The notes beneath the pieces are model-generated. The model was not told where the DNA came from. It saw only the letters and a list, made by a program, of their open reading frames with translations, and made no database searches. A program made the position numbers and the translations under genes. This document shows, in pieces, positions 1 to 64,000 of a stretch of DNA of 64,000 nt. Numbering within the stretch: the stretch's first letter is position 1; the number at the start of each line of letters is the position of its first letter. The DNA is taken from IMG/VR virus record IMGVR_UViG_3300021400_001623, positions 16,433 to 80,432 of that record; one strand, 5' to 3'. The stretch is from a virus (taxonomy: Duplodnaviria > Caudoviricetes).

Positions 1-765
1 TACGGTCTTTGCGGCAACGTGATCGGTTGTACGAACTTTGTTGATGTTGCTTCGGAGCGTAAATTTAAGCTTGATTCAAAGCTGCAACTCGAAGGAATTC
101 GCGATATTATAGCGGATTATAACGGCGATAACCCGGATTTTGAGTATATTGATCAAATTTTAATTGATTCCGGTTCCGGTGGCGGCGGTAATCTATATGC
201 TGATGCACTATTGGATGATTGGGTAGATCACAATGGAAAATCTCATCATGGTCTTATAGATATGACAAATGAGATGTATATCCCCTATCGTAGTCGCTAT
301 CCAAATGCGGTCGATAAACTGCGAATGATAAGTCCGCGTAAATATAGAACCCAAATGGTTGAAGAATTTATCGAGTTGATGAATTTAGGGGTTATACGCT
401 TCCCATATGAATATAACGGGCAGGAATTTCTGCAGCTAATTGATGGTATAGACCCAAAAACTAAAGAAGAAGTATTAAAAACTTATCAACTATCTCAGTT
501 TGAAATGGTACATCTGGATCAGATCGACCGTATGAAAACTGAGATTTGTTATATACATAAGAGTACGAATGCGGAAGGAACGAGTGCGAGTTATGCACTG
601 GCACGCGAGAAGCAGAATACTATGCATGACGATAGATTCTATGTCATGATCCTAATGGCCCATCGTCTTTTTGAATTGCGCCGTGGAAAAGCGATGCGCA
701 CGTCCAGAGAGCAGGCGCCAAACTCTTCTGCATTTATTCAATTTAGAAAACCAAAATTATTTTAA
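1..765 (+). CDS. Terminase large subunit, C-terminal nuclease part (5' truncated)
   Basis: Frame open from base 1; RNaseH-like motifs ILIDSGSGGGG and C-terminal MHDDRF; directly upstream of portal-like gene. Confidence 0.8.
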   Translation, partial: YGLCGNVIGCTNFVDVASERKFKLDSKLQLEGIRDIIADYNGDNPDFEYIDQILIDSGSGGGGNLYADALLDDWVDHNGKSHHGLIDMTNEMYIPYRSRYPNAVDKLRMISPRKYRTQMVEEFIELMNLGVIRFPYEYNGQEFLQLIDGIDPKTKEEVLKTYQLSQFEMVHLDQIDRMKTEICYIHKSTNAEGTSASYALAREKQNTMHDDRFYVMILMAHRLFELRRGKAMRTSREQAPNSSAFIQFRKPKLF

Positions 766-782
766 GGAAGGAGGAAATATGC

Positions 783-2330
783 TTGGCTAAACGTAATGCT
801 GCGGTAAACAGGCGTAAACAGTCAACACAACGTATTGTTAAGCAGAATGATCAAGCTTTTGCGCAAGCTCAACAACAGTTTTATGAAGCATTAAATGGCT
901 TGCAGTTTGCAAATCTGATTAAGCAGACCAGTGTTACTTATACGCAATATACCAAGGAGAATTATCGTACATATATCCAAAACCCGCAGCGAAATGAGAA
1001 ACAAATGCGCGAAATGTCGCAGTTTCTTGCTCGTGTATCGACTCCTTATGTGCGTATATTGAGATACTTTAGTGATCTGTATGCGTTTTATTGGAATTTA
1101 ACTCCTAAGATTGATCCATTAGAAAAGCCGGATAGTGATGAGTTAATTACAAAATACACTGAGATGTGTAACACGATTGAGAATCTTGACCTTCCAGTTG
1201 AGATGCGTAACGTGATTTACTTCACATTGCGTGATGGTGCTTTCTATGGATATCTTTATGAGGATGATGATTCTATTTTTATTCATAGATTAAATCCGGA
1301 TTATTGTAAGCCAGTTGCTATTGAAGATGGCGTATTCAATTTTGCTTTTGATTTGTCGTATTTTGATAAATATAAGGAAGCGCTTGAAACCTGGGATGCG
1401 GAATTTACGACTATGTATAACGCATATCAGAATGATAAGACTAATATGCGATGGCAAATAGTTAACCCGGAACGATCAATTTGTATGAAAGCTTATCCCG
1501 ACTTAGATGAGGTCATTCCATTCTTTGTTGGTATGTTTGAGGCATTGCTTGATCTGATTGATGCCAGAACATTACAGAGGAATAAGGATGTTATCCAGAA
1601 TTATAAGCTAATCTTGCAAAAGATTCCGTTTTTTGAGGCTGGCAGCGCTAAAGATTTAGATGACTTCCGGCTGCGTTTACAAACGGTACAGAAGTTCGCG
1701 GCTGAAATGGCCGATAGTGTACCAGAGGCAGTCGGTGTTGCTACTACTCCGATGGAAGTTGACACAGTTGACTTTAAGCCGGATGACAACTCTAATGATC
1801 TTGTGGCTACATCTATGAAGAACGTTTTTAATGATTCCGGCGTTTCGATGATGCTCTTCAATTCGCAGACATCTGGCTCAACTGGGGTTGAAATGTCGGT
1901 GAAGGTTGATACATCATTGGCATGGACATATGTACAATACCTTGAGCGTTGGGTGCGCCGTTTCATATCTTATCGTACATCTTCTATTGATTTCAATTTT
2001 GAAATCTTAGATGTTCATATCTTTAACAAAGATGCTGCGGTTGATCGCGAGGTAAAGCTTGCGCAATCCGGTGTACCTAACAAAATGAAGTTAGCCGCTT
2101 CATCTGGCATGTCTCCTGTTGAAGTTATCTCTAATCAGATTTGGGAGAATGAGTATCTGCAGATCCATATGAATTGGATTCCGCTTCAAACTTCCTACAC
2201 CCTTTCTGGCGATCAAGGTCGTCCAGCAGATGGTGAGACTGATGATGTAACAGCGACAGATACGAACGGGACTACAAAAGATTCCGGCGAACAGCCGACT
2301 GATGAGCCAGTTGAAGGTGCTGATGAATAA
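783..2330 (+). CDS. Portal protein (SPbeta-like)
   Basis: 515 aa after terminase; acidic tail; position in head module. Confidence 0.75.
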   Translation: MAKRNAAVNRRKQSTQRIVKQNDQAFAQAQQQFYEALNGLQFANLIKQTSVTYTQYTKENYRTYIQNPQRNEKQMREMSQFLARVSTPYVRILRYFSDLYAFYWNLTPKIDPLEKPDSDELITKYTEMCNTIENLDLPVEMRNVIYFTLRDGAFYGYLYEDDDSIFIHRLNPDYCKPVAIEDGVFNFAFDLSYFDKYKEALETWDAEFTTMYNAYQNDKTNMRWQIVNPERSICMKAYPDLDEVIPFFVGMFEALLDLIDARTLQRNKDVIQNYKLILQKIPFFEAGSAKDLDDFRLRLQTVQKFAAEMADSVPEAVGVATTPMEVDTVDFKPDDNSNDLVATSMKNVFNDSGVSMMLFNSQTSGSTGVEMSVKVDTSLAWTYVQYLERWVRRFISYRTSSIDFNFEILDVHIFNKDAAVDREVKLAQSGVPNKMKLAASSGMSPVEVISNQIWENEYLQIHMNWIPLQTSYTLSGDQGRPADGETDDVTATDTNGTTKDSGEQPTDEPVEGADE

Positions 2331-2333
2331 GGG

Positions 2334-2516
2334 GTGATGATATTGTTTGTATATACGAAAAACCCGGATGTAATTGAGCGATTAGAAAAAGATGGCGCTC
2401 AATTACTACAAACAAAACAAGATGGAACCAAAGTGTTCGCTCTCTCCCCTACTTCGAATTATTGGTTCTTTGAGAATAAATCAGAGACCATAATTTCAGA
2501 TAGATTGACATTTTAG
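2334..2516 (+). CDS. Small hypothetical head-module protein
   Basis: 60-aa ORF between portal and protease/scaffold. Confidence 0.55.
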   Translation: MMILFVYTKNPDVIERLEKDGAQLLQTKQDGTKVFALSPTSNYWFFENKSETIISDRLTF

Positions 2517-2572
2517 CCAGCATTAGCTGGTCTTTTTATTTGACTTTGAAGAAGGGAGGGAAACGAGAAACC

Positions 2573-4168
2573 TTGGAAAAGCAAAAAATGTCTATCCAGT
2601 TTAGCTCTGCCCTCTCCGATATTATTGAGATTAACCCGTCTTTTGACGCGGCTAAGCTGAGGGTTGCGTATACTGGAAAGAATCGCAACAATACTTTTAT
2701 TTCCAAAGAGACGTTTGAGCGCGCTATTCCAACTATGTTTAACGTTCCTGTCGTTGCTAATTATATGCGCGATAAGGATGAGATCGGTTCACATGATGGT
2801 GAATGGGTTAAAGATGAAAATGGTGATAGTAAGTATGTAATGATTACACAACCCGTTGGCGTTGTGCCCGAATCCGCACAGTGGTATTGGGAAGATGTGT
2901 CTGATAATGGCGTAATGCATCAATACTTCTGCACTGAGGTAGTGTTGTGGAAGCGCCAGGAAGCATATCAGAAAATAAAAGACAATGGCGTTACAAGTCA
3001 TTCTATGGAGATTGAAGTAACGGACGGCAAGATGCTGGACGATTATTATAATATTAAGGATTTCAATTATACGGCGTTTTGTCTGCTTGGCAGCGCAAAG
3101 CCGTGTTTTGAAAGCAGCGCGTTATTCACCTTCTCTGATGAAGAGCAGGAGAATTTCAAGCTGGAATATACGCAGATGCTGAAAGAATTGAAGGAGCTTG
3201 GCGGCTCTTTCTCTGAAGAAGATAAGGAGGCTAACTTGAAGCTGAAAGAACTTCTTGAACAGTATTCTGTATCAATTGAGGATGTTACTTTCGACACTGA
3301 TGGCCTGTCTGACGAAGAGCTTGAAGCCAAGTTCGCGGAAATGTTTGACGGCGAATCTGATGGTGAAGGCGCTGATGATCCCGCAGCTGATGATCCCGCA
3401 GCTGATGATGCTTCGGCTGAGGATGATCAAACCGAAGATCCTGCGCCAGCAGATGATGAAGGTGACGATATCGACTATGACAATGAGGAAGATGGCGGCG
3501 AAGGTGAAACCTCCATTAAGAAACCGGAAGAATTTGTTCTGGATTCCCAGATGAGAGATACACTTTATGCAGCTGTTCGCGACATCGCATCTCTGGAAGA
3601 TGACTGGGGCGCTTATCCGCGCTACTTTGTTGCCGACTATGATGCTGAGGCAAGCGAGGTCTACTTTATTGATATGGCTGATGGCAAGCTGTATGGATGT
3701 GGATACACATTTGACGGCGATGATATCGTAATTGATGCGGAAAATATCGTACGCAAAAAGTACGAAATTGTTGATTATGTTGAAGGCAGTGGTGAGCAGA
3801 TGTTTGCGTTTGATGGTCTGTTTGAAGCATTTAAGAATGCTTATGTTGCAGATCCGATCGATGCTGATGAATTTAAGCGTCTGCAGGATTTTGAAGCCAG
3901 CACGCTGAAGGCGGCGCGTGAGGCCGAAGAGTCTAAGCTCTTTGCTGAATTCGAAGATCAACTAAAAGAAAATGACAACTTTACAGACCTGAAAGAGCAT
4001 GCTTCTGATTATACAATCGAAGAGCTTCGTAAGGAACTGTTTGCTTTGGTCGGTCAGATGAATTTTGCGGCTAAGAATGATAAGAAGTTCGCGCCGGGAA
4101 TCATTTTTGAAGACAAACCAAAGAATTCATCCATGAGAAAATTGTTCGCATGGAAGGATAACGAATAA
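2573..4168 (+). CDS. Prohead protease/scaffold fusion
   Basis: N-terminal protease-like domain (SHSMEI), very acidic linker, helical C-terminus; SD GGGAGGG at 2554-2560 favours TTG 2573 (ORF track starts 2540). Confidence 0.65.
   Translation: MEKQKMSIQFSSALSDIIEINPSFDAAKLRVAYTGKNRNNTFISKETFERAIPTMFNVPVVANYMRDKDEIGSHDGEWVKDENGDSKYVMITQPVGVVPESAQWYWEDVSDNGVMHQYFCTEVVLWKRQEAYQKIKDNGVTSHSMEIEVTDGKMLDDYYNIKDFNYTAFCLLGSAKPCFESSALFTFSDEEQENFKLEYTQMLKELKELGGSFSEEDKEANLKLKELLEQYSVSIEDVTFDTDGLSDEELEAKFAEMFDGESDGEGADDPAADDPAADDASAEDDQTEDPAPADDEGDDIDYDNEEDGGEGETSIKKPEEFVLDSQMRDTLYAAVRDIASLEDDWGAYPRYFVADYDAEASEVYFIDMADGKLYGCGYTFDGDDIVIDAENIVRKKYEIVDYVEGSGEQMFAFDGLFEAFKNAYVADPIDADEFKRLQDFEASTLKAAREAEESKLFAEFEDQLKENDNFTDLKEHASDYTIEELRKELFALVGQMNFAAKNDKKFAPGIIFEDKPKNSSMRKLFAWKDNE
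3371..3410 (+). repeat. 15-bp coding tandem repeat (ADDPA x ~2.6)
   Basis: gctgatgatcccgca twice plus gctgatgatg. Confidence 0.9.
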
Positions 4169-4189
4169 TTAATTTATTTATAATCGCCT

Positions 4190-4219
4190 ATCGCTCATTC
4201 ATGTGAGCGATTTTTTATT
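4190..4219 (+). terminator. Intrinsic terminator
   Basis: atcgctca/tgagcgat stem then T tract. Confidence 0.7.
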
Positions 4220-4234
4220 GGAGGAAATTAAAAA

Positions 4235-4768
4235 ATGGCAAGAACTAAGTATGGTTATGCCGAGAGTTCTGAGATTAAGGCCACGAATGCTGGTCATATT
4301 GTCAGCGGTGTAAACGCTGATAATGCGATTGAGAATGGTACGCTCTGGATTCTTGGCGAAAAGACTTCCGGTAGTGATGAAATTTATAAGGTTACAAAGC
4401 CTACAGCTACATCTGCCGGAGTATGGCTGGCTCTGTCCGCTCTGTATGCTTATGATACTTCTACAACTCTTGGACAGCATGAAATGTATCTTAGAAAAGA
4501 AGCAGGTGAAGCTGCAAGAATGTATGAGCTGGTTAAGTATGATAGATATGCTATCGCGGATTATATGATCACTGCTCTGAGCAGCACAACTGGTCCTGTT
4601 GTTGGAAATTATCTGATTCCGAAGACGGATGGAACTTATACTGAAGTTTCTAAGGGAACTGATCAGAGTCCGACCGATATTTCTAGTTACGGTTTCGTTG
4701 CGAAGATCAACAGTATTGAACACAAGTCCAATCTGACGATCGTTCGTATCGAAGTGGTGAAGAACTAA
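4235..4768 (+). CDS. Head decoration/cement protein
   Basis: 177 aa between scaffold and major capsid; strong SD GGAGG. Confidence 0.55.
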   Translation: MARTKYGYAESSEIKATNAGHIVSGVNADNAIENGTLWILGEKTSGSDEIYKVTKPTATSAGVWLALSALYAYDTSTTLGQHEMYLRKEAGEAARMYELVKYDRYAIADYMITALSSTTGPVVGNYLIPKTDGTYTEVSKGTDQSPTDISSYGFVAKINSIEHKSNLTIVRIEVVKN

Positions 4769-4795
4769 GGCTAAGAGCAGAAGGAGGTAAACATA

Positions 4796-5818
4796 ATGAA
4801 AGAAATTACGATTCTTATGACCAACACTGCTCTTGGTAAGCAGGTTGAGAATTATAGCCTGGAAGATTCCAACACAGCTATTAGAAAGTATTTTGAGACT
4901 GAGCTGGGTATTCCGGAAGGCTGCAAGGATATGCGCGTTATTAAGAAGGCGCTAAGAAGGAATAAGGTTAGATTCTTTGAAATTATTGAAGAGACAGTTG
5001 AAAATCTACTGGTTTCTGGCTGGAGAGAGAATGAGTTCTTCCAGAGCTTCGTAGAGTTTAGAAATCTGGCTCTGGGCGAGACTAACCTGTTCTATGTGCC
5101 GGATGAGTCTATTCTGACTGTATCTGAGTTTTCTGGAGATCACAATGAGCTGATTAGACAGAAGCTTGGAGCTGGCAGAGAGTATCCGGTTGCTACAAGA
5201 GCATACGGCATCAAGATTTATGATGAGTATGTTAGATTCCAGATGGGAATCATTGACTGGGCTGGCTTCACCAACAAGATGTATGAGGCTATTGACAAGA
5301 AGATTAATGATGATATCTACGCTTCTTTCCTGCAGCTGGATCAGATCGTTCCGGCAAGCTTTGGCAAGACTGGCGCGCTGACAAAGGCTAATGTGCTGGA
5401 TCTGGCTGAGGCTGTTAGCATTGCTAATGGTGGCGAGAATGTTATGATTTGCGGCACAAGAACTGCAATCAGTAAGCTGATGGGGCTGACTGAGGCTGGA
5501 TGGATTTCAAACCAGATGAAGGAGCAGAGAAACACAACTGGTTCTGTTGCTTACTTTGAAGGAATCCAGACCATGGTAGTTCCAAACGTCTTTGAACAGG
5601 GAACAACCACTAAGAAGTACCAGGATGACACCCTGTTCTTCCTGCCGATGTCTGATGTTAAGCCGATCAAGTTCGTCTATGAGGGCGACATGGAATATAC
5701 TGAGGATACTGAAAGAACTACAAGACGTGATCAGACCATCGAGGCTATGATTCAGTTCAGAGCTGGTATGACCACTGTATTTGGCAGATACTTCGGTACC
5801 TACAAGTTCACCAGCTAA
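4796..5818 (+). CDS. Major capsid protein
   Basis: 340 aa, strong SD AGGAGG, followed by terminator; position and SPbeta-like capsid features. Confidence 0.8.
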   Translation: MKEITILMTNTALGKQVENYSLEDSNTAIRKYFETELGIPEGCKDMRVIKKALRRNKVRFFEIIEETVENLLVSGWRENEFFQSFVEFRNLALGETNLFYVPDESILTVSEFSGDHNELIRQKLGAGREYPVATRAYGIKIYDEYVRFQMGIIDWAGFTNKMYEAIDKKINDDIYASFLQLDQIVPASFGKTGALTKANVLDLAEAVSIANGGENVMICGTRTAISKLMGLTEAGWISNQMKEQRNTTGSVAYFEGIQTMVVPNVFEQGTTTKKYQDDTLFFLPMSDVKPIKFVYEGDMEYTEDTERTTRRDQTIEAMIQFRAGMTTVFGRYFGTYKFTS

Positions 5819-5835
5819 TTGAATTTATATATTGC

Positions 5836-5860
5836 GGGCGGGGTCTTCCCCGCCCTTTTA
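5836..5860 (+). terminator. Intrinsic terminator after capsid gene
   Basis: gggcgggg-tctt-ccccgccc-tttt. Confidence 0.75.
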
Positions 5861-5883
5861 ATAGAGAAAAGGAGTTAATATAA

Positions 5884-6453
5884 ATGGCCGAAGAGAAAAA
5901 GACTAAGGCAAAGAAGTCAACCGCAAAGAAACCGGCGGCGAAGAAGGCGCCAGCTAAAAAAACTGCCACGAAGCCTTCTGAGCCAAAGCTAGCCGAAAAA
6001 AGCTTTGATATGAATACACCAATTCGTTGTCGCAGTGTTAGACAGAATGATCTGATTTACGTTGCATCTAACGGAATTACCTATACGTGGAATGGATTTG
6101 GCGATCTGCGCGAGCTTCCATATCAGGAAGTTGTGTCTATGAAAAGTAGACGTTCTAAATTCCTATATGAGCCATGGCTGATTATTGAGGATGATGATCT
6201 GTTAAACAGTAAAATGTTTGCTGGCGAATTCGATGATATGTATAAAATCTATAAAGAATTCGAAGATCCTAAGACGTTCTTTAGTAAGAAGCCGAGTGAG
6301 ATCAAAGAAGTGCTAAAAAACGCACCAAATGGTCTGCGTGACTTAATCGTCTATAATGCTGGTAGGTATATTGACGAAGGTGTACTTGATAGTATCGGAG
6401 TAGTTAATGCGATTGATGATGTTCTTGGTACTCAATTAAGAATGTTACTGTAA
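5884..6453 (+). CDS. Conserved virion-module protein with K/A-rich N-terminus
   Basis: 189 aa immediately after capsid, SD GGAG. Confidence 0.6.
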   Translation: MAEEKKTKAKKSTAKKPAAKKAPAKKTATKPSEPKLAEKSFDMNTPIRCRSVRQNDLIYVASNGITYTWNGFGDLRELPYQEVVSMKSRRSKFLYEPWLIIEDDDLLNSKMFAGEFDDMYKIYKEFEDPKTFFSKKPSEIKEVLKNAPNGLRDLIVYNAGRYIDEGVLDSIGVVNAIDDVLGTQLRMLL

Positions 6454-6459
6454 GGAGGT

Positions 6460-7398
6460 GTGGCGCTTTTGAGCACTTCCTACAATACAATTTATACGTC
6501 TTTTTTATCAAAGATTGTTGATTTTGATTTGCCGGAGTTAACAGATGATGAGTTGAAAACATATTGCAATCGCTTTATGGAGTCTGCCATTATTAAGTTG
6601 CCGGAGATTGTAAATGATTTATCCGAGCGTGAGGTGCTTGAGCCTGAGATTATTACTGAGGTGGAGCCGACTGAGGAAGAAGAGCCTACAGTTGAGACGC
6701 CGGAGGAGCCTGAAGAAAATGGTGGAGAGCAGACAGAGACTATCGAGAAAACAACTTATGTTCTTTATTTAGACGAGTCTGCTTATGGTCGTTTTACATA
6801 TACAGTGCCGGACTTAAAGAAGTTAGTTGCGAATGAATCAAGCTTCACGTTATTTATACGTGTTAGTAATTTTATTAAATTAATCACATTTACACGTGGT
6901 ACTACAGAAACAAAAGATTGTGTGATTCATAATAATTTCTCTTGCACGATTGCTTATGATGGTGTCGATCAATTGGTGTTTTCCAATTTAAGCTCAAATG
7001 CGGTGAATTATAAGTTACTTTATATTACTTATGATACGCCAAATACCGAGCCAGTTGAAGAGCCAGTTGTTGATCCTACCCCCATTACCATTAATGACGA
7101 GATGCAGAATGTTATTGATAACGAGGGCGTTATTGAGGCAGAAGAAGTATTTACTGCCGATTTGACTGGCCTCGAAATAGAGATTATTGCATCTCAGATG
7201 GTCGTTGAGTGGATCAATAATGAGCTAAATAATACTCAATTAACTCGGATGTTTGTTGGTACCAAAGATGAATCAATGTCTTCTCAGGCTAATCATATTG
7301 AGAAATTAACAACTTTGAAAGAAAAGCGTCGCGCGGATGTATCTATGATGATCCGTGATTATGCTTATCGAGAATGGGTTAAGGAGGCGGTACAGTAA
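6460..7398 (+). CDS. Putative head-tail connector with inserted domain
   Basis: Helical N- and C-terminal parts separated by Glu/Pro linkers flanking a beta-rich segment. Confidence 0.5.
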   Translation: MALLSTSYNTIYTSFLSKIVDFDLPELTDDELKTYCNRFMESAIIKLPEIVNDLSEREVLEPEIITEVEPTEEEEPTVETPEEPEENGGEQTETIEKTTYVLYLDESAYGRFTYTVPDLKKLVANESSFTLFIRVSNFIKLITFTRGTTETKDCVIHNNFSCTIAYDGVDQLVFSNLSSNAVNYKLLYITYDTPNTEPVEEPVVDPTPITINDEMQNVIDNEGVIEAEEVFTADLTGLEIEIIASQMVVEWINNELNNTQLTRMFVGTKDESMSSQANHIEKLTTLKEKRRADVSMMIRDYAYREWVKEAVQ

Positions 7399-7706
7399 TG
7401 CACACAAAATATGGAAATTACTCAAACCTCTCATTCTCTGATTATAAGAAATCCCTTATTGACCGTATATGGTGTTTAATTCCTTTGCGCGAAGAGCATT
7501 GCAAAACGATAGATCGCAATGTTGAACGTATTAATCGTGAACTTAATGGTCTACTTACTGTAAGCGGCGTAGAGGATAAATATATTATCACTGTTATTCA
7601 TCTATTAGAGCATTCGGTACATGAAGAAGACTTCTCTGTGTATCGTTCAGACATCCTTCGCTGCTGTGAACTTGTTAAGAAGATCGGCGGTGATGATAAT
7701 GTTTGA
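7398..7706 (+). CDS. Hypothetical neck-module protein
   Basis: 102-aa ORF coupled to neighbours. Confidence 0.6.
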   Translation: MHTKYGNYSNLSFSDYKKSLIDRIWCLIPLREEHCKTIDRNVERINRELNGLLTVSGVEDKYIITVIHLLEHSVHEEDFSVYRSDILRCCELVKKIGGDDNV

Positions 7707-8754
7707 GGAATATAGAAATCGCATGGATCGTCGTGGCGGAAATATTCGTCAAGCAAATCGTAATCAATCCATTAAGATTATGGAAAATAGTTTTGATATA
7801 TCACAAACATATCGCCAGGTTTTTATTGGCAGTGAAGATGGTGAGCCTGTAGATGCACGGATTACTGGAGGTTCAGCGACTACTATTCGTGGTGGTACTG
7901 GTAACTATGAAATTATGTTCCGTGATGGAGTTTATTATCCGGCTGGCACATATGTTTTTGTTGAAGATGCTGAAGGCAAACCGGAACCATGGATGATTAT
8001 GTACATTTCAGATGATGCTATGTTTCCACGACATATTTTGCGCAAATGCAACTATCTACTCAAATGGAAGAATAGTAGCGGCGACATTATTGAGCGTTGG
8101 TGTGTATTCTCAGATAATCAGCGGCTCATTAACGGCGAGCGAAATGTAGATTGGAACAGGTTAATTCTGTCGTCTTATTCTACTGTAATTTACTTACCGT
8201 GTGATCCTGAGACGATTAATGTGAGAATGGATAAACGATTCCTCATCGACCATCCAGATGCTGAAGGTAATCCAGAGGCATGGATTGTCCGTAATAGGAA
8301 TGTTAATTCGAAAATCTTTGATGGATATGATGGTGTAATCGAATTAGCGATTGCACGACATCAATTCAATCATAACACTGATAGCAAGGAATTAATGGTT
8401 GCTAATTATTATAGCGAAACGCCAATACCAGAAGAGTTTGACGATGATAATGAATATGAGATTAGAATTACATATAAAAACTCGCCTGATTTAAAAATGG
8501 ATACTCCATTTAAGAATTATAAAGCGGAATTTCAAGTTAATGGTGAGCCAGATGATACGTTAACGGCTACTTGGGATGTGATTCTAAATGACGAATTTGC
8601 CGATAAATTCACATATGAGTCGGTTGGCAATATATTTAAAATTAAATGTTCATATGATGGGTTGATGATGGGTTCATTCATAAGAATTATTGCTGCCAAT
8701 GAAGAACATGGCATTTCTGCTGAATTGCCCGTAAAGGTGGTGAGTAGTATCTAA
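7699..8754 (+). CDS. Putative head closure/adaptor protein
   Basis: ATG 7699 after GGTGA SD (ORF track starts 7621); neck position, beta-rich. Confidence 0.5.
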   Translation: MFEEYRNRMDRRGGNIRQANRNQSIKIMENSFDISQTYRQVFIGSEDGEPVDARITGGSATTIRGGTGNYEIMFRDGVYYPAGTYVFVEDAEGKPEPWMIMYISDDAMFPRHILRKCNYLLKWKNSSGDIIERWCVFSDNQRLINGERNVDWNRLILSSYSTVIYLPCDPETINVRMDKRFLIDHPDAEGNPEAWIVRNRNVNSKIFDGYDGVIELAIARHQFNHNTDSKELMVANYYSETPIPEEFDDDNEYEIRITYKNSPDLKMDTPFKNYKAEFQVNGEPDDTLTATWDVILNDEFADKFTYESVGNIFKIKCSYDGLMMGSFIRIIAANEEHGISAELPVKVVSSI

Positions 8755-9245
8755 TGGCAAGTCATGATAAAAAAGTTGCTATGAATACAGAGCTTTACAA
8801 TTATAAACGTAAAGTGATTGCCGCCATACTGAGCCAAGATGAGATTGTCGAGGCTTTAAATTCAGAAGAAGATCCAAGTGAACTTGTATACACCTGCGTA
8901 TTCCCATATGGTGTTATCCCAGATACACAAATGGATGCCAAGTGTTATATAACGGTTGAAATAACAATGCCGCAGGTTTCCACGGTAAATTACTTCTTTA
9001 AGGATGTCCTGCTAGTCATCAATGTAGTCTGCCATAACGATTTAATGCGTACTGATTATGGAATTCCAAGGCATGATTATATTTCAGCTAAGATTTGTGA
9101 GCTGTTGAATTTCTCAACAGACCTTGGATACGGTGAACTTCAGCTTGTGTCTAATACTGAAGGCGCATTTTCAGAACGTCATTCTGGGCGTACAATGCGT
9201 TTTAAGACTTCCGAACAGGCGGCAGCTGCTGGATACTGCGCATAG
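8754..9245 (+). CDS. Putative tail terminator/completion protein
   Basis: 163 aa, position before tail genes. Confidence 0.45.
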   Translation: MASHDKKVAMNTELYNYKRKVIAAILSQDEIVEALNSEEDPSELVYTCVFPYGVIPDTQMDAKCYITVEITMPQVSTVNYFFKDVLLVINVVCHNDLMRTDYGIPRHDYISAKICELLNFSTDLGYGELQLVSNTEGAFSERHSGRTMRFKTSEQAAAAGYCA

Positions 9246-9253
9246 GTGGCTAT

Positions 9254-9985
9254 ATGGATCAGCTGCTTTTAATGCGCGGGAATCCGTATCATATTTCAAA
9301 ATATATCTGCATTAACAACCCTACAATTGGTCAAATAGCAGAATATGGCGAAGAAAATTATTGGAGCATGGTTACTGAAATATGTTCAACTTCTTACGAT
9401 TATCGACTAATGCTTGAAGAGGCAGGAATCGACTATTTGGAAATTGATGATTATACCATGTTCCGTACTACATGTCATGGTTTAACACCTGATATGACAA
9501 GTATCTTAATCCCAGATTTGGATTTTACAAAATTAATAGCTGCACAAAATACTGATGGACGTATTGTGATGATCAATCAAGAAGGTGAAATCGTTCTCGA
9601 TGAATTTATCTATCAGCTTATGGTTGATTACATCCGTAGTGTACACAGTATCGAGCGCAATTTTGAGATCCCAGGTAATAAAGCAGCGCGTGATGTTTTT
9701 ATGTGGGAGGCACGTGAAGCACGGCAAAATGCCGGACGTAAAAAGTTTAAATCAATGCTTGCCCCACTTGTATCTGCGATGTGTAATTGTGAAGGATTCA
9801 AGTATAATTTTGATACTGTCTGGGATTTAAATATATATGTATTTATGGATGCGGTTAAACGTATTCAGAAAATAAATGCAGCAAATCACTTCTTGAATGG
9901 CATGTACTCAGGAATGATGGATGTTTCTAAGATGGGTAAGGCTGCTATTAAAAAGGAAACTGATTGGTTAGGCGAGCTTAAATAG
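9254..9985 (+). CDS. Conserved tail-module protein
   Basis: 243-aa ORF with SD GGTGG. Confidence 0.55.
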   Translation: MDQLLLMRGNPYHISKYICINNPTIGQIAEYGEENYWSMVTEICSTSYDYRLMLEEAGIDYLEIDDYTMFRTTCHGLTPDMTSILIPDLDFTKLIAAQNTDGRIVMINQEGEIVLDEFIYQLMVDYIRSVHSIERNFEIPGNKAARDVFMWEAREARQNAGRKKFKSMLAPLVSAMCNCEGFKYNFDTVWDLNIYVFMDAVKRIQKINAANHFLNGMYSGMMDVSKMGKAAIKKETDWLGELK

Positions 9986-9999
9986 CTCGTTATTTTTTT
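9973..9999 (+). terminator. Intrinsic terminator
   Basis: cgagct/agctcg stem then T tract. Confidence 0.55.
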
Positions 10000-10018
10000 A
10001 GAAAGGAAGAGATTTAAT

Positions 10019-10801
10019 ATGGCTCTGAATATTGATAACCTTATTATCGATAGAGCGCTGTCTGGCTCCATGATCGATAGATCGACAGGCGAAGCACTGT
10101 ACTCCCTGAACCAGATCGCTGATCCTTCGCTCGAATGTACTGGTGAACAGGTTTATGTAACTGACGCTGTTGGTGTTAGAGTTGCTGCGTTTGACCGTTC
10201 TAAGGAAGCTACACTGAGCGGAACCAATGCATTCTTCAACCTGGGTCTGGCTGCTACACAGTTTGGTACAAAGAAGAAGACTGCTGATTCTACAAATACT
10301 ATTATCGTTCCGGTTAGAGAAGCGCACACTGTTGCTGCAAATCATACTGTGGAACTCGATAATACTCCGATTTTAACTGAAGTTCTGTCTGTAAACCTTG
10401 CTACTAAGGATGGTGGTATTACACAGACATTAACAAAGGCTGATACAGCTGCTGCTGGTAAATTCTCCATTAACGGTAAAGTAATCACTTTCCATACTGA
10501 TATTGAGGAAGGCCAGAGCGTCATCGTTCTATACAGAAAGAATTCTGAGTCTGCTATTCAGATCGACAACCAGGCTGATGCTTTCACGAAGGGTGGAGAG
10601 TTCTGGCTTGAAGTTCTGTTCTGTGACATCTGCGATACTAACACTAAGTATCATGGATTCCTCGTCTTCCCGAATGGTAAGATGACGAATGAAACAACTA
10701 TCGACTTCAATAATGAAGCTACTCATGGTTTCACTATCGAAGCTATGCAGGACTACTGCGACGTTGATAAGAAGCTTTTCTATATCGTAGTTTCTGAGTA
10801 A
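10019..10801 (+). CDS. Major tail (tube) protein
   Basis: 260 aa, strong SD, highly expressed-type codon use like the capsid gene, beta-rich. Confidence 0.65.
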   Translation: MALNIDNLIIDRALSGSMIDRSTGEALYSLNQIADPSLECTGEQVYVTDAVGVRVAAFDRSKEATLSGTNAFFNLGLAATQFGTKKKTADSTNTIIVPVREAHTVAANHTVELDNTPILTEVLSVNLATKDGGITQTLTKADTAAAGKFSINGKVITFHTDIEEGQSVIVLYRKNSESAIQIDNQADAFTKGGEFWLEVLFCDICDTNTKYHGFLVFPNGKMTNETTIDFNNEATHGFTIEAMQDYCDVDKKLFYIVVSE

Positions 10802-10819
10802 TTTATCACTAGGTGGTGA

Positions 10820-11197
10820 TTGCTCGTGGCTAAGAATGCAACTTGTCTTCTTTGCGGAACAGAGTACGAAGTTTGTAAATATTGCCAACGGACAAGATTA
10901 TATACGCCGTGGAAAATCGACTTTGATTCTCCACGGCATTTTCAAATTTATTCTATCGTAACAGATGTCAGGAATAATATTCTTACGAATGATGAGGCTA
11001 AAGAACGGCTAGAGCATCTTGATGTAACACAAGATGAGGTCGCAACATTTGTTGAATCTGTGCAGGCAACTTTAAAGCCAGTACTTGGTATTAAAGATCA
11101 GCCTGTAAAGGTAGAAAAGATTGTTGTTCAAGATGAACCGCAAGCTGATGTACAACCGCAAAAGAAATCAAAGTCCTTCAGAGGACGTAAAAAATAA
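10820..11197 (+). CDS. Hypothetical protein with N-terminal CxxC-CxxC
   Basis: CLLC...CKYC; SD GGTGGTGA. Confidence 0.6.
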   Translation: MLVAKNATCLLCGTEYEVCKYCQRTRLYTPWKIDFDSPRHFQIYSIVTDVRNNILTNDEAKERLEHLDVTQDEVATFVESVQATLKPVLGIKDQPVKVEKIVVQDEPQADVQPQKKSKSFRGRKK

Positions 11198-11281
11198 ATA
11201 TTCCGAGGAATGGGAAAGGAGGTTTTATAACTTATTATTGGCTACCCTGCCCCATTCCTCATTTTTTACTTTTTAATTTAT

Positions 11282-11722
11282 ATGGATAAATATATTGAAA
11301 TTGTCATTGATTCTAAGCTTGTAGCACAATTTAATGAGGAATATTTTATCGAACATCCTCGTGCTCGCAATCCCAAAATTAAAGCCCCGCAACATCCAAG
11401 CATGAATGATTATTATAAAAGCAATTTTCAATCTGCAAATAAAATCAAACAGAACTGGAAAGAGTTTATTGTATGGTGTTTGAAAGATACTGACTTGGCT
11501 GGTTATAAGATTAATCGTTGTAACATTACATATACAACGTATTTCAAAACTAATCGCCGCCATGATCTTGATAACATTTCCCCAAAATTCATATTAGATG
11601 GATTTGTTGAAGCGGGCTTAATTGTCGATGATGATTATAAACATATTGAGAGCCTCACTATTAAGTGCGGCATCGATAAAGAAAATCCAAGAATGGAATT
11701 TCTGATTGAAATTTTAGATTAG
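11282..11722 (+). CDS. rusA: RusA-like Holliday junction resolvase
   Basis: RRHDLDNISPKFILDGFVEAGLIVDDD motif. Confidence 0.7.
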   Translation: MDKYIEIVIDSKLVAQFNEEYFIEHPRARNPKIKAPQHPSMNDYYKSNFQSANKIKQNWKEFIVWCLKDTDLAGYKINRCNITYTTYFKTNRRHDLDNISPKFILDGFVEAGLIVDDDYKHIESLTIKCGIDKENPRMEFLIEILD

Positions 11723-11734
11723 GAGAATGAGAAT

Positions 11735-12385
11735 ATGAGTGAATTTAATACCGCTCTTGAATATGTAGAAGCGGCGTTAGCAGATAAAAAGACCATCGAG
11801 TTTGGCGATGACGAGTTTGTGCTTACAGTGAATGAAAATATCGATATTAATGACGTGTATAATGCCATCAATAATATCGTAGAAAATGTTGTTGAGCGCG
11901 AATTTGAATATGAGTTAATCGACCTTATGATCCCCTATTACCTTATTAGTCTTTTTACGGATATTGATGTCACGACTATTAAAGATGGGGATGAGGAATA
12001 TCCAGATTATGAACAGTGCTATAAAATTGCAACAGTATTTAATTTAGAATACGAGCTCACACAGGTATCCCCTCTTGTCGCTGGATATATTTATTTAATG
12101 AACCAGAATATTTGGCGGCGACTTGATTATCAAAAGTCACAGGGTGCATATTTAAAGCGTGAACTTATGGATGCAATCAGCACATTCTATATGATCATGG
12201 ATGAGCTCGATGAAGTTGCAGAGCAACAGAAGGATATCGATGTTGACGGATTCGTATCACAATTAAACGAAATATCAGAAGCTCTACAGGACTTAAACAC
12301 ACAAAAGTCAGAATCGCTGGCGGTTCTTGATGGTGGCAAAACATCTGTTGACCTTGCTCTACCAAAGAGTGATCAGGAAGAATAG
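11735..12385 (+). CDS. Hypothetical acidic protein
   Basis: 216-aa ORF with SD GGAG. Confidence 0.6.
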   Translation: MSEFNTALEYVEAALADKKTIEFGDDEFVLTVNENIDINDVYNAINNIVENVVEREFEYELIDLMIPYYLISLFTDIDVTTIKDGDEEYPDYEQCYKIATVFNLEYELTQVSPLVAGYIYLMNQNIWRRLDYQKSQGAYLKRELMDAISTFYMIMDELDEVAEQQKDIDVDGFVSQLNEISEALQDLNTQKSESLAVLDGGKTSVDLALPKSDQEE

Positions 12386-12420
12386 TATGACGGTGCCTTA
12401 TATAGCACTGTCGGGAAGAG

Positions 12421-12744
12421 GTGTTTAAAATGTCACCAGGTGCAACGATTGTATTAGCTATTGTATCGTCTAATGCCCTCTTCGGATTTATTCAATTTTT
12501 GATTACTCGGTTGTTTGACAGCCGCAATGTCATAAAGAAAACACTTTCAGCAGTTTGTTATAATCAACTTGCTGAAAAAATTGAGAAAAGTCTGGACCGT
12601 GGTTATGCCACACCAGAAGTCCGAAGAGATGTGACAGTGCTATATGAATCTTATAAAGAGAATGGATGGAATGGAGATATGGATTCGCGCATGACGAAAT
12701 TCTATGCTCTTCCAACTAAAAATCTTGATGATATTTATCAATAA
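12421..12744 (+). CDS. Small membrane protein, holin-like
   Basis: One N-terminal hydrophobic helix (IVLAIVSSNALFGFIQFLI). Confidence 0.4.
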   Translation: MFKMSPGATIVLAIVSSNALFGFIQFLITRLFDSRNVIKKTLSAVCYNQLAEKIEKSLDRGYATPEVRRDVTVLYESYKENGWNGDMDSRMTKFYALPTKNLDDIYQ

Positions 12745-12772
12745 AAAAGCACTGTAATTAATTATAGATCAA

Positions 12773-12800
12773 GGGGCGGTTCCTAGCCGCCCTATTTTTA
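12773..12800 (+). terminator. Intrinsic terminator
   Basis: gggcggt/gccgccc stem then T tract. Confidence 0.65.
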
Positions 12801-12818
12801 TATATGGAGACAATGTAA

Positions 12819-13829
12819 ATGGTTAAACTTCCCCCAATAACTCAGGAGGAATGGGAAAAGTGTAATGAATGGAATAGAAATATTATGGAGGAGTTCCTAG
12901 CCAATTCATTCCATTTATCACAAAAAAGCAAAAAGGCGTATCGGTCAAATCTTATGATTTGGTTTAATTGGGTGCGGCAAAATTTACATGATAAACCGCA
13001 ATATGAAATTAAACCGCTGGATTACCTTAAATATCAGAGCTGGCTTCTCTCTATGGGGCACAGTTCATCTGATGTGGATAGTAAACGTGCGGCGATTTCA
13101 TCGTTATGTAATTATATTGAAATGTATTATCTCGATGAATTTCCAAATTTCAGAACTTGTATTGCGCGCGGTATGAGCCGCCCGGTTAAAAAATTGGTTC
13201 ATGAAAAAGAACCACCGACTAAAGAAGAAATGGAAATGCTATTCCGCGCTCTTGAAGAACGTGAAGATTGGCAAAAGCTCGCATATTTACGCTATACATA
13301 CGACACTGGATGCAGGCGTGCTGAGAGTATCCAGCTTCTTAAAGAAGTGGTTGATTACAAGCCTATTGAAAAGGTCGTTAAAGTTAAAGATGAGAATGGC
13401 GATGAAAAGGAAGTTGCGATCAAATATTATCGTAGCAATCAAACGCGCTGTAAAGGACGCGGTGAAACTGGCAAAGTGCGTCGCTTAATATTCTCTCAAG
13501 AAACTATGGACGCTATAAAAAAATGGCTTGAATATCGTGGCGAAGATGATTGCCCTTATGTATTTGTGTCGCGCCAGAATGGAGAAGTCCAACAATTGAG
13601 TGAGAGCGCATTAAATAAGTGGTCTTCTGGTTTATTTACTCAACTATTAGGACGCAGATTTCATCCGCATATTTTGCGCGAAGCTCGCGCTACTATTGGT
13701 GTTGTTGAAGATGGTAAATCTGCTGAAGCTATGCAAAAGCTTTTAGGGCATGAATCCGTTGAAACTACTGTGAACCATTATATTATCAAAGAAGATGACG
13801 ATGATGATATCGATGAGCTTTTCGTCTGA
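12819..13829 (+). CDS. Tyrosine recombinase (second, not att-associated)
   Basis: TGCRRAE, CKGRG, HPHILR, LLGHES, NHY catalytic set. Confidence 0.85.
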   Translation: MVKLPPITQEEWEKCNEWNRNIMEEFLANSFHLSQKSKKAYRSNLMIWFNWVRQNLHDKPQYEIKPLDYLKYQSWLLSMGHSSSDVDSKRAAISSLCNYIEMYYLDEFPNFRTCIARGMSRPVKKLVHEKEPPTKEEMEMLFRALEEREDWQKLAYLRYTYDTGCRRAESIQLLKEVVDYKPIEKVVKVKDENGDEKEVAIKYYRSNQTRCKGRGETGKVRRLIFSQETMDAIKKWLEYRGEDDCPYVFVSRQNGEVQQLSESALNKWSSGLFTQLLGRRFHPHILREARATIGVVEDGKSAEAMQKLLGHESVETTVNHYIIKEDDDDDIDELFV

Positions 13830-13856
13830 CAACAAATTTTTTCGTGAGGACATTAT

Positions 13857-14474
13857 ATGGAAAATATCATTGTTCCTATTCCGGAGAATGTGGAGAATAT
13901 GCAACTCCCCTCCCCTGAGTTGGTTACATTTTATAAAAATTGTGAGAACCGCATTATCTGGCTGGATGATGAGGTGGCTGATTATTGTTTGGAATATGGC
14001 AGGATGATTATTAATTGGAATCTTGAAGATAAGGGTAAACCAGTTGATGAGCGCCGTCCTATCCGCATTATGATTATGTCGCCCGGTGGTTCGTTAGAAA
14101 TAAATAACGCTCTTATTGATATTATCAAAATGAGCAAAACCCCTGTTTATGGCTACAATATTGGTATGGCCGCATCTGCAGCCTGCTTTATTTTTATGTC
14201 GTGCCATAAACGATTTGCGATGCCACAATCTACTTTCTTACTTCATAAAGGATCAAGTCAGATGGGTGGCACATACGACCAGGTTGCCGCAGAGATGGAT
14301 GAATATGAGCGTCAAATTGGTGAACTTGCTGTATTTATTATGAATAATAGTAAGATTAGCGAAGAGACACTTTCAAAATATCTTGGTGGCGAATGGTATG
14401 TTACAGCAAAGAAGGCGTATGAAGAATATGGTTTTGTAGATGAAATTATCACAGATATAGATCAACTGTATTAG
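13857..14474 (+). CDS. clpP: ClpP-family protease
   Basis: IMIMSPGGS, GMAASAA (catalytic Ser), FLLHKG (His). Confidence 0.85.
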   Translation: MENIIVPIPENVENMQLPSPELVTFYKNCENRIIWLDDEVADYCLEYGRMIINWNLEDKGKPVDERRPIRIMIMSPGGSLEINNALIDIIKMSKTPVYGYNIGMAASAACFIFMSCHKRFAMPQSTFLLHKGSSQMGGTYDQVAAEMDEYERQIGELAVFIMNNSKISEETLSKYLGGEWYVTAKKAYEEYGFVDEIITDIDQLY

Positions 14475-14485
14475 GTGGTGATTTC

Positions 14486-15904
14486 TTGTCTAAAGATAAA
14501 AACAAAATACGAGTTTCTTTTGTTGGCGAAAATGCGCGGGATGTTACTGGATCAATGACGCATATAGAAACGAGTCATTATGAATTGCTTCTTGAATGTG
14601 GGCTTTATCAGTCAAATTCACCGCGCGAAGATTATAAGATAAATAGTGCTAAATTTCCTTTTAAGCCACGCAATATAGATTATATCTTTTTGAATCATGT
14701 GCATATAGATCATAGTGGGCGTATCCCCTCCCTATTTGCTCAAGGTTGTGAAGGGCGTATTATCTGTCCGCGTGGTACCAAAGAATTGTTTAGAATTCTT
14801 GCTTTAGATTCTGCATACATTATCGACCGAGATTGTGAATGGCTTACTCGCACTGGTATGAAGGCGAGTCCGTTTTACGGATCTGCAGATGTGTATGCTG
14901 CACTTGAACATATAGATGAATATGATTTTGGCGAAGTCATAAAATTAAACGATGATATATCATTTCGTTTTGTGTCATCTGGCCATATTATCAATTCAGC
15001 ACAACTTGAACTCTGGATTACTGAGGGTAATCAAACTAAGAAAATCCTTTATACTAGCGATTTAGGTAGTTCAATTCCTAAATATTATATCTCACCATTT
15101 GAACCAGTTGCTAAAGCAAATCTTGCAATTTGTGAGTCAACGTATTCAGATGATATGCGCAACGTCACACTCAAAGATCGCGAGACTGATTTGGCAAAGA
15201 TAGAAACAGTGGTGCGTGAGATTTGCTTGGAGAAAAAAGGCAAGGTACTCTTCCCAACTTTTTCATTAGACAGAACGCAGAATATATTAACGTTTTTGTA
15301 TGAAATGTTCGCTGGTGATAATGACTTCCATATTCCAATATTGATAGATTCGCCACTTGCCATTAAAGTCACGGCAGCTTATTTAAGATTATTGCCGGAT
15401 GATGATAGGCGGCGACTTGAATCGGTGTTGAGTTGGGAGAATGTGCATATAATAAAAGATTTTCAGGAAAGTCTGCAATATCAGCAGTCTGGTAAGCCGA
15501 TGATCGTTCTTGCGGCTAGCGGTTTTATGCAAGCCGGTCGTTCTAGGGCGTGGGTAAAAACGATACTCCCAAGTTCAAAGTCACATATTGTATTTATTGG
15601 TTTTGCATCTGAAGGTAGTTTGGCTGGCAAGTTGAAAACTACTTCTGCGCATACTATTACAATTGATAAGAAGCGTTATGCTTGTAGATGTGGAATCAGT
15701 AATTTACACTCATTCTCTTCACATATACAGCATGATGATATGTTGAAATATTATAGCGATATTGTGTGCGATAAACTGTGTTTAGTTCATGGTGAGTATA
15801 AATCTAAGCGTGTGTTTGCAAAACAATTACAGGAGGAAATTAGTCGTAAGAATAAAACTAATAAGGTGATTGTAGCGAATAAGTCTACGTCATTATTGAT
15901 TTAA
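14486..15904 (+). CDS. MBL-fold beta-CASP nuclease (Ysh1/RNase J superfamily)
   Basis: HVHIDHSG, SGHIINSA, YTSDLG, CESTY, FSSH, LVHGE motifs. Confidence 0.9.
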   Translation: MSKDKNKIRVSFVGENARDVTGSMTHIETSHYELLLECGLYQSNSPREDYKINSAKFPFKPRNIDYIFLNHVHIDHSGRIPSLFAQGCEGRIICPRGTKELFRILALDSAYIIDRDCEWLTRTGMKASPFYGSADVYAALEHIDEYDFGEVIKLNDDISFRFVSSGHIINSAQLELWITEGNQTKKILYTSDLGSSIPKYYISPFEPVAKANLAICESTYSDDMRNVTLKDRETDLAKIETVVREICLEKKGKVLFPTFSLDRTQNILTFLYEMFAGDNDFHIPILIDSPLAIKVTAAYLRLLPDDDRRRLESVLSWENVHIIKDFQESLQYQQSGKPMIVLAASGFMQAGRSRAWVKTILPSSKSHIVFIGFASEGSLAGKLKTTSAHTITIDKKRYACRCGISNLHSFSSHIQHDDMLKYYSDIVCDKLCLVHGEYKSKRVFAKQLQEEISRKNKTNKVIVANKSTSLLI

Positions 15905-15926
15905 ATAGAAAGGAATGGTGGTGCTT

Positions 15927-16454
15927 ATGGCATTACCGAGTAGTTGGCAGAGAGCACTCAGTAAAGTTGTTGGTGAGTCTTTAAGAAATAATTCTGCTGG
16001 CGGTGACGGCTTAACTACACCAATGGATATCGGCACATTCACATCGTTAGTTCATGGTTTATTAATACAAAATATTATGGCTTCGGTAATGCCGGAAGGT
16101 GCTAAGCAGGCTATTATTAGTGCTGTTTCTGGGCCAATGGTTACTAGCGCTACCACTGGAATAATTCATATAGATCACGTAATAAGACCATCTGTGTTTG
16201 CTAATGGTGCTGGTGGTAAAACAAAGCATGGATCATTTAGTCCTAAATTTACTTCCGCTGATCTTGTGATGGTGTATAACCAAAGAGGTGCCCCAGGACA
16301 TGGCTATTATCCGGTCGGTGTTTATGATACTGGGCGTGTTAAATGGGCACGTATGATTGGCATTATGAGTGTTGCTATTAATAATAATTTTTTAGAGCGT
16401 ACTGTTGCTGAAGGAAATGCTTTAAGTCCTTATGGCATTGTAACAATGGTGTAA
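15927..16454 (+). CDS. Hypothetical protein upstream of TMP
   Basis: ATG 15927 after GGTGGTG; ORF track starts 15915. Confidence 0.55.
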   Translation: MALPSSWQRALSKVVGESLRNNSAGGDGLTTPMDIGTFTSLVHGLLIQNIMASVMPEGAKQAIISAVSGPMVTSATTGIIHIDHVIRPSVFANGAGGKTKHGSFSPKFTSADLVMVYNQRGAPGHGYYPVGVYDTGRVKWARMIGIMSVAINNNFLERTVAEGNALSPYGIVTMV

Positions 16455-16470
16455 AGTGAGGTGAGGGAAA

Positions 16471-19237
16471 ATGCCAGATATTAAAACAAGAGTGTTGGCC
16501 GATACTTCACAAGCCGCTAAAACTATAGAAGATTTTTTATCAAAATATAATAATCGTGTTATTAATTTAAGAGTTAACGCGATTACAAAGGGTTCACTTG
16601 CTGGTGTTACAAAAGGTCTGAAACCTATTAAGAAGATGGTGGCTGAGGCTGGTAAATTTAAAGTTCAGCCAATGATGGATAGTAGATCTGTAAAATCAGT
16701 ACGAAAAGGGTTAAAAGAACTTCAGGGTGCACAAGTTAGATTATTTAAGGATCGTGAAACGCAGCGTAAATATCACGAGACTATGGATCGTGCAGCCGCC
16801 AAGGATGCTAATAGAATTGCAGATCAGCAAACCAAGCATTATAGAAACAATCTTAAAGAAAGGGTTAAGGATCATAAACAGGCTGCAGCTCAACAGGCTA
16901 AAATAACTGAGGCGTCTGAAAAAAAACAAGCTAAAATATCTGAACAAATTCAAGAGCAATCAGATAAGAAGAAAAGCAAAAAACGTAAGGCAGCAGCCAA
17001 GGCTGAAGCTAAGCAAGCTGAGCCAAAAGCAAAAAGTAAAAATGCCGCAGAACAAAAAAGAAGTTCTGCCAAACAAGTAAATGAAAAGGCTGCAGCAGCA
17101 AGACGCTTAAAGGAAGTTGAATCTGCTTGGGCTGAGCGAAGAAAAATTTTAGAGGCAGAGTATGCCGCTCGTACAAAAGCTGAAAGTAAAGCGGCTGAAC
17201 AAAGCATTAAAACAAATCGCAAGAAAAATGAACAAATAGCTCGTGATAATAAAAAGGCGGCTACAGCCGCAGCTGCTGCTCCACCGGGAGGCGGTGGCCC
17301 TTCAGAACCACCTAATAAAACTGTTGCTAAAGCGCGTCAGGAAGTTAATAAAACTCTTAAAGATCTGGATAATGAAATAGCTCGATATGACAAAATGCTG
17401 GAAGGCCCGCATCGTGATTTTATGAATCCTGATGCGAAACGAGCACTAAAAGAAGAACGTCAAGCGTTGCGTAATCGTAGGCGCAATGCTAGAAATTTAC
17501 GCAAGGAACTTCTTGGTAGACCAGATGACACTGTTATTGATAGTAAACTTGCGAGACGGGTTGATCGTCATACTGGACGTACTAAGACTGGTATTAGTGA
17601 CGCTAGCACAGTTCGTGCTGAAAACGCTGATTATGTAAAAAGTGCTATTGGCACGCAAAAGGCGCGAGCTGCTGAAGCAAAAGCAGCACAGAAAGCAGCA
17701 GAAGATGCAGCGGCAGCTGAGAGGAAAACCGAACGTAAGGCTTTTGAGGATCGTTTGGCTAGACACGCTGCTGAAAAAAAAGAACGTGAAAAAGCGATTC
17801 AAGAGCGTTCAAAGCAAGCACAGAAAGAAGGTTGGGCTGAATATCATGCTGCTGAGCAGCGCATGAAACGTCAGCAGAAACTCACACAAAATGCGGCTGA
17901 TGAAGAACGTGCTCAACAAAAGCAGCGTAATCGTGATGCGGAAAATATTCGCAAGCAAGCTGAAAAGGATGCTCGCTCTATTTATAATCGTGGGAATGAG
18001 TTAGATAGACGGACTGGAAAAGGCGGCGAATGGGCTGGGTTATTATCTGATAAAGATATTGCTAAGCAGAAAAAGCTTGTTTCTGATACCCTTGAATTAG
18101 ATAAAAAGCTTGCCACTTTAAGAAACGCAACAGCTGGTCGAAATGTTACAGCGGCCGAATATCAAGAAATGGAGCGTCTTGGTGCCGCTATTAGTAATAA
18201 TAATGCTTTGATGAAGCATTATGATAAAACTAATCAAAGTCATATAAAGACTGCTAAGGCCGAGCTTAAAGTACAAGAACAGAATCAAAAGGCATGGGAT
18301 AAACAGGCTGAAACATATCGCAAACAGGCTGTGACCAATGCGCGCAATATTCAATCGATGTCGCGCACGTTTAGTAATAATACTGGGCGTGGTGGTGCAT
18401 GGGAGAATATGCTTACGGAGCAGCAAAGACAATCTTGGCAAAAGCAAATGGCTAGTGCGACTCAAGCCAGACAGGAGCTTGCTCGGTTAAACACACAGAC
18501 TCAAGGCCGGAATGTTACGCAGTCACAAGCCGATGAATATAAGAAGTGGGCAACACAACTTAATACTGCAAAAACAAATCTTCAAGGTTTAACTAAAGTA
18601 TATACCGATCATGTCAAGGCTTTGAACGGCCCGCAAAACGCGGCGATTTTCTACGATAAGTTGGCTGCTAAGATGTCCGATTATAATGCAAAATTCGGGC
18701 ATAATTTACAACGCAACCAGCGCTTAATGGATCAATTCAATACCTTGCAGATGCGCGCGAATAATGGCGACTTCGCAAATATTGGAGAGGCTAATCGTCA
18801 ATGGGCTACATTCCGTACCGAAGCGCGTAAGGCTGGCGTTGAAATCGATTCTTTTGGTTCTAAACTTCAAAGGACATTTGGTTCCAGAGTGAGATCCGCT
18901 ACGGCGGGTATGGGCGTTTATATGATTCAAAGCGCATTGCGCGGAATTGTAGAGAATGCCAAAGAAGTCGATACGGCGATGACCGAGTTAAAGAAGGTTA
19001 CTACTGGAACTGATAAGACTTACGAAGATTTCTTAACTAATGCTGGAACGCGCGCACAAACTCTTGGTGCGACGCTTCAGGAAACGGTAAGTGCAACAGC
19101 AGATTTTGGTCGTCTCGGATATAACATTGAGGATGCGACAAAGTTAGCGGATAATGCGCTTATCTATCAAAATGTCGGTGACGATATTGAAAGCATCGAT
19201 GAGGCGTCAAAGGCGCTTATTTCAACGATGCAAGGGT
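16471..19237 (+). CDS. Tape measure protein exon 1
   Basis: TMP core motif EVDTAMTELKKVT...ALISTMQG; ends at T19237, the 5' splice site of intron 1. Confidence 0.85.
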
Positions 19238-20301
19238 TAATTAAAGCTCTTGTAAAACAGGGTGAATTGCTGGAACATCCTTAGAGCTCTAATACTACAA
19301 CGTGGTTGGAAACGACGAGCGTGACAGTGTGAAAAATTAGAGATTGGACAATCAGCAGCCAAGGGCCGTATAGGTCAAGGTTCAACGACTAAAGCAGATG
19401 CTTGTAGGGTGGAAGTCCACTCGAAGTGCCCTGCTCTTTTTATTTTAAAGAGAAGATATAGTCTAATCTCGCATGAAAATGTGAGCAGTATATATATCAT
19501 GGGAAGGAGTATATGTGGATAATTATTGTGTTTATATGCATATCTTCCCCAACGGTAAAAAATACATTGGTATTGCTAAAGAGGATAGATTGTTAAAAAG
19601 ATGGGGGTCTAATGGTGACGGATATCTCAATAATAGACAATATGCTATTGAAAATGCAATACGTAAGTATGGTTGGGAGAATGTGCGTCATGAAATTTTA
19701 TTATCAGGTCTTTCAAAATCTGAAAGTAAAATAGCTGAAATTCAATTAATTAAAAAATATAACACTTTTGGTGTTAATGGTTACAACATGACACCTGGTG
19801 GTGATGATCGCACGTTTATGTATGGAGCTAATAATCCATCGTCTCGGCCAGTCATATATCAGAATAAAGAATATGCAACTATGAATGATTTTTGCAAAAC
19901 ATTCAATCTCAAGATGCCTACGGTATCAATGTGGTTAAATGGGAAAGAGCCAATGCCAAAGATATATTACGAAAACGGACTACATTTTAAAGGCGAAGGA
20001 ATGAATCATTTATATGTGCAGAACGGACATCCATCTGGGAAAAATTCACCAACTGCAAAAGCTATATATTTTAATGGCGTGAGATATGACACATTAAAAG
20101 AATTTTGTAAGCATTATGGTGTTACAAAAGATACAGTACGCGGATGGACTATTGGTAGGACGGCTATGCCACGTTATTTTTATGATGGTAACTTGCATTA
20201 TGAGGGTGGCGATCTATCTTTAGCTAAGCGTAGTAAAGTTAAAAATAAATTTGATGATATATATACGAGGCTGAATTAACGACTCAGCCTGAATATACAT
20301 G
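19238..20301 (+). mobile_element. Group I intron 1 (IA2-like) with homing endonuclease
   Basis: P aattgctggaa 19265, Q aatcagcag 19350, R gttcaacgacta 19380, S aagatatagtct 19453; P1 gcaagggT/Gctcttgt with U.G; P9.0 AT/AT; terminal G20301; splicing gives QG-F-GIEAENS. Confidence 0.93.
19515..20279 (+). CDS. GIY-YIG homing endonuclease with two C-terminal repeat DNA-binding modules
   Basis: CVYMHIFPNGKKYIG motif; SD GGAAGGAG; lies in loop closed by perfect 13-bp stem 19488-19500/20254-20266. Confidence 0.88.
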   Translation: MDNYCVYMHIFPNGKKYIGIAKEDRLLKRWGSNGDGYLNNRQYAIENAIRKYGWENVRHEILLSGLSKSESKIAEIQLIKKYNTFGVNGYNMTPGGDDRTFMYGANNPSSRPVIYQNKEYATMNDFCKTFNLKMPTVSMWLNGKEPMPKIYYENGLHFKGEGMNHLYVQNGHPSGKNSPTAKAIYFNGVRYDTLKEFCKHYGVTKDTVRGWTIGRTAMPRYFYDGNLHYEGGDLSLAKRSKVKNKFDDIYTRLN

Positions 20302-20763
20302 TTGGTATAGAAGCTGAGAATAGTACTTCTATTGTAGATAAATTTAATGAGGTTGCGAATAACTATGCTTCCTCAGCCGGAGATATCGGCCAAATCACTC
20401 AGCGAAGTGCTGCGGCTATGTCGGCGGCAGGCAACTCCTTAGACCAGACAATAGCTTTGGGAGTTGCTGCGAACGAAGTTCAGCAGGATGCTGATACAGT
20501 GGGTACGGCTTTAAAAACCATGAGCATGCGGCTAAGAGGTTCTAAGACTGACATGGAGTCCATGGGCCTCGACACGGAGGGTATGGCAACATCCGTATCT
20601 AAACTTCGTGATGAAATATTAAATTTATCCGGCGTTGATATAATGCTGGACGAAAATACATTTAAATCCTCTTACGATATCCTTATGGGTATCGGAGAGG
20701 TGTGGGATGGTCTAACAGATATTAATAGAGCGAATATCACCGAATTGTTGTTTGGCAAGAGAC
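20302..20763 (+). CDS. Tape measure protein exon 2
   Basis: Open frame GIEAENSTSIVDKFNEVANN...ELLFGKR. Confidence 0.88.
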
Positions 20764-21112
20764 GAACAATTGTCTCGATATACGGTGACGTATATTGTAA
20801 AACACATCTAATTGCAGGAACCTCCTTTTGGGACAATCTGCAGCGAAGCAAGCTACGGCTTGAACGTTCAACGACTAGGGAAATGTCATCCCGTACAGCA
20901 TAAGCTAATGATGCTGGAAATGGTGTGCCCAGCTTAACGCTGGTGAAGAAATAGTCTGATCTGCGGCGAAAGTCGTAGGAGTTAATGATTTATATATACT
21001 GATACAGATTCTTGCGCGCCTCTTAACAATGCGTACCATGTGAGGGTTGCTATAAGATATTTTATTAAATCATTGACCGGCGTGGATTTGCGAACCACGT
21101 TGAACATAAATG
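20764..21112 (+). mobile_element. Group I intron 2 (IA2-like), ORF-less
   Basis: P aattgcaggaa 20810, Q aatctgcag 20835, R gttcaacgacta 20866, S aagaaatagtct 20946; P9.0 AT/AT; terminal G21112; splicing gives GKR-Q-ANIG. Confidence 0.9.
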
Positions 21113-21429
21113 AAGCCAATATCGGTACAGCCATCCTACAAAACTATGAGCGTGCTCAAGAAATTCTTGAGACCTCGCAAAATTCTGAAGGTAGTGCCCT
21201 CCGCGAAAACGAGGTCTATCTGAACTCTATTCAGGGTCACATTGATCAGTTGATCGCTAAGTGGCAGACATTCTCTGTTGCCCTTGCCGACTCTTCCGGC
21301 TTCAAGGCGATCATTGACGGCATTGGCGGCGTAGCCAATGTTCTTACTGGATTGATCAACGCTTTTGGCCCTGGGACCATGTTAGCAACGCCGCTTATGG
21401 CGATGCTATCCAAAACTTCAAACTCTGGT
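21113..21429 (+). CDS. Tape measure protein exon 3
   Basis: ANIGTAILQNYERAQEILETSQNSEGSALRENEVYLNSIQG...KTSNSG. Confidence 0.85.
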
Positions 21430-21856
21430 AAAGTTTTAAATATGCCCTCTTACGGTGTAAACCGTAGGATGTGGGCGGCTTAATATCGGCCGCCTAAGAG
21501 AACTCTCAAATTGCTGGAAAAAGCTAAAGCTCGCGAGCCAAAGCGGAGTTGGAAACGACAAACGTAATGGCGTGGAAACACGAAAAAATCGCGAGATGGT
21601 ATATGCTGAGAAAAAAGCGTATTCTATTTCCTCCAATAGTACTTATATTTTGATACTATTGGAGGGAATAAAGTATCGTGCTAAGTACCATTCAACAATG
21701 CTTAATCAGCAGCCAAGTCCCCTACCCCATCGGGTTCGCGGAAAGGTTCAACGACTGTAAGGGAGTTACCAGCTGGTCACTGGTTAATAGACAGTCTGAC
21801 CTATAGCGAAAGCTATAGAGGGTAGTTAAATGCTACCCCGCCATAATTGAGTATAT

Positions 21857-21897
21857 AAAAAAGGAAGGCGTTGCACGGGAGGTTCCGATCAACGCCT
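21857..21897 (-). terminator. Terminator of the intron-nested antisense gene
   Basis: On - strand aggcgttg...caacgcct then tccTTTTTT. Confidence 0.75.
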
Positions 21898-21963
21898 AAT
21901 ATATTGTTCATGAAAACAATTCATGATGTGGATATTATACAGCATAAAGATTACAAAAGCAAA

Positions 21964-22509
21964 TTACTTGCCGGGCTCCCATTGGTGACCGCAGTTTTGG
22001 CAGACGTTGAGGACTTTATTCGCCCCTACTGCTCCAGCCAAAGCACCTTCGGGACCAGCAGCAATTACGCCAGCGACAGCTTTGCCTACACCAAAACCTT
22101 GTTTCACTGTGGATATGGATTGAGAGCCACATTTGGGGCAAGAGACTATACCTTGTTGCTTATTCATATATGATTGAACTGCAGTTGAACCAGGGTTTGG
22201 TTCCATGCCGCATGCGCGACGAGCAATGCGTTTTTCATCTTCATATTTCGCAGGAATAAGCTTGGTATTGTTTGGATTTTCGACATATTGTTCCCAAACA
22301 GCTTTATACATGTCATAAGTTAGAGCTCTAATGGTATCTGGTCGTCTTCCATGAATTTTATATGAATCTAATTCTTCATATGTGATTGTTGTTGGCAATA
22401 ATTTAGGCCCTATAATTGGTGTACTTTTACAAATACAATGTTTTTGTTGCATGTAGTCACTGCGATCTACAACGCGCCCACAGTATGGGCAATAATACAA
22501 ATATCCCAT
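21964..22509 (-). CDS. Zinc-ribbon protein with glycine-rich hydrophobic hairpin, nested antisense in intron 3
   Basis: SD GGAGG 8 nt before ATG 22509; CPYC, CPKC-(GFGVGKAVAGVIAAGPEGALAGAVG)-CQNC. Confidence 0.8.
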   Translation of the reverse strand: MGYLYYCPYCGRVVDRSDYMQQKHCICKSTPIIGPKLLPTTITYEELDSYKIHGRRPDTIRALTYDMYKAVWEQYVENPNNTKLIPAKYEDEKRIARRACGMEPNPGSTAVQSYMNKQQGIVSCPKCGSQSISTVKQGFGVGKAVAGVIAAGPEGALAGAVGANKVLNVCQNCGHQWEPGK

Positions 22510-22530
22510 TTTATATACCTCCATATATAT

Positions 22531-22539
22531 ATTATATCA
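22531..22539 (-). promoter_or_regulatory. Extended -10 sigmaA promoter of the antisense gene
   Basis: TGATATAAT on - strand about 10 nt upstream of the SD; no consensus -35. Confidence 0.6.
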
Positions 22540-22577
22540 TATGGTATTTGAGTTATGGTTATTAAAGTAACAGTGTG

Positions 22578-25500
22578 TTATTTCAAACTGTAGAACAGAT
22601 TAATGCAAAAACCGGAGATTCAAGGCAAGTATCTCAAAACTTTATTTCTGCTAGAAAAACAAAGGCAGCAACAAATGCATATTATTCAGACAAGAATAAT
22701 CAATATGCTTTGCAAGATATGTCTCGTGCTAGACGAGATATGGAGCATGCGGAACGTCTAAGGGCTAGAGGTAATGCGGCTGGTGCAGCTGAAATTGAAG
22801 CTAAAGCCATTAAGGATTTAGATACTGCTTATCAAAAATTAGATGATACTGGTAAAAAATATGGTAATCAGATAAAGGATCGTAATACAGATTTATCAAA
22901 GCATCAAAAAATTATAGCAGACTGCAGTGAAGCAACTGATAGAATGGCGCAATCTCAGGGCAAATTAAGGAGTGGATTTGCAGCATCTACTATCTCAATG
23001 GCTAAAAATATTGGCGCAACAATGGCTATTGGGACTGCTATTGACCTAACTATGAAGGGTTTTGATACGCTTGATAAACATTTCCTTCTTACTGCCAATG
23101 CACAGAAAACTGCAATGAAAGATGTTGTAAGTGAGTATAAGGCCAGTACTGATACTTACACAGAAAATATAAACACAATTAATTCATTATCTGATGAATT
23201 TACAACTCTTTCTAAAGGCGTTGATGCGCATGGTAAAAATATTAGCCTTACAGCCGAACAATATGCTCGGTACAATGAGATTGTCAGCCAACTCGTTGCT
23301 ACTTCGCCACAATTAGTTAAGGAGTATACTGCGGAGGGCAATGCTGTCGTAGATCGCAACAAGGCTATTCAAGAGGCTATTGATCTGCAAGAGTCTTATC
23401 GTCGCAGCGCTGTTGCAAAATATACTTCTGATGATAGCATGCGAGCAATTCGTCTTGGATCTGCTGCAGAACGTCGTGAGATTCAGGCTGACATGCAATC
23501 CGCGGCAACTGAGCTCGATAAGCTTATGGGCGAAGGGACTGGTCAACGACGCACCACTTCTGCTTTTGGCTTAACTAAAGCTGGCGCTTCTACAGAAATT
23601 AAAGCAGTTAAGGAAATTAACGATGTTTTAGGTGAAAATGTTGATTTAGAAAATGCTTCTGCGGCTACGTTATTGCGTATCGCTGAGCGTCGCGATGAGA
23701 TAATCGGGAAAGTGGAAAAATCAACACAATATACCGATAAAGAAAAGCAATCTATTAAAGATTCCTTGTCGACCATTTCAACTTTAGCTCCGGATTTAGA
23801 GGCAACATATCAAAGCACTATAGACGCATTACAGACATATGTGTCTAGTGCAGATGAAACAGGCGTTTCTATCGCATCCTCTTTGCCAGAAAGTATGCAG
23901 GAAAGTTATGCTGCTGGTTTAAAGAAAATAGCGATGTCTGGTCTTGGAGATGCAGAAATGAAAACTGCTGCCAAGGATTTGGTGACGGATTTACAAAAAA
24001 TCTATTCATCAAATGAAGGCGGCTTTAGAGATGCTGAACAAAACGTTGAGAATGCAAAAGAAAAATTCCTTGGTAGCGCAAGAGATAAAAATGCGGTTAA
24101 GGAATATAATGATAGTATTAAAGAATCTATAGGTACAATTGATCAGTTAGCGGAAAGCTATCGAGCTGCTGGCAATGATTTTCTTGCTGATGCATTAGAT
24201 GCGCGTTCATTAGAACTTGCTGATTTTGGGCAAGAAAACATCCTCACCCTTGCAGACGCCTTCAACCCCCTCATCGACAAAATAACAGAAGCGCGTACCG
24301 TCAAAGAAAAATTTGACGCAGCGATGGCTGGCGGTGACTATGATACCACCGTTAATAGCTATAAAGAAATGTACGACTCCATGATGGATGGTTACAACAA
24401 TGCTGGTAACGGTACACAAGGTTTCTGGAATTTTGCTGAGCTGACTCTTGGACAAACAGCGCTTAAAGATTTTGGCTATGACATAGATGCTGTTAATGCG
24501 CGACTCAAAGAGCTTGCTCCTGTCATGGAGAAAACTGAATCTGGAACAAATGCCTTCTTCGATCTTCTTGCGGCTAATCGCGATAAACTTAATGAGATCG
24601 AAGGCGTAACGATTGCGGAAGATGGATCGTGGGATATTCCAGCTGAAAAGTATGGTGAAGTTGCACGACAGCTTGGTATTGCCGAAGACCTTTTAGTTGG
24701 TTGTGTTGATAACGCTCGCCACTGGGCGGACGTTAAGCTTTGGGATAGTCCTCAGAAAGCTGTTAAAGCCATCAAAGATATGGATACCACCTTCGAAAGT
24801 GCCGAAGGCAAAGCTTATGCATTTTACGATACCGTGGCGCAGCAGGCGCAACAAGCTGGTTTAAGTGGACAAGAGTTTACCGAATATATGGACGAAATCG
24901 GTAAAAAGGTTGAACTTATTGATCTTAGCGCTCTTGATTTTGATCCAAATACCACAGAGGGCACTAAAAAGATCAACGCATTAGCTAATCAACTCACAAA
25001 TATGAGTGATTTGGTCGGCACCAATGGCAAGCTCGATTTAACAGGCACCATAGCTATGTTTAAGCAGATGGGTGCAACTGCCGATCAAACAACGCACGCC
25101 CTTGAAAAATTCCGTGAGAACGGTAATTTAGATATTGGCGAAGGTGTTGATATCGGTGATACGGTTACCCAGGCATATGGAGAGTTAGAGGCTAACGATC
25201 CATTCGCTAAAATGACAAGTTCAGTTGATGGCTTACATAATGCTATTAACCAGTTGATTTCGGCCATGGGGATGGTGCCTGAAGACTGGATGAATTTAGA
25301 TGGTATTAACCAGCAAATTAAAGGTCTAGAAGCTGCTGGCGACAAAATCAAACAATCAGATATTGATGCTGCCCAAGCAGAAATTGATGAGAAAAGAGCT
25401 AACTTGGAAGCTGCAAGGTCATCAACGACAGACACTGATGAACTTACTAAGATTAATAATACAATTGCAGCCCTAAATCAACAGCAAATTGCTTTAGATC

Positions 25501-28500
25501 AATTACGTGCACCATTAGAAGGATACACGAATTTACTGCAACATGCTGCGGAGACCGGAGATCAAATAGGTTCTGACGGTCAGTTAGATCAAACACTTCG
25601 AGATATTGGTGAAGCAGCACAAAAGAGCGGCCAAGATGTTGATCAATATATTGGTTCGATTGCGAAAAATCGGCAAGAAGCTGACAAACTTCGTCAGGCA
25701 TATCATCAACTTGAATCTCAAACAGCTGTAACTGATGCCACTTCTTCTGTTGCTAATGGAGCCAAACAAGCAGTTGATTCTGCGAAAACTGCTGTACAAG
25801 GTTTAATGTCTGGCTTTGGACGTACTGAAGCCGACGTAGATGTCAATGTTGATGACTCTGAAGTTGATGACGCCGAGGAAAAAGTTGATGATCTTGATGG
25901 CAAAGATGTCGATGTTAATGTTGAGGCTAGTGCAAGAGGACTTGATAGCACCTTGAAGCAGATTGATGGGCTTAGTGATGAAGATCGTAAGACTGTTGTG
26001 GATGCTTATGTTAAGGTACATCAAGAAGGTGAAGACCCTCAAGTTTTACAAGATGCTATTAATGCGTTGCCGGACAATAAACAGACTATTGTCGGTGTTA
26101 CGGTTAATGATGCTTCCGCTAGTTTAGAGGCAGTGCAAAGTGGATTGGATAATGTTGAAGCAACTACTCCGTCTCCGACAATTGCTGCAACAGATAATGC
26201 GACAAGCGTTATTAATAGCGTACTAGGTGCTTTGGCTGCTGCTAACGGACGAACAGCAACTACCACAATTACTACTCGTCATGTCACTAGTTATGAAACT
26301 ACAGGGACTCCTCCTAGTAAATACGCTGGAACTCCGAATCGTCGCGTCCCCTCTTTATACTCTGGTTCTGATAATCGTCGCCGTGCTGGTTCAGCAGCTA
26401 AGGGCGGTAAACTTGGCCCTCACGGTAAAGGTGGCCTTACCCTCACTGGAGAACTCGGCCCAGAATTAGTCTGGCTGCCGGATGAAGATACTTCATTCCT
26501 TACTGGTGTTCGTGGACCAGAAATGCGGGTACTTCCTGGCAATGCGGTTGTCTGGCCTTATGAAGAGACCAAACGCATCTTTGGCGGAACGGTATCTGCC
26601 GGGTATTTAAATACGCGGAATGCTTGGTCTAAGAAGCAGCTTAATAATTATTTAGGCGGTTCTTCTGCTCGTGGCGCAAATTATCAATTTGGATCGGCTA
26701 AAAAGGGCAGCAAGAAGAAAAAATCTTGGAGCGACTATTCGGATAGAATAGATTTTAACTATGATATCGAGAAAATTAGCGAAGAAACGTATTATAAGCA
26801 GTTAGTTAAAAAATATAAAAAAGTAAAAAAGAAATTAACTGGATCAGAGAGACGTAACGCCAGAAAAGCTATTCACGATGCTTATGCTCAGATGCTTGAT
26901 GCAAAAGTTGAGAATTTGGACTTTGCACAAGATATGGATAACATCGATGCCGCACAATATTATACAAAATTGGCGGCATTAGCTTCTAAATATAAAAGAA
27001 AAAGTAAAAGAGACGGTAAATATACCAAAGAATATCGTGATTATCAGCTTAAACTTAAAGAAGCTGCCGATGCAATCTATGAGCGTGAAAAGTCTCAAAT
27101 TGACTTTATGCTCAATCTCGGGGTTAATAAATCTGGTACGAAAACCTATAACGCCGTCGATGCATATAAAGATCTGCAAAATTATTTAAGAAAAGCAATT
27201 TCCGGTAAAGTAACTTCCAATACAAGTACAAAAACTTTAACTAGCGCAAGCTATGCAAAGAAATTCTTATATACCGGGACATCTAACCGTCGTCAGCCAA
27301 TTCGCTCGATGGCACGCGGTAGTGGTAGAATTGGTCCTGCTGGTCGTGGCGGATTAACATTAACTGGTGAATTAGGTCCTGAATTAGTATGGCTTCCGGA
27401 TGATAATTTGTCGTTCGTAGTTGGGCTTTATGGGCCAGAAATGGTGGATTTACCAAGTAATGCAGTTGTGTGGCCTAACGATGAAACACAAGCTATTTTT
27501 GGTGACACTGTTAATTCTAGTTATCTTGAGCCAACAGATGCACTTACTTATGAAGAGTTGGAATACTTAGAATCATTATTATCTGGATCAGTTGCCAATG
27601 GCGCTAATCTTTTTGGTTCTTTGTCTACTGGTAAACGTAAAAAGACAACAACTAAAACAACTAAAACAACTAAACGACCAGCGAAGTCAACTAAAAAGCC
27701 AAAGAAAAAGAAGAAGAAAACTAAGAAGAAAAAAACTAAGAAGAAAAATAAAGCTAAAACTGGAATCATTAGCTCGATTAAAACATCGTCAAAACTTATA
27801 TCTGGTGTTAATAAGGGAAAATCATCTAGTTCAAAGAGTAATACAGACAATACTTGGAATGCTATGTCCGAGGAAGAGCGTCAGCAATTACTCGAAGATC
27901 TTAAAGAGGCGCGACAAGACGCATATGATTATCAAAATGATACTTTTGAGCGTATTCTTAACAATTCATTCTCAGATGATTGGAACGCATTGAATAAATA
28001 TTTAGTCGATGCACAGAAGAATTTAAAGACACTAAACGAGCTACAGGATTCAGATAAAATCATTGAAGCACGTCAACAAATTGTTGATACTTTCTTTGAT
28101 AATTTAAATGAAAAGTTTGATGATGTTAAAGAAAAGATTTCTGACAATGATCTGTTTAATTCTTGGGGCGATGGCGAATCTGCGCTTACTTTATTAATGC
28201 AATATAAGGCGCAATTAGAAACTATTTACGCCGCAAATAAAGATGCACTAGGAAAAGATACTGATGCAGCAAAACAATATTTGAAACTCATCAAGGAAGT
28301 GAATCGTGAATTAGTTAACGCTAAAGCGGAGGCTAAAGATAAGTACGATGATATTTTCCAATTAGTTGAACAGTTAGTTCGTCAGGAAAAGAAAGATCTT
28401 ATTGATGCCTTAGAAAAGCAGAAGGATAAGTATGATGACATCATTGCTAAGAAAAAAGAGAGTTTACAGTTAACTGAAAATGAGCTTGATTATCAAGATC

Positions 28501-30314
28501 AGTTATCTGATTATGCAAAGCAAGAGGCTAAACTTCGTACGCAAATAGCATCTCTTTCGCGCGATACGAGCCGCGAGGCCAAGGCGAAGCGCGCCGAGCT
28601 TCAAGAACAGCTTGATCAGTTATTGGTCGAGAAGAACCGTACTGTGCGGCAGGAAACTATCTCTCGTACGAATGATGCGCTTGACAAACAGCAAGAATCT
28701 TATGGTGATTTTATTGATAAATTAACGGAATCAATAAATGCTGTTTTAGATAATCAGGAAGCTGTAAATGCACTTGTATATGATGCATTGGATAATCGCG
28801 ATACGAATAATTTATTACAAAGATTATATGATTATAACGCTGAATATGGTGACGGTTTAATCCAAACGGTTGAAGAGTGGCAGATGGATCTGAATGATAT
28901 CGTTGAGAACGAAATTTATAAGGAACTGAAATATCAAACAGAAGCATTGCGTGCAAGCCTAATTAATGAAGTTGGCTATGGCGATGATGAACACAAGGGC
29001 AAGTTTACCGACGACGTTACTTCCTGGAATAATGAGACTATTAGTAGGTTCTTATATTCGTTCGATCAGCTGTCTGATAAGTATTTCGATGAAGCGAAGT
29101 TGTTAGACACTATTATTGAGAAGTACGAAGAATTAATTAAAAAGTTTGACGCGCTATGGTTTGGTGATTCTTCTGGCCAAGTTGATGCGACATCTAAGAT
29201 TCGTATGGCAAATGCTTATAAAGCTCAGGTTGAAAGTGCTGAAGCAACTGTGCAAACTGCAGCTGGACAGGCTGATGATGCATTAATTGCTGCTAATACT
29301 GCTAAAGCGCAGGCTGAGGCAGCAAAGTCGGAAGCCGACGCAAAGAAGGCGGAGGCAGATGTCGCAAATGCAAATTTAGATGCAGCAAAACAAAAAGTAG
29401 CAAATGCACAAAAACAACTTCAAAGCGATAAAGCGGCATATAGTAATGCGGAAAAGAACGTTGTTAATGCTAATAAAGCTTTAGATAGTGCACTTAATGC
29501 AAGGGATAAGGCCGCAAGTAAAGTGGCAAAGATGCAGAACGCTTTGGAGACGGCTAAGGCAAAAAGTTATAAGAGTAAAGAAGCGCGAAGTAAAGCTATT
29601 GCTAAGGCAAAAGACAATCTTGCCGCTGCAAAATCAGCTTATACAACAGCTAATAAAAATGTAACAACTGCAAATGATAATGTAAAAAAGCAGCATCAAA
29701 ATCTCGTAGAAATTGATAAGAAAATCGGTAACGACATTAAATCAATTGAAAGTGCACAGGCTGCAGCCGCAATTGCTGAAAAAGAAGCTGCAGCTGCTAC
29801 GCAAGTATGGGAATCTTTCTTAGCGGCGCAACGTGAGGCCGAAGTGAACGCAAAGTTAGCCATGTACCAATATGATGCTATGGCTCAAAATCTTGCTAAT
29901 GCGACACAGGAGCTTGAGATAGCTAGGGAGCGCTTTGAATCAGCTAATACTGCGTTATTGAACGCAATGGATAATGACGTTATTGTTCCATCATACAATA
30001 TTTTAAGTGATGCGGCGCAATCACTTGATGGTGTATTATCGACTTTTGCAAATACTAATCTAGTTTCTGATGAAATTATGGCTGGGATTGCATCGTTGGG
30101 TGCAAGTGTAAATACTACGAATCAAGCTAATAATTCACCACAAACTTATTCGTTTAATATGCCATTCACAGTTACTGTAAATGGTAATATGTCTCAAGCA
30201 GATCAGGCTAAATTACAGTCTGACTTATCCAATGCCGTTTATAATGGTTTGTATAATGCATTACAGATGAATGGATTAGCAACTTCTACATCTGCGAATG
30301 CCTTAAAGAATTAA
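22578..30314 (+). CDS. Tape measure protein exon 4
   Basis: Long helical ORF with no SD before its GTG; joins exon 3 in phase 0 (SG-LFQ); spliced CDS 11283 nt = 3760 aa. Confidence 0.85.
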   Translation, partial: LFQTVEQINAKTGDSRQVSQNFISARKTKAATNAYYSDKNNQYALQDMSRARRDMEHAERLRARGNAAGAAEIEAKAIKDLDTAYQKLDDTGKKYGNQIKDRNTDLSKHQKIIADCSEATDRMAQSQGKLRSGFAASTISMAKNIGATMAIGTAIDLTMKGFDTLDKHFLLTANAQKTAMKDVVSEYKASTDTYTENINTINSLSDEFTTLSKGVDAHGKNISLTAEQYARYNEIVSQLVATSPQLVKEYTAEGNAVVDRNKAIQEAIDLQESYRRSAVAKYTSDDSMRAIRLGSAAERREIQADMQSAATELDKLMGEGTGQRRTTSAFGLTKAGASTEIKAVKEINDVLGENVDLENASAATLLRIAERRDEIIGKVEKSTQYTDKEKQSIKDSLSTISTLAPDLEATYQSTIDALQTYVSSADETGVSIASSLPESMQESYAAGLKKIAMSGLGDAEMKTAAKDLVTDLQKIYSSNEGGFRDAEQNVENAKEKFLGSARDKNAVKEYNDSIKESIGTIDQLAESYRAAGNDFLADALDARSLELADFGQENILTLADAFNPLIDKITEARTVKEKFDAAMAGGDYDTTVNSYKEMYDSMMDGYNNAGNGTQGFWNFAELTLGQTALKDFGYDIDAVNARLKELAPVMEKTESGTNAFFDLLAANRDKLNEIEGVTIAEDGSWDIPAEKYGEVARQLGIAEDLLVGCVDNARHWADVKLWDSPQKAVKAIKDMDTTFESAEGKAYAFYDTVAQQAQQAGLSGQEFTEYMDEIGKKVELIDLSALDFDPNTTEGTKKINALANQLTNMSDLVGTNGKLDLTGTIAMFKQMGATADQTTHALEKFRENGNLDIGEGVDIGDTVTQAYGELEANDPFAKMTSSVDGLHNAINQLISAMGMVPEDWMNLDGINQQIKGLEAAGDKIKQSDIDAAQAEIDEKRANLEAARSSTTDTDELTKINNTIAALNQQQIALDQLRAPLEGYTNLLQHAAETGDQIGSDGQLDQTLRDIGEAAQKSGQDVDQYIGSIAKNRQEADKLRQAYHQLESQTAVTDATSSVANGAKQAVDSAKTAVQGLMSGFGRTEADVDVNVDDSEVDDAEEKVDDLDGKDVDVNVEASARGLDSTLKQIDGLSDEDRKTVVDAYVKVHQEGEDPQVLQDAINALPDNKQTIVGVTVNDASASLEAVQSGLDNVEATTPSPTIAATDNATSVINSVLGALAAANGRTATTTITTRHVTSYETTGTPPSKYAGTPNRRVPSLYSGSDNRRRAGSAAKGGKLGPHGKGGLTLTGELGPELVWLPDEDTSFLTGVRGPEMRVLPGNAVVWPYEETKRIFGGTVSAGYLNTRNAWSKKQLNNYLGGSSARGANYQFGSAKKGSKKKKSWSDYSDRIDFNYDIEKISEETYYKQLVKKYKKVKKKLTGSERRNARKAIHDAYAQMLDAKVENLDFAQDMDNIDAAQYYTKLAALASKYKRKSKRDGKYTKEYRDYQLKLKEAADAIYEREKSQIDFMLNLGVNKSGTKTYNAVDAYKDLQNYLRKAISGKVTSNTSTKTLTSASYAKKFLYTGTSNRRQPIRSMARGSGRIGPAGRGGLTLTGELGPELVWLPDDNLSFVVGLYGPEMVDLPSNAVVWPNDETQAIFGDTVNSSYLEPTDALTYEELEYLESLLSGSVANGANLFGSLSTGKRKKTTTKTTKTTKRPAKSTKKPKKKKKKTKKKKTKKKNKAKTGIISSIKTSSKLISGVNKGKSSSSKSNTDNTWNAMSEEERQQLLEDLKEARQDAYDYQNDTFERILNNSFSDDWNALNKYLVDAQKNLKTLNELQDSDKIIEARQQIVDTFFDNLNEKFDDVKEKISDNDLFNSWGDGESALTLLMQYKAQLETIYAANKDALGKDTDAAKQYLKLIKEVNRELVNAKAEAKDKYDDIFQLVEQLVRQEKKDLIDALEKQKDKYDDIIAKKKESLQLTENELDYQDQLSDYAKQEAKLRTQIASLSRDTSREAKAKRAELQEQLDQLLVEKNRTVRQETISRTNDALDKQQESYGDFIDKLTESINAVLDNQEAVNALVYDALDNRDTNNLLQRLYDYNAEYGDGLIQTVEEWQMDLNDIVENEIYKELKYQTEALRASLINEVGYGDDEHKGKFTDDVTSWNNETISRFLYSFDQLSDKYFDEAKLLDTIIEKYEELIKKFDALWFGDSSGQVDATSKIRMANAYKAQVESAEATVQTAAGQADDALIAANTAKAQAEAAKSEADAKKAEADVANANLDAAKQKVANAQKQLQSDKAAYSNAEKNVVNANKALDSALNARDKAASKVAKMQNALETAKAKSYKSKEARSKAIAKAKDNLAAAKSAYTTANKNVTTANDNVKKQHQNLVEIDKKIGNDIKSIESAQAAAAIAEKEAAAATQVWESFLAAQREAEVNAKLAMYQYDAMAQNLANATQELEIARERFESANTALLNAMDNDVIVPSYNILSDAAQSLDGVLSTFANTNLVSDEIMAGIASLGASVNTTNQANNSPQTYSFNMPFTVTVNGNMSQADQAKLQSDLSNAVYNGLYNALQMNGLATSTSANALKN

Positions 30315-30327
30315 TATATCTATTAAC

Positions 30328-30364
30328 GGGCGGCCAGTTATTATGGCCGCCCACTTTTATTTTG
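30328..30364 (+). terminator. Intrinsic terminator after TMP
   Basis: gggcggcc/ggccgccc stem then T-rich tract. Confidence 0.7.
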
Positions 30365-30377
30365 GAGAGGAAAATCA

Positions 30378-31247
30378 ATGTTCAAAGAAATAGCTTTTAA
30401 TTTTGACGGGACCTCCTGCGATGAATACGGACTGATGATTTATTTTCTTGACGATACATCTGTCCGCGAGCAGGATTTTGGAACGTCAATAGAGATTATA
30501 GAGGATAGACTCTCTAAGAGAATTGATCCGATTACCTATGGTGTCGATATGAACCAGTCAATGAGTTTTCCTCTTACGTTCGGCAGCCGGACGACTTTAA
30601 CAGAGGACCAAGTTGACGAAGTACTTTCGTGGTTGACCGGACACCAAGACTATAAGTGGTTAGAATTATATGATTATGAATCATATTGTGATCCTGTAAC
30701 TAAACAACCGCTTGATGATCCGCAGCCACAATACAAACAAACGCGGATACGTTATCGCTGTCACATTACAGATGTGACGGTGCAATATATTAGTGGTTTG
30801 CCATTTGCATTTGATGCGACAGTCGAATGCGACGGGCAATGGGGTTACGTATACCCTCCTGCTGTTTTTGAATTTGAAGCATCTTCAGAAGAAGGTGTTG
30901 AGGTTATTAATAATCAAAGTTCATATAACGGATATTTGATGCCTAAAATGCATTTAGAGTTTACTGGGCCAGTTACTCAACTCAGCATTATAAATGCTAC
31001 TGATAATAATCGCGAATTCAAAATCGATGCAACTGATTTAGAAAATGGACTTGAAAACATGGTGGTGGATATTGATCATCAGAACGGGATCATTACTGTT
31101 GCTGATAGTACGGTCAATCTATATCCGTATTTTAATAAGAGATTCCTCCGCCTTGTTAAAGGTGATAATAGATTACAATTTTCAACTGATGACGGCACAT
31201 GCGCGATCACGATGACGTGCGAGTGGCGACGGAAAGTGAGTGATTAA
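30378..31247 (+). CDS. Distal tail protein (Dit-like)
   Basis: 289 aa directly after TMP; C-terminal FLRLVKGDNRLQF motif. Confidence 0.75.
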   Translation: MFKEIAFNFDGTSCDEYGLMIYFLDDTSVREQDFGTSIEIIEDRLSKRIDPITYGVDMNQSMSFPLTFGSRTTLTEDQVDEVLSWLTGHQDYKWLELYDYESYCDPVTKQPLDDPQPQYKQTRIRYRCHITDVTVQYISGLPFAFDATVECDGQWGYVYPPAVFEFEASSEEGVEVINNQSSYNGYLMPKMHLEFTGPVTQLSIINATDNNREFKIDATDLENGLENMVVDIDHQNGIITVADSTVNLYPYFNKRFLRLVKGDNRLQFSTDDGTCAITMTCEWRRKVSD

Positions 31248-31249
31248 AT

Positions 31250-34200
31250 ATGTTAGTAGATTTCTCGTCAATATCGCGAGATTACTATGGCAATATTGAG
31301 CAGCCGGTCGTCACATTAAAGACGCCGCATGGCTCTGTCATTTCAGTTATTCCGGCCAATTCAATCTCCATGACATGTCGTTACAACGATGTTTCTGAGG
31401 TGCAATTTACTGTCCCCGCATATATTGAGGGTCAGAAAGTTCCGAGTTATGATGAGATATCCGGTTTGCGGCTTGTTGAGATTGGAGATTTTGGCGACTT
31501 CGTTCTCATCAATCCAGAAAAGACGAACGAGGGCGGGATTAAAGAAACGCTACAATGTACGGCATATTCTCTTGAATATGTTTTTAATTATAAAAAAGTC
31601 GACCTCGGAATTGAAGAGGACGTAAATACATATGAGTTCTATAATCAGACTGATAATACAGATACTATTATGGGTATGATTATAGAAGCGGCACCAGATT
31701 GGTCAATTGGTTATGTTGATCAGGAGTTAATTGGCAGGTATCGATATTTTGATAATACAGATGATAACTGGTATTCATTTATGATGAATACTTTGCAAGA
31801 AGCATATAATTGTGTGTTCTTGTTTGATACTAAGAATAAGTCAATTAACGTTATTAGTACGTCACATGAGAATACTAATTTACCGATTTTCTTATCGTAT
31901 AATAATTTATTAAAAACAGTAAATGTTACTGAATTATCAGAGGAAATTGTTACATCACTGGCTGGATATGGATCTGGTGATGAAGTAAGTATCCGCGATG
32001 TTAATCCAAATGGAACTGATAAAATATATAACTTGGATTTCTTCTTAGCACGTGGTGATCTAACTGGTGAGTTGGCAGATAAATGGAGACGTTATAAGGA
32101 ATCATGTAAGACCAATTATGAGGTCTATTCTGTTTTAAATGCCGCATATCGCGAAAAATATAGTCAGTTATTAACAGCGGAAGCTGAATTGATTGCATTG
32201 CAAACAGACTATGAAGCAGTTGATGCTCCATTAAAAATCAATCAAGAATTAGTTTTATCTGAGACCGATGAAATTAATAAAGAGATTCTTGAGAATCAAA
32301 TTGCGCAGCAAAAGGTCGAACGCAATACGCTTGCGGCAAAAATTACTAATGCGCAAAATGTTATTAATGATGGTAATGGGCATGGACTTGAGATTGATGT
32401 AGAGCAGATTAACAGTCAATTAGATGATATTGTGGATCAATGTAGCTTGTCATCATTTTTTACTCATGAAGAGTTAACTATTCTATCTCAATATTTTATT
32501 GAAGATGCAATTACAGAAAGCTCTTTTGTATTATCAGAATACGGTTCTGCTACATCTGAGGATTTATATCAAAGCTTAGACTCTACTGCAGTACCAATAT
32601 TAACCGTTACGGATTCATATGTATATGCAAGCGACGCTTATACGATCATTGAAGACCCGGAAGGGTTGGATCTAGATCCGGCAATGCAGGCTACAATTAT
32701 TGAACAATTAAATAATGACCGTAATAAAAGTTCGCTTGAAATGCGCGGTGGTAAATTTCAATTTAGTTATGCGACTATAGATAGTGCAGGATTTCAGGAG
32801 CATATTATTAGTGGCGATATTGTTAATGTAGATTTCCAATATAACGTAACTAATTTACCAACTTATGTCGATGAAGATTCGTCCGATATGACGAAGAAGG
32901 GTTATTTTATTATAACGGCTGATATAATTAATGGCTCGATTGATGATACGCCCTACCCTTCTATTCACCTGGTTATGGATGGAATGCTTGGCGAGAATGA
33001 TCCGGTGAGCACCGACACTTCTTTGCGCGTTGAAATGGATCACGTCGTTTATTCATGTACTGGATCTGTTACAGAATTACAAAAGCAAGATGTGTTAAAG
33101 GAGCTGTACGATTATACTGAGACTGAATTAAAAAAGCTCTCTGAGCCGTCTTACGAATTTAATATAGATTCAGCGAACTTTTTATTTGCAGATAAGTTTG
33201 AGCCATTTAAGGACGCATTAAAACTTGGTGATACTATTAACCTTGTCATTGATAACGAAGAGGAAGAGGTTTTAGAACCGATCTTAATTGAAGTATCTTT
33301 TGACTTTGAAGACGAAACTAAACTAGAATTAACTTTCAGTGACAAATATAAAAAATCATCTCCACAATTCAAATTGGCTGATTTAATCACTGAAGCCTCG
33401 CATTCAGCACGAAGTGTAAATCTAAATAAGGCTTCATATTCATCATACAAAGATAGCAATACTGGGTCACAAGTGCGTAAGATGCGCGATTCCGCTCTAG
33501 ATGTTTCAAAAAATAAAATTCAAAATGCTGTAAATCAGAATTTAGAGTGGAACCAAGCAGGCATGTTCCTACGCAAAACGAATGCTAATGGCACCGTCGA
33601 CCCCAAACAGATTGGTTTTATTAATGACGCGATTGTATTTACCAGAGATAATTGGGACACAATCGAAATGGCTATTGGATCGATTTATGATCCAAATCTT
33701 ATTGGCGCATCCGGCGACAATGATGACGGTGTACGGTATGGTATAGCTGCACCTGCTATTTATGGTACACTGTTGGCTGGTGAAAATTTGGTTATTGAAA
33801 ACACTATCCTTGATCCGCAAGGTGGTGAAATATTAAAACAATTTAAGGTTGATGCAACTGGTGCTTGGCTCAACAATTCGTCTCTAGTGCTTGCCAATGA
33901 TAGCGAAAATGGCGGAAAAATGTTTCTTGATCCTAAGTATGGATTCGCTGCTGGTACTCAAGATTTATATACATTACAAGGTACTGAGATAAAACCCAGT
34001 TTTATCGATGAAGATGGCGAAATCATCATGGATGAAACTGAGACTATCACTTTACCCGATGGGACATATTATTATGTTCCAAAAAATGCGCAGTTTTATT
34101 TCGACATAAATACAGGTAATGCATACTTTGCTGGTAATATTAATGCGCGGAATATTATGGCTGGCACGCTAAATGGTATGGCTATTACTGCGAACACTCT

Positions 34201-37200
34201 TGATGGTTCCGCTTTGATTGCAAATACTGTTAATGGTGATAAGATTACCACCAATACATTGAGTGGCGAAAAGTTGCAAGACTTAGCTATTACAAGTTCT
34301 AAAATTGCAAACAGTACTATCACAGGGTCAAAAATAGCTAATAGTACTATTACTGGCAGCAACATAGCTAATACAACTATTACCGCGTCTAATATCGTAG
34401 ACGGCACCATTACTGGCACTAAGATCGCTGATGCGACTATTACTGGAGAAAATGTTTTAACCGGAACAATTACTGGTGGACATTTGGCTCAAAACACCAT
34501 TACAGATGCCAATATTGAGCGTGGTACAATTACTGGTGCAGCAATTGCTAGCGGCACCATAACTGGTACCAATATTCAAGGCGGTTCAATTACCGGAACA
34601 GAGATCGACGATTCGACAATTACCAGTTCTCATATCGTTGATGGTACGATTACGGGTACTGATATTGATAATGCGACAATCACTGGTGGCAATATTGCGC
34701 AGACTACTATTACAGATTCCAATATCGTTCGCGGCACTATTACTGGAGCTGCGGTTGCATCTGCAACAATTACAGGTTCAAATATTGCTGGTAGTACGAT
34801 AACTGGTACAAATATTGATTTCTCAACATTTTCTAATGGTGTGATCTCCGGTACAGCTATCGATACATCTACATTTACGAACGGCAGTATTGATGCAAGC
34901 GCTATTGATGCTTCTTCATTTACCAATGGTAGCATCTCTGGATCTGCTATTGATACATCAACATTTACGAATGGTCAAATCAGTGGTACAAAGATTGACA
35001 CATCTACATTCACAAATGGCTCTATCTCTGGCTCAGTAATTGACTCTTCTACCCTTACCAACATTCCATATGCAGGAATAGCGTGGGCGGATATTACGGC
35101 GGCAGATATCGATGTTGCGTGGATCGATACTGGCATGATTAAAGATGCTGCTATTACCGATGCGCAAATCCTTGGTGTATCAGCTAATAAACTCACCGCC
35201 GGAACAATAGATGCAAACAAAATTACAGTAGCTAATTTGAATGCCAAAAACCTCATTGTTGAAACAATTAATGGGCAGGCGCTTCTTGGCGGCTCATATA
35301 ATGCCGTTGATAAGACATCCGCTGGCTATGCATCAAAAGTTCCTTCTGCGGAAAATTGGTATGAGATTATTGATGGCGAATTTGTCAAATCATCTGATGC
35401 GTCCGTACAGGCCAATAAGACATATTATACGCTTGGCCAGACTAGCGTAACCACTACTGGATACGTAGATGGTCTAGTCGATGATTTGAATGATCGTATC
35501 GATGGAGCTATTCAGACATTTACAACTGATGTTGTACCTACCTTAAATAATTATCCGGCGGAAGACTGGACTACAACTGACCTGCTTGATGAACATGTGG
35601 GCGACGTATGTTATGTTGTTAATGCAGAAAGTCAGGCCGACGGATATTGCTATAGATTTACAAAGAAACAAAATAATACTTATGAGTGGACGTTAATTAA
35701 AGACTCTGATGTCACTAAGGCATTGCAGGATTTAATTACTGTGCAAGGCGACATATCCGGCTTGAAGTCATTTGAGACTTCTACTACCGCTTGGATCACA
35801 AATACGGATGATGAGTTGTCGAGCTTAAAGCAGCGTACATCTACTCTTGAAACGGATATGGGCACTAAGGTAGATTCAACGACCTTTAACACCCTATCAC
35901 AGACAGTCGATGAAAATAGTGCATCTATCACCTCATTATCAACTACAGTGGCAAGTAAAGCTGACAGCTCTACAGTAACCACACTATCAAATACCGTGAA
36001 TACTGTGAGCCAAAAAGCAGATGCGAATGAATCTGCTATCAGCCAGCTCACGCAAACTGTATCCGATAATGAAACTGATATTGAACAAAAGTACTCAACA
36101 CTATCACAAGATTTGAATGGATTCAAAACGACTGTTGGAACAACTTATGCTACTAAAACAGCGCTGGGCGATCTATCGGATGATGTTGATGCCATTGATA
36201 CGCGTGTAACTAGCGCCGAGTCATCTATTACCCAGAACGCAAATAATATCGCGCTTAAGGTAAGTCAGGACGGTGTAATTGCATCCATTAATGCTTCGCC
36301 GGAATCTGTAACGATTAATGCTAATCGCGTTAATATTGCTGGCGCGGCTATTTTCAGCGAATATACAAAGACGGATGATCTCGATGATACTATTGCCGGA
36401 CTTGGATATGCGCAAACATCTGATGCGGTAGCAGAAACGCAGAGAATCTATATCTCAAAGACTACGACTGGTTCTTATACTGGTCCGACAACTTGGGTAA
36501 CGGCAACTACTTATACCGCAAATACATGGACGACGAAACGCCCTGCATATGATTCGAGCTATCCTTATCTTTACACTTGCCTCCAAAAGAAGACGGTGAA
36601 TGGTACGGTGACATGTACTCCAGTATTGCTTGATGATACGACAACCGTTATCGATGGTGGGAAAATCATTACTGGATCTATTACTGCAAATCAGCTGGCG
36701 GCAGATGCTGTTAAGTCAACTAATTATGATGCAGCTGACAGTGATGAGTCTCCGTACTCCGTTGCTGGCACATTACTTGATCTCAACAGCGGTAATATTT
36801 ATTCGCCAAATTTTGGCGTAATTAATAATGGCGTTGTCGATCCCATTACTGGTGATGTAGTTTTATACCCAGGTGCATATATTAATGGTAATATTGTTGC
36901 CACATCAGGTATGATCGGTGACGATGAAAATACTGCATGGGAAATCGGCTCATTTACAGATTACGATGCTAATACATATGGCTCGCTTATTTCACATGGT
37001 AAGGCTTTTCTTCAATCTGGTAAGTGGATGCTGAGCGAGGATTTGCTTGATACACGTTGGTATGCACTTGATAATGTTTCTGGTGGGCAAAAAATCACTT
37101 ATCCATACGCCTCGTCTACATATTGGGACTTTGGCTTACATGCGCCGGATGTTACTAAGACTACGAATCGCACTACATTAGACGATTCGTTTTTATATAT

Positions 37201-40200
37201 AAGAAATCATGCATCTACGATTCCAAGCCTTGACTCTGAGTGGAATTATGTATTCAGGGTTGATAAATCTGGAATGATTTATATGAATGGGCAATCGCTG
37301 AATGATTTGTATGCATCCAAGAGTGACGTTGGCAGCGACTATCTACCCAAGACTGGCGGCACTATTACTGGCAATCTTACAGTTACTGGGACCATTACAG
37401 GAACAGCGAGCAATGCGGCAAAGACTACTGGAACGTTGTCAATTAACGGTAAGACGTTTAATGGATCGGCAGATGTCTCTGTTGGTACGCTTGGCGTTGC
37501 TTACGGTGGTACTGGACAAACGACGGCAAATGCCGCTGGTAATGCTTTGATAGGCGCTATAACTCGTGCAACTGTTGGTGATGTTACTGATAATACAACG
37601 ATTCTAACAAGTACATCGACTGGTGATGTGGGAGAGTATTTCAGAAGACCTGCAACATTCTTATGGAATTATATTAGTAGTAAATTATCCTCAGAAGATA
37701 TCTATATGCCAAAGACTGGCGGTACATTTAGCGGTGAAGTCACCTTTAACTCCCCCATCTCTATTAATGACGAATTGTATGTAGACTCCGCAAGTGTTGG
37801 TAATCTGGTTGTTAGTGGTGCGGGGCGGTTTACGAACGGCCTATATGGAGATTTAACAGGTGACGTTACTGGTAATGTTACAGGCAATCTCACTGGTAAT
37901 GTGACTGGCAATGTAGTTGGTAATGTATCTGGTTACTCAACGAAAGTATTGGATTCCGGTAATAATACAAGCGAGATTACTTTTGCATACTCTAAATCGG
38001 GATTATCAACGACATCTTGGCTAGCGGCATGGAGTGGTTATGAGTTGAGAGCCATATCTCCTACGAGAGTCAAAGAAACGCTTGCGCTTACAAAATCTGA
38101 TGTTGGTCTTAACAATGTAGATAATACAGCGGATGCTGCTAAGTATGTTAAGGGCGCAAGTATTACAACAGAACTTAATTCTGTCGCCAAATACTCTGAT
38201 ACATCTGGTACGTTTACAGATTCCGGGATTTATATTGATGAGAATAATAATTTGGTAATTGGTGCTACAGATGCATCAACAAACACAGTGCTTCATACCG
38301 GAAATCTTAAAATAGGTGTGCGAAATGATAGCTATGGTCTGATGCCATATGCAAACAACTGGAATACTATTGGCGCATCCAATATGCGTTGGTATCACAT
38401 TTGGGGGAGCACTATTCACGCTACTCATAGTGATATTACAAATTGGTGGTCTAATAATAATATTGGCTCACCTGTAACATCAAGTGCGGCGGCTACTAAG
38501 GGTAAGTTTAATTTATATAATGTTTGTGCTGTTGGTGGAACTCAGACTAAAACATCAATTGAGGCAAATGATGCAACGAATAGTAATATCTCGCTCATTT
38601 TGCCATCTGAATCCGGCACATTCGCTTTGACTAAAAATTACCAACCTTATGCGCATTATAGCAATATGAATGGTAATAATACTGGCAAGTATTACAAGAT
38701 TAGCATCAATTCGACTGTGAGTTGGATGTTGAATTTTACCGTAAAATTATATCACGCTTATAGAGCGTATGACCTACAGATTAGTGGTTATAATTATGGT
38801 AGTAATTATTGGTATGACCCAGCAGCCATCATATTGGGATCTTCTGTAACAGATGCAATAGATGTTTTGTTTGGCTATGATAGCGCCTATCATTTATGGG
38901 TAGCCATTCCAGCACATCAGTATACTGGCATTGATGTTGTTAATGTATCAAATGGGTATGCGCAAATAGATTCTCTTGAAGGGTTATTTACTATTGAAAT
39001 GGTCGATGGAGAGCCGTCTACTGTTCAGCAAACTATAACTGCTTATCGCCCATGGTATCGTAACGAAACTGTTACAAATGCAACAAATGCGGTAAATGCA
39101 TCTAAGGTTAACAATCACACTGTCAATGCAGACGTACCATCGAATGCAAAATTCACAGATACAACATACGTAGTGGCAACGAATACCGCTGACGGTTTAA
39201 TGTCTTCCGATGATAAAAAGAAACTGGATCAGATCAACATATCTGATATCGGCACTATTGGCGCGAACACAATCGTTGGAGAAAAAGATATCAAAGTCAC
39301 TATCACTGATGGTGTCGCAACGGTTGGTCATGCTAATACAGCAATTACAGCTGGAACAGCAAGCGGCACATCGAGCACTACCAATTTAGCATTTGGTGCA
39401 ACGGTTACATTGCCGTCTGTGACATATGATGCATATGGTCATATTACAGGGGCGAGCACAACTACGTTTAAACTTCCGGCTGCTCCAACTAGTGTTAGTG
39501 GTAATGCTGGAACGGCGACGCAATTTAGTTCTGCAGCAAGTGTGACTCTGACAGGTGATACGACTGGTTCTGCGAGTAGTGCTAAAGGATGGTCGATTGC
39601 GACTACCACGAAGACGATTACACCGACTTCGCTGACAAATGTAGATTTAAATAATTACAAAACAACACAGAAAAACGAGTTCTATTTTGGTGGCGGATCA
39701 AATGGTTGTACGAATCATCCTAAAGCAAATGGGCTGCAGTTTGGTTTACATACATATGCATCCGCGGCTGGTCATGTAACGCAAGAGCTATCAAGCTTTG
39801 GCGATAGTGGCTCAGCAAATCACGGCAAATGGATTCGCTGGTATAATAGTAGCTCGTGGAGCGGTTGGGAGAAATTCTTAACATCCAGTAATTATAACGA
39901 CTATGCTCCGTCTAAAACTGGTACTGGCGCTACTGGTACATGGAATATTAATGCGGCGGGAGCATCTAAGATTGTACCTAAAATCAGTAAAACTTACGCA
40001 AGTACGTCGTATTATGCAACATCTACTGGTTCATGGGAAACATCTACGTGGTATTTCATGTCTGTGAAGCCAGATTCATGGTATAAGCCATGGCGTGTTA
40101 AGTTCAAAGTGCATTCATTCTGTCCCGGCTACGCTAATGTAGATAGCACATCATATTGTACGGTTAGTGGTCGTGCTGGAGCAGTTATATATTCTAACTG

Positions 40201-41689
40201 GAACGAACGATACGATCCAGCACATTATTATATGACATGTTATCCGCTGAAAAAAGCTGGCTTTGATGCTGGTTACGGCAACGCAATTGGTGTATCTATC
40301 CTATATGGAACAGGCTATAACACCGCAGCTTATTACAGAACATTTGAGGTTGATTATTTTGAATGTGAGGGTTGTACGGTTACAATACTTGATACGCCTG
40401 TGCAATGGGCTAATTGGACTGGTAAAGGCACTGATAACTATGAGAGCATTTCAAGTTTCAATGCTGTTGATCGTGGCATGAAAGAGTCTGGCGATAGTGA
40501 TACCATTGAGGACAGACAGAGTTATTTTGCGGGCAAAACCAGCTCTTCGAAAGGTATTTGGGCCGCCTCACTCTTCATGGAAGATGGGTCTGGTACATAC
40601 CAGAATATTTGTGCGGCATCAGACGGTACGATTACTGGAAGTAATAGAACGACTGCCACAACCAAGGTGGCAAATACTAGTGGTTTCAGAATAGGTAGCC
40701 CTATATTTTATTGTAATACAAATTATAATGCCAATACCAATATTGCTGGTTGGGGAGTTGTTTATAATCATATTAGTGCCTTTGATTCACGATATGCGTT
40801 TAATACGACGTTGACGGCAAATAATCTAACACCTTACGCTCCGGTCTATTTGGTTGGCACTATTAAGAGTGATAATTTATTTTATCTTGATACGGTATGG
40901 TGGACTCAAACACCAACGGTAACTGGTAAGATATATATCTTAGTCGGCGGTTGTTATGATAGTACAACGTCAAATTGTAGGGTTAGTTTACATCAACATA
41001 ATCCGTGGTATTACTATGACGGGACAAGACTAGTTCCATATATTCATCATGCTAAAACTGCAGATACGGCGACAAGTGCAACCACAGCAACTACGGCGAC
41101 AAATGCTAATTATGTTAATTTTGTAGGTGGTCGCCCTGCTTCTGCAGATATTATGCCTAGTACTATGCAAAATAAAGTCCAATTTTCCTTAGCGAGTAGC
41201 TCAATGACTACAAATAAGCCACCCGCTGGCGATGGATATATTACCACATATGCATGGGATAATTCTAATTGGGGTGCTCAATTCTACATCCGTCATAATC
41301 AAACAGATCCAGATGTTATGGTACGTGGAACAAATGGTTCTGTTTGGGGAAATTGGAAATACTTACTTGGCGAATGGAACTATACAGATTATACCGTTAC
41401 CAAAACTGGTACAGGAGCTTCTGGCACATGGGGTATTTCCGTTTCTGGTAATGCTGCTACGGCTACTGCGATTAGTAGCAGTACATGGACAGCAGCTTCA
41501 GTTACAAATGTAGATCGCTATATATGGGTATCATGGAGTGGTAATGATGGTAAACCTTGCTATACGACAGATATAACTTATAACACTAGCACCAAAACTC
41601 TTAAAACACCTGGCGTTAAAATGACACACTGGGATGTACGCGAAGATACTACAACTGGTGTATTAACATTCAAATATGTTGCAAGTTAA
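31250..41689 (+). CDS. Giant tail spike/fibre protein (Tal/endopeptidase-like N-terminus, repeat shaft, knob domains)
   Basis: 3479 aa after Dit; ITGxxI repeats; GNVT repeats; Trp-rich knob-like C-terminal domains. Confidence 0.75.
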   Translation: MLVDFSSISRDYYGNIEQPVVTLKTPHGSVISVIPANSISMTCRYNDVSEVQFTVPAYIEGQKVPSYDEISGLRLVEIGDFGDFVLINPEKTNEGGIKETLQCTAYSLEYVFNYKKVDLGIEEDVNTYEFYNQTDNTDTIMGMIIEAAPDWSIGYVDQELIGRYRYFDNTDDNWYSFMMNTLQEAYNCVFLFDTKNKSINVISTSHENTNLPIFLSYNNLLKTVNVTELSEEIVTSLAGYGSGDEVSIRDVNPNGTDKIYNLDFFLARGDLTGELADKWRRYKESCKTNYEVYSVLNAAYREKYSQLLTAEAELIALQTDYEAVDAPLKINQELVLSETDEINKEILENQIAQQKVERNTLAAKITNAQNVINDGNGHGLEIDVEQINSQLDDIVDQCSLSSFFTHEELTILSQYFIEDAITESSFVLSEYGSATSEDLYQSLDSTAVPILTVTDSYVYASDAYTIIEDPEGLDLDPAMQATIIEQLNNDRNKSSLEMRGGKFQFSYATIDSAGFQEHIISGDIVNVDFQYNVTNLPTYVDEDSSDMTKKGYFIITADIINGSIDDTPYPSIHLVMDGMLGENDPVSTDTSLRVEMDHVVYSCTGSVTELQKQDVLKELYDYTETELKKLSEPSYEFNIDSANFLFADKFEPFKDALKLGDTINLVIDNEEEEVLEPILIEVSFDFEDETKLELTFSDKYKKSSPQFKLADLITEASHSARSVNLNKASYSSYKDSNTGSQVRKMRDSALDVSKNKIQNAVNQNLEWNQAGMFLRKTNANGTVDPKQIGFINDAIVFTRDNWDTIEMAIGSIYDPNLIGASGDNDDGVRYGIAAPAIYGTLLAGENLVIENTILDPQGGEILKQFKVDATGAWLNNSSLVLANDSENGGKMFLDPKYGFAAGTQDLYTLQGTEIKPSFIDEDGEIIMDETETITLPDGTYYYVPKNAQFYFDINTGNAYFAGNINARNIMAGTLNGMAITANTLDGSALIANTVNGDKITTNTLSGEKLQDLAITSSKIANSTITGSKIANSTITGSNIANTTITASNIVDGTITGTKIADATITGENVLTGTITGGHLAQNTITDANIERGTITGAAIASGTITGTNIQGGSITGTEIDDSTITSSHIVDGTITGTDIDNATITGGNIAQTTITDSNIVRGTITGAAVASATITGSNIAGSTITGTNIDFSTFSNGVISGTAIDTSTFTNGSIDASAIDASSFTNGSISGSAIDTSTFTNGQISGTKIDTSTFTNGSISGSVIDSSTLTNIPYAGIAWADITAADIDVAWIDTGMIKDAAITDAQILGVSANKLTAGTIDANKITVANLNAKNLIVETINGQALLGGSYNAVDKTSAGYASKVPSAENWYEIIDGEFVKSSDASVQANKTYYTLGQTSVTTTGYVDGLVDDLNDRIDGAIQTFTTDVVPTLNNYPAEDWTTTDLLDEHVGDVCYVVNAESQADGYCYRFTKKQNNTYEWTLIKDSDVTKALQDLITVQGDISGLKSFETSTTAWITNTDDELSSLKQRTSTLETDMGTKVDSTTFNTLSQTVDENSASITSLSTTVASKADSSTVTTLSNTVNTVSQKADANESAISQLTQTVSDNETDIEQKYSTLSQDLNGFKTTVGTTYATKTALGDLSDDVDAIDTRVTSAESSITQNANNIALKVSQDGVIASINASPESVTINANRVNIAGAAIFSEYTKTDDLDDTIAGLGYAQTSDAVAETQRIYISKTTTGSYTGPTTWVTATTYTANTWTTKRPAYDSSYPYLYTCLQKKTVNGTVTCTPVLLDDTTTVIDGGKIITGSITANQLAADAVKSTNYDAADSDESPYSVAGTLLDLNSGNIYSPNFGVINNGVVDPITGDVVLYPGAYINGNIVATSGMIGDDENTAWEIGSFTDYDANTYGSLISHGKAFLQSGKWMLSEDLLDTRWYALDNVSGGQKITYPYASSTYWDFGLHAPDVTKTTNRTTLDDSFLYIRNHASTIPSLDSEWNYVFRVDKSGMIYMNGQSLNDLYASKSDVGSDYLPKTGGTITGNLTVTGTITGTASNAAKTTGTLSINGKTFNGSADVSVGTLGVAYGGTGQTTANAAGNALIGAITRATVGDVTDNTTILTSTSTGDVGEYFRRPATFLWNYISSKLSSEDIYMPKTGGTFSGEVTFNSPISINDELYVDSASVGNLVVSGAGRFTNGLYGDLTGDVTGNVTGNLTGNVTGNVVGNVSGYSTKVLDSGNNTSEITFAYSKSGLSTTSWLAAWSGYELRAISPTRVKETLALTKSDVGLNNVDNTADAAKYVKGASITTELNSVAKYSDTSGTFTDSGIYIDENNNLVIGATDASTNTVLHTGNLKIGVRNDSYGLMPYANNWNTIGASNMRWYHIWGSTIHATHSDITNWWSNNNIGSPVTSSAAATKGKFNLYNVCAVGGTQTKTSIEANDATNSNISLILPSESGTFALTKNYQPYAHYSNMNGNNTGKYYKISINSTVSWMLNFTVKLYHAYRAYDLQISGYNYGSNYWYDPAAIILGSSVTDAIDVLFGYDSAYHLWVAIPAHQYTGIDVVNVSNGYAQIDSLEGLFTIEMVDGEPSTVQQTITAYRPWYRNETVTNATNAVNASKVNNHTVNADVPSNAKFTDTTYVVATNTADGLMSSDDKKKLDQINISDIGTIGANTIVGEKDIKVTITDGVATVGHANTAITAGTASGTSSTTNLAFGATVTLPSVTYDAYGHITGASTTTFKLPAAPTSVSGNAGTATQFSSAASVTLTGDTTGSASSAKGWSIATTTKTITPTSLTNVDLNNYKTTQKNEFYFGGGSNGCTNHPKANGLQFGLHTYASAAGHVTQELSSFGDSGSANHGKWIRWYNSSSWSGWEKFLTSSNYNDYAPSKTGTGATGTWNINAAGASKIVPKISKTYASTSYYATSTGSWETSTWYFMSVKPDSWYKPWRVKFKVHSFCPGYANVDSTSYCTVSGRAGAVIYSNWNERYDPAHYYMTCYPLKKAGFDAGYGNAIGVSILYGTGYNTAAYYRTFEVDYFECEGCTVTILDTPVQWANWTGKGTDNYESISSFNAVDRGMKESGDSDTIEDRQSYFAGKTSSSKGIWAASLFMEDGSGTYQNICAASDGTITGSNRTTATTKVANTSGFRIGSPIFYCNTNYNANTNIAGWGVVYNHISAFDSRYAFNTTLTANNLTPYAPVYLVGTIKSDNLFYLDTVWWTQTPTVTGKIYILVGGCYDSTTSNCRVSLHQHNPWYYYDGTRLVPYIHHAKTADTATSATTATTATNANYVNFVGGRPASADIMPSTMQNKVQFSLASSSMTTNKPPAGDGYITTYAWDNSNWGAQFYIRHNQTDPDVMVRGTNGSVWGNWKYLLGEWNYTDYTVTKTGTGASGTWGISVSGNAATATAISSSTWTAASVTNVDRYIWVSWSGNDGKPCYTTDITYNTSTKTLKTPGVKMTHWDVREDTTTGVLTFKYVAS
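34150..35230 (+). repeat. Degenerate ~10-aa coding repeats (e.g. IADATITGEN, IDTSTFTNGS)
   Basis: About 30-nt periodicity; boundaries approximate. Confidence 0.8.
37847..37930 (+). repeat. 12-nt coding repeats GDLT/GNVT
   Basis: GDLTGDVTGNVTGNLTGNVTGNVVGNVSG. Confidence 0.8.
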
Positions 41690-41700
41690 TCATATTTCTC

Positions 41701-41732
41701 AGGGAGCATCGTTGTTGGTGCTCCCTTTTATT
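41701..41732 (+). terminator. Intrinsic terminator
   Basis: agggagca/tgctccct stem then T tract. Confidence 0.7.
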
Positions 41733-41755
41733 ATACATGGAGGTAACGATAAAAT

Positions 41756-43510
41756 ATGAGTTTACAGGTTTGGTTGCCTCTAACGGGCAATCTGCATAAT
41801 CAGGGGTTAAGTGATGCCACTATAATAAACGGTGATATAACTGCAAATGATAATGGTAAAATCGGCAAATGTGTCAAGACTGGGAATTCGGCAATTGATT
41901 TACGATATGATGGGGCTACCACTAATACTGAAAGCCTATCAATTGGCGGTTGGTTTAAATTTAATCAGAGTGAAATTGCAACAAGATTACAATCTGCTAC
42001 TATTAATGAAATCGGACATTCTCCCGTAGGAAACTTAATAGGTAATAATAGTTATGGTGGCATTGGGTTAATCTGGGAAACCAATAACATGTATCAAGAT
42101 GGTACATTAAATGAACTTCATGTTTTTGGCAATATGAGATCTTCTACGCTCGGATATAGAAGTACTGGCACATATTCTATCAATTTTGATCAATGGACAC
42201 ATATATTTTTAATATTCGATAAGTCATTAAATACCGAAACCTTATATGTAAATGGTGTTGTGATATCTCAAGTCACATCATTAGCGAGTTTTTCAGATAT
42301 GCCTACAAGAAATGTGCAAATTAATGCCGCTTTAGTATGTGGTGGCAATGGGCCAGGCGTCAATATACCTTTTTATTGTAACGACGTACGGCTATATAAC
42401 CACGCTTTAACGGAAAAAGAGGTCAAAGATATTAGCCGTGGATTAGTCTTGCACTATCCATTAAGTAATAATGGGTTTGGTAATGAGAATTTAATATTAA
42501 ATTCTGATGTAGAAAAAAATACACGAGCTGGTATTGTGCAATGGGATTTATCAGATAGTGCGAAAGCAGATATTAAAGGTAAAAGTTATACAATTTCAGC
42601 TGATATCAAGAGTACCGAAGATAACTCTGTCATAGATTGTTATGTGCGCTCACCATCTACATCGCAAAGTATGTCTACAAGTACCATTTTTCGTAATATT
42701 ACTACTGAATATAAACGATACTCTTTACAATCTATTTGTAACGTAGCTCAGTCAGGTACTCCAGAGACATTTTGTTTTCGTGCTAACGGTTCAAATGGTA
42801 CTACATCAAGCGCACTCTTTACTATTAAGAATTTAAAGCTCGAATATTCTGATGAGGCTACTGCTTGGTGCCCTAATCCAAATGATTCAATTAAAGCCGG
42901 ATATAATGATGATATTATTCGTGATATTAGTGGTTTTGGAAATGACGGTATTGTAACTGGTGTCCTAAATATACTAAGTGATACGCCGAGATACAAGGTA
43001 TCAACTTACTTTGACGGATCGAGTTATGCATTAACTGATGCCAGTTCTTTCTCGTGGTTCAACTTTGATCAATGTACCTTATCTATATGGATGAATCCTA
43101 CTACAACACCATCCTCATGGGCGGGTACATTTGGAATAGCACATGATAATTCATCTGGTAATAAATCATTTGTTATCGGTAATTATGGTGGAAAATTTAC
43201 AGTACAAAGCGCTAATGGTGGTTGGGTAAATATTCAATCTTCTGATTTACCGATAAATGAATGGCATCATTGTGTAGCGACGCTTGACGGTGCAACTATT
43301 AAAATGTATTTTGATGGAGAACTCGTTAAGACATATACTACAAATTGGGGAACCACTACGGTAGCTTCAGATACAAGAATTCAAGTAGGAATTGACTTAC
43401 CGGGTTCAAATGAAATTTACCAAGGTTATTATTCTGATGCACGTATTTATGTAACCGCCCTCTCTGCCGCAGATATTGTCGAACTGTATGAAATGGGGGT
43501 GAGCGCATAA
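41756..43510 (+). CDS. LamG/concanavalin A-like tail protein (paralog 1)
   Basis: WTHI...LYVNG and WHHCVAT...MYFDG; SDARIY; central CBM-like segment. Confidence 0.75.
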   Translation: MSLQVWLPLTGNLHNQGLSDATIINGDITANDNGKIGKCVKTGNSAIDLRYDGATTNTESLSIGGWFKFNQSEIATRLQSATINEIGHSPVGNLIGNNSYGGIGLIWETNNMYQDGTLNELHVFGNMRSSTLGYRSTGTYSINFDQWTHIFLIFDKSLNTETLYVNGVVISQVTSLASFSDMPTRNVQINAALVCGGNGPGVNIPFYCNDVRLYNHALTEKEVKDISRGLVLHYPLSNNGFGNENLILNSDVEKNTRAGIVQWDLSDSAKADIKGKSYTISADIKSTEDNSVIDCYVRSPSTSQSMSTSTIFRNITTEYKRYSLQSICNVAQSGTPETFCFRANGSNGTTSSALFTIKNLKLEYSDEATAWCPNPNDSIKAGYNDDIIRDISGFGNDGIVTGVLNILSDTPRYKVSTYFDGSSYALTDASSFSWFNFDQCTLSIWMNPTTTPSSWAGTFGIAHDNSSGNKSFVIGNYGGKFTVQSANGGWVNIQSSDLPINEWHHCVATLDGATIKMYFDGELVKTYTTNWGTTTVASDTRIQVGIDLPGSNEIYQGYYSDARIYVTALSAADIVELYEMGVSA

Positions 43511-45387
43511 TGGCATTGCAAGTTTGGTTACCGCTTAACGGTGATTTTACCAATAATGGATTAGATCAGAGTGGTCAGTTTACAACATCCCATACTTGGC
43601 AACCTATCGGTAAGATTGGCTCAAAATCATTTGATTGCAACACAATCACTAATGGTGCTCATTTTGAATCGTTGCAAGGGCTTACCTCTTTTACTGTCGC
43701 ATATTGGTTATATATAGATTCCTCAATTACTGATTTTACCGCATGGAGTGATATGTGGCAGATACAGATTACTAATCGTACTGGTACATATGTGTTTAGA
43801 GACGAGTTGCGTGCTGTTGCCAATCCTGGTCGCCACAACATTCACTATGTTAAAGAAACAGATGTAGGATCGAATACTAACACCTATTACGGTACAGCTG
43901 AGCGTGATGATGCGAAAGACAACTGGGTTCATTGTGTAATAACTAAAGATCCAGACTATCTGAAAATATATTTTGATGGGGTTAAATTTGGCCAGTGGCC
44001 ATGTACTAATTTTGAAACGCAGCCGTCACGGATAAATGGGAATGTATATCTTGGCAATAATGGGTGTAAAAGTGGACGGTTAAATGATTTTAGAATTTAT
44101 GATGAGGTTCTCGATCCATTTGAAATCAAGCGGATTAGTCAGGGATTAGTTGTTCATTATCCGCTTAATAATAATGGTTTCGGAAATGAAAATCTCGCCA
44201 TTAACACACAAGAAATGACTACAATTAGTAATAAATGTACTTGGGGAATTGGTTCTACCTGCACGATCTCTGATGGTGTAGCCACTTTAACCGGTGATGG
44301 AGCGTGGCGAGATGTTAATGTACATAATGGCTTAAAACTAGCGGATTATAAAGGTAAAACAATTACTGTAAGCGCCGATATTAAAGCTGTTTCATCTGGT
44401 GCGGCATATCGACCAATAATTGAATTTCGTACGAATAACAGCCCTTATTCTACATCGAGAGTATATAGATATAAGACAGTAGCGCTAATATGTGTCGACA
44501 GTGGCAATATACCAACTGTGTCTTGGCAAAGATTTTACTGCTCCTTAACATTTAATACTGGAGTTTTTACAAGTTACGATAATGAAAGCATGAACGTGGA
44601 ACCTGATTGGGAAAATGGTTATTGGGGTGTGCATGTATATAATCATGGTAGTGTGAGCTATCAAGTGCGAAATATCAAGGTTGAAGTGGGCTCAAGTCCA
44701 ACGTCCTATGCACCGTCACCATTAGATTATGGAGATTCCGATATGGAATATGACGTAAGCGGATATAACCGTAATTTGACGAGAATTAATAATCCAACAA
44801 TCGTTGCCGACTCTCCTCGTTATTTGTCATCTACTCAATTTAATGGATCAAATCAATATATCCATTCCACTACTGTACGCACTGGTATTTCCGGCGATTG
44901 CGAACTTACAATGTCGGCATGGATTTACTGGGATTTAGATTCATGGCGCGCAGATTATGTTGGTATATTTGGCTGTGTTTCAATGAGTACCAATCGGAGC
45001 GCATGGATGCTAATTAATAATGGCAGACCAGATTTTGATACGTGGAACCAACGATATATGGCTACTAATGCAATTAGTGTAAAAACGTGGCATCATATTG
45101 CTTTAGTTAAACAACCAGGGGCATTATCCACAACTACTACAATATATGTTGATGGTAAACCTGTCGCTGGTTCTGGAACGACCACTGACGCACCTGATTA
45201 TATTGACGGTGGAATAAGAATAGGTTGTCCAAATATAACGGCGAATAGGCACTTCCCCGGTAAAATTTCAGATGTCCGTATTTACGCTACTGCCCTATCC
45301 GCCGACGACGTTAAAGCATTATATGAAGACTCCGCATACATCGCAACAGACGGAACAGCGTATGCGTATGAGTTTGTGGAGGAATAG
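43510..45387 (+). CDS. LamG/concanavalin A-like tail protein (paralog 2)
   Basis: Same MxLQVWLPLxG start and GLVxHYPLxNNGFGNENL hinge; WHHIALV...YVDG; SDVRIY. Confidence 0.75.
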   Translation: MALQVWLPLNGDFTNNGLDQSGQFTTSHTWQPIGKIGSKSFDCNTITNGAHFESLQGLTSFTVAYWLYIDSSITDFTAWSDMWQIQITNRTGTYVFRDELRAVANPGRHNIHYVKETDVGSNTNTYYGTAERDDAKDNWVHCVITKDPDYLKIYFDGVKFGQWPCTNFETQPSRINGNVYLGNNGCKSGRLNDFRIYDEVLDPFEIKRISQGLVVHYPLNNNGFGNENLAINTQEMTTISNKCTWGIGSTCTISDGVATLTGDGAWRDVNVHNGLKLADYKGKTITVSADIKAVSSGAAYRPIIEFRTNNSPYSTSRVYRYKTVALICVDSGNIPTVSWQRFYCSLTFNTGVFTSYDNESMNVEPDWENGYWGVHVYNHGSVSYQVRNIKVEVGSSPTSYAPSPLDYGDSDMEYDVSGYNRNLTRINNPTIVADSPRYLSSTQFNGSNQYIHSTTVRTGISGDCELTMSAWIYWDLDSWRADYVGIFGCVSMSTNRSAWMLINNGRPDFDTWNQRYMATNAISVKTWHHIALVKQPGALSTTTTIYVDGKPVAGSGTTTDAPDYIDGGIRIGCPNITANRHFPGKISDVRIYATALSADDVKALYEDSAYIATDGTAYAYEFVEE

Positions 45388-45392
45388 AGAAA

Positions 45393-46670
45393 ATGAGTGA
45401 TAGAACAAACTTAATCTATAATGGCGACTTTTCGAAGGGTGTGGCGACTTGGACCACTACTGCTGGGGCAAGCAATATATCCGCATCGAATGGTGTATTA
45501 ACTGTGAATACTGGTGATATGTACCAGTCGGACAAAACATATATGTTTCCTGTAGCATCTGGTCGCACATACAAGATTACTTTTGATTTAAAGATCAATA
45601 CAAAAGATACACATCCGTGGTATATCGCACTACGTCCATATGATGCTGCAAAAAATGCAATTTCTCGTTCAAGCGTATACAAACCTGTTAGTGCTACAGG
45701 TTGTGATACAACATTGGCCGCGGAATTAAAAAATGGAGACACTACTGTTACATTAACTAACGCATCTTCGTGGCCAACATCGCGTACAAATCAACTTATA
45801 GGCATATGCAATAGACTTGCATGGGGTTATAATCGTGCCTACGCATGGCAACCATATGCATCAAAAAGTGGCAATGTATTAACTCTTAAATCGGCATGGA
45901 ATCAGGGCACGTTTGCTGCTGGTACAAAAGTATCAGAATTTGAATATGGTTCAACATATGATTATCCGCTAATTATAAGCAACGCAAATTTACCAACAGA
46001 GTGGACGACATATGAATGTACGTTTGATACTTCTAATTTAATGTATTCGTGCAAATATGTACAATTTGGTACATTGGGTTATTCTATGAATTACTCCATG
46101 CGCAACATCCGCATCGAATGTATCGATGAGATTCAGCTTAGCCATTGGGAAGATGATTCACCAGAGTTGACGAAACAAGGAGTATTAACATCACCCGAAT
46201 TTAATGATATTGGAATGCCAATACGATATGTGCGAGATACAACTGAGGGGTCAACAGCCAATGGCAGCAATCATTGGAATGAAATTGAGATTTATAATTA
46301 TGTTGGTGAGAATATTGCTTTTGGGAAAACAATAGTTGGCTCCAATGGAACTACATATTCTAACAGCGTTGCTACTGATGGTGTTATTAATAATAAATAT
46401 ATCGATCTAAGCGCAGGTACTAAAACAGTTACGCTTGACCTCGGCTATATAGAAAATATCCATAAAATTAAGATTTGGCATTACTACCCCGATGGACGTA
46501 CTTACTACAATAACGTGACAGAGGTGTCATCGGATGGCACAAACTGGATCACTGTTTATAAAGGCCAGAAGCCAGAAACGGCCGCTGGTAATGAAATTAT
46601 ATTAACCTCTCCAACTGCACAAATGCAGAAGAATGGTGAGGTTTTTTGTAATAATATTATCGAGTTATAA
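45393..46670 (+). CDS. Tail protein with CBM-like and discoidin (F5/8C)-like domains
   Basis: NLIYNGDFS start; VTLDLG...KIWHYY...SSDGTNW. Confidence 0.6.
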   Translation: MSDRTNLIYNGDFSKGVATWTTTAGASNISASNGVLTVNTGDMYQSDKTYMFPVASGRTYKITFDLKINTKDTHPWYIALRPYDAAKNAISRSSVYKPVSATGCDTTLAAELKNGDTTVTLTNASSWPTSRTNQLIGICNRLAWGYNRAYAWQPYASKSGNVLTLKSAWNQGTFAAGTKVSEFEYGSTYDYPLIISNANLPTEWTTYECTFDTSNLMYSCKYVQFGTLGYSMNYSMRNIRIECIDEIQLSHWEDDSPELTKQGVLTSPEFNDIGMPIRYVRDTTEGSTANGSNHWNEIEIYNYVGENIAFGKTIVGSNGTTYSNSVATDGVINNKYIDLSAGTKTVTLDLGYIENIHKIKIWHYYPDGRTYYNNVTEVSSDGTNWITVYKGQKPETAAGNEIILTSPTAQMQKNGEVFCNNIIEL

Positions 46671-46679
46671 GGAGAAGAA

Positions 46680-47555
46680 ATGTCTTTAATTGTAAAAATT
46701 AATTCAACAACAGAGTTGCCGCTCGTGGAGTGGGATGCCGTGGCATTCGTCTCTACTCCGCGCTTAAAGATCGCTTCTGATGATCTGGCAACCGTTAAAA
46801 CAACATTCAGCGAGATTAATAAGTTGGAAATTTTTAAAGATGACAATCTCGTTGGTATTGCAACAGAATACGACAAGTATTCGTCGATTCAGTATCTTGG
46901 CACAGTATTCAGTCCGGCAATGAATACATTTGTAGAATGTTTACAGGTAGATCTACAAAAGACCAGTCTTGCAGAACAAGTGGAGAGATTAACAGCTGAA
47001 ATCTTTCCTGTGACAGATTTTGATCATATGACAACCGAGGAATATAGGACGTGGCTCCTCAATAAGATTGCCGAAGATTGTCAAAACGATGTGTATGCTG
47101 GCACCAGCGTGCAGATTTCGACTGGCGTAAAGCATTTTAGATATACCATGGAAGACCAACAGAATCTAGGCAGCATCGTTGCTCTACTGATGAGCGTGCC
47201 GGAACTCCCTGCTATGCCCTATCATGCGGATGGCGAATTTTGTTACTTAATGCCAAAAGCTGATATTTTATTAGTATATTTGACACTACACATGAGACTG
47301 CTAGCAATTACTACGCGGTGCAACCATATGAATATGTGGATCAAGAGTATTCAGACTAAGGAAGAATTGATGAATATTGATTACTCTACCCCACTTCCTC
47401 AAGAATATCAGGATCAGGTCGATGCTATCATGGCACGGGCTATTGAGATGGAAGAATTACTGATTGCACATTACCTGCCAGTACGTGCAGAATCTGGTAC
47501 GACTGAGCCGGAAGAAGAACCGGAGGTAGTTCCGGATGAAGGCGGCGCTGAGTAG
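46680..47555 (+). CDS. Putative tail-fibre assembly protein
   Basis: FRYTMEDQQNL and YHADGEFC motifs typical of fibre-associated phage proteins. Confidence 0.5.
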   Translation: MSLIVKINSTTELPLVEWDAVAFVSTPRLKIASDDLATVKTTFSEINKLEIFKDDNLVGIATEYDKYSSIQYLGTVFSPAMNTFVECLQVDLQKTSLAEQVERLTAEIFPVTDFDHMTTEEYRTWLLNKIAEDCQNDVYAGTSVQISTGVKHFRYTMEDQQNLGSIVALLMSVPELPAMPYHADGEFCYLMPKADILLVYLTLHMRLLAITTRCNHMNMWIKSIQTKEELMNIDYSTPLPQEYQDQVDAIMARAIEMEELLIAHYLPVRAESGTTEPEEEPEVVPDEGGAE

Positions 47556-47985
47556 GCTGCTTCAAGTAGCGTTCATTTTCTTCTTTAGCGGTACATGTTA
47601 TATCACTTTAGAAGTTCTGTTCCGTGGCTATACCGACTTCTCAATGTGGATTCTTGGAGGAATCTGCGGCGTGATAATCGCCGGAGTAAATAATAATATA
47701 TTTTTAAGCAGTGAAACGCCATTTGAGATCCAGGTGGCGTTTTGTTCTGCTTGTTGTGTATTAGGCGAATTAATAGCCGGACTTATAGTAAATCAAGATT
47801 TCCATGTATGGGATTATCGTGGGATGTTTGGTACGTTTGCTGGCGGGCAACTTAATATTTATTTTGTATTTTTATGGATCGGGATATGCACATTTGCTAT
47901 CCCCTTTTTAGATTGGATTGAGTGGAGGTTATTAGATGGCCGGAAACCAGTCTACAAATTTTTATTGTGTGAAAAGGAGAACTAA
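47536..47985 (+). CDS. Multi-pass membrane protein
   Basis: Four hydrophobic segments; YITLEVLFRG and WDY motifs. Confidence 0.65.
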   Translation: MKAALSRLLQVAFIFFFSGTCYITLEVLFRGYTDFSMWILGGICGVIIAGVNNNIFLSSETPFEIQVAFCSACCVLGELIAGLIVNQDFHVWDYRGMFGTFAGGQLNIYFVFLWIGICTFAIPFLDWIEWRLLDGRKPVYKFLLCEKEN

Positions 47986-47988
47986 TTT

Positions 47989-48495
47989 ATGAAAAAGACT
48001 GTTATTAACATTGCAGCTGTAAACGTTATTGCTTGGTATAACAACGAAGACACTCAGGCTAAACTAAAGAAACTGCCGCTAAAGATGCAGTGGAATATCC
48101 GCAAGAACATGAAGGCGCTGGAACCGCTTGCTAAAGAGTTTGGCGATTTCAGAGATGAGTTGATTCAAAAGAGGAATGCTGAGTGGTTTGTTGAGGATAA
48201 TGGCAAATGTGAGAAGGTTATGCAGCCGGATGAGAATGGACAGGAACAGGAAATGCTGAAAATCAAGGAAGAATTTATTGAAGATTTTCAGGCATATGAG
48301 AATGATCTTAATCAGCAGCTGGTCGAAATTATGAATGAAGGTAATGAAGTTGAATTCGTACCAATTGACCTTGAAGCATTTGTAGATATGGCTGATGCGG
48401 TAGATGCGGGAGTTGATATGGATGATGTGGATATTATCAGTATTTTTGAACCAGTTGAAGAAGAAGTTGAAGTAGAAATCGTAGAGGGCGAATAA
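47989..48495 (+). CDS. Hypothetical acidic protein
   Basis: 168-aa ORF with SD AGGAG. Confidence 0.65.
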   Translation: MKKTVINIAAVNVIAWYNNEDTQAKLKKLPLKMQWNIRKNMKALEPLAKEFGDFRDELIQKRNAEWFVEDNGKCEKVMQPDENGQEQEMLKIKEEFIEDFQAYENDLNQQLVEIMNEGNEVEFVPIDLEAFVDMADAVDAGVDMDDVDIISIFEPVEEEVEVEIVEGE

Positions 48496-48531
48496 TGATC
48501 GCTCTCTTTTCTCGAAAGGGAGTGATGACTT

Positions 48532-51500
48532 ATCGCGATATTAAATAATGCCATTATTAATGGTTCTTTACGATGTTTAAATAAAGCCTGGTTTAATGAT
48601 GTTGGTATCGGCGGCACACTTTCAACGGCCGCCATTACTGCTTCATCATTAACAAGTACGGGGACATTATCCGTTGCGGGTACATCGACATTAACTGGTC
48701 ACGTATCGATTGGAGGCTATAACAATACATCTTATGGGCTTAGTGCTAATTCCGCCATTATTAATAACTGGATTCGTACAGTTGGAGCTACGGGTTGGTA
48801 CAATGAATCATATGGTGGCGGCTGGTATATGACTGATACAAGTTATATACGCAATTACAATAAACCAGTATTATTAAGCAATCCATTATATATGGGTAGT
48901 ACTACCTACTATTTCAATACTAGCGGAGTGGTAAATGCGTCAACAGTGAATGCCACCAAAGTTAATGCTAAAGACGCTGATATAAAAGGTACTTTACGTT
49001 CTGAGAAATGGGATATTCAAAACATTACTCAACTATACAATGATTTTGGCATATCTCCGACATTTAAACTTTCATCTGCGGCGACTGTTACCGTTGCAAA
49101 ATCTGGTACAACAGTTACATTGACTATTAAAGATGCAACGAGTATTACATCTGATACTATCGGAGGCGCAACTTGGAAGGCGAATAGTAGATGTAAATTA
49201 TCTGGTACTTTGAATGGCACTGTGCTTGGTACTGTTGATGGTACTATTACTGCCAATATGAATACTACCGCTAATACATTAAACGTCTCGTGTGTTGTTG
49301 CAACTACTGACCCGCTATATAACGTCGCTGCTGGCACATATACTGTTGCAGCGGGTACCGTAAGCGAATTTTATTGCATGTTATATACAGTTGGTGATTA
49401 TCCTGTTGGTATTCGCCTTACTTCATATGGGATTAATAAGAATAGTCAGATCGATATTTATGGTGGTACAACAGGTAGTTATGCAAATAATAGATGGCAC
49501 CCTGTAGTTCGTATCGGAAAATTAGACGGTATGCTGGATGCCAGCGGCAACGCTGTTAAAATTAATGGCAACGATGTGACTGGCTGGGGGTTATATACTG
49601 ATAATGGCTATTTCTCTGGCACTGTAGTAAGTACAAGTGGCAAGATCGGCGGTTGGACATTAGGAACCAGCGCTATCTATTCAGGCACAAATTCTATGAC
49701 GTCTACTACTGCTGGTACTTATATTGGTACAGGTTCAACGGCAACAAGTGGTATCAGGAATTACGCAAGTGCTACTCAATATGTTAATATTTCGCAAGGT
49801 AAAATTACAGCATTGGGTGTTGATTTAACAGGTAAGATTACAGCTAATAGTGGTACTATTGGTGGATGGAATATAGGTACAGATTCATCAAAATCATTAT
49901 GGTATGGTGGTTCTGGAGTCACTATTGCAAATCCCACTTTATTACTTTCAAAAGGATTATCAATTAGTGCAGCTAATGCAGTTGGTAGTGCCCCAGCTAA
50001 TACATCGTGGATGTTGAAAGCAAGTAATCAATTCGGAGTTACGACAGCAGGGAAATTATATGCATCTGGTGCGGATATTAGTGGAAATACTGTAATTGGT
50101 GGAAATACTTCAATTAGTGGTAATGCGACAATTGCTGGAACTGTAATGATTGGCGGGTCAAAAACTGCAGCGACAGTATTAAGTGATATTGATGATGCCG
50201 CTAAGACAGCTACGAATTATTTAACCGACATAACAAATGGGGGTCTATATGTTCACTCATCTGACACCCCGTCCGATTCGACAGATCCAGATGCTAAAGG
50301 TGTAAAGATAACAGATCAAGTAGAAATCATTCGGGATGGTGATCCCTCGGCAATTTTTGGGGAAAGTGTTATTATTGGTAGGAATAACAATTCTCGTGTA
50401 TATATATCCCCTAATCAATTAGAAATGGTAAATTCTGAGGGCCTTGTATCTTTTAAAACATACACTCCAACTTCATCTTCATCAAGTGTTAAAACGGTTT
50501 CATATACATATAGTGATAGTGAGTATTTTGATAATAGAAATGATTTGAAAACTGGTGATGTCCTTTCATTTACCGTAAATCCTCCTCAGATGGAAAACGT
50601 AGTTTCGAATACAACTTTTGATATTAGTATACAATCAATAGTATCATATATTAAAGGCTCTGGTACTGGGACATATGAAGATATGATAGAATCAATGTTT
50701 CCTAATCATACGTCTTTGATGACATGTTCTTTTAATAAAAATGGCGAATCTCAAACATATACAAAGACTAATGTTGATTTAATGCGAAACAATGTAGACA
50801 GAAGATCTATCACTGGAAACTTCACAATCGTATATAATGGTGTGGATGAATTTACGGTATCAGTTGAATTAACTAAAATACTTGCTAGTGGTTATACAGC
50901 CAAATTTAATATCATTACATATTTTAGTCAATTAACTGGATCTGTTCTTGGAATTCTTCAACCAGCGACTATGGTCATTGGTGATTTTATGCCAATAGCT
51001 ATGGCAGGCTCGGTTCAAATGTTTGCTGGCGCAGGTTCGCAAGTATTATCAAGTTCCGGAATACTTGCAGTTAATGGCATACCTGAAGGGTGGGTTCTTT
51101 GCGATGGATCAGCTATTTCAAGAACATACTATTCTGCGTTATTTGACGTTATAGGTGTTGCGTGGGGTGAAGGCGATGGTTCAACGACTTTTAATCTTCC
51201 TGATTTAAGGGGTAGGGGACCAATTGGCGTTGGCGAGGGAACAGGAGACGCTGTTTCAGACGTATTTTTAGGTTGGCTATTTGGTAGTCCACAGCTTCAA
51301 CAGCATTTTCATACTATGAGCCATACTCACACTATGTCGCATACGCATGGAATGGCTCATACGCATAGTCATAGTCACGTAGCTTCGGGTTATATCAGCA
51401 AGAATGCACCAAGCGGATCAGTCAAAGCCACACCATGTGGACGAACAAATGAGAATCGGGACGGAGTCTATACAACAGATACAGATGCCACAGCTTCAAG

Positions 51501-51672
51501 TAAATCTACGACTGATGGTCCAAGCGCAACGAATACTGGCGGTGCAAGCACTGGATACACCAGTAATGCATGCATTGGCACTACTTCGCTTTATAGCCCT
51601 GCCGAAGGTTCGTGGGGGAATGTTCAACCTTCTGCGGGTGTTCACTTTATAATATGTACCGGACGATTATAA
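48532..51672 (+). CDS. Tail fibre with C-terminal tail collar domain; probable ATC start
   Basis: Collar motif PEGWVLCDG...FNLPDLRGR; frame open 99 codons upstream of ATG 48829 up to TGA 48526; SD AAGGGAGTGA. Confidence 0.75.
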   Translation: MAILNNAIINGSLRCLNKAWFNDVGIGGTLSTAAITASSLTSTGTLSVAGTSTLTGHVSIGGYNNTSYGLSANSAIINNWIRTVGATGWYNESYGGGWYMTDTSYIRNYNKPVLLSNPLYMGSTTYYFNTSGVVNASTVNATKVNAKDADIKGTLRSEKWDIQNITQLYNDFGISPTFKLSSAATVTVAKSGTTVTLTIKDATSITSDTIGGATWKANSRCKLSGTLNGTVLGTVDGTITANMNTTANTLNVSCVVATTDPLYNVAAGTYTVAAGTVSEFYCMLYTVGDYPVGIRLTSYGINKNSQIDIYGGTTGSYANNRWHPVVRIGKLDGMLDASGNAVKINGNDVTGWGLYTDNGYFSGTVVSTSGKIGGWTLGTSAIYSGTNSMTSTTAGTYIGTGSTATSGIRNYASATQYVNISQGKITALGVDLTGKITANSGTIGGWNIGTDSSKSLWYGGSGVTIANPTLLLSKGLSISAANAVGSAPANTSWMLKASNQFGVTTAGKLYASGADISGNTVIGGNTSISGNATIAGTVMIGGSKTAATVLSDIDDAAKTATNYLTDITNGGLYVHSSDTPSDSTDPDAKGVKITDQVEIIRDGDPSAIFGESVIIGRNNNSRVYISPNQLEMVNSEGLVSFKTYTPTSSSSSVKTVSYTYSDSEYFDNRNDLKTGDVLSFTVNPPQMENVVSNTTFDISIQSIVSYIKGSGTGTYEDMIESMFPNHTSLMTCSFNKNGESQTYTKTNVDLMRNNVDRRSITGNFTIVYNGVDEFTVSVELTKILASGYTAKFNIITYFSQLTGSVLGILQPATMVIGDFMPIAMAGSVQMFAGAGSQVLSSSGILAVNGIPEGWVLCDGSAISRTYYSALFDVIGVAWGEGDGSTTFNLPDLRGRGPIGVGEGTGDAVSDVFLGWLFGSPQLQQHFHTMSHTHTMSHTHGMAHTHSHSHVASGYISKNAPSGSVKATPCGRTNENRDGVYTTDTDATASSKSTTDGPSATNTGGASTGYTSNACIGTTSLYSPAEGSWGNVQPSAGVHFIICTGRL

Positions 51673-51732
51673 AAAAGAAACCCAAAATGAAACCACTCAA
51701 AATATTAGTTTAACATCCTAAAGAATTCGCGA

Positions 51733-51761
51733 TTGACCAGTGAACCATTTAACATTATAAA
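51733..51761 (+). promoter_or_regulatory. sigmaA-like promoter
   Basis: TTGACC-17 nt-TATAAA upstream of the CW_7 gene. Confidence 0.5.
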
Positions 51762-51827
51762 ACTATACATCGTAGTCAATAAATGGTATAGAACAGCGTA
51801 AATAAATCAATTCAAAGGAGGTATCAA

Positions 51828-52751
51828 ATGTCCTCAAAAACAACAACCCAACTTGCCAAAGAAGTTCTTGCTGGCAAGTGGGGTAAAGACGAAGAACGAA
51901 AACAGCGCCTGACTAAAGCAGGTTATAATTATTACGAAGTTCAAAACAAAGTAAACGAACTTCTCAAAACTTCTTCCTATCTAATCAAATTTAATGCAAA
52001 TGGTGGCTCTGGCTCAATGGAGACAGTTCTCGCCTTAGAGGGGGAAAAGATTGTACTACCCAAAAACAAATTCAAACGCACAGGCTATAAATTTGTTGGA
52101 TGGGCAATTAAAGCAAACAAAAATACCGTTTCAATGGCACCTTTCCAAATTGGTAAGGTACGTTATAGAAACGGCGCAACAGTAAAAGACCTCGGCAATA
52201 TCACACTTTACGCCGTATGGAAAGGCGACGGTGCCAAAGCTGCTTGTGATTGGGCAATTCGTATCGCCAATGACGATTCTTTTAGCTACGGCAAAAAACC
52301 CTATGCTTCTCGGTGTGGATGCTATTTTTGCAAAACAAACGGAGCGAAAAAGAAAAAGGCAAAAAAAGCAGGTTATTACTCCGGCGCCAAATGGGACAAA
52401 ACCTACGTATGCTGCACGTTTATCAACGCAGCCTATGCACATGGCGCCAATGATAATATATTCCTTGATCCAGAGAAAAAAGGATCAATGTATTTATCTG
52501 GTGACTCTAAGATTGCAATTAATAAACAGAAAGGACACCTCAGATATTTAGGAAAACCTAAAAAATCCGACTTAAAACCAGGTGATATACTTATTATCAA
52601 TGGACTGCATACATCCATGTATATCGGCGGCGGAAAGTATATACAAGCATCGAGTAATCAAAGCAATCCTTTTGGCTCTGGGACAATCGCAGTTGCAACC
52701 TTAACAGATAAAGTATATAAAAGATACGACGCGGTTTTCAGAGTTAAATAG
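51828..52751 (+). CDS. Cell-wall hydrolase: Cpl-7 (CW_7) repeat, InlB B-repeat-like domain, NlpC/P60-like domain
   Basis: LAKEVLAGKWG...AGYNY..VQNKVNELL; IKFNANGGSG; YVCCTFI...HTSMYIG. Confidence 0.7.
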   Translation: MSSKTTTQLAKEVLAGKWGKDEERKQRLTKAGYNYYEVQNKVNELLKTSSYLIKFNANGGSGSMETVLALEGEKIVLPKNKFKRTGYKFVGWAIKANKNTVSMAPFQIGKVRYRNGATVKDLGNITLYAVWKGDGAKAACDWAIRIANDDSFSYGKKPYASRCGCYFCKTNGAKKKKAKKAGYYSGAKWDKTYVCCTFINAAYAHGANDNIFLDPEKKGSMYLSGDSKIAINKQKGHLRYLGKPKKSDLKPGDILIINGLHTSMYIGGGKYIQASSNQSNPFGSGTIAVATLTDKVYKRYDAVFRVK

Positions 52752-52775
52752 TCATAAATAAATCATATATTTGAT

Positions 52776-52808
52776 GGCGAGATCGAGAGGTCTCGCCTTT
52801 TTATTTTT
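52776..52808 (+). terminator. Intrinsic terminator
   Basis: ggcgagatc/ggtctcgcc stem then T tract. Confidence 0.7.
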
Positions 52809-52827
52809 AAAAGAAAGGAGAGTAATC

Positions 52828-53076
52828 ATGGATTTAAGAACAAGAATTTCGACAATTATTGCGGCAATCGCATATGCAAATGTGATCTTTGCGCAGTTCG
52901 ATCCGGCAGTTCTTGAGGGATATCCGAAGCTGCAGATGATTTATCAGGTATTTAGTATGGTATTCGCTGGTGCTGCTTGGCTAAACTCTCACTATTTCAA
53001 TCAGAATTTTACGCCGGAAGGCATCATGGGTACGGAGCATACACGTTCTCTCAAGCGCGAATTTAAGGGGGAATAA
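52828..53076 (+). CDS. Holin
   Basis: Two TM helices, just upstream of endolysin; ATG 52828 after AAAGGAG. Confidence 0.7.
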   Translation: MDLRTRISTIIAAIAYANVIFAQFDPAVLEGYPKLQMIYQVFSMVFAGAAWLNSHYFNQNFTPEGIMGTEHTRSLKREFKGE

Positions 53077-53079
53077 GGT

Positions 53080-54576
53080 ATGGCAACAGCTCAAGATGTT
53101 TTAAAAATTTGCGCAAAAGAAGTTGGCGTTAAAGAAAGTCCTGCGAATTCTAATAACGTCAAGTATAATACTTGGTTCTATGGACATAAGGTAAGTGGCA
53201 GCGATTATTCCTGGTGCGCCGTACACCTCGACTGGTGCTTTGAAAAGGCCGGTGCTGGAAAGTTATTCCCGCATAACGCTAACGCTGCGTATTCGCAAGA
53301 TGAGATCGTATCCAAATGTGGCGGCAAATGGATTATGAAGAAGAATAAATCTTCAGCCACACGTAAAGCCGCACTTAGCAAATATAAACCGGGAGATATC
53401 GTCACGTTCGATTTCGGCGCTTACGACGCTTGGCGCGACCATATTGGAATTATTAGATCCGTTAATATCGCTGCTGGCACAGTCCAATGTTATGAGGGTA
53501 ACACATCTAAGAATGGTTCTCAGTCTAATGGTGGCATGGTATGTCTGAAGACGCGTAGATACAGCGATATTTGCGCTTGCGTACGTCCTGCTTATAGTGG
53601 ATCAAGCACTACAAAGACAGAACCTGTAAATAAGAGTGCCGAAGTATCTATGCCGGAAGTATCCATCACGGAGAAAATTACCAAGAGAAGAGCTGTGGAT
53701 GTGAGTGCATGGCAAGGAAAAATTTCATATAATAGCTGGCTGAAAGTAAAAAAGGCTGGTTATGACACATGCATTCTACGGACAAGTTACACCTCACAAA
53801 GCTCCTTCTCCCTTGCTAAAGACAAGGTATTTGAAAATAATATTAAAAACGCTATCGCTGCTGGCATGAAAATTGGCGTATATCATTATTCACAGGCTGT
53901 TAACGTAGCAGAAGCTGAGAAAGAAGCGAACTATACGCTAAAAATTATTAATCCGTATAAGAGATATATCAATGAACCTGTTGTCTTTGATGATGAATTT
54001 GGCGAAAGATGGAGCGCCAGTAAAGCAAAGAAACTTGGTAAGAGTGGGACGAATAAACGTTGTAAGAAGTTCTGCGATATCGTAAAGAAGGCTGGATATG
54101 AACCGATGGTTTATGCTAACCGTAATATGTTTGATACATATCTTGACGCCGCAGAATTAAAGAAGCTGTACAAAGTATGGCTTGCGCAGTATTCCACTTC
54201 AACATCTTTCACAGATATGTATATGTGGCAGCACTCGTCGTCTGGTAAAGTCAGTGGTCTATCTGGCAATATTGATGTAAACAAGATTTACGATACAACA
54301 GTTAAGAAAATTATTCTGCATACTCCAAACGGAAAGCTATATACTGGCAAATTCCCTACGGCCATGATCTATAAGAACCATGGAACAAAGGCGAATATTA
54401 AGGCTTGGCAGAAATTCCTTAACTTCACATTTGGGAAAATGGTATGTGATCCAGATGGTGACTTTGGGAATATTACAAGAGAATACACATTGAAATTCCA
54501 AAATGCGTTTGGCTTGGAACAAGATGGCGTAGTCGGAGATGAGACGATTAAAATGGCTAAAAGGGTTAAGAAATAG
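53080..54576 (+). CDS. Endolysin: CHAP + GH25 + peptidoglycan-binding domain
   Basis: YSWCAVH...DHIGI...YEGNT; VDVSAWQG...PVVFDDE...WLAQY...WQHSS; DGDFG..T..FQ..FGLEQDGVVG. Confidence 0.88.
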   Translation: MATAQDVLKICAKEVGVKESPANSNNVKYNTWFYGHKVSGSDYSWCAVHLDWCFEKAGAGKLFPHNANAAYSQDEIVSKCGGKWIMKKNKSSATRKAALSKYKPGDIVTFDFGAYDAWRDHIGIIRSVNIAAGTVQCYEGNTSKNGSQSNGGMVCLKTRRYSDICACVRPAYSGSSTTKTEPVNKSAEVSMPEVSITEKITKRRAVDVSAWQGKISYNSWLKVKKAGYDTCILRTSYTSQSSFSLAKDKVFENNIKNAIAAGMKIGVYHYSQAVNVAEAEKEANYTLKIINPYKRYINEPVVFDDEFGERWSASKAKKLGKSGTNKRCKKFCDIVKKAGYEPMVYANRNMFDTYLDAAELKKLYKVWLAQYSTSTSFTDMYMWQHSSSGKVSGLSGNIDVNKIYDTTVKKIILHTPNGKLYTGKFPTAMIYKNHGTKANIKAWQKFLNFTFGKMVCDPDGDFGNITREYTLKFQNAFGLEQDGVVGDETIKMAKRVKK

Positions 54577-54671
54577 TAAATGTTTTTAATTATAGTTGTT
54601 GGCCTTCTTGATATATCATAGTCATGATTCAAGAGGGTCACAACTATTAATTGGACTCAGGAAACCAAATA

Positions 54672-54700
54672 TTGACATTGTAAATATATTACAGTATAAT
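54672..54700 (+). promoter_or_regulatory. Perfect sigmaA promoter of abrB
   Basis: TTGACA-17 nt-TATAAT; spacer contains near-palindrome tgtaa...ttaca. Confidence 0.85.
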
Positions 54701-54725
54701 GTTCCTATCTAAAGGAGGGGGCGCC

Positions 54726-54974
54726 ATGAAAGCGACAGGAATCGTCAGGAAAGTTGATAACTTAGGCAGGATTGTAGTGCCGATCGAATTACGCCGGAGT
54801 CTTGGCATAGAAATTCGCGATGATCTTGAAATTTTTGTGGACAATGAAAGCATCATCCTGCAAAAGTATTCACCTGCCTGTCTCTTCTGTGGTGAATCTG
54901 GAGAATTTGTAGAGTATAAAGGTAAGCGGATCTGTCGAACCTGTCTCGATAATATCAAGGCTGCCGAGCAGTAG
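54726..54974 (+). CDS. abrB: AbrB/SpoVT-family transcriptional regulator (clostridial type with C-terminal Cys cluster)
   Basis: MKATGIVRKVDNLGRIVVPIELRR...LEIFVD; CLFC...CRTC. Confidence 0.9.
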   Translation: MKATGIVRKVDNLGRIVVPIELRRSLGIEIRDDLEIFVDNESIILQKYSPACLFCGESGEFVEYKGKRICRTCLDNIKAAEQ

Positions 54975-54997
54975 CTACCACCCTTTATTTTTTACAT

Positions 54998-56158
54998 TTA
55001 TATTTTTGGTATCTTTACAGCTTTCATTTTCATTTTATTCGCGACGGTCACATAAGTGTTTAGTGTGACCTGTATATTACTATGCCCAAGTAGTTCAGAT
55101 ATTGTCTTTGCATCTATACCCTGTTCGAAAAGCACAGTAGCATAGGTGTGGCGTAGGCAATGTGCCCCTACCCCATCCATATTTTCCGTAATATTAGCGG
55201 CTTTACAAATCCTATTAAATGTCTTAGTTAATTCCACTGGAGGCAGTACTGTTCCATGGACCGTAGAAATGATAAGATTACCATGGAACATTTTAGACAT
55301 CTCAGTCAACATTTGAAATGCCGTGTCGTTTAGCGGCACATATCTACCCGAATCCCATTTGGTGGTATTCTCTCTGATAACTACCTTGTATTTGCCGTCT
55401 ATTTTAAGCGAGGCGGCGCTATTCCGTACTTGGATGTATCTTTCATCCAATTTGACATCTTCGTAGCTTAGAGCGCACATTTCGGACTCTCTGATGCCAG
55501 TGTTCATCATGAAGATCATGGCTGGGCCATATCTGTAAACGTATGAACCATTCTTATATTTACGCAAGGCTTCCTTGTAAAACCGTTCGCGCTCATTATT
55601 CCATTCATCGCTGCGTAAATATCGCGGCTCATTATTCTTCTGGTCGAATTTGCTTTTAGCAATCATAGTCACGGCAATCATTGGATTATCTTTTGGCAGA
55701 ATATCGCCGCGAGATATGGCATATTTATAGCAGCCATTAAAAGCCTCAAATATCTTCTTGACGGATGAGTATGATATGCCATTATCATATGCGTCGTTTA
55801 GTCTCTGCTGAATCATATCGGCGCTTAAATTATTAAACTTCACTTTTTTGAAATATGGCTTGATGTGTGTATCAACTGTACTTTCAATCCGTCGATATGT
55901 CGTGCTGCTTACAGAGGCTTGTTTATATTTTAAGAACTGATTAAAGTAAGAATCTACGGTGACGTTTGGATTGATCAATACCCCGTTTTCTTGCTCACGC
56001 TGAAATTCATCTTGTAAATCTTTGAGCGTTTGATTTGCTTCTCGTTTGCTCGATACTTTTCTTCTCTTCTCTTTGTTACCTTGGCGGAGACGCACCAAAT
56101 AAGTTCCGTCCTCTAATTGTTTAACCGATCCGGTTCCCTTTCTTCTACGTTGTGTCAT
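54998..56158 (-). CDS. int: Phage integrase (tyrosine)
   Basis: TGIRESE, HCLRHTYAT, LLGHS, TLNTY; N-terminal arm-binding region; adjacent to att site. Confidence 0.92.
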   Translation of the reverse strand: MTQRRRKGTGSVKQLEDGTYLVRLRQGNKEKRRKVSSKREANQTLKDLQDEFQREQENGVLINPNVTVDSYFNQFLKYKQASVSSTTYRRIESTVDTHIKPYFKKVKFNNLSADMIQQRLNDAYDNGISYSSVKKIFEAFNGCYKYAISRGDILPKDNPMIAVTMIAKSKFDQKNNEPRYLRSDEWNNERERFYKEALRKYKNGSYVYRYGPAMIFMMNTGIRESEMCALSYEDVKLDERYIQVRNSAASLKIDGKYKVVIRENTTKWDSGRYVPLNDTAFQMLTEMSKMFHGNLIISTVHGTVLPPVELTKTFNRICKAANITENMDGVGAHCLRHTYATVLFEQGIDAKTISELLGHSNIQVTLNTYVTVANKMKMKAVKIPKI

Positions 56159-56307
56159 AATATTTATACCCCCTATTTGATATGTATATTATAACACAAA
56201 GAAACCCCTTATAATACCCCTTATGAAACCCCTTATTCTGTCGTGAAATTATCGTTGAAATCCCAACGTTTTACATTTTATATAGTTTATGTATATTTTA
56301 TTGATAT

Positions 56308-56359
56308 AAAAAGAAAATCCCCAAAGCATTGATTTTTCAACGTTTGGGGAGTCTTTCTT
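56308..56359 (-). terminator. Terminator downstream of tRNA 3' half
   Basis: ctccccaaa...tttgggga stem then ttttctttt on - strand. Confidence 0.6.
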
Positions 56360-56360
56360 G

Positions 56361-56410
56361 TGGAGGCGACACCCGGATTTGAACCGGGGAATAAAGGTTT
56401 TGCAGACCTC
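56361..56410 (-). other. attP core: 3' half of tRNA-Cys(GCA) from anticodon stem to CCA
   Basis: - strand gaggt-ctGCAaa-acctt tattccccggttcaaatccgggtgtcgcctCCA; no D-arm or 5' acceptor strand upstream. Confidence 0.85.
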
Positions 56411-56573
56411 GGTAGCTAAACATGTATTGCTGTAATTGCAATGCCTTCAGCGCCTCATTTGTGTTCGTCCCCTTATAAACCCCTTATGTTGTCGCGAGAT
56501 TTGCACGGGTTTTTCTGAACACCTTACGTAGTATACACTTTAGGGGGGTTCATTGTCAACCCCCCTTATTTTT

Positions 56574-56885
56574 TTAGTTTTTGTCTAGTTTCTTTTTAAA
56601 TTCTTCTTCTTTACCTATCAGTTGCGCTAGACAGTTGCCTAGTCGCTTCACATCTTTCTCTACTTCGCGATAGTCTTTAATGAATTTTTCAAATGTATCC
56701 GCTTGACTTAGCTTGGGTTCTCTAATTAATAGTGCGTCAAGCAGATGGTCAATTTTATGATAGTAGCCTATGTAGTCCAAAATCGGCCTACCATCGTTAT
56801 CTCTACGTCCAGTATCTATAGCAAGCATATACTGCCTCGAATCAGACGTAATAATATAGTTACTGTCAGCAATTTTTATTTTCAA
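56574..56885 (-). CDS. Hypothetical protein
   Basis: 103-aa ORF in the - strand operon. Confidence 0.6.
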   Translation of the reverse strand: MKIKIADSNYIITSDSRQYMLAIDTGRRDNDGRPILDYIGYYHKIDHLLDALLIREPKLSQADTFEKFIKDYREVEKDVKRLGNCLAQLIGKEEEFKKKLDKN

Positions 56886-56890
56886 TTACT

Positions 56891-57382
56891 TCAACCTTTC
56901 CACGTTAACTTGTCTAAATTTGCAATAATATAATCTACGGATTCTTGCGTCAATCCAGGCCCCATATGAAAATAATTTTCATCTTGCGTACAATACCAAT
57001 ATGATTCAAGGTGCCATTTATCATACATGAAATCCTCATCGTCAAGAATCAAAATTTTATCTACACCCAATTGATAATATAGATAATCTGATATTTCTTG
57101 GGCGCGGCGATGCCAAACGATTTTTGGTGTTTGTTCCGACAATTCTAACCCATATTCAGCTAATTTCTCATACAAGTATTGACCCATTTCTGTCGGTTCA
57201 TTTCCATTACGCCATTCAGAACGCCAAGTTGATGCGAGCACCAACTCAGCGTCCATAGCGTCGACAATTTGCTTTAATAAAGCAACCTTTGTGCTTTCTA
57301 TGCCAACATATCCACAGATTCTATCTGGTGTGCTGTCAGTATTTAGCACACCGTCAATGTCTAAAAAGATAATATTTCTCAT
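56891..57382 (-). CDS. HAD-superfamily protein
   Basis: IIFLDIDGVLN motif I; ILILDDE. Confidence 0.75.
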   Translation of the reverse strand: MRNIIFLDIDGVLNTDSTPDRICGYVGIESTKVALLKQIVDAMDAELVLASTWRSEWRNGNEPTEMGQYLYEKLAEYGLELSEQTPKIVWHRRAQEISDYLYYQLGVDKILILDDEDFMYDKWHLESYWYCTQDENYFHMGPGLTQESVDYIIANLDKLTWKG

Positions 57383-57714
57383 GGTAATAGTCTCTTAAAT
57401 TCACTTAAATCGTGATCTCGACTGTAATATTCAACGATATCTTCTCGCTCCCAACAATGGTCGCACATTTGTTGAAAAAAAGAACTGTTCATGAATTGCT
57501 TAGCGATACAATATAGTAGGCCAAGTTCTGGATCATATACATCATCGTCTTGACACCTAGCAACCGTTTTTGTTCCGTCTTCCCAGAATACGATAGTAGC
57601 CGGGTTATTATATATCACTCTCTGAATCTTATTCCATCTAGTTAAATCGTGGCCGCTATAGAAAACTGAGTCAGGTTGCACTTTAATTGATGTTTTAGTT
57701 TCCATTTGTACCAC
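57379..57714 (-). CDS. Conserved phage hypothetical protein
   Basis: VIYNNPATIVFWEDGTKT motif. Confidence 0.6.
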   Translation of the reverse strand: MVQMETKTSIKVQPDSVFYSGHDLTRWNKIQRVIYNNPATIVFWEDGTKTVARCQDDDVYDPELGLLYCIAKQFMNSSFFQQMCDHCWEREDIVEYYSRDHDLSEFKRLLP

Positions 57715-58431
57715 CTACTTTCCGGAACTGCCAAGTGCACCGTCACCGCGCTTAGAGTCGATAGTTGAGTATTCATCCTGCGAGATTTGTTCTATAATTA
57801 GTTCTGGAACAGGAAGGAAAAGAGCCTGCGCAATCGCCTTCTCATAGGGGTAAATCTCCATGCTATCAACATCGAATTGCACCCTAAATTCATCCATCCA
57901 GTCTTCCTTAACGATTGCAATATCATAATTATTATGGTTCGTAATTGGCACAAACCATTCGCCGCGATAACCTGAATCGATAATGCCAGAGCGCTGCCCG
58001 ATGCCACGCGTACCAGTTGATCCACGCTCTTTAAGTACAGCAACATATTTCTTGTTAAATGCGCTCTTAATCCCAGTTGGAACCATCACGGTCTTATGAG
58101 ACTTAATAATAATCCAATTATCATCAAAAGTAGCGTATATGTCATATCCTGCATCTTCATCATTTTTTTCTGGCATCATTGCGTCTTGACTCAATAGAGC
58201 GAACTTTACCATATGATTCTCTAACTTTTGCTTAGCATGCTTATAAAAAATAATCGCCCAGACAATAACACAAATTATACCAACTCCAATGCCAAACTGA
58301 CTGTGATCGTATAGCGCTATCCATATCGTCAGCATAAAGATGATGAAGATAAATAAATACCCAATTATGTAAGATATCCATGTGTTAGTTATGAATGGGT
58401 TAATGCTTCTCTTTTCCTTATATTCGTCCAT
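57715..58431 (-). CDS. dut: Trimeric dUTPase, in frame with an N-terminal two-TM segment
   Basis: AGYDI, RGS, GIIDSGYRGE, IAQ, RGDGALGSSG; internal ATG 58212 begins the enzyme domain. Confidence 0.88.
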   Translation of the reverse strand: MDEYKEKRSINPFITNTWISYIIGYLFIFIIFMLTIWIALYDHSQFGIGVGIICVIVWAIIFYKHAKQKLENHMVKFALLSQDAMMPEKNDEDAGYDIYATFDDNWIIIKSHKTVMVPTGIKSAFNKKYVAVLKERGSTGTRGIGQRSGIIDSGYRGEWFVPITNHNNYDIAIVKEDWMDEFRVQFDVDSMEIYPYEKAIAQALFLPVPELIIEQISQDEYSTIDSKRGDGALGSSGK

Positions 58432-58433
58432 CC

Positions 58434-58634
58434 CTAATCCTCTCTATAATGTCTATCGTTAACATCGTAGAGAACACCGCCATTTTCCATGCGATATACT
58501 CCCTTTTTGTCTGTAGGCTCGATTTTAAGCGATTTTATATCGGCCACATGATTAATGTATTGGCGCACTTCTTCTAATTCTTCGTATGTTGCGCCACGAA
58601 TCAGATTTTCTATTTGTAACAATAATTCGCTCAT
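58434..58634 (-). CDS. Hypothetical protein
   Basis: 66-aa ORF. Confidence 0.5.
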   Translation of the reverse strand: MSELLLQIENLIRGATYEELEEVRQYINHVADIKSLKIEPTDKKGVYRMENGGVLYDVNDRHYRED

Positions 58635-58646
58635 AAAATACCCCTT

Positions 58647-58865
58647 TTATGCCAATCGCTTTATAACTTCATATAATACTTCAAAGGCGGCTAATTCTTG
58701 TTCTTTGGTATATTGATTATGCCAACACCATTCTTTGAAATACTTATAATCTAGAGCATCTGATTCTTGATTATGAATTCGCTCAGTGGCTAATATGTAT
58801 CCACAGGCGAACATAGCCGCCATCAGTATGACGGCTATGCATGCATATACGAATACTTGACCCAT
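58647..58865 (-). CDS. Small membrane-anchored protein
   Basis: N-terminal TM helix; ATG overlaps nrdJ stop. Confidence 0.5.
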   Translation of the reverse strand: MGQVFVYACIAVILMAAMFACGYILATERIHNQESDALDYKYFKEWCWHNQYTKEQELAAFEVLYEVIKRLA

Positions 58866-61156
58866 TAGTCGCACCTAGAAAAGCCGCATGATTTGCAAAT
58901 ATTGCAGCCACCTTCAAATACTAATTCAGCACCGCATTCTGGACAAACTGGTTTGGTTGTATTTGCAGAGTTAGCTGACTCTTCTGGAACGCATTCAATT
59001 TCTTCATCGAGCAAATCACTGTCAATCAATCCTAATTCTGCTTGCATTTCTGTCCACATATCCTTTAAGGCGTATCCAACGGCAATCGGACAACAGGAGC
59101 CTATGCTTGTATCATGTTTTGTCGCTCTTCTTACCGCGTAAGATGGACATACCCCGCAAGAATTGAGTTGGTCGATAATAGTGTCTATATCAACTCCAGC
59201 CCTTGCAGATAATGAGATCATCCGGCTCATTGCCGTCATGTTATTGGCACATCCGCCAGTAGACCCACGGCTTAAATATGTTTCACATAAATCTCCAGTA
59301 ATCGGATCAAAGAATGCCGTGCAATGCAGACTACCGCAGCCAGTTGTTAACTTGCGTTTCTTACCGACAACATCGTCATCTGCAATAACAATATCTCCAC
59401 GATGCAATACGCTAGTATCATTTTGGGCTTCTTCCATTTCCTCTTTTGGTGTTGCGTTAAGTATACCTACCCGCCTACATCCATCGCGGAATACTGTAAT
59501 TCCTTTTAATCCATTTTTCCATGCTTGTATGTATATCTGTTTTACATCGTCAACTGTTGCTGAATTTGGAAGATTAACGGTTGAACTAATGCTGGCATCA
59601 ATATGTTCTTGCCACGTTGCCTGCATATGGATGCGATCTATGGGCTTAATTTGAGATGATGTAATAACGTAATCTGGGAAATCTTCATCTGTTTTGCCGC
59701 CAATAGCATCTAGTAGCTCTTGTAATGCTTTTGGACGCTCAACGTAATCTACATCTTCACCATGTAATGACTTAGTGGTGCGTATCCAACTCGTATTAAA
59801 ATATGGTTCAATCCCGCCACTAACCTGTAGCATGGTTGAGAGAGTGCCTGTAGGTGCAATAGTAAGAATTTGTGAATTATATAGCCCATTTTCTCGAATA
59901 TGGTTTAATTGATCTTTATCAAGTAATGCTTGCAAGAAAGGGGACTCTGCTAATTTTGCTTTATCGCATGCCGGCTACGGCCCGTGCTCCTTAGCCATGT
60001 CGCATGATTTTTCAACAGCGATGCGAGCTAACATGCTTGATATGTTTTGGCATATCATCAATGATTTCTCACTACCGTATTTCACACCTAGTTTAACGAG
60101 CATATCTGCGATACCAAATACGCCTAGCCCAATTTGCCTCCAATCACGTACTGCATCTCGTTGAATTTGAAGTGGGTGAAGCGGCAATCCTTCGTCTAGA
60201 ACATCGTTTAATGCTTGTACCGCTATACGTACTGTTTTCACAAACGATTTCATTTCAAAGTACGCATGGTCTGTGTATGGGTCTTTGACGAATTCTGATA
60301 AGTTGATACTGCCAAGTAGACAACTTCCTCCAGGCGGCAATGGTTCTTCCGCACATGGATTTGTACCAGCATACCTGAATTTTGGGTCTTCACTAACCAT
60401 ATTCCAGTTGCTTACGGTATCCCAGAATAGCATCCCAGGTTCACCCATATCCCAATTCTGATATGCCAACTTATTAAAAATCTCACCTGCTTTTACAGTC
60501 TTTTCAATACCTTCGTCTACCTCGTCTCTCCAATGAGATAAAGTAAACGGTTGATCGTGAATGGCTGCTTGCATAAAATCATCTGTAACTCTAACAGATA
60601 TATTAGCCGTGGTTACCTTATCAAGATCAGATTTTACATCGATGAATTCTTCAAGGTCTGGATGATGACAATCCATAGATAACATCAACGCTCCACGGCG
60701 GCCATTTTGACCTATCAGCCCTGTAGTCATCGCATACAAATCCATGAATGAAACAGCCCCACTTGTTGTCTTGGCTGTGTTATTAACCCTTGCCCCTCGT
60801 GGTGCTAAGTTGGATAAATCAATACCAACACCGCCACCATAACTAAAAGTTCTTGCAAGTTTACCAGCCGTATCGTAAATAGATTCAATGTTATCCTCCG
60901 GCTCTGGCAGCACATAGCAATTACTATATGTCACCTTAATGCCGTCTTTATATAAACCTCTATTTGCTAATATCCTGCCACCAAATAAAAATCTCTTTGC
61001 TTTTATCTCTTCCCTTAATTCTTCATTTCCATTACTTATTCTATCCAACCATTCATCAAAACTCTCATCATTATATTGATACTTTCCGTGCCAGATATCT
61101 CGTCCTATATCATTATTCTCTCCAAGCCATTCTTCAAGCCTCAATTTCATCCTCAC
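58865..61156 (-). CDS. nrdJ: Class II (B12-dependent) ribonucleotide reductase, interrupted by one in-frame TAG at 59975-59977
   Basis: TNPCAEEP, RQIGLG, TIAPTGTLS, C-terminal Cys-rich domains; the two ORFs share a frame with 13 sense codons between. Confidence 0.85.
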
Positions 61157-61724
61157 TTTCTAGCCAAGCTATAGTAGTAATAAACTTATATGCTTCTTCC
61201 CAGTTATGCACTCTGATTGCACCAATACCAGATTCATCACACCACCGATTATGTGGTCTATCAAATAGTAATTTGGCACATCCAGAAGGCATTGCACAGA
61301 GGTTTTCCGGGTTATCGTCTAATATCAAATCTACATTTATGATTTCTTTTGAGGCAGTTAATACCATTCTTCTATCATCAACAAACGGAAAGTGTTGGAA
61401 AAACCTACGCATCTTAGCCGCAGCCGTATCTGGATATGTAGCAGTAACTATATATGTTTCAATATCATCATGCTCATTGATTAATTTCCACAAATATTCA
61501 ACCGCGTCATCTATTGGATCAACTGTCTTCCAGAAATCACTCTGATGTAAGATATAAAATAACGTATCCCTATTACCCTTTTTAATATACTGGGCGATAT
61601 CCCATGACTTAACATCTTCTGTGGTGACATCATCACCAGTAATTTCGTTATGACGTTTAAGCCATGCCGTTGTAGTTTCTAATAACACGTCGTCAACGTC
61701 AATTCCAATTCTCAATGTCAACAC
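61134..61724 (-). CDS. 5'(3')-deoxyribonucleotidase (HAD)
   Basis: IGIDVDDVL; LILDDNPEN; LLFDRPHN. Confidence 0.8.
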   Translation of the reverse strand: MLTLRIGIDVDDVLLETTTAWLKRHNEITGDDVTTEDVKSWDIAQYIKKGNRDTLFYILHQSDFWKTVDPIDDAVEYLWKLINEHDDIETYIVTATYPDTAAAKMRRFFQHFPFVDDRRMVLTASKEIINVDLILDDNPENLCAMPSGCAKLLFDRPHNRWCDESGIGAIRVHNWEEAYKFITTIAWLESEDEIEA

Positions 61725-61732
61725 ATCACCTC

Positions 61733-62323
61733 CTATTCATCAGCCTCGTTTTGCTCTGACTCTTTATAGTGTTTTAGCGCCATATTGGTCATGCTAGCAA
61801 GCATTCGGGCTGTTTTATATACATTTGCAACTACAATTGCCAATTCTTCTGTGGCATCAATATGTATTTGGATTAAGTCTTCTACGCCACGAAATTTTAC
61901 TTTATCGTGCCATAAACGGCGTGTGATATTTAATTTAGAATCACCACGTTCTTCCATCCTTTTTTTGAGCGTTTCATCATCAGCCCACAAATAAATCGGA
62001 ATAACGATTTTTGGGCCAGGATAATTCTTGCGAAAATCTCTTAATCCGTCTGGATCAATAATATATATATCCGCTTCATTAACCTGTTCAGCCGTAGCAC
62101 AATATCTATATCCATCGAATTTGGTGTATGCGCAAATATCTCGCAGATTATCAAATTCGTCTTCTGTAATAAATGTATGGCCAGTTTCATCCTCGCTGCG
62201 CTTTGGGCGGGTTGTGTAGCTTTGTAGTACCTTCCATTCGAAGTATCTCTCCAATTCCGAGCATACACTCGTTTTACCGCAGCCGGATTTGCCAACTAGT
62301 AGTACGATAAAATCTTTGTCCAA
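61733..62323 (-). CDS. gmk: Guanylate kinase
   Basis: GKSGCGKT P-loop; SYTTRPKR. Confidence 0.82.
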   Translation of the reverse strand: MDKDFIVLLVGKSGCGKTSVCSELERYFEWKVLQSYTTRPKRSEDETGHTFITEDEFDNLRDICAYTKFDGYRYCATAEQVNEADIYIIDPDGLRDFRKNYPGPKIVIPIYLWADDETLKKRMEERGDSKLNITRRLWHDKVKFRGVEDLIQIHIDATEELAIVVANVYKTARMLASMTNMALKHYKESEQNEADE

Positions 62324-62326
62324 GTA

Positions 62327-62614
62327 TTAACACTCCTCTAACATGTAATCCCTGTGATACATTAGAATGATTGGGGCATCACCATATAAATATGGCAGCG
62401 CTCGAATCGTGTTATAACTGATGAATTCAACGGCATCTTCATAAGACATTTCTTCATCATCCATCAGTTCCTGTACCATTAAATCCCAATCGTATATCAC
62501 TCTATCATCCGCAGATAATCCTATAATTGACGCATCAAATGACGGATTATCCATCACAACCACGTCATCGCCGCCAAATTCAGCGATAATCGACCGCAGT
62601 TCATAATCAATCAT
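62327..62614 (-). CDS. Conserved phage hypothetical protein
   Basis: FDASIIG...VIYD...EDAVEFISYNTI. Confidence 0.55.
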   Translation of the reverse strand: MIDYELRSIIAEFGGDDVVVMDNPSFDASIIGLSADDRVIYDWDLMVQELMDDEEMSYEDAVEFISYNTIRALPYLYGDAPIILMYHRDYMLEEC

Positions 62615-63218
62615 TAAGACACATCTCCTTAAAAAGTGGCAAAGATTCAATCCACTTACAGATTTCGTGCCATTCTGACAATCTATGGTTTTTACGAGAA
62701 TGATAAATGTTTAATAGTACTTCGTAATTTACATGCCATGTAAACCGGTAATTATAACTAGATGGGATTAATTGGCGCATTGCGCGAAAATAATCATAAT
62801 CTCCCGTTTCGATATATTGCTTACGCAGATAATTGATCTGTGCAATAATTGCACACCAGAGCGAACGATTCGTGCAACTTTTATCGTCAATCGTGAAGTC
62901 ATCCATTGTGAAATCGCGCGATGCTCCTTTATGTTGTAATGAACAAGAGTTGCGAGTAGTACCAACTTTATATGTATCAAGCTCATTTGTGATATAGTTT
63001 GGTGCTTCTATATCTACCCAAACATCTATCATACGAAGGAATTTACGGTGATCACCACCAGCCTTAATCAACTTTTTCATTAAGGCGAGGTCATTCTTAC
63101 CTATATAAAAGCTTTTATCTTGATAATAACTGTCGCTTTTACCCCATGATTCGTGTGGGTTTCGCATCCCGCGAATAGCGGGAGCAAAACCAGACACGCT
63201 TGTGTTAAAAATCTTCAA
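62607..63218 (-). CDS. ThyX-like phage protein
   Basis: HRKFLR, ELDTY, NSCS, HRLSEW; located in nucleotide-metabolism cluster. Confidence 0.5.
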   Translation of the reverse strand: MKIFNTSVSGFAPAIRGMRNPHESWGKSDSYYQDKSFYIGKNDLALMKKLIKAGGDHRKFLRMIDVWVDIEAPNYITNELDTYKVGTTRNSCSLQHKGASRDFTMDDFTIDDKSCTNRSLWCAIIAQINYLRKQYIETGDYDYFRAMRQLIPSSYNYRFTWHVNYEVLLNIYHSRKNHRLSEWHEICKWIESLPLFKEMCLND

Positions 63219-63401
63219 CTATTCCTCTTCCTCTTTTTCAGTATTTTCATCTTCAGTAATGGCATCTTCGTTTAATGCCGCCTCAAGATTTGTAAGCATC
63301 TGCAGTGCATTACTCAGATGGACTACACTATCACCTTTAGTCTCAACATTCATTAGTTCCTGTTTACTTGCTGTAACTACGTCTAAAATCGTTACCGCCA
63401 T
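63219..63401 (-). CDS. Hypothetical protein
   Basis: 60-aa ORF. Confidence 0.45.
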   Translation of the reverse strand: MAVTILDVVTASKQELMNVETKGDSVVHLSNALQMLTNLEAALNEDAITEDENTEKEEEE

Positions 63402-63697
63402 TATTCATCACTCCCATCTAATCCAATGTTTTTAACGTATAAGTTATTTGCATATATTAATTTGCTTGGTTTTTCAACTGTGTCACCGTTTGGTAATTCT
63501 AATAGTTTTTTCCCGCGCATTTCTATTTTCATCGGACGGCTATCCTGTGCAACGTTATTGACTAATTCTTGGCATTGCATCATAACCATCTGCTGTGGTC
63601 CGTTAAGATGCTGTGTGCCAACTTTTGTATCACCAATCGTGATATCCACATCTAAATCAAACATCTCTATGGTGCCGCCAAAATTAAAGTTAATCAT
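63401..63697 (-). CDS. Hypothetical protein
   Basis: 98-aa ORF coupled to neighbours. Confidence 0.5.
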   Translation of the reverse strand: MINFNFGGTIEMFDLDVDITIGDTKVGTQHLNGPQQMVMMQCQELVNNVAQDSRPMKIEMRGKKLLELPNGDTVEKPSKLIYANNLYVKNIGLDGSDE

Positions 63698-63921
63698 TCA
63701 AGAAACGACATAGCCTCCATCTGTTTCTGTAATTTTGCTAAGGCTTCCATTTTGTCTTTTTGCTCACGTTCTTTATTGCGAATCACGTAATCAAGAATAC
63801 ACGCAAGAACATATCCATTTAAAGCCTGTTCATGTTCGTCTCGTGCCTCCCAAACTGGCACCGCAAAACCATCAATGAGCAGATCTAATTCTTCTTCTGT
63901 AAAGATATAATTACGACTCAT
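63694..63921 (-). CDS. Hypothetical protein
   Basis: ATG 63921 after GAAGGAG. Confidence 0.5.
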   Translation of the reverse strand: MSRNYIFTEEELDLLIDGFAVPVWEARDEHEQALNGYVLACILDYVIRNKEREQKDKMEALAKLQKQMEAMSFLE

Positions 63922-64000
63922 TATGTAACGCTCCTTCAATTCGTTCTTCTGCTATTGAAAAATAATTTGCATCAAGTTCATAGCCTATAAAATTTCGATT
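63911..64000 (-). CDS. DNA methyltransferase (N4/N6 type), C-terminal end only
   Basis: NRNFIGYELDANYFSIAEERI motif; below the ORF-track cutoff. Confidence 0.7.
   Translation of the reverse strand, partial: NRNFIGYELDANYFSIAEERIEGALHNES

Follow-up and report, generated by a model that had tools for sequence, protein, structure and literature searches.

An opposite-strand zinc-ribbon gene within a group I intron of a phage tape measure gene: a candidate moron-style unit

The group I introns of phages T4 (td, nrdB, and sunY), SPO1, and Twort carry looped-out homing endonuclease ORFs. In these introns, a helix closes off the peripheral loop with the ORF so that the ribozyme can still fold, and the presence of the intron varies among relatives. 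To our knowledge, phage group I introns are usually viewed as selfish elements, with homing endonucleases as their only passengers. In IStrons (CdISt1 and BcISt1), the cargo, an IS200/IS605-type transposase module, mobilizes the entire element. In addition, prophages of the Bacillus cereus group have the group I introns TMP-IVS1, TMP-IVS2, and TMP-IVS3 in their tape measure genes (Tourasse and Kolsto 2008, PMC2504315). They were described with homing endonuclease genes, remnants of these or no ORF, and many of them lack a complete homing endonuclease gene (PMC2504315). Furthermore, nuclear rDNA group I introns (e.g., L2066) can contain antisense His-Cys box endonuclease genes (PMC9548176). Meanwhile, phage HK97 carries the moron gp15, which acts in superinfection exclusion (Cumby et al. 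2012, reviewed in PMC3594210). The gp15 protein is small and membrane-associated, and it acts in a manner dependent on the tail region of the incoming phage (PMC3594210).

Here we analyzed a stretch of 64,000 nucleotides (the window; all positions refer to it) from the Caudoviricetes record IMGVR_UViG_3300021400_001623. The phage is a temperate gut phage resembling SPbeta and Clostridium phage c-st, with an integrase encoded at 54998-56158 and a tape measure protein of about 3760 aa. Intron 3 of the tape measure gene holds an opposite-strand gene for a double zinc-ribbon protein. Like the ORFs of the T4, SPO1, and Twort introns and that of intron 1 in the same gene, this ORF lies in a helix-closed peripheral loop, and the intron is present in some relatives only. 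However, it differs from them in its strand, in its own predicted promoter and terminator, and in the lack of nuclease motifs, and the loop in relatives also takes a lysis cassette and other genes. As in IStrons, foreign genes are placed between the group I core and the 3′ splice site, but intron 3 contains no transposase.

The TMP-IVS introns are likewise phage-type introns of subgroup IA, occurring several per tape measure gene and at the same site in different phages. However, no opposite-strand, independently promoted, non-endonuclease gene was described in them (PMC2504315), and we found no sequence relationship between them and intron 3. The antisense rDNA introns share with intron 3 a protein gene opposite to the ribozyme strand, but they are eukaryotic and their endonuclease genes are expressed by RNA polymerase II, whereas the unit here is a predicted bacterial sigma-70-type unit for a non-nuclease. 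Like HK97 gp15, the gene is a self-contained unit in a tail operon adjoining the tape measure gene. However, gp15 is a YebO-like transmembrane protein with no sequence or fold relationship to the zinc-ribbon protein; the unit here lies within the tape measure coding sequence, in an intron, and exclusion is only proposed for it. In our literature search, we came across no report of a phage group I intron with antisense cargo other than an endonuclease gene.

Intron 3 and its loop

Sequence comparison confirmed that 21430-22577 on the + strand is a group I intron, the third in the tape measure gene, with a length of 1148 nt and a terminal G22577 (table 1). The Rfam cmscan search matched RF00028 at 21426-21818 (+; model positions 1-253) with 71.1 bits against a gathering score of 50, and two further group I introns were found alongside at 19151-19485 and 20744-20978 (RF00028). 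The ORF of intron 1 is a GIY-YIG homing endonuclease (phrog_314, E 4e-22), in agreement with the sequence-only reading from which this analysis started. About 170 nt are inserted at P5 in the core of intron 3, and the nucleotide identity of this core to that of locus L001 is about 92-96%. Homologous introns were found at the same site in L001, L003, L011, L013, L038, and L041, and the tape measure gene of L010 lacks the entire insertion.

Table 1. Features of intron 3, its flanking exons, and the antisense gene (window coordinates)
Feature	Position	Strand	Details
Tape measure exon 3	21113..21429	+	last codon GGT (Gly), with U21429 at the 5′ splice site
Ribozyme core, P1 to P9, and P9.1 hairpin (21820-21838)	21430..21840	+	cmscan alignment
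Internal guide sequence	21432..21446	+	P10 strand 21432-21443; P1 strand GCC 21444-21446
Closing helix, 5′ strand	21841..21854	+	pairs with 22544-22558
Intrinsic terminator (predicted)	21855..21896	-	hairpin 21867-21896, then UUCCUUUUUU (T-run) on the - strand
181-aa ORF	21964..22509	-	ATG at 22509, stop at 21964
N-domain of the 181-aa protein	residues 1-118		C7, C10, C25, C27; variable Cys4 domain
C-module of the 181-aa protein	residues 119-181		C124/C127, Gly/Ala-rich loop 138-165, C170/C173
Antisense expression signals	22518..22539	-	extended -10 TGATATAAT 22539-22531; SD GGAGG 22522-22518
Closing helix, 3′ strand	22544..22558	+	upstream of the antisense promoter
Tape measure exon 4	22578..30314	+	2579 codons; first 12 nt are the P10 target; continuous alignment with L010
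Hypervariable N-terminal segment of exon 4	22578..23000	+	about 140 codons (alignment)

The exon sequences define the join. In tblastn comparisons with L001, L003, L010, L011, and L013, exon 3 homology covered residues 25-130 of the ORF at 21040-21429 and stopped at 21429. It ended at the identical residue in L001, L003, L011, L013, and L022, and the L010 protein ran on uninterrupted. The 21429/22578 join reads SKTSNSG|LFQT in frame, and the intronless L010 has SKTSNSGLFKT across the same point; the joined exons aligned with L010 without a break (residues 25-511, 44% identity, E 1e-111). An alternative join, U21424/G22575, is also in frame and was rejected, as it would remove the Ser-Gly kept in L010. 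Translation of exon 4 from its own start, which the sequence-only reading had named as evidence against splicing, found no counterpart: the first 44 codons contain no SD-backed start codon in the window, and the same holds for the first 44-56 codons in L001 and L005. Exon 4 also carries a lytic transglycosylase-like region resembling SPbeta YomI (YomI-type matches).

The guide sequence is invariant in the window, L001, and L003, and it is complementary to the intronless L010 allele. P10 (21432-21442 with 22579-22589, 10/11 paired) is stacked on P1 in canonical geometry. It has 11-12 of 12 pairs in L001, in L005, and against the L010 allele, and 10 bp in L011, that is, 10-12 bp in all copies. 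P1 has just 3 bp (GGU 21427-21429 with GCC 21444-21446, a U21429-G21444 wobble and two G-C pairs). Exon bases further 5′ of P1 vary, and the guide sequence stays constant. Longer P1 helices through AAACU/AGUUU or AAAACUU/AAGUUUU hairpins, or through a GCCCUCU guide, were rejected because they lack a U-G wobble at an in-frame site or conflict with the variation of the exons; GCCCUCUU was assigned to an extended P2 and not to P1. Thus, the intron, the in-frame join, the terminal G, and the P10 pairing proposed in the sequence-only reading all held. The 2-bp P9.0 (AC with GT) that it had also cited adds nothing, since the pair is not conserved: the two bases preceding the terminal G are GU in the window, UA in L001, and AA in L003.

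The 14-bp closing stem proposed earlier also received support. Its duplex has -13.0 kcal/mol in the window, and only 2/300 shuffles were as stable. The values were -14.2 in L001, -13.0 in L003, -16.9 in L011, -21.4 in L013, and -19.8 kcal/mol in L038, each with 0/300 shuffles. The 3′ strand differs between loci and the pairing is retained. The helix is conserved in these six loci, and the enclosed loops range from 0.7 to 3.3 kb (0.69 kb in the window). The comparison of loci, which the sequence-only reading had suggested, found differing cargo in the same loop: L011 has an additional holin and CHAP endolysin, L038 an additional DUF4379/CapR/DUF723 endonuclease-like ORF, and L013 two additional ORFs without assigned function. 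These sequences showed that, after P9/P9.1, a predicted long-range helix closes a loop with room for 0.7-3.3 kb of additional DNA. An intron of an essential virion gene of 11 kb is here an insertion-tolerant bay, which in relatives takes even a holin-endolysin cassette.

The antisense gene and its relatives

The loop contains a complete predicted opposite-strand unit, namely an extended -10, a ribosome-binding site, the 181-aa ORF, and a hairpin terminator. The TGATATAAT box is identical in L001, L013, and L022; other loci have -10-like boxes, and GGAGG-type sites always follow. The terminator is identical in L001, L003, and L004, and L005 has a compensated outer stem and retains the inner CGGAACCUCCCG. 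A simple terminator scan missed the hairpin at 21867-21896 because of its long loop. The promoter, ribosome-binding site, and terminator are conserved in at least 8 loci, distant ones included, and the self-contained unit seen in the single sequence is thereby borne out in relatives. The predicted transcript overlaps neither the ribozyme core nor the splice sites. As in morons, the gene has its own promoter and terminator and is missing in some relatives (L010 lacks the insertion).

The 181-aa ORF is very probably a real gene with the two-part architecture given in table 1. Its homologues have 40-59% identity and start with MGY(I/L)YYCP, so the assigned start is correct. The full-length profile of phrog_2546, which comprises phage proteins of unknown function, matched residues 6-178 at positions 16-179 of 180 (E 2.1e-21). 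In the C-module, amino-acid identity is 98-100%, third codon positions are only 47-65% identical, and dN/dS is about 0-0.02. Recent recombination was rejected as the cause of this conservation because the synonymous sites are saturated. In the homologue alignment, only Cys, Gly, Tyr, and Asn occupy fully conserved columns, and conserved Asp, Glu, and His are absent. The homologues in L011 and P0036 lost the C-terminal cysteines and kept the Gly-rich stretch.

Besides phrog_2546, searches of Pfam, PHROGs, and NCBIfam gave generic zinc-ribbon matches only. No signal of GIY-YIG, HNH, LAGLIDADG, His-Cys, PD-(D/E)xK, or EDxHD was found in these databases, and the profile searches thus agree with the sequence-only reading, in which no homing endonuclease motif had been seen. 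That reading had also described a LITAF-like layout. The order of CxxC, Gly-rich insert, and CxxC is indeed present, as in LITAF/SIMPLE-like proteins. However, the insert is Gly/Ala-rich and only moderately hydrophobic (top 19-residue Kyte-Doolittle mean 1.39), and zf-LITAF (PF10601) scored 15.5 bits, below the cut-off of 23.8; residues 108-163 of P0037 weakly match PF10601 positions 5-65 of 70. The AlphaFold2 model had a pLDDT of 67, with the Gly-rich loop below 40. Foldseek searches against PDB and ESM Atlas and a VIA-align wide search returned generic zinc ribbons (TFIIS, Rpb9, and NrdR), the best of them weak (Z 3 or less, TM below 0.45), and a profile search against PDB sequences gave nothing below E 0.1. 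In addition, PADLOC gave no match to defence systems, NCBIfam was uninformative, and no PHROG annotated as exclusion or defence matched the protein.

The zinc-ribbon gene is the constant resident of the loop, next to the 3′ splice site, in 10/10 independent loci with readable context. The contexts read were those of the window, L001, L003, L004, L005, L011, L013, L037, L038, L040, and L041, and in every one the gene is antisense and adjoins tape measure exon 4. Across very divergent phages, the gene stays with the intron site, and in these 10/10 loci its family was found at no other position. The intron had been regarded as a neutral landing site; this is partly supported, as other cargo in the loop does vary, but the wording understates the link between gene and site.

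Relatives of the N-domain are rare: only 10 were found among 1.84 billion representative proteins, and all have the same architecture. A DNA and protein search of the reference phage collection found no close relative; the only matches were to the C-module, in phages Maintenon and SMO_1P. In Maintenon, the homologue immediately precedes the tape measure gene. It is encoded on the late strand, a sign that part of the family may be late proteins. The SMO_1P homologue belongs to the lysogeny module, where it is flanked by an HTH protein and the integrase. In L007, the gene is antisense and outside introns, with the tail chaperone genes on one side and the tape measure gene on the other, the same slot as that of HK97 gp15. 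These three cases link the family to tape measure genes or lysogeny outside introns. Meanwhile, the tape measure genes of L018-L027 are interrupted at the same residue, starting with GGT|AAA, and no group I core was found there by Rfam even at E 10. Their proteins are linked to the zinc-ribbon family only through the C-terminal ribbon (hhalign, probability 99.5%).

The N-domain and the first 140-165 codons or so of exon 4 make up a single hypervariable island, in which phages with 96-99% identity elsewhere differ from one another. For instance, L003 and L004 are 96-99% identical except for about 1 kb, which comprises the N-domain, the promoter/3′ splice region, and the first 165 or so codons of exon 4. 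The same pattern was found in L001/L041 and L026/L019, giving three independent pairs in total. The hypervariable segment of exon 4 ends at a conserved hydrophobic stretch, S-T-x-(A/S)-M-x-x-N-I-G-A-T-(M/L)-A-I-G. The behavior of the variable protein half and of the tape measure segment next to it resembles that of an arms-race locus. The swapping of the island between near-identical phages lends indirect support to the earlier proposal that the gene is locked to its tape measure allele. The divergence of the N-domain and that of the exon 4 segment were not significantly correlated across loci (Spearman 0.11, P = 0.47), and adjacency between conserved flanks could suffice for their joint exchange.

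Possible roles of the intron-borne gene

The best explanation as a whole, to which we give a probability of roughly 0.55, is that this is an intron-borne moron-style gene encoding an exclusion-type factor linked to the tape measure protein. In this explanation, the host sigma-A polymerase would transcribe the gene independently of late tape measure transcription, in the prophage or in early infection. Such independent, non-late expression is fairly probable. Through the ribbon loop, the protein would sit on the cytoplasmic side of the membrane, and the odds of membrane association are about even. The variable N-domain would give specificity for a phage component, most plausibly the hypervariable tape measure segment beyond the splice site, and the protein may be an exclusion or defence factor whose step of action is DNA entry or the formation of the tail channel. 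We propose such an action on the tape measure protein only tentatively. Owing to the intron, the insertion would do no harm to the tape measure gene, and the zinc-ribbon gene would stay in tight linkage with the variable segment. Against the moron reading, genes so strictly tied to one intron site more typically serve the intron; against an exclusion role, there is no homology to known exclusion or defence proteins and no informative fold match. If the protein does act on tape measure-dependent DNA entry, the locus would be a testable model for the co-evolution of exclusion specificity and its target, and also a model of how ribozymes enable accessory genes inside coding sequences.

The hints for the membrane come from relatives. 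The ribbon follows true transmembrane helices in L007 and L014 and has a 21-residue hydrophobic loop in L016 and L017, and the matches to zf-LITAF are weak. The ribbon inserts range from 13 residues up to true transmembrane length. Since the short-loop relatives lack a long hairpin, membrane insertion cannot hold for the whole family.

A further step is a doubtful one, namely that the intron is a linkage device for a specificity pair, in which the N-domain and the first 140 or so residues of exon 4 co-diversify. The antisense protein would be an exclusion or defence sensor, and the exon 4 segment would be its target or a determinant of self-exemption. Both halves flank the 3′ splice site and would travel together between phages as one cassette. 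If this is true, a prophage immunity-like system would be written inside a self-splicing intron of the very gene it acts upon.

Two other roles are improbable, in about equal measure. First, the zinc-ribbon protein might be a factor of the intron itself, i.e., a new homing endonuclease, a mobility helper, or a maturase, which would explain why the gene never leaves the intron site. Zinc ribbons often bind nucleic acids, and a maturase would help a ribozyme whose 3′ splice site sits 0.7-3 kb from its core. Gene and intron site occur together in 10/10 loci, most copies have no other ORF, and intron presence varies among relatives (L010 has none). In addition, the core is far less diverged than the exons, as expected for a mobile element, and nuclear rDNA group I introns offer a precedent for homing endonuclease genes in antisense orientation (PMC9548176). 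However, no nuclease family was matched, and the set of conserved residues contains no Asp, Glu, or His. The most constrained part is the Gly/Ala-rich loop, which is present too in transmembrane-anchored proteins outside introns and was kept in L011 and P0036 when the C-terminal cysteines were lost. Furthermore, L038 has a separate endonuclease-like ORF, and the gene is predicted to have its own promoter and terminator and not to be expressed from the intron RNA.

Second, the protein might be a tail-assembly or ejection accessory working with the tape measure protein in the lytic cycle, for instance a chaperone or partner of its variable segment, and not be expressed from the prophage. Relatives are repeatedly found beside tape measure genes (on the late strand in Maintenon, in L007, and at the intron sites), the island joins the N-domain to the neighboring tape measure segment, and both proteins contain Gly-rich hydrophobic stretches. 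However, every intron copy is antisense with a sigma-70-type extended -10 and its own terminator, L010 has a homologous tape measure gene without the zinc-ribbon gene, and the SMO_1P homologue sits in the lysogeny module.

Finally, it is highly improbable that there is no splicing and that separate tape measure polypeptides are made, with the antisense gene in an intergenic gap beside a decayed intron: the short P1 and a GTG overlapping the 3′ splice site would fit this, but the core is strongly conserved and above the Rfam threshold, P10 is kept in all copies, L010 is uninterrupted across the exact join, and the conserved first 44-56 codons of exon 4 contain no SD-backed start (window, L001, and L005). 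For genome annotation, "split" tape measure genes with a backwards ORF between the parts may be single spliced genes.

Boundaries of intron 3 in the tape measure gene

Three group I introns were detected by Rfam within the broken tape measure protein (TMP) gene (see table), and the ORF of intron 1, previously taken for an endonuclease, was confirmed as a GIY-YIG homing endonuclease. For intron 3, the homology of exon 3 ended at 21429 in five relatives. The sequence-only reading had proposed that joining 21429 to 22578 restores the frame. This was borne out by L010, a 116-kb viral contig whose uninterrupted TMP gene reads SKTSNSGLFKT straight across the site. The join brings SKTSNSG to LFQT, and the joined exons matched L010 in a single alignment (44% identity, E 1e-111). 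In addition, exon 4 opens with 12 nt that pair with the guide at 21432-21443. The proposed P10 pairing (10/11 in the window) extends to 11-12 bp in the related contigs L001 and L005, and likewise against the L010 allele, which has no intron. P1 is short (GGU/GCC). G22577 was retained as the terminal base; the proposed 2-bp P9.0 pairing was not conserved among loci.

We also considered exon 4 as a separate gene with its own start. Its first 44-56 codons are conserved in the window, L001 and L005, and no SD-backed start codon was found within them at these three loci. Since these conserved 5′ codons have no such start, splicing would be needed for exon 4 translation.

After P9 and the P9.1 hairpin, CCAUAAUUGAGUAU (21841-21854) pairs with 22544-22558 (-13.0 kcal/mol, matched by 2/300 shuffles). 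This closing helix, first drawn from the window, recurs in five further loci (L001, L003, L011, L013, and L038; -13 to -21 kcal/mol, 0/300 shuffles each), and its 3′ strand differs among loci with the pairing kept.

Features of the TMP introns and related loci (window coordinates unless a contig is named)
Feature	Position or size	Strand	Remark
Group I introns in broken TMP gene	19151-19485, 20744-20978, 21426-21818		Rfam
Antisense gene, extended -10 box	22539-22531	-	TGATATAAT
Antisense gene, ORF	ATG 22509, stop 21964	-	SD GGAGG
Antisense gene, terminator	21896-21855	-	hairpin and U-run
Enclosed loop, window	0.69 kb
Enclosed loop, L011	2.4 kb		extra: SPP1-type holin and CHAP/PG-binding endolysin, sense strand
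Enclosed loop, L013	3.3 kb		extra: two sense ORFs, no assigned function
L011 intron	L011 4260-7155		111-kb viral contig; same TMP site as intron 3
L011 holin, SPP1-type	4681-5130	sense
L011 CHAP/PG_binding_1 endolysin	5143-6054	sense
L038 458-aa ORF	6735-8111	-	between intron core and closing helix
L003/L004 replaced island	L003:1930-2905
Tyrosine integrase	54998-56158		phrog_1, E 1e-63

The antisense gene and other cargo of the loop

The cargo differs among L011, L013, L038, and the window, so cargo swapping, for which the sequence-only reading had suggested looking, is real. The L011 intron also contains two antisense ORFs, and its perfect closing helix of 13-14 bp (4690-4704 with 7099-7111) encloses all four ORFs. 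This would be a lysis cassette within a self-splicing intron. In L038, the helix encloses the antisense gene alone. The 458-aa ORF of L038 probably encodes a homing endonuclease; it has three DUF4379 treble-clef fingers, CapR and DUF723 domains, and a C-terminus weakly resembling DUF2726.

The antisense gene lies 56-131 nt from the exon 4 start, in antisense, at every locus with readable context (the window, L001/2, L003, L004, L005/6, L011, L013, L037, L038, L040, and L041). The upstream core, Rfam-detected or sequence-homologous, was found wherever the contig extends far enough. Furthermore, a search of the N-domain (residues 1-118) against 1.84 billion representative proteins gave 10 matches of 120-212 aa, identical in architecture. 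Because of this constant position and shared architecture, the gene is the constant resident of the loop and not a random passenger. The proposed neutral landing site for cargo is only partly supported: the other genes differ among loci.

The gene had been described as a self-contained opposite-strand unit, and its signals recur across loci. The -10 box itself recurs in L001, L013, and L022 (the last a distant locus), with -10-like boxes elsewhere; the terminator is conserved among relatives and compensated in L005. Within the terminator hairpin (21867-21896), the inner CGGAACCUCCCG is kept even where the outer stem is swapped for compensating pairs (L005). The hairpin may have a second role in the sense-strand intron RNA, as a peripheral element.

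B. cereus-group prophages also have TMP genes interrupted by group I introns (PMC2504315). Nuclear rDNA introns likewise carry antisense genes, but these are homing endonuclease genes (PMC9548176). Our literature search found no published phage group I intron with an independently promoted, non-endonuclease antisense gene, and none carrying a lysis cassette.

Variation and possible role of the antisense protein

A full-length match linked the protein to phrog_2546 (E 2e-21), and some ten relatives from metagenomes, also full length, share 40-59% identity with it. Its C-terminal 60 residues show 98-100% amino acid identity versus 47-65% at third codon positions (dN/dS 0-0.02). The N-terminal 118 residues share 28-46% identity for any two loci, and retain Y5, Y6, C7, C10, G11, the second Cys pair, and a YV-IPSN-KL motif. 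No nuclease motif was found, in agreement with the sequence-only reading. PADLOC gave no match, and fold searches gave no informative match.

L003 and L004 share 96-99% identity in the intron core, C-module (the C-terminal zinc ribbon), and distal exon 4, versus 45-68% over about 1 kb covering the N-domain, the promoter/3′ splice region, and exon 4 codons 1 to ~165; dS is 0.10 in the C-module versus 1.15 in the N-domain. For L001/L041, identity is 97% in distal exon 4, 28% in the N-domain, and 42% in proximal exon 4. The pattern is repeated in L026/L019 of a distant clade (L026:2711-5988). In these three pairs, otherwise 96-99% identical, the replaced island runs from the N-terminal part of the antisense gene across the 3′ splice region to exon 4 codon ~140-165, and it ends at a conserved hydrophobic TMP stretch. 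Each locus has its own allele of the N-domain and of the proximal exon 4 segment. Across loci, the divergences of both parts were not rank-correlated, so co-evolution is not established; the comparison supports joint hypervariability and joint exchange only.

The distant clade (L018-L027, IMG/VR phage contigs of 100-220 kb) has the TMP gene interrupted at the same residue, between GGT and AAA. The antisense genes in these multi-kb gaps encode proteins with a homologous C-terminal ribbon (hhalign probability 99.5%) whose loop is 15 residues shorter. Rfam searches with a cutoff as loose as E 10 detected no group I core there. The ribbon gene of L024, L025, and L027 has an in-frame stop and its N-terminal part is missing.

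Membrane association is suggested because in L007 and L014 this ribbon comes after genuine transmembrane helices, and in L016 and L017 it encloses a 21-residue hydrophobic loop; weak LITAF-like matches point the same way. The loop of the window's protein is only moderately hydrophobic. In L007, a 36-kb phage, a gene with an N-terminal transmembrane helix and the same Gly-rich ribbon (5857-6456) lies outside any intron, in antisense, with tail chaperone-like genes on one side and the TMP gene on the other. The exclusion moron gp15 of HK97 occupies the equivalent slot (PMC3594210). Two phages also have the ribbon module outside introns: Maintenon, directly 5′ of its TMP gene, and SMO_1P, within the lysogeny module. 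We tentatively propose, with a probability of about 0.3-0.35, that the protein is prophage- or early-expressed, membrane-proximal, and acts on a TMP-dependent step. The main rival readings, an intron mobility or maturase factor and a partner of TMP in the lytic cycle, each seem improbable.

Source phage and possible further interrupted genes

The IMG/VR record is 80 kb and estimated as ~50% complete. Its content (genes for head and tail, endolysins, a distal tail protein resembling Dit, and a tyrosine integrase) points to a large temperate siphophage infecting uncultured gut Clostridia as the most likely source. The relatives compared are all metagenomic contigs, and the sole genome-collection match with a full-length homologue was a Clostridia MAG.

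There are two more tyrosine recombinase genes (window 12819-13829, +; G000 3343-3846), one of them situated among the structural genes. The group I core motifs AATTGCTGGAA and GGTTCAACGACT have exact copies at 50130 and 51178 (+), 1 kb apart within a 947-aa tail-fibre ORF (48829-51672); Rfam reported nothing around them, and they could be chance or a remnant. In addition, the ribonucleotide reductase large subunit (58865-61156, -) occupies two adjoining ORFs, 59975-61156 and 58865-59935; these correspond to consecutive portions of phrog_84. This split could be a further interruption or a frameshift.
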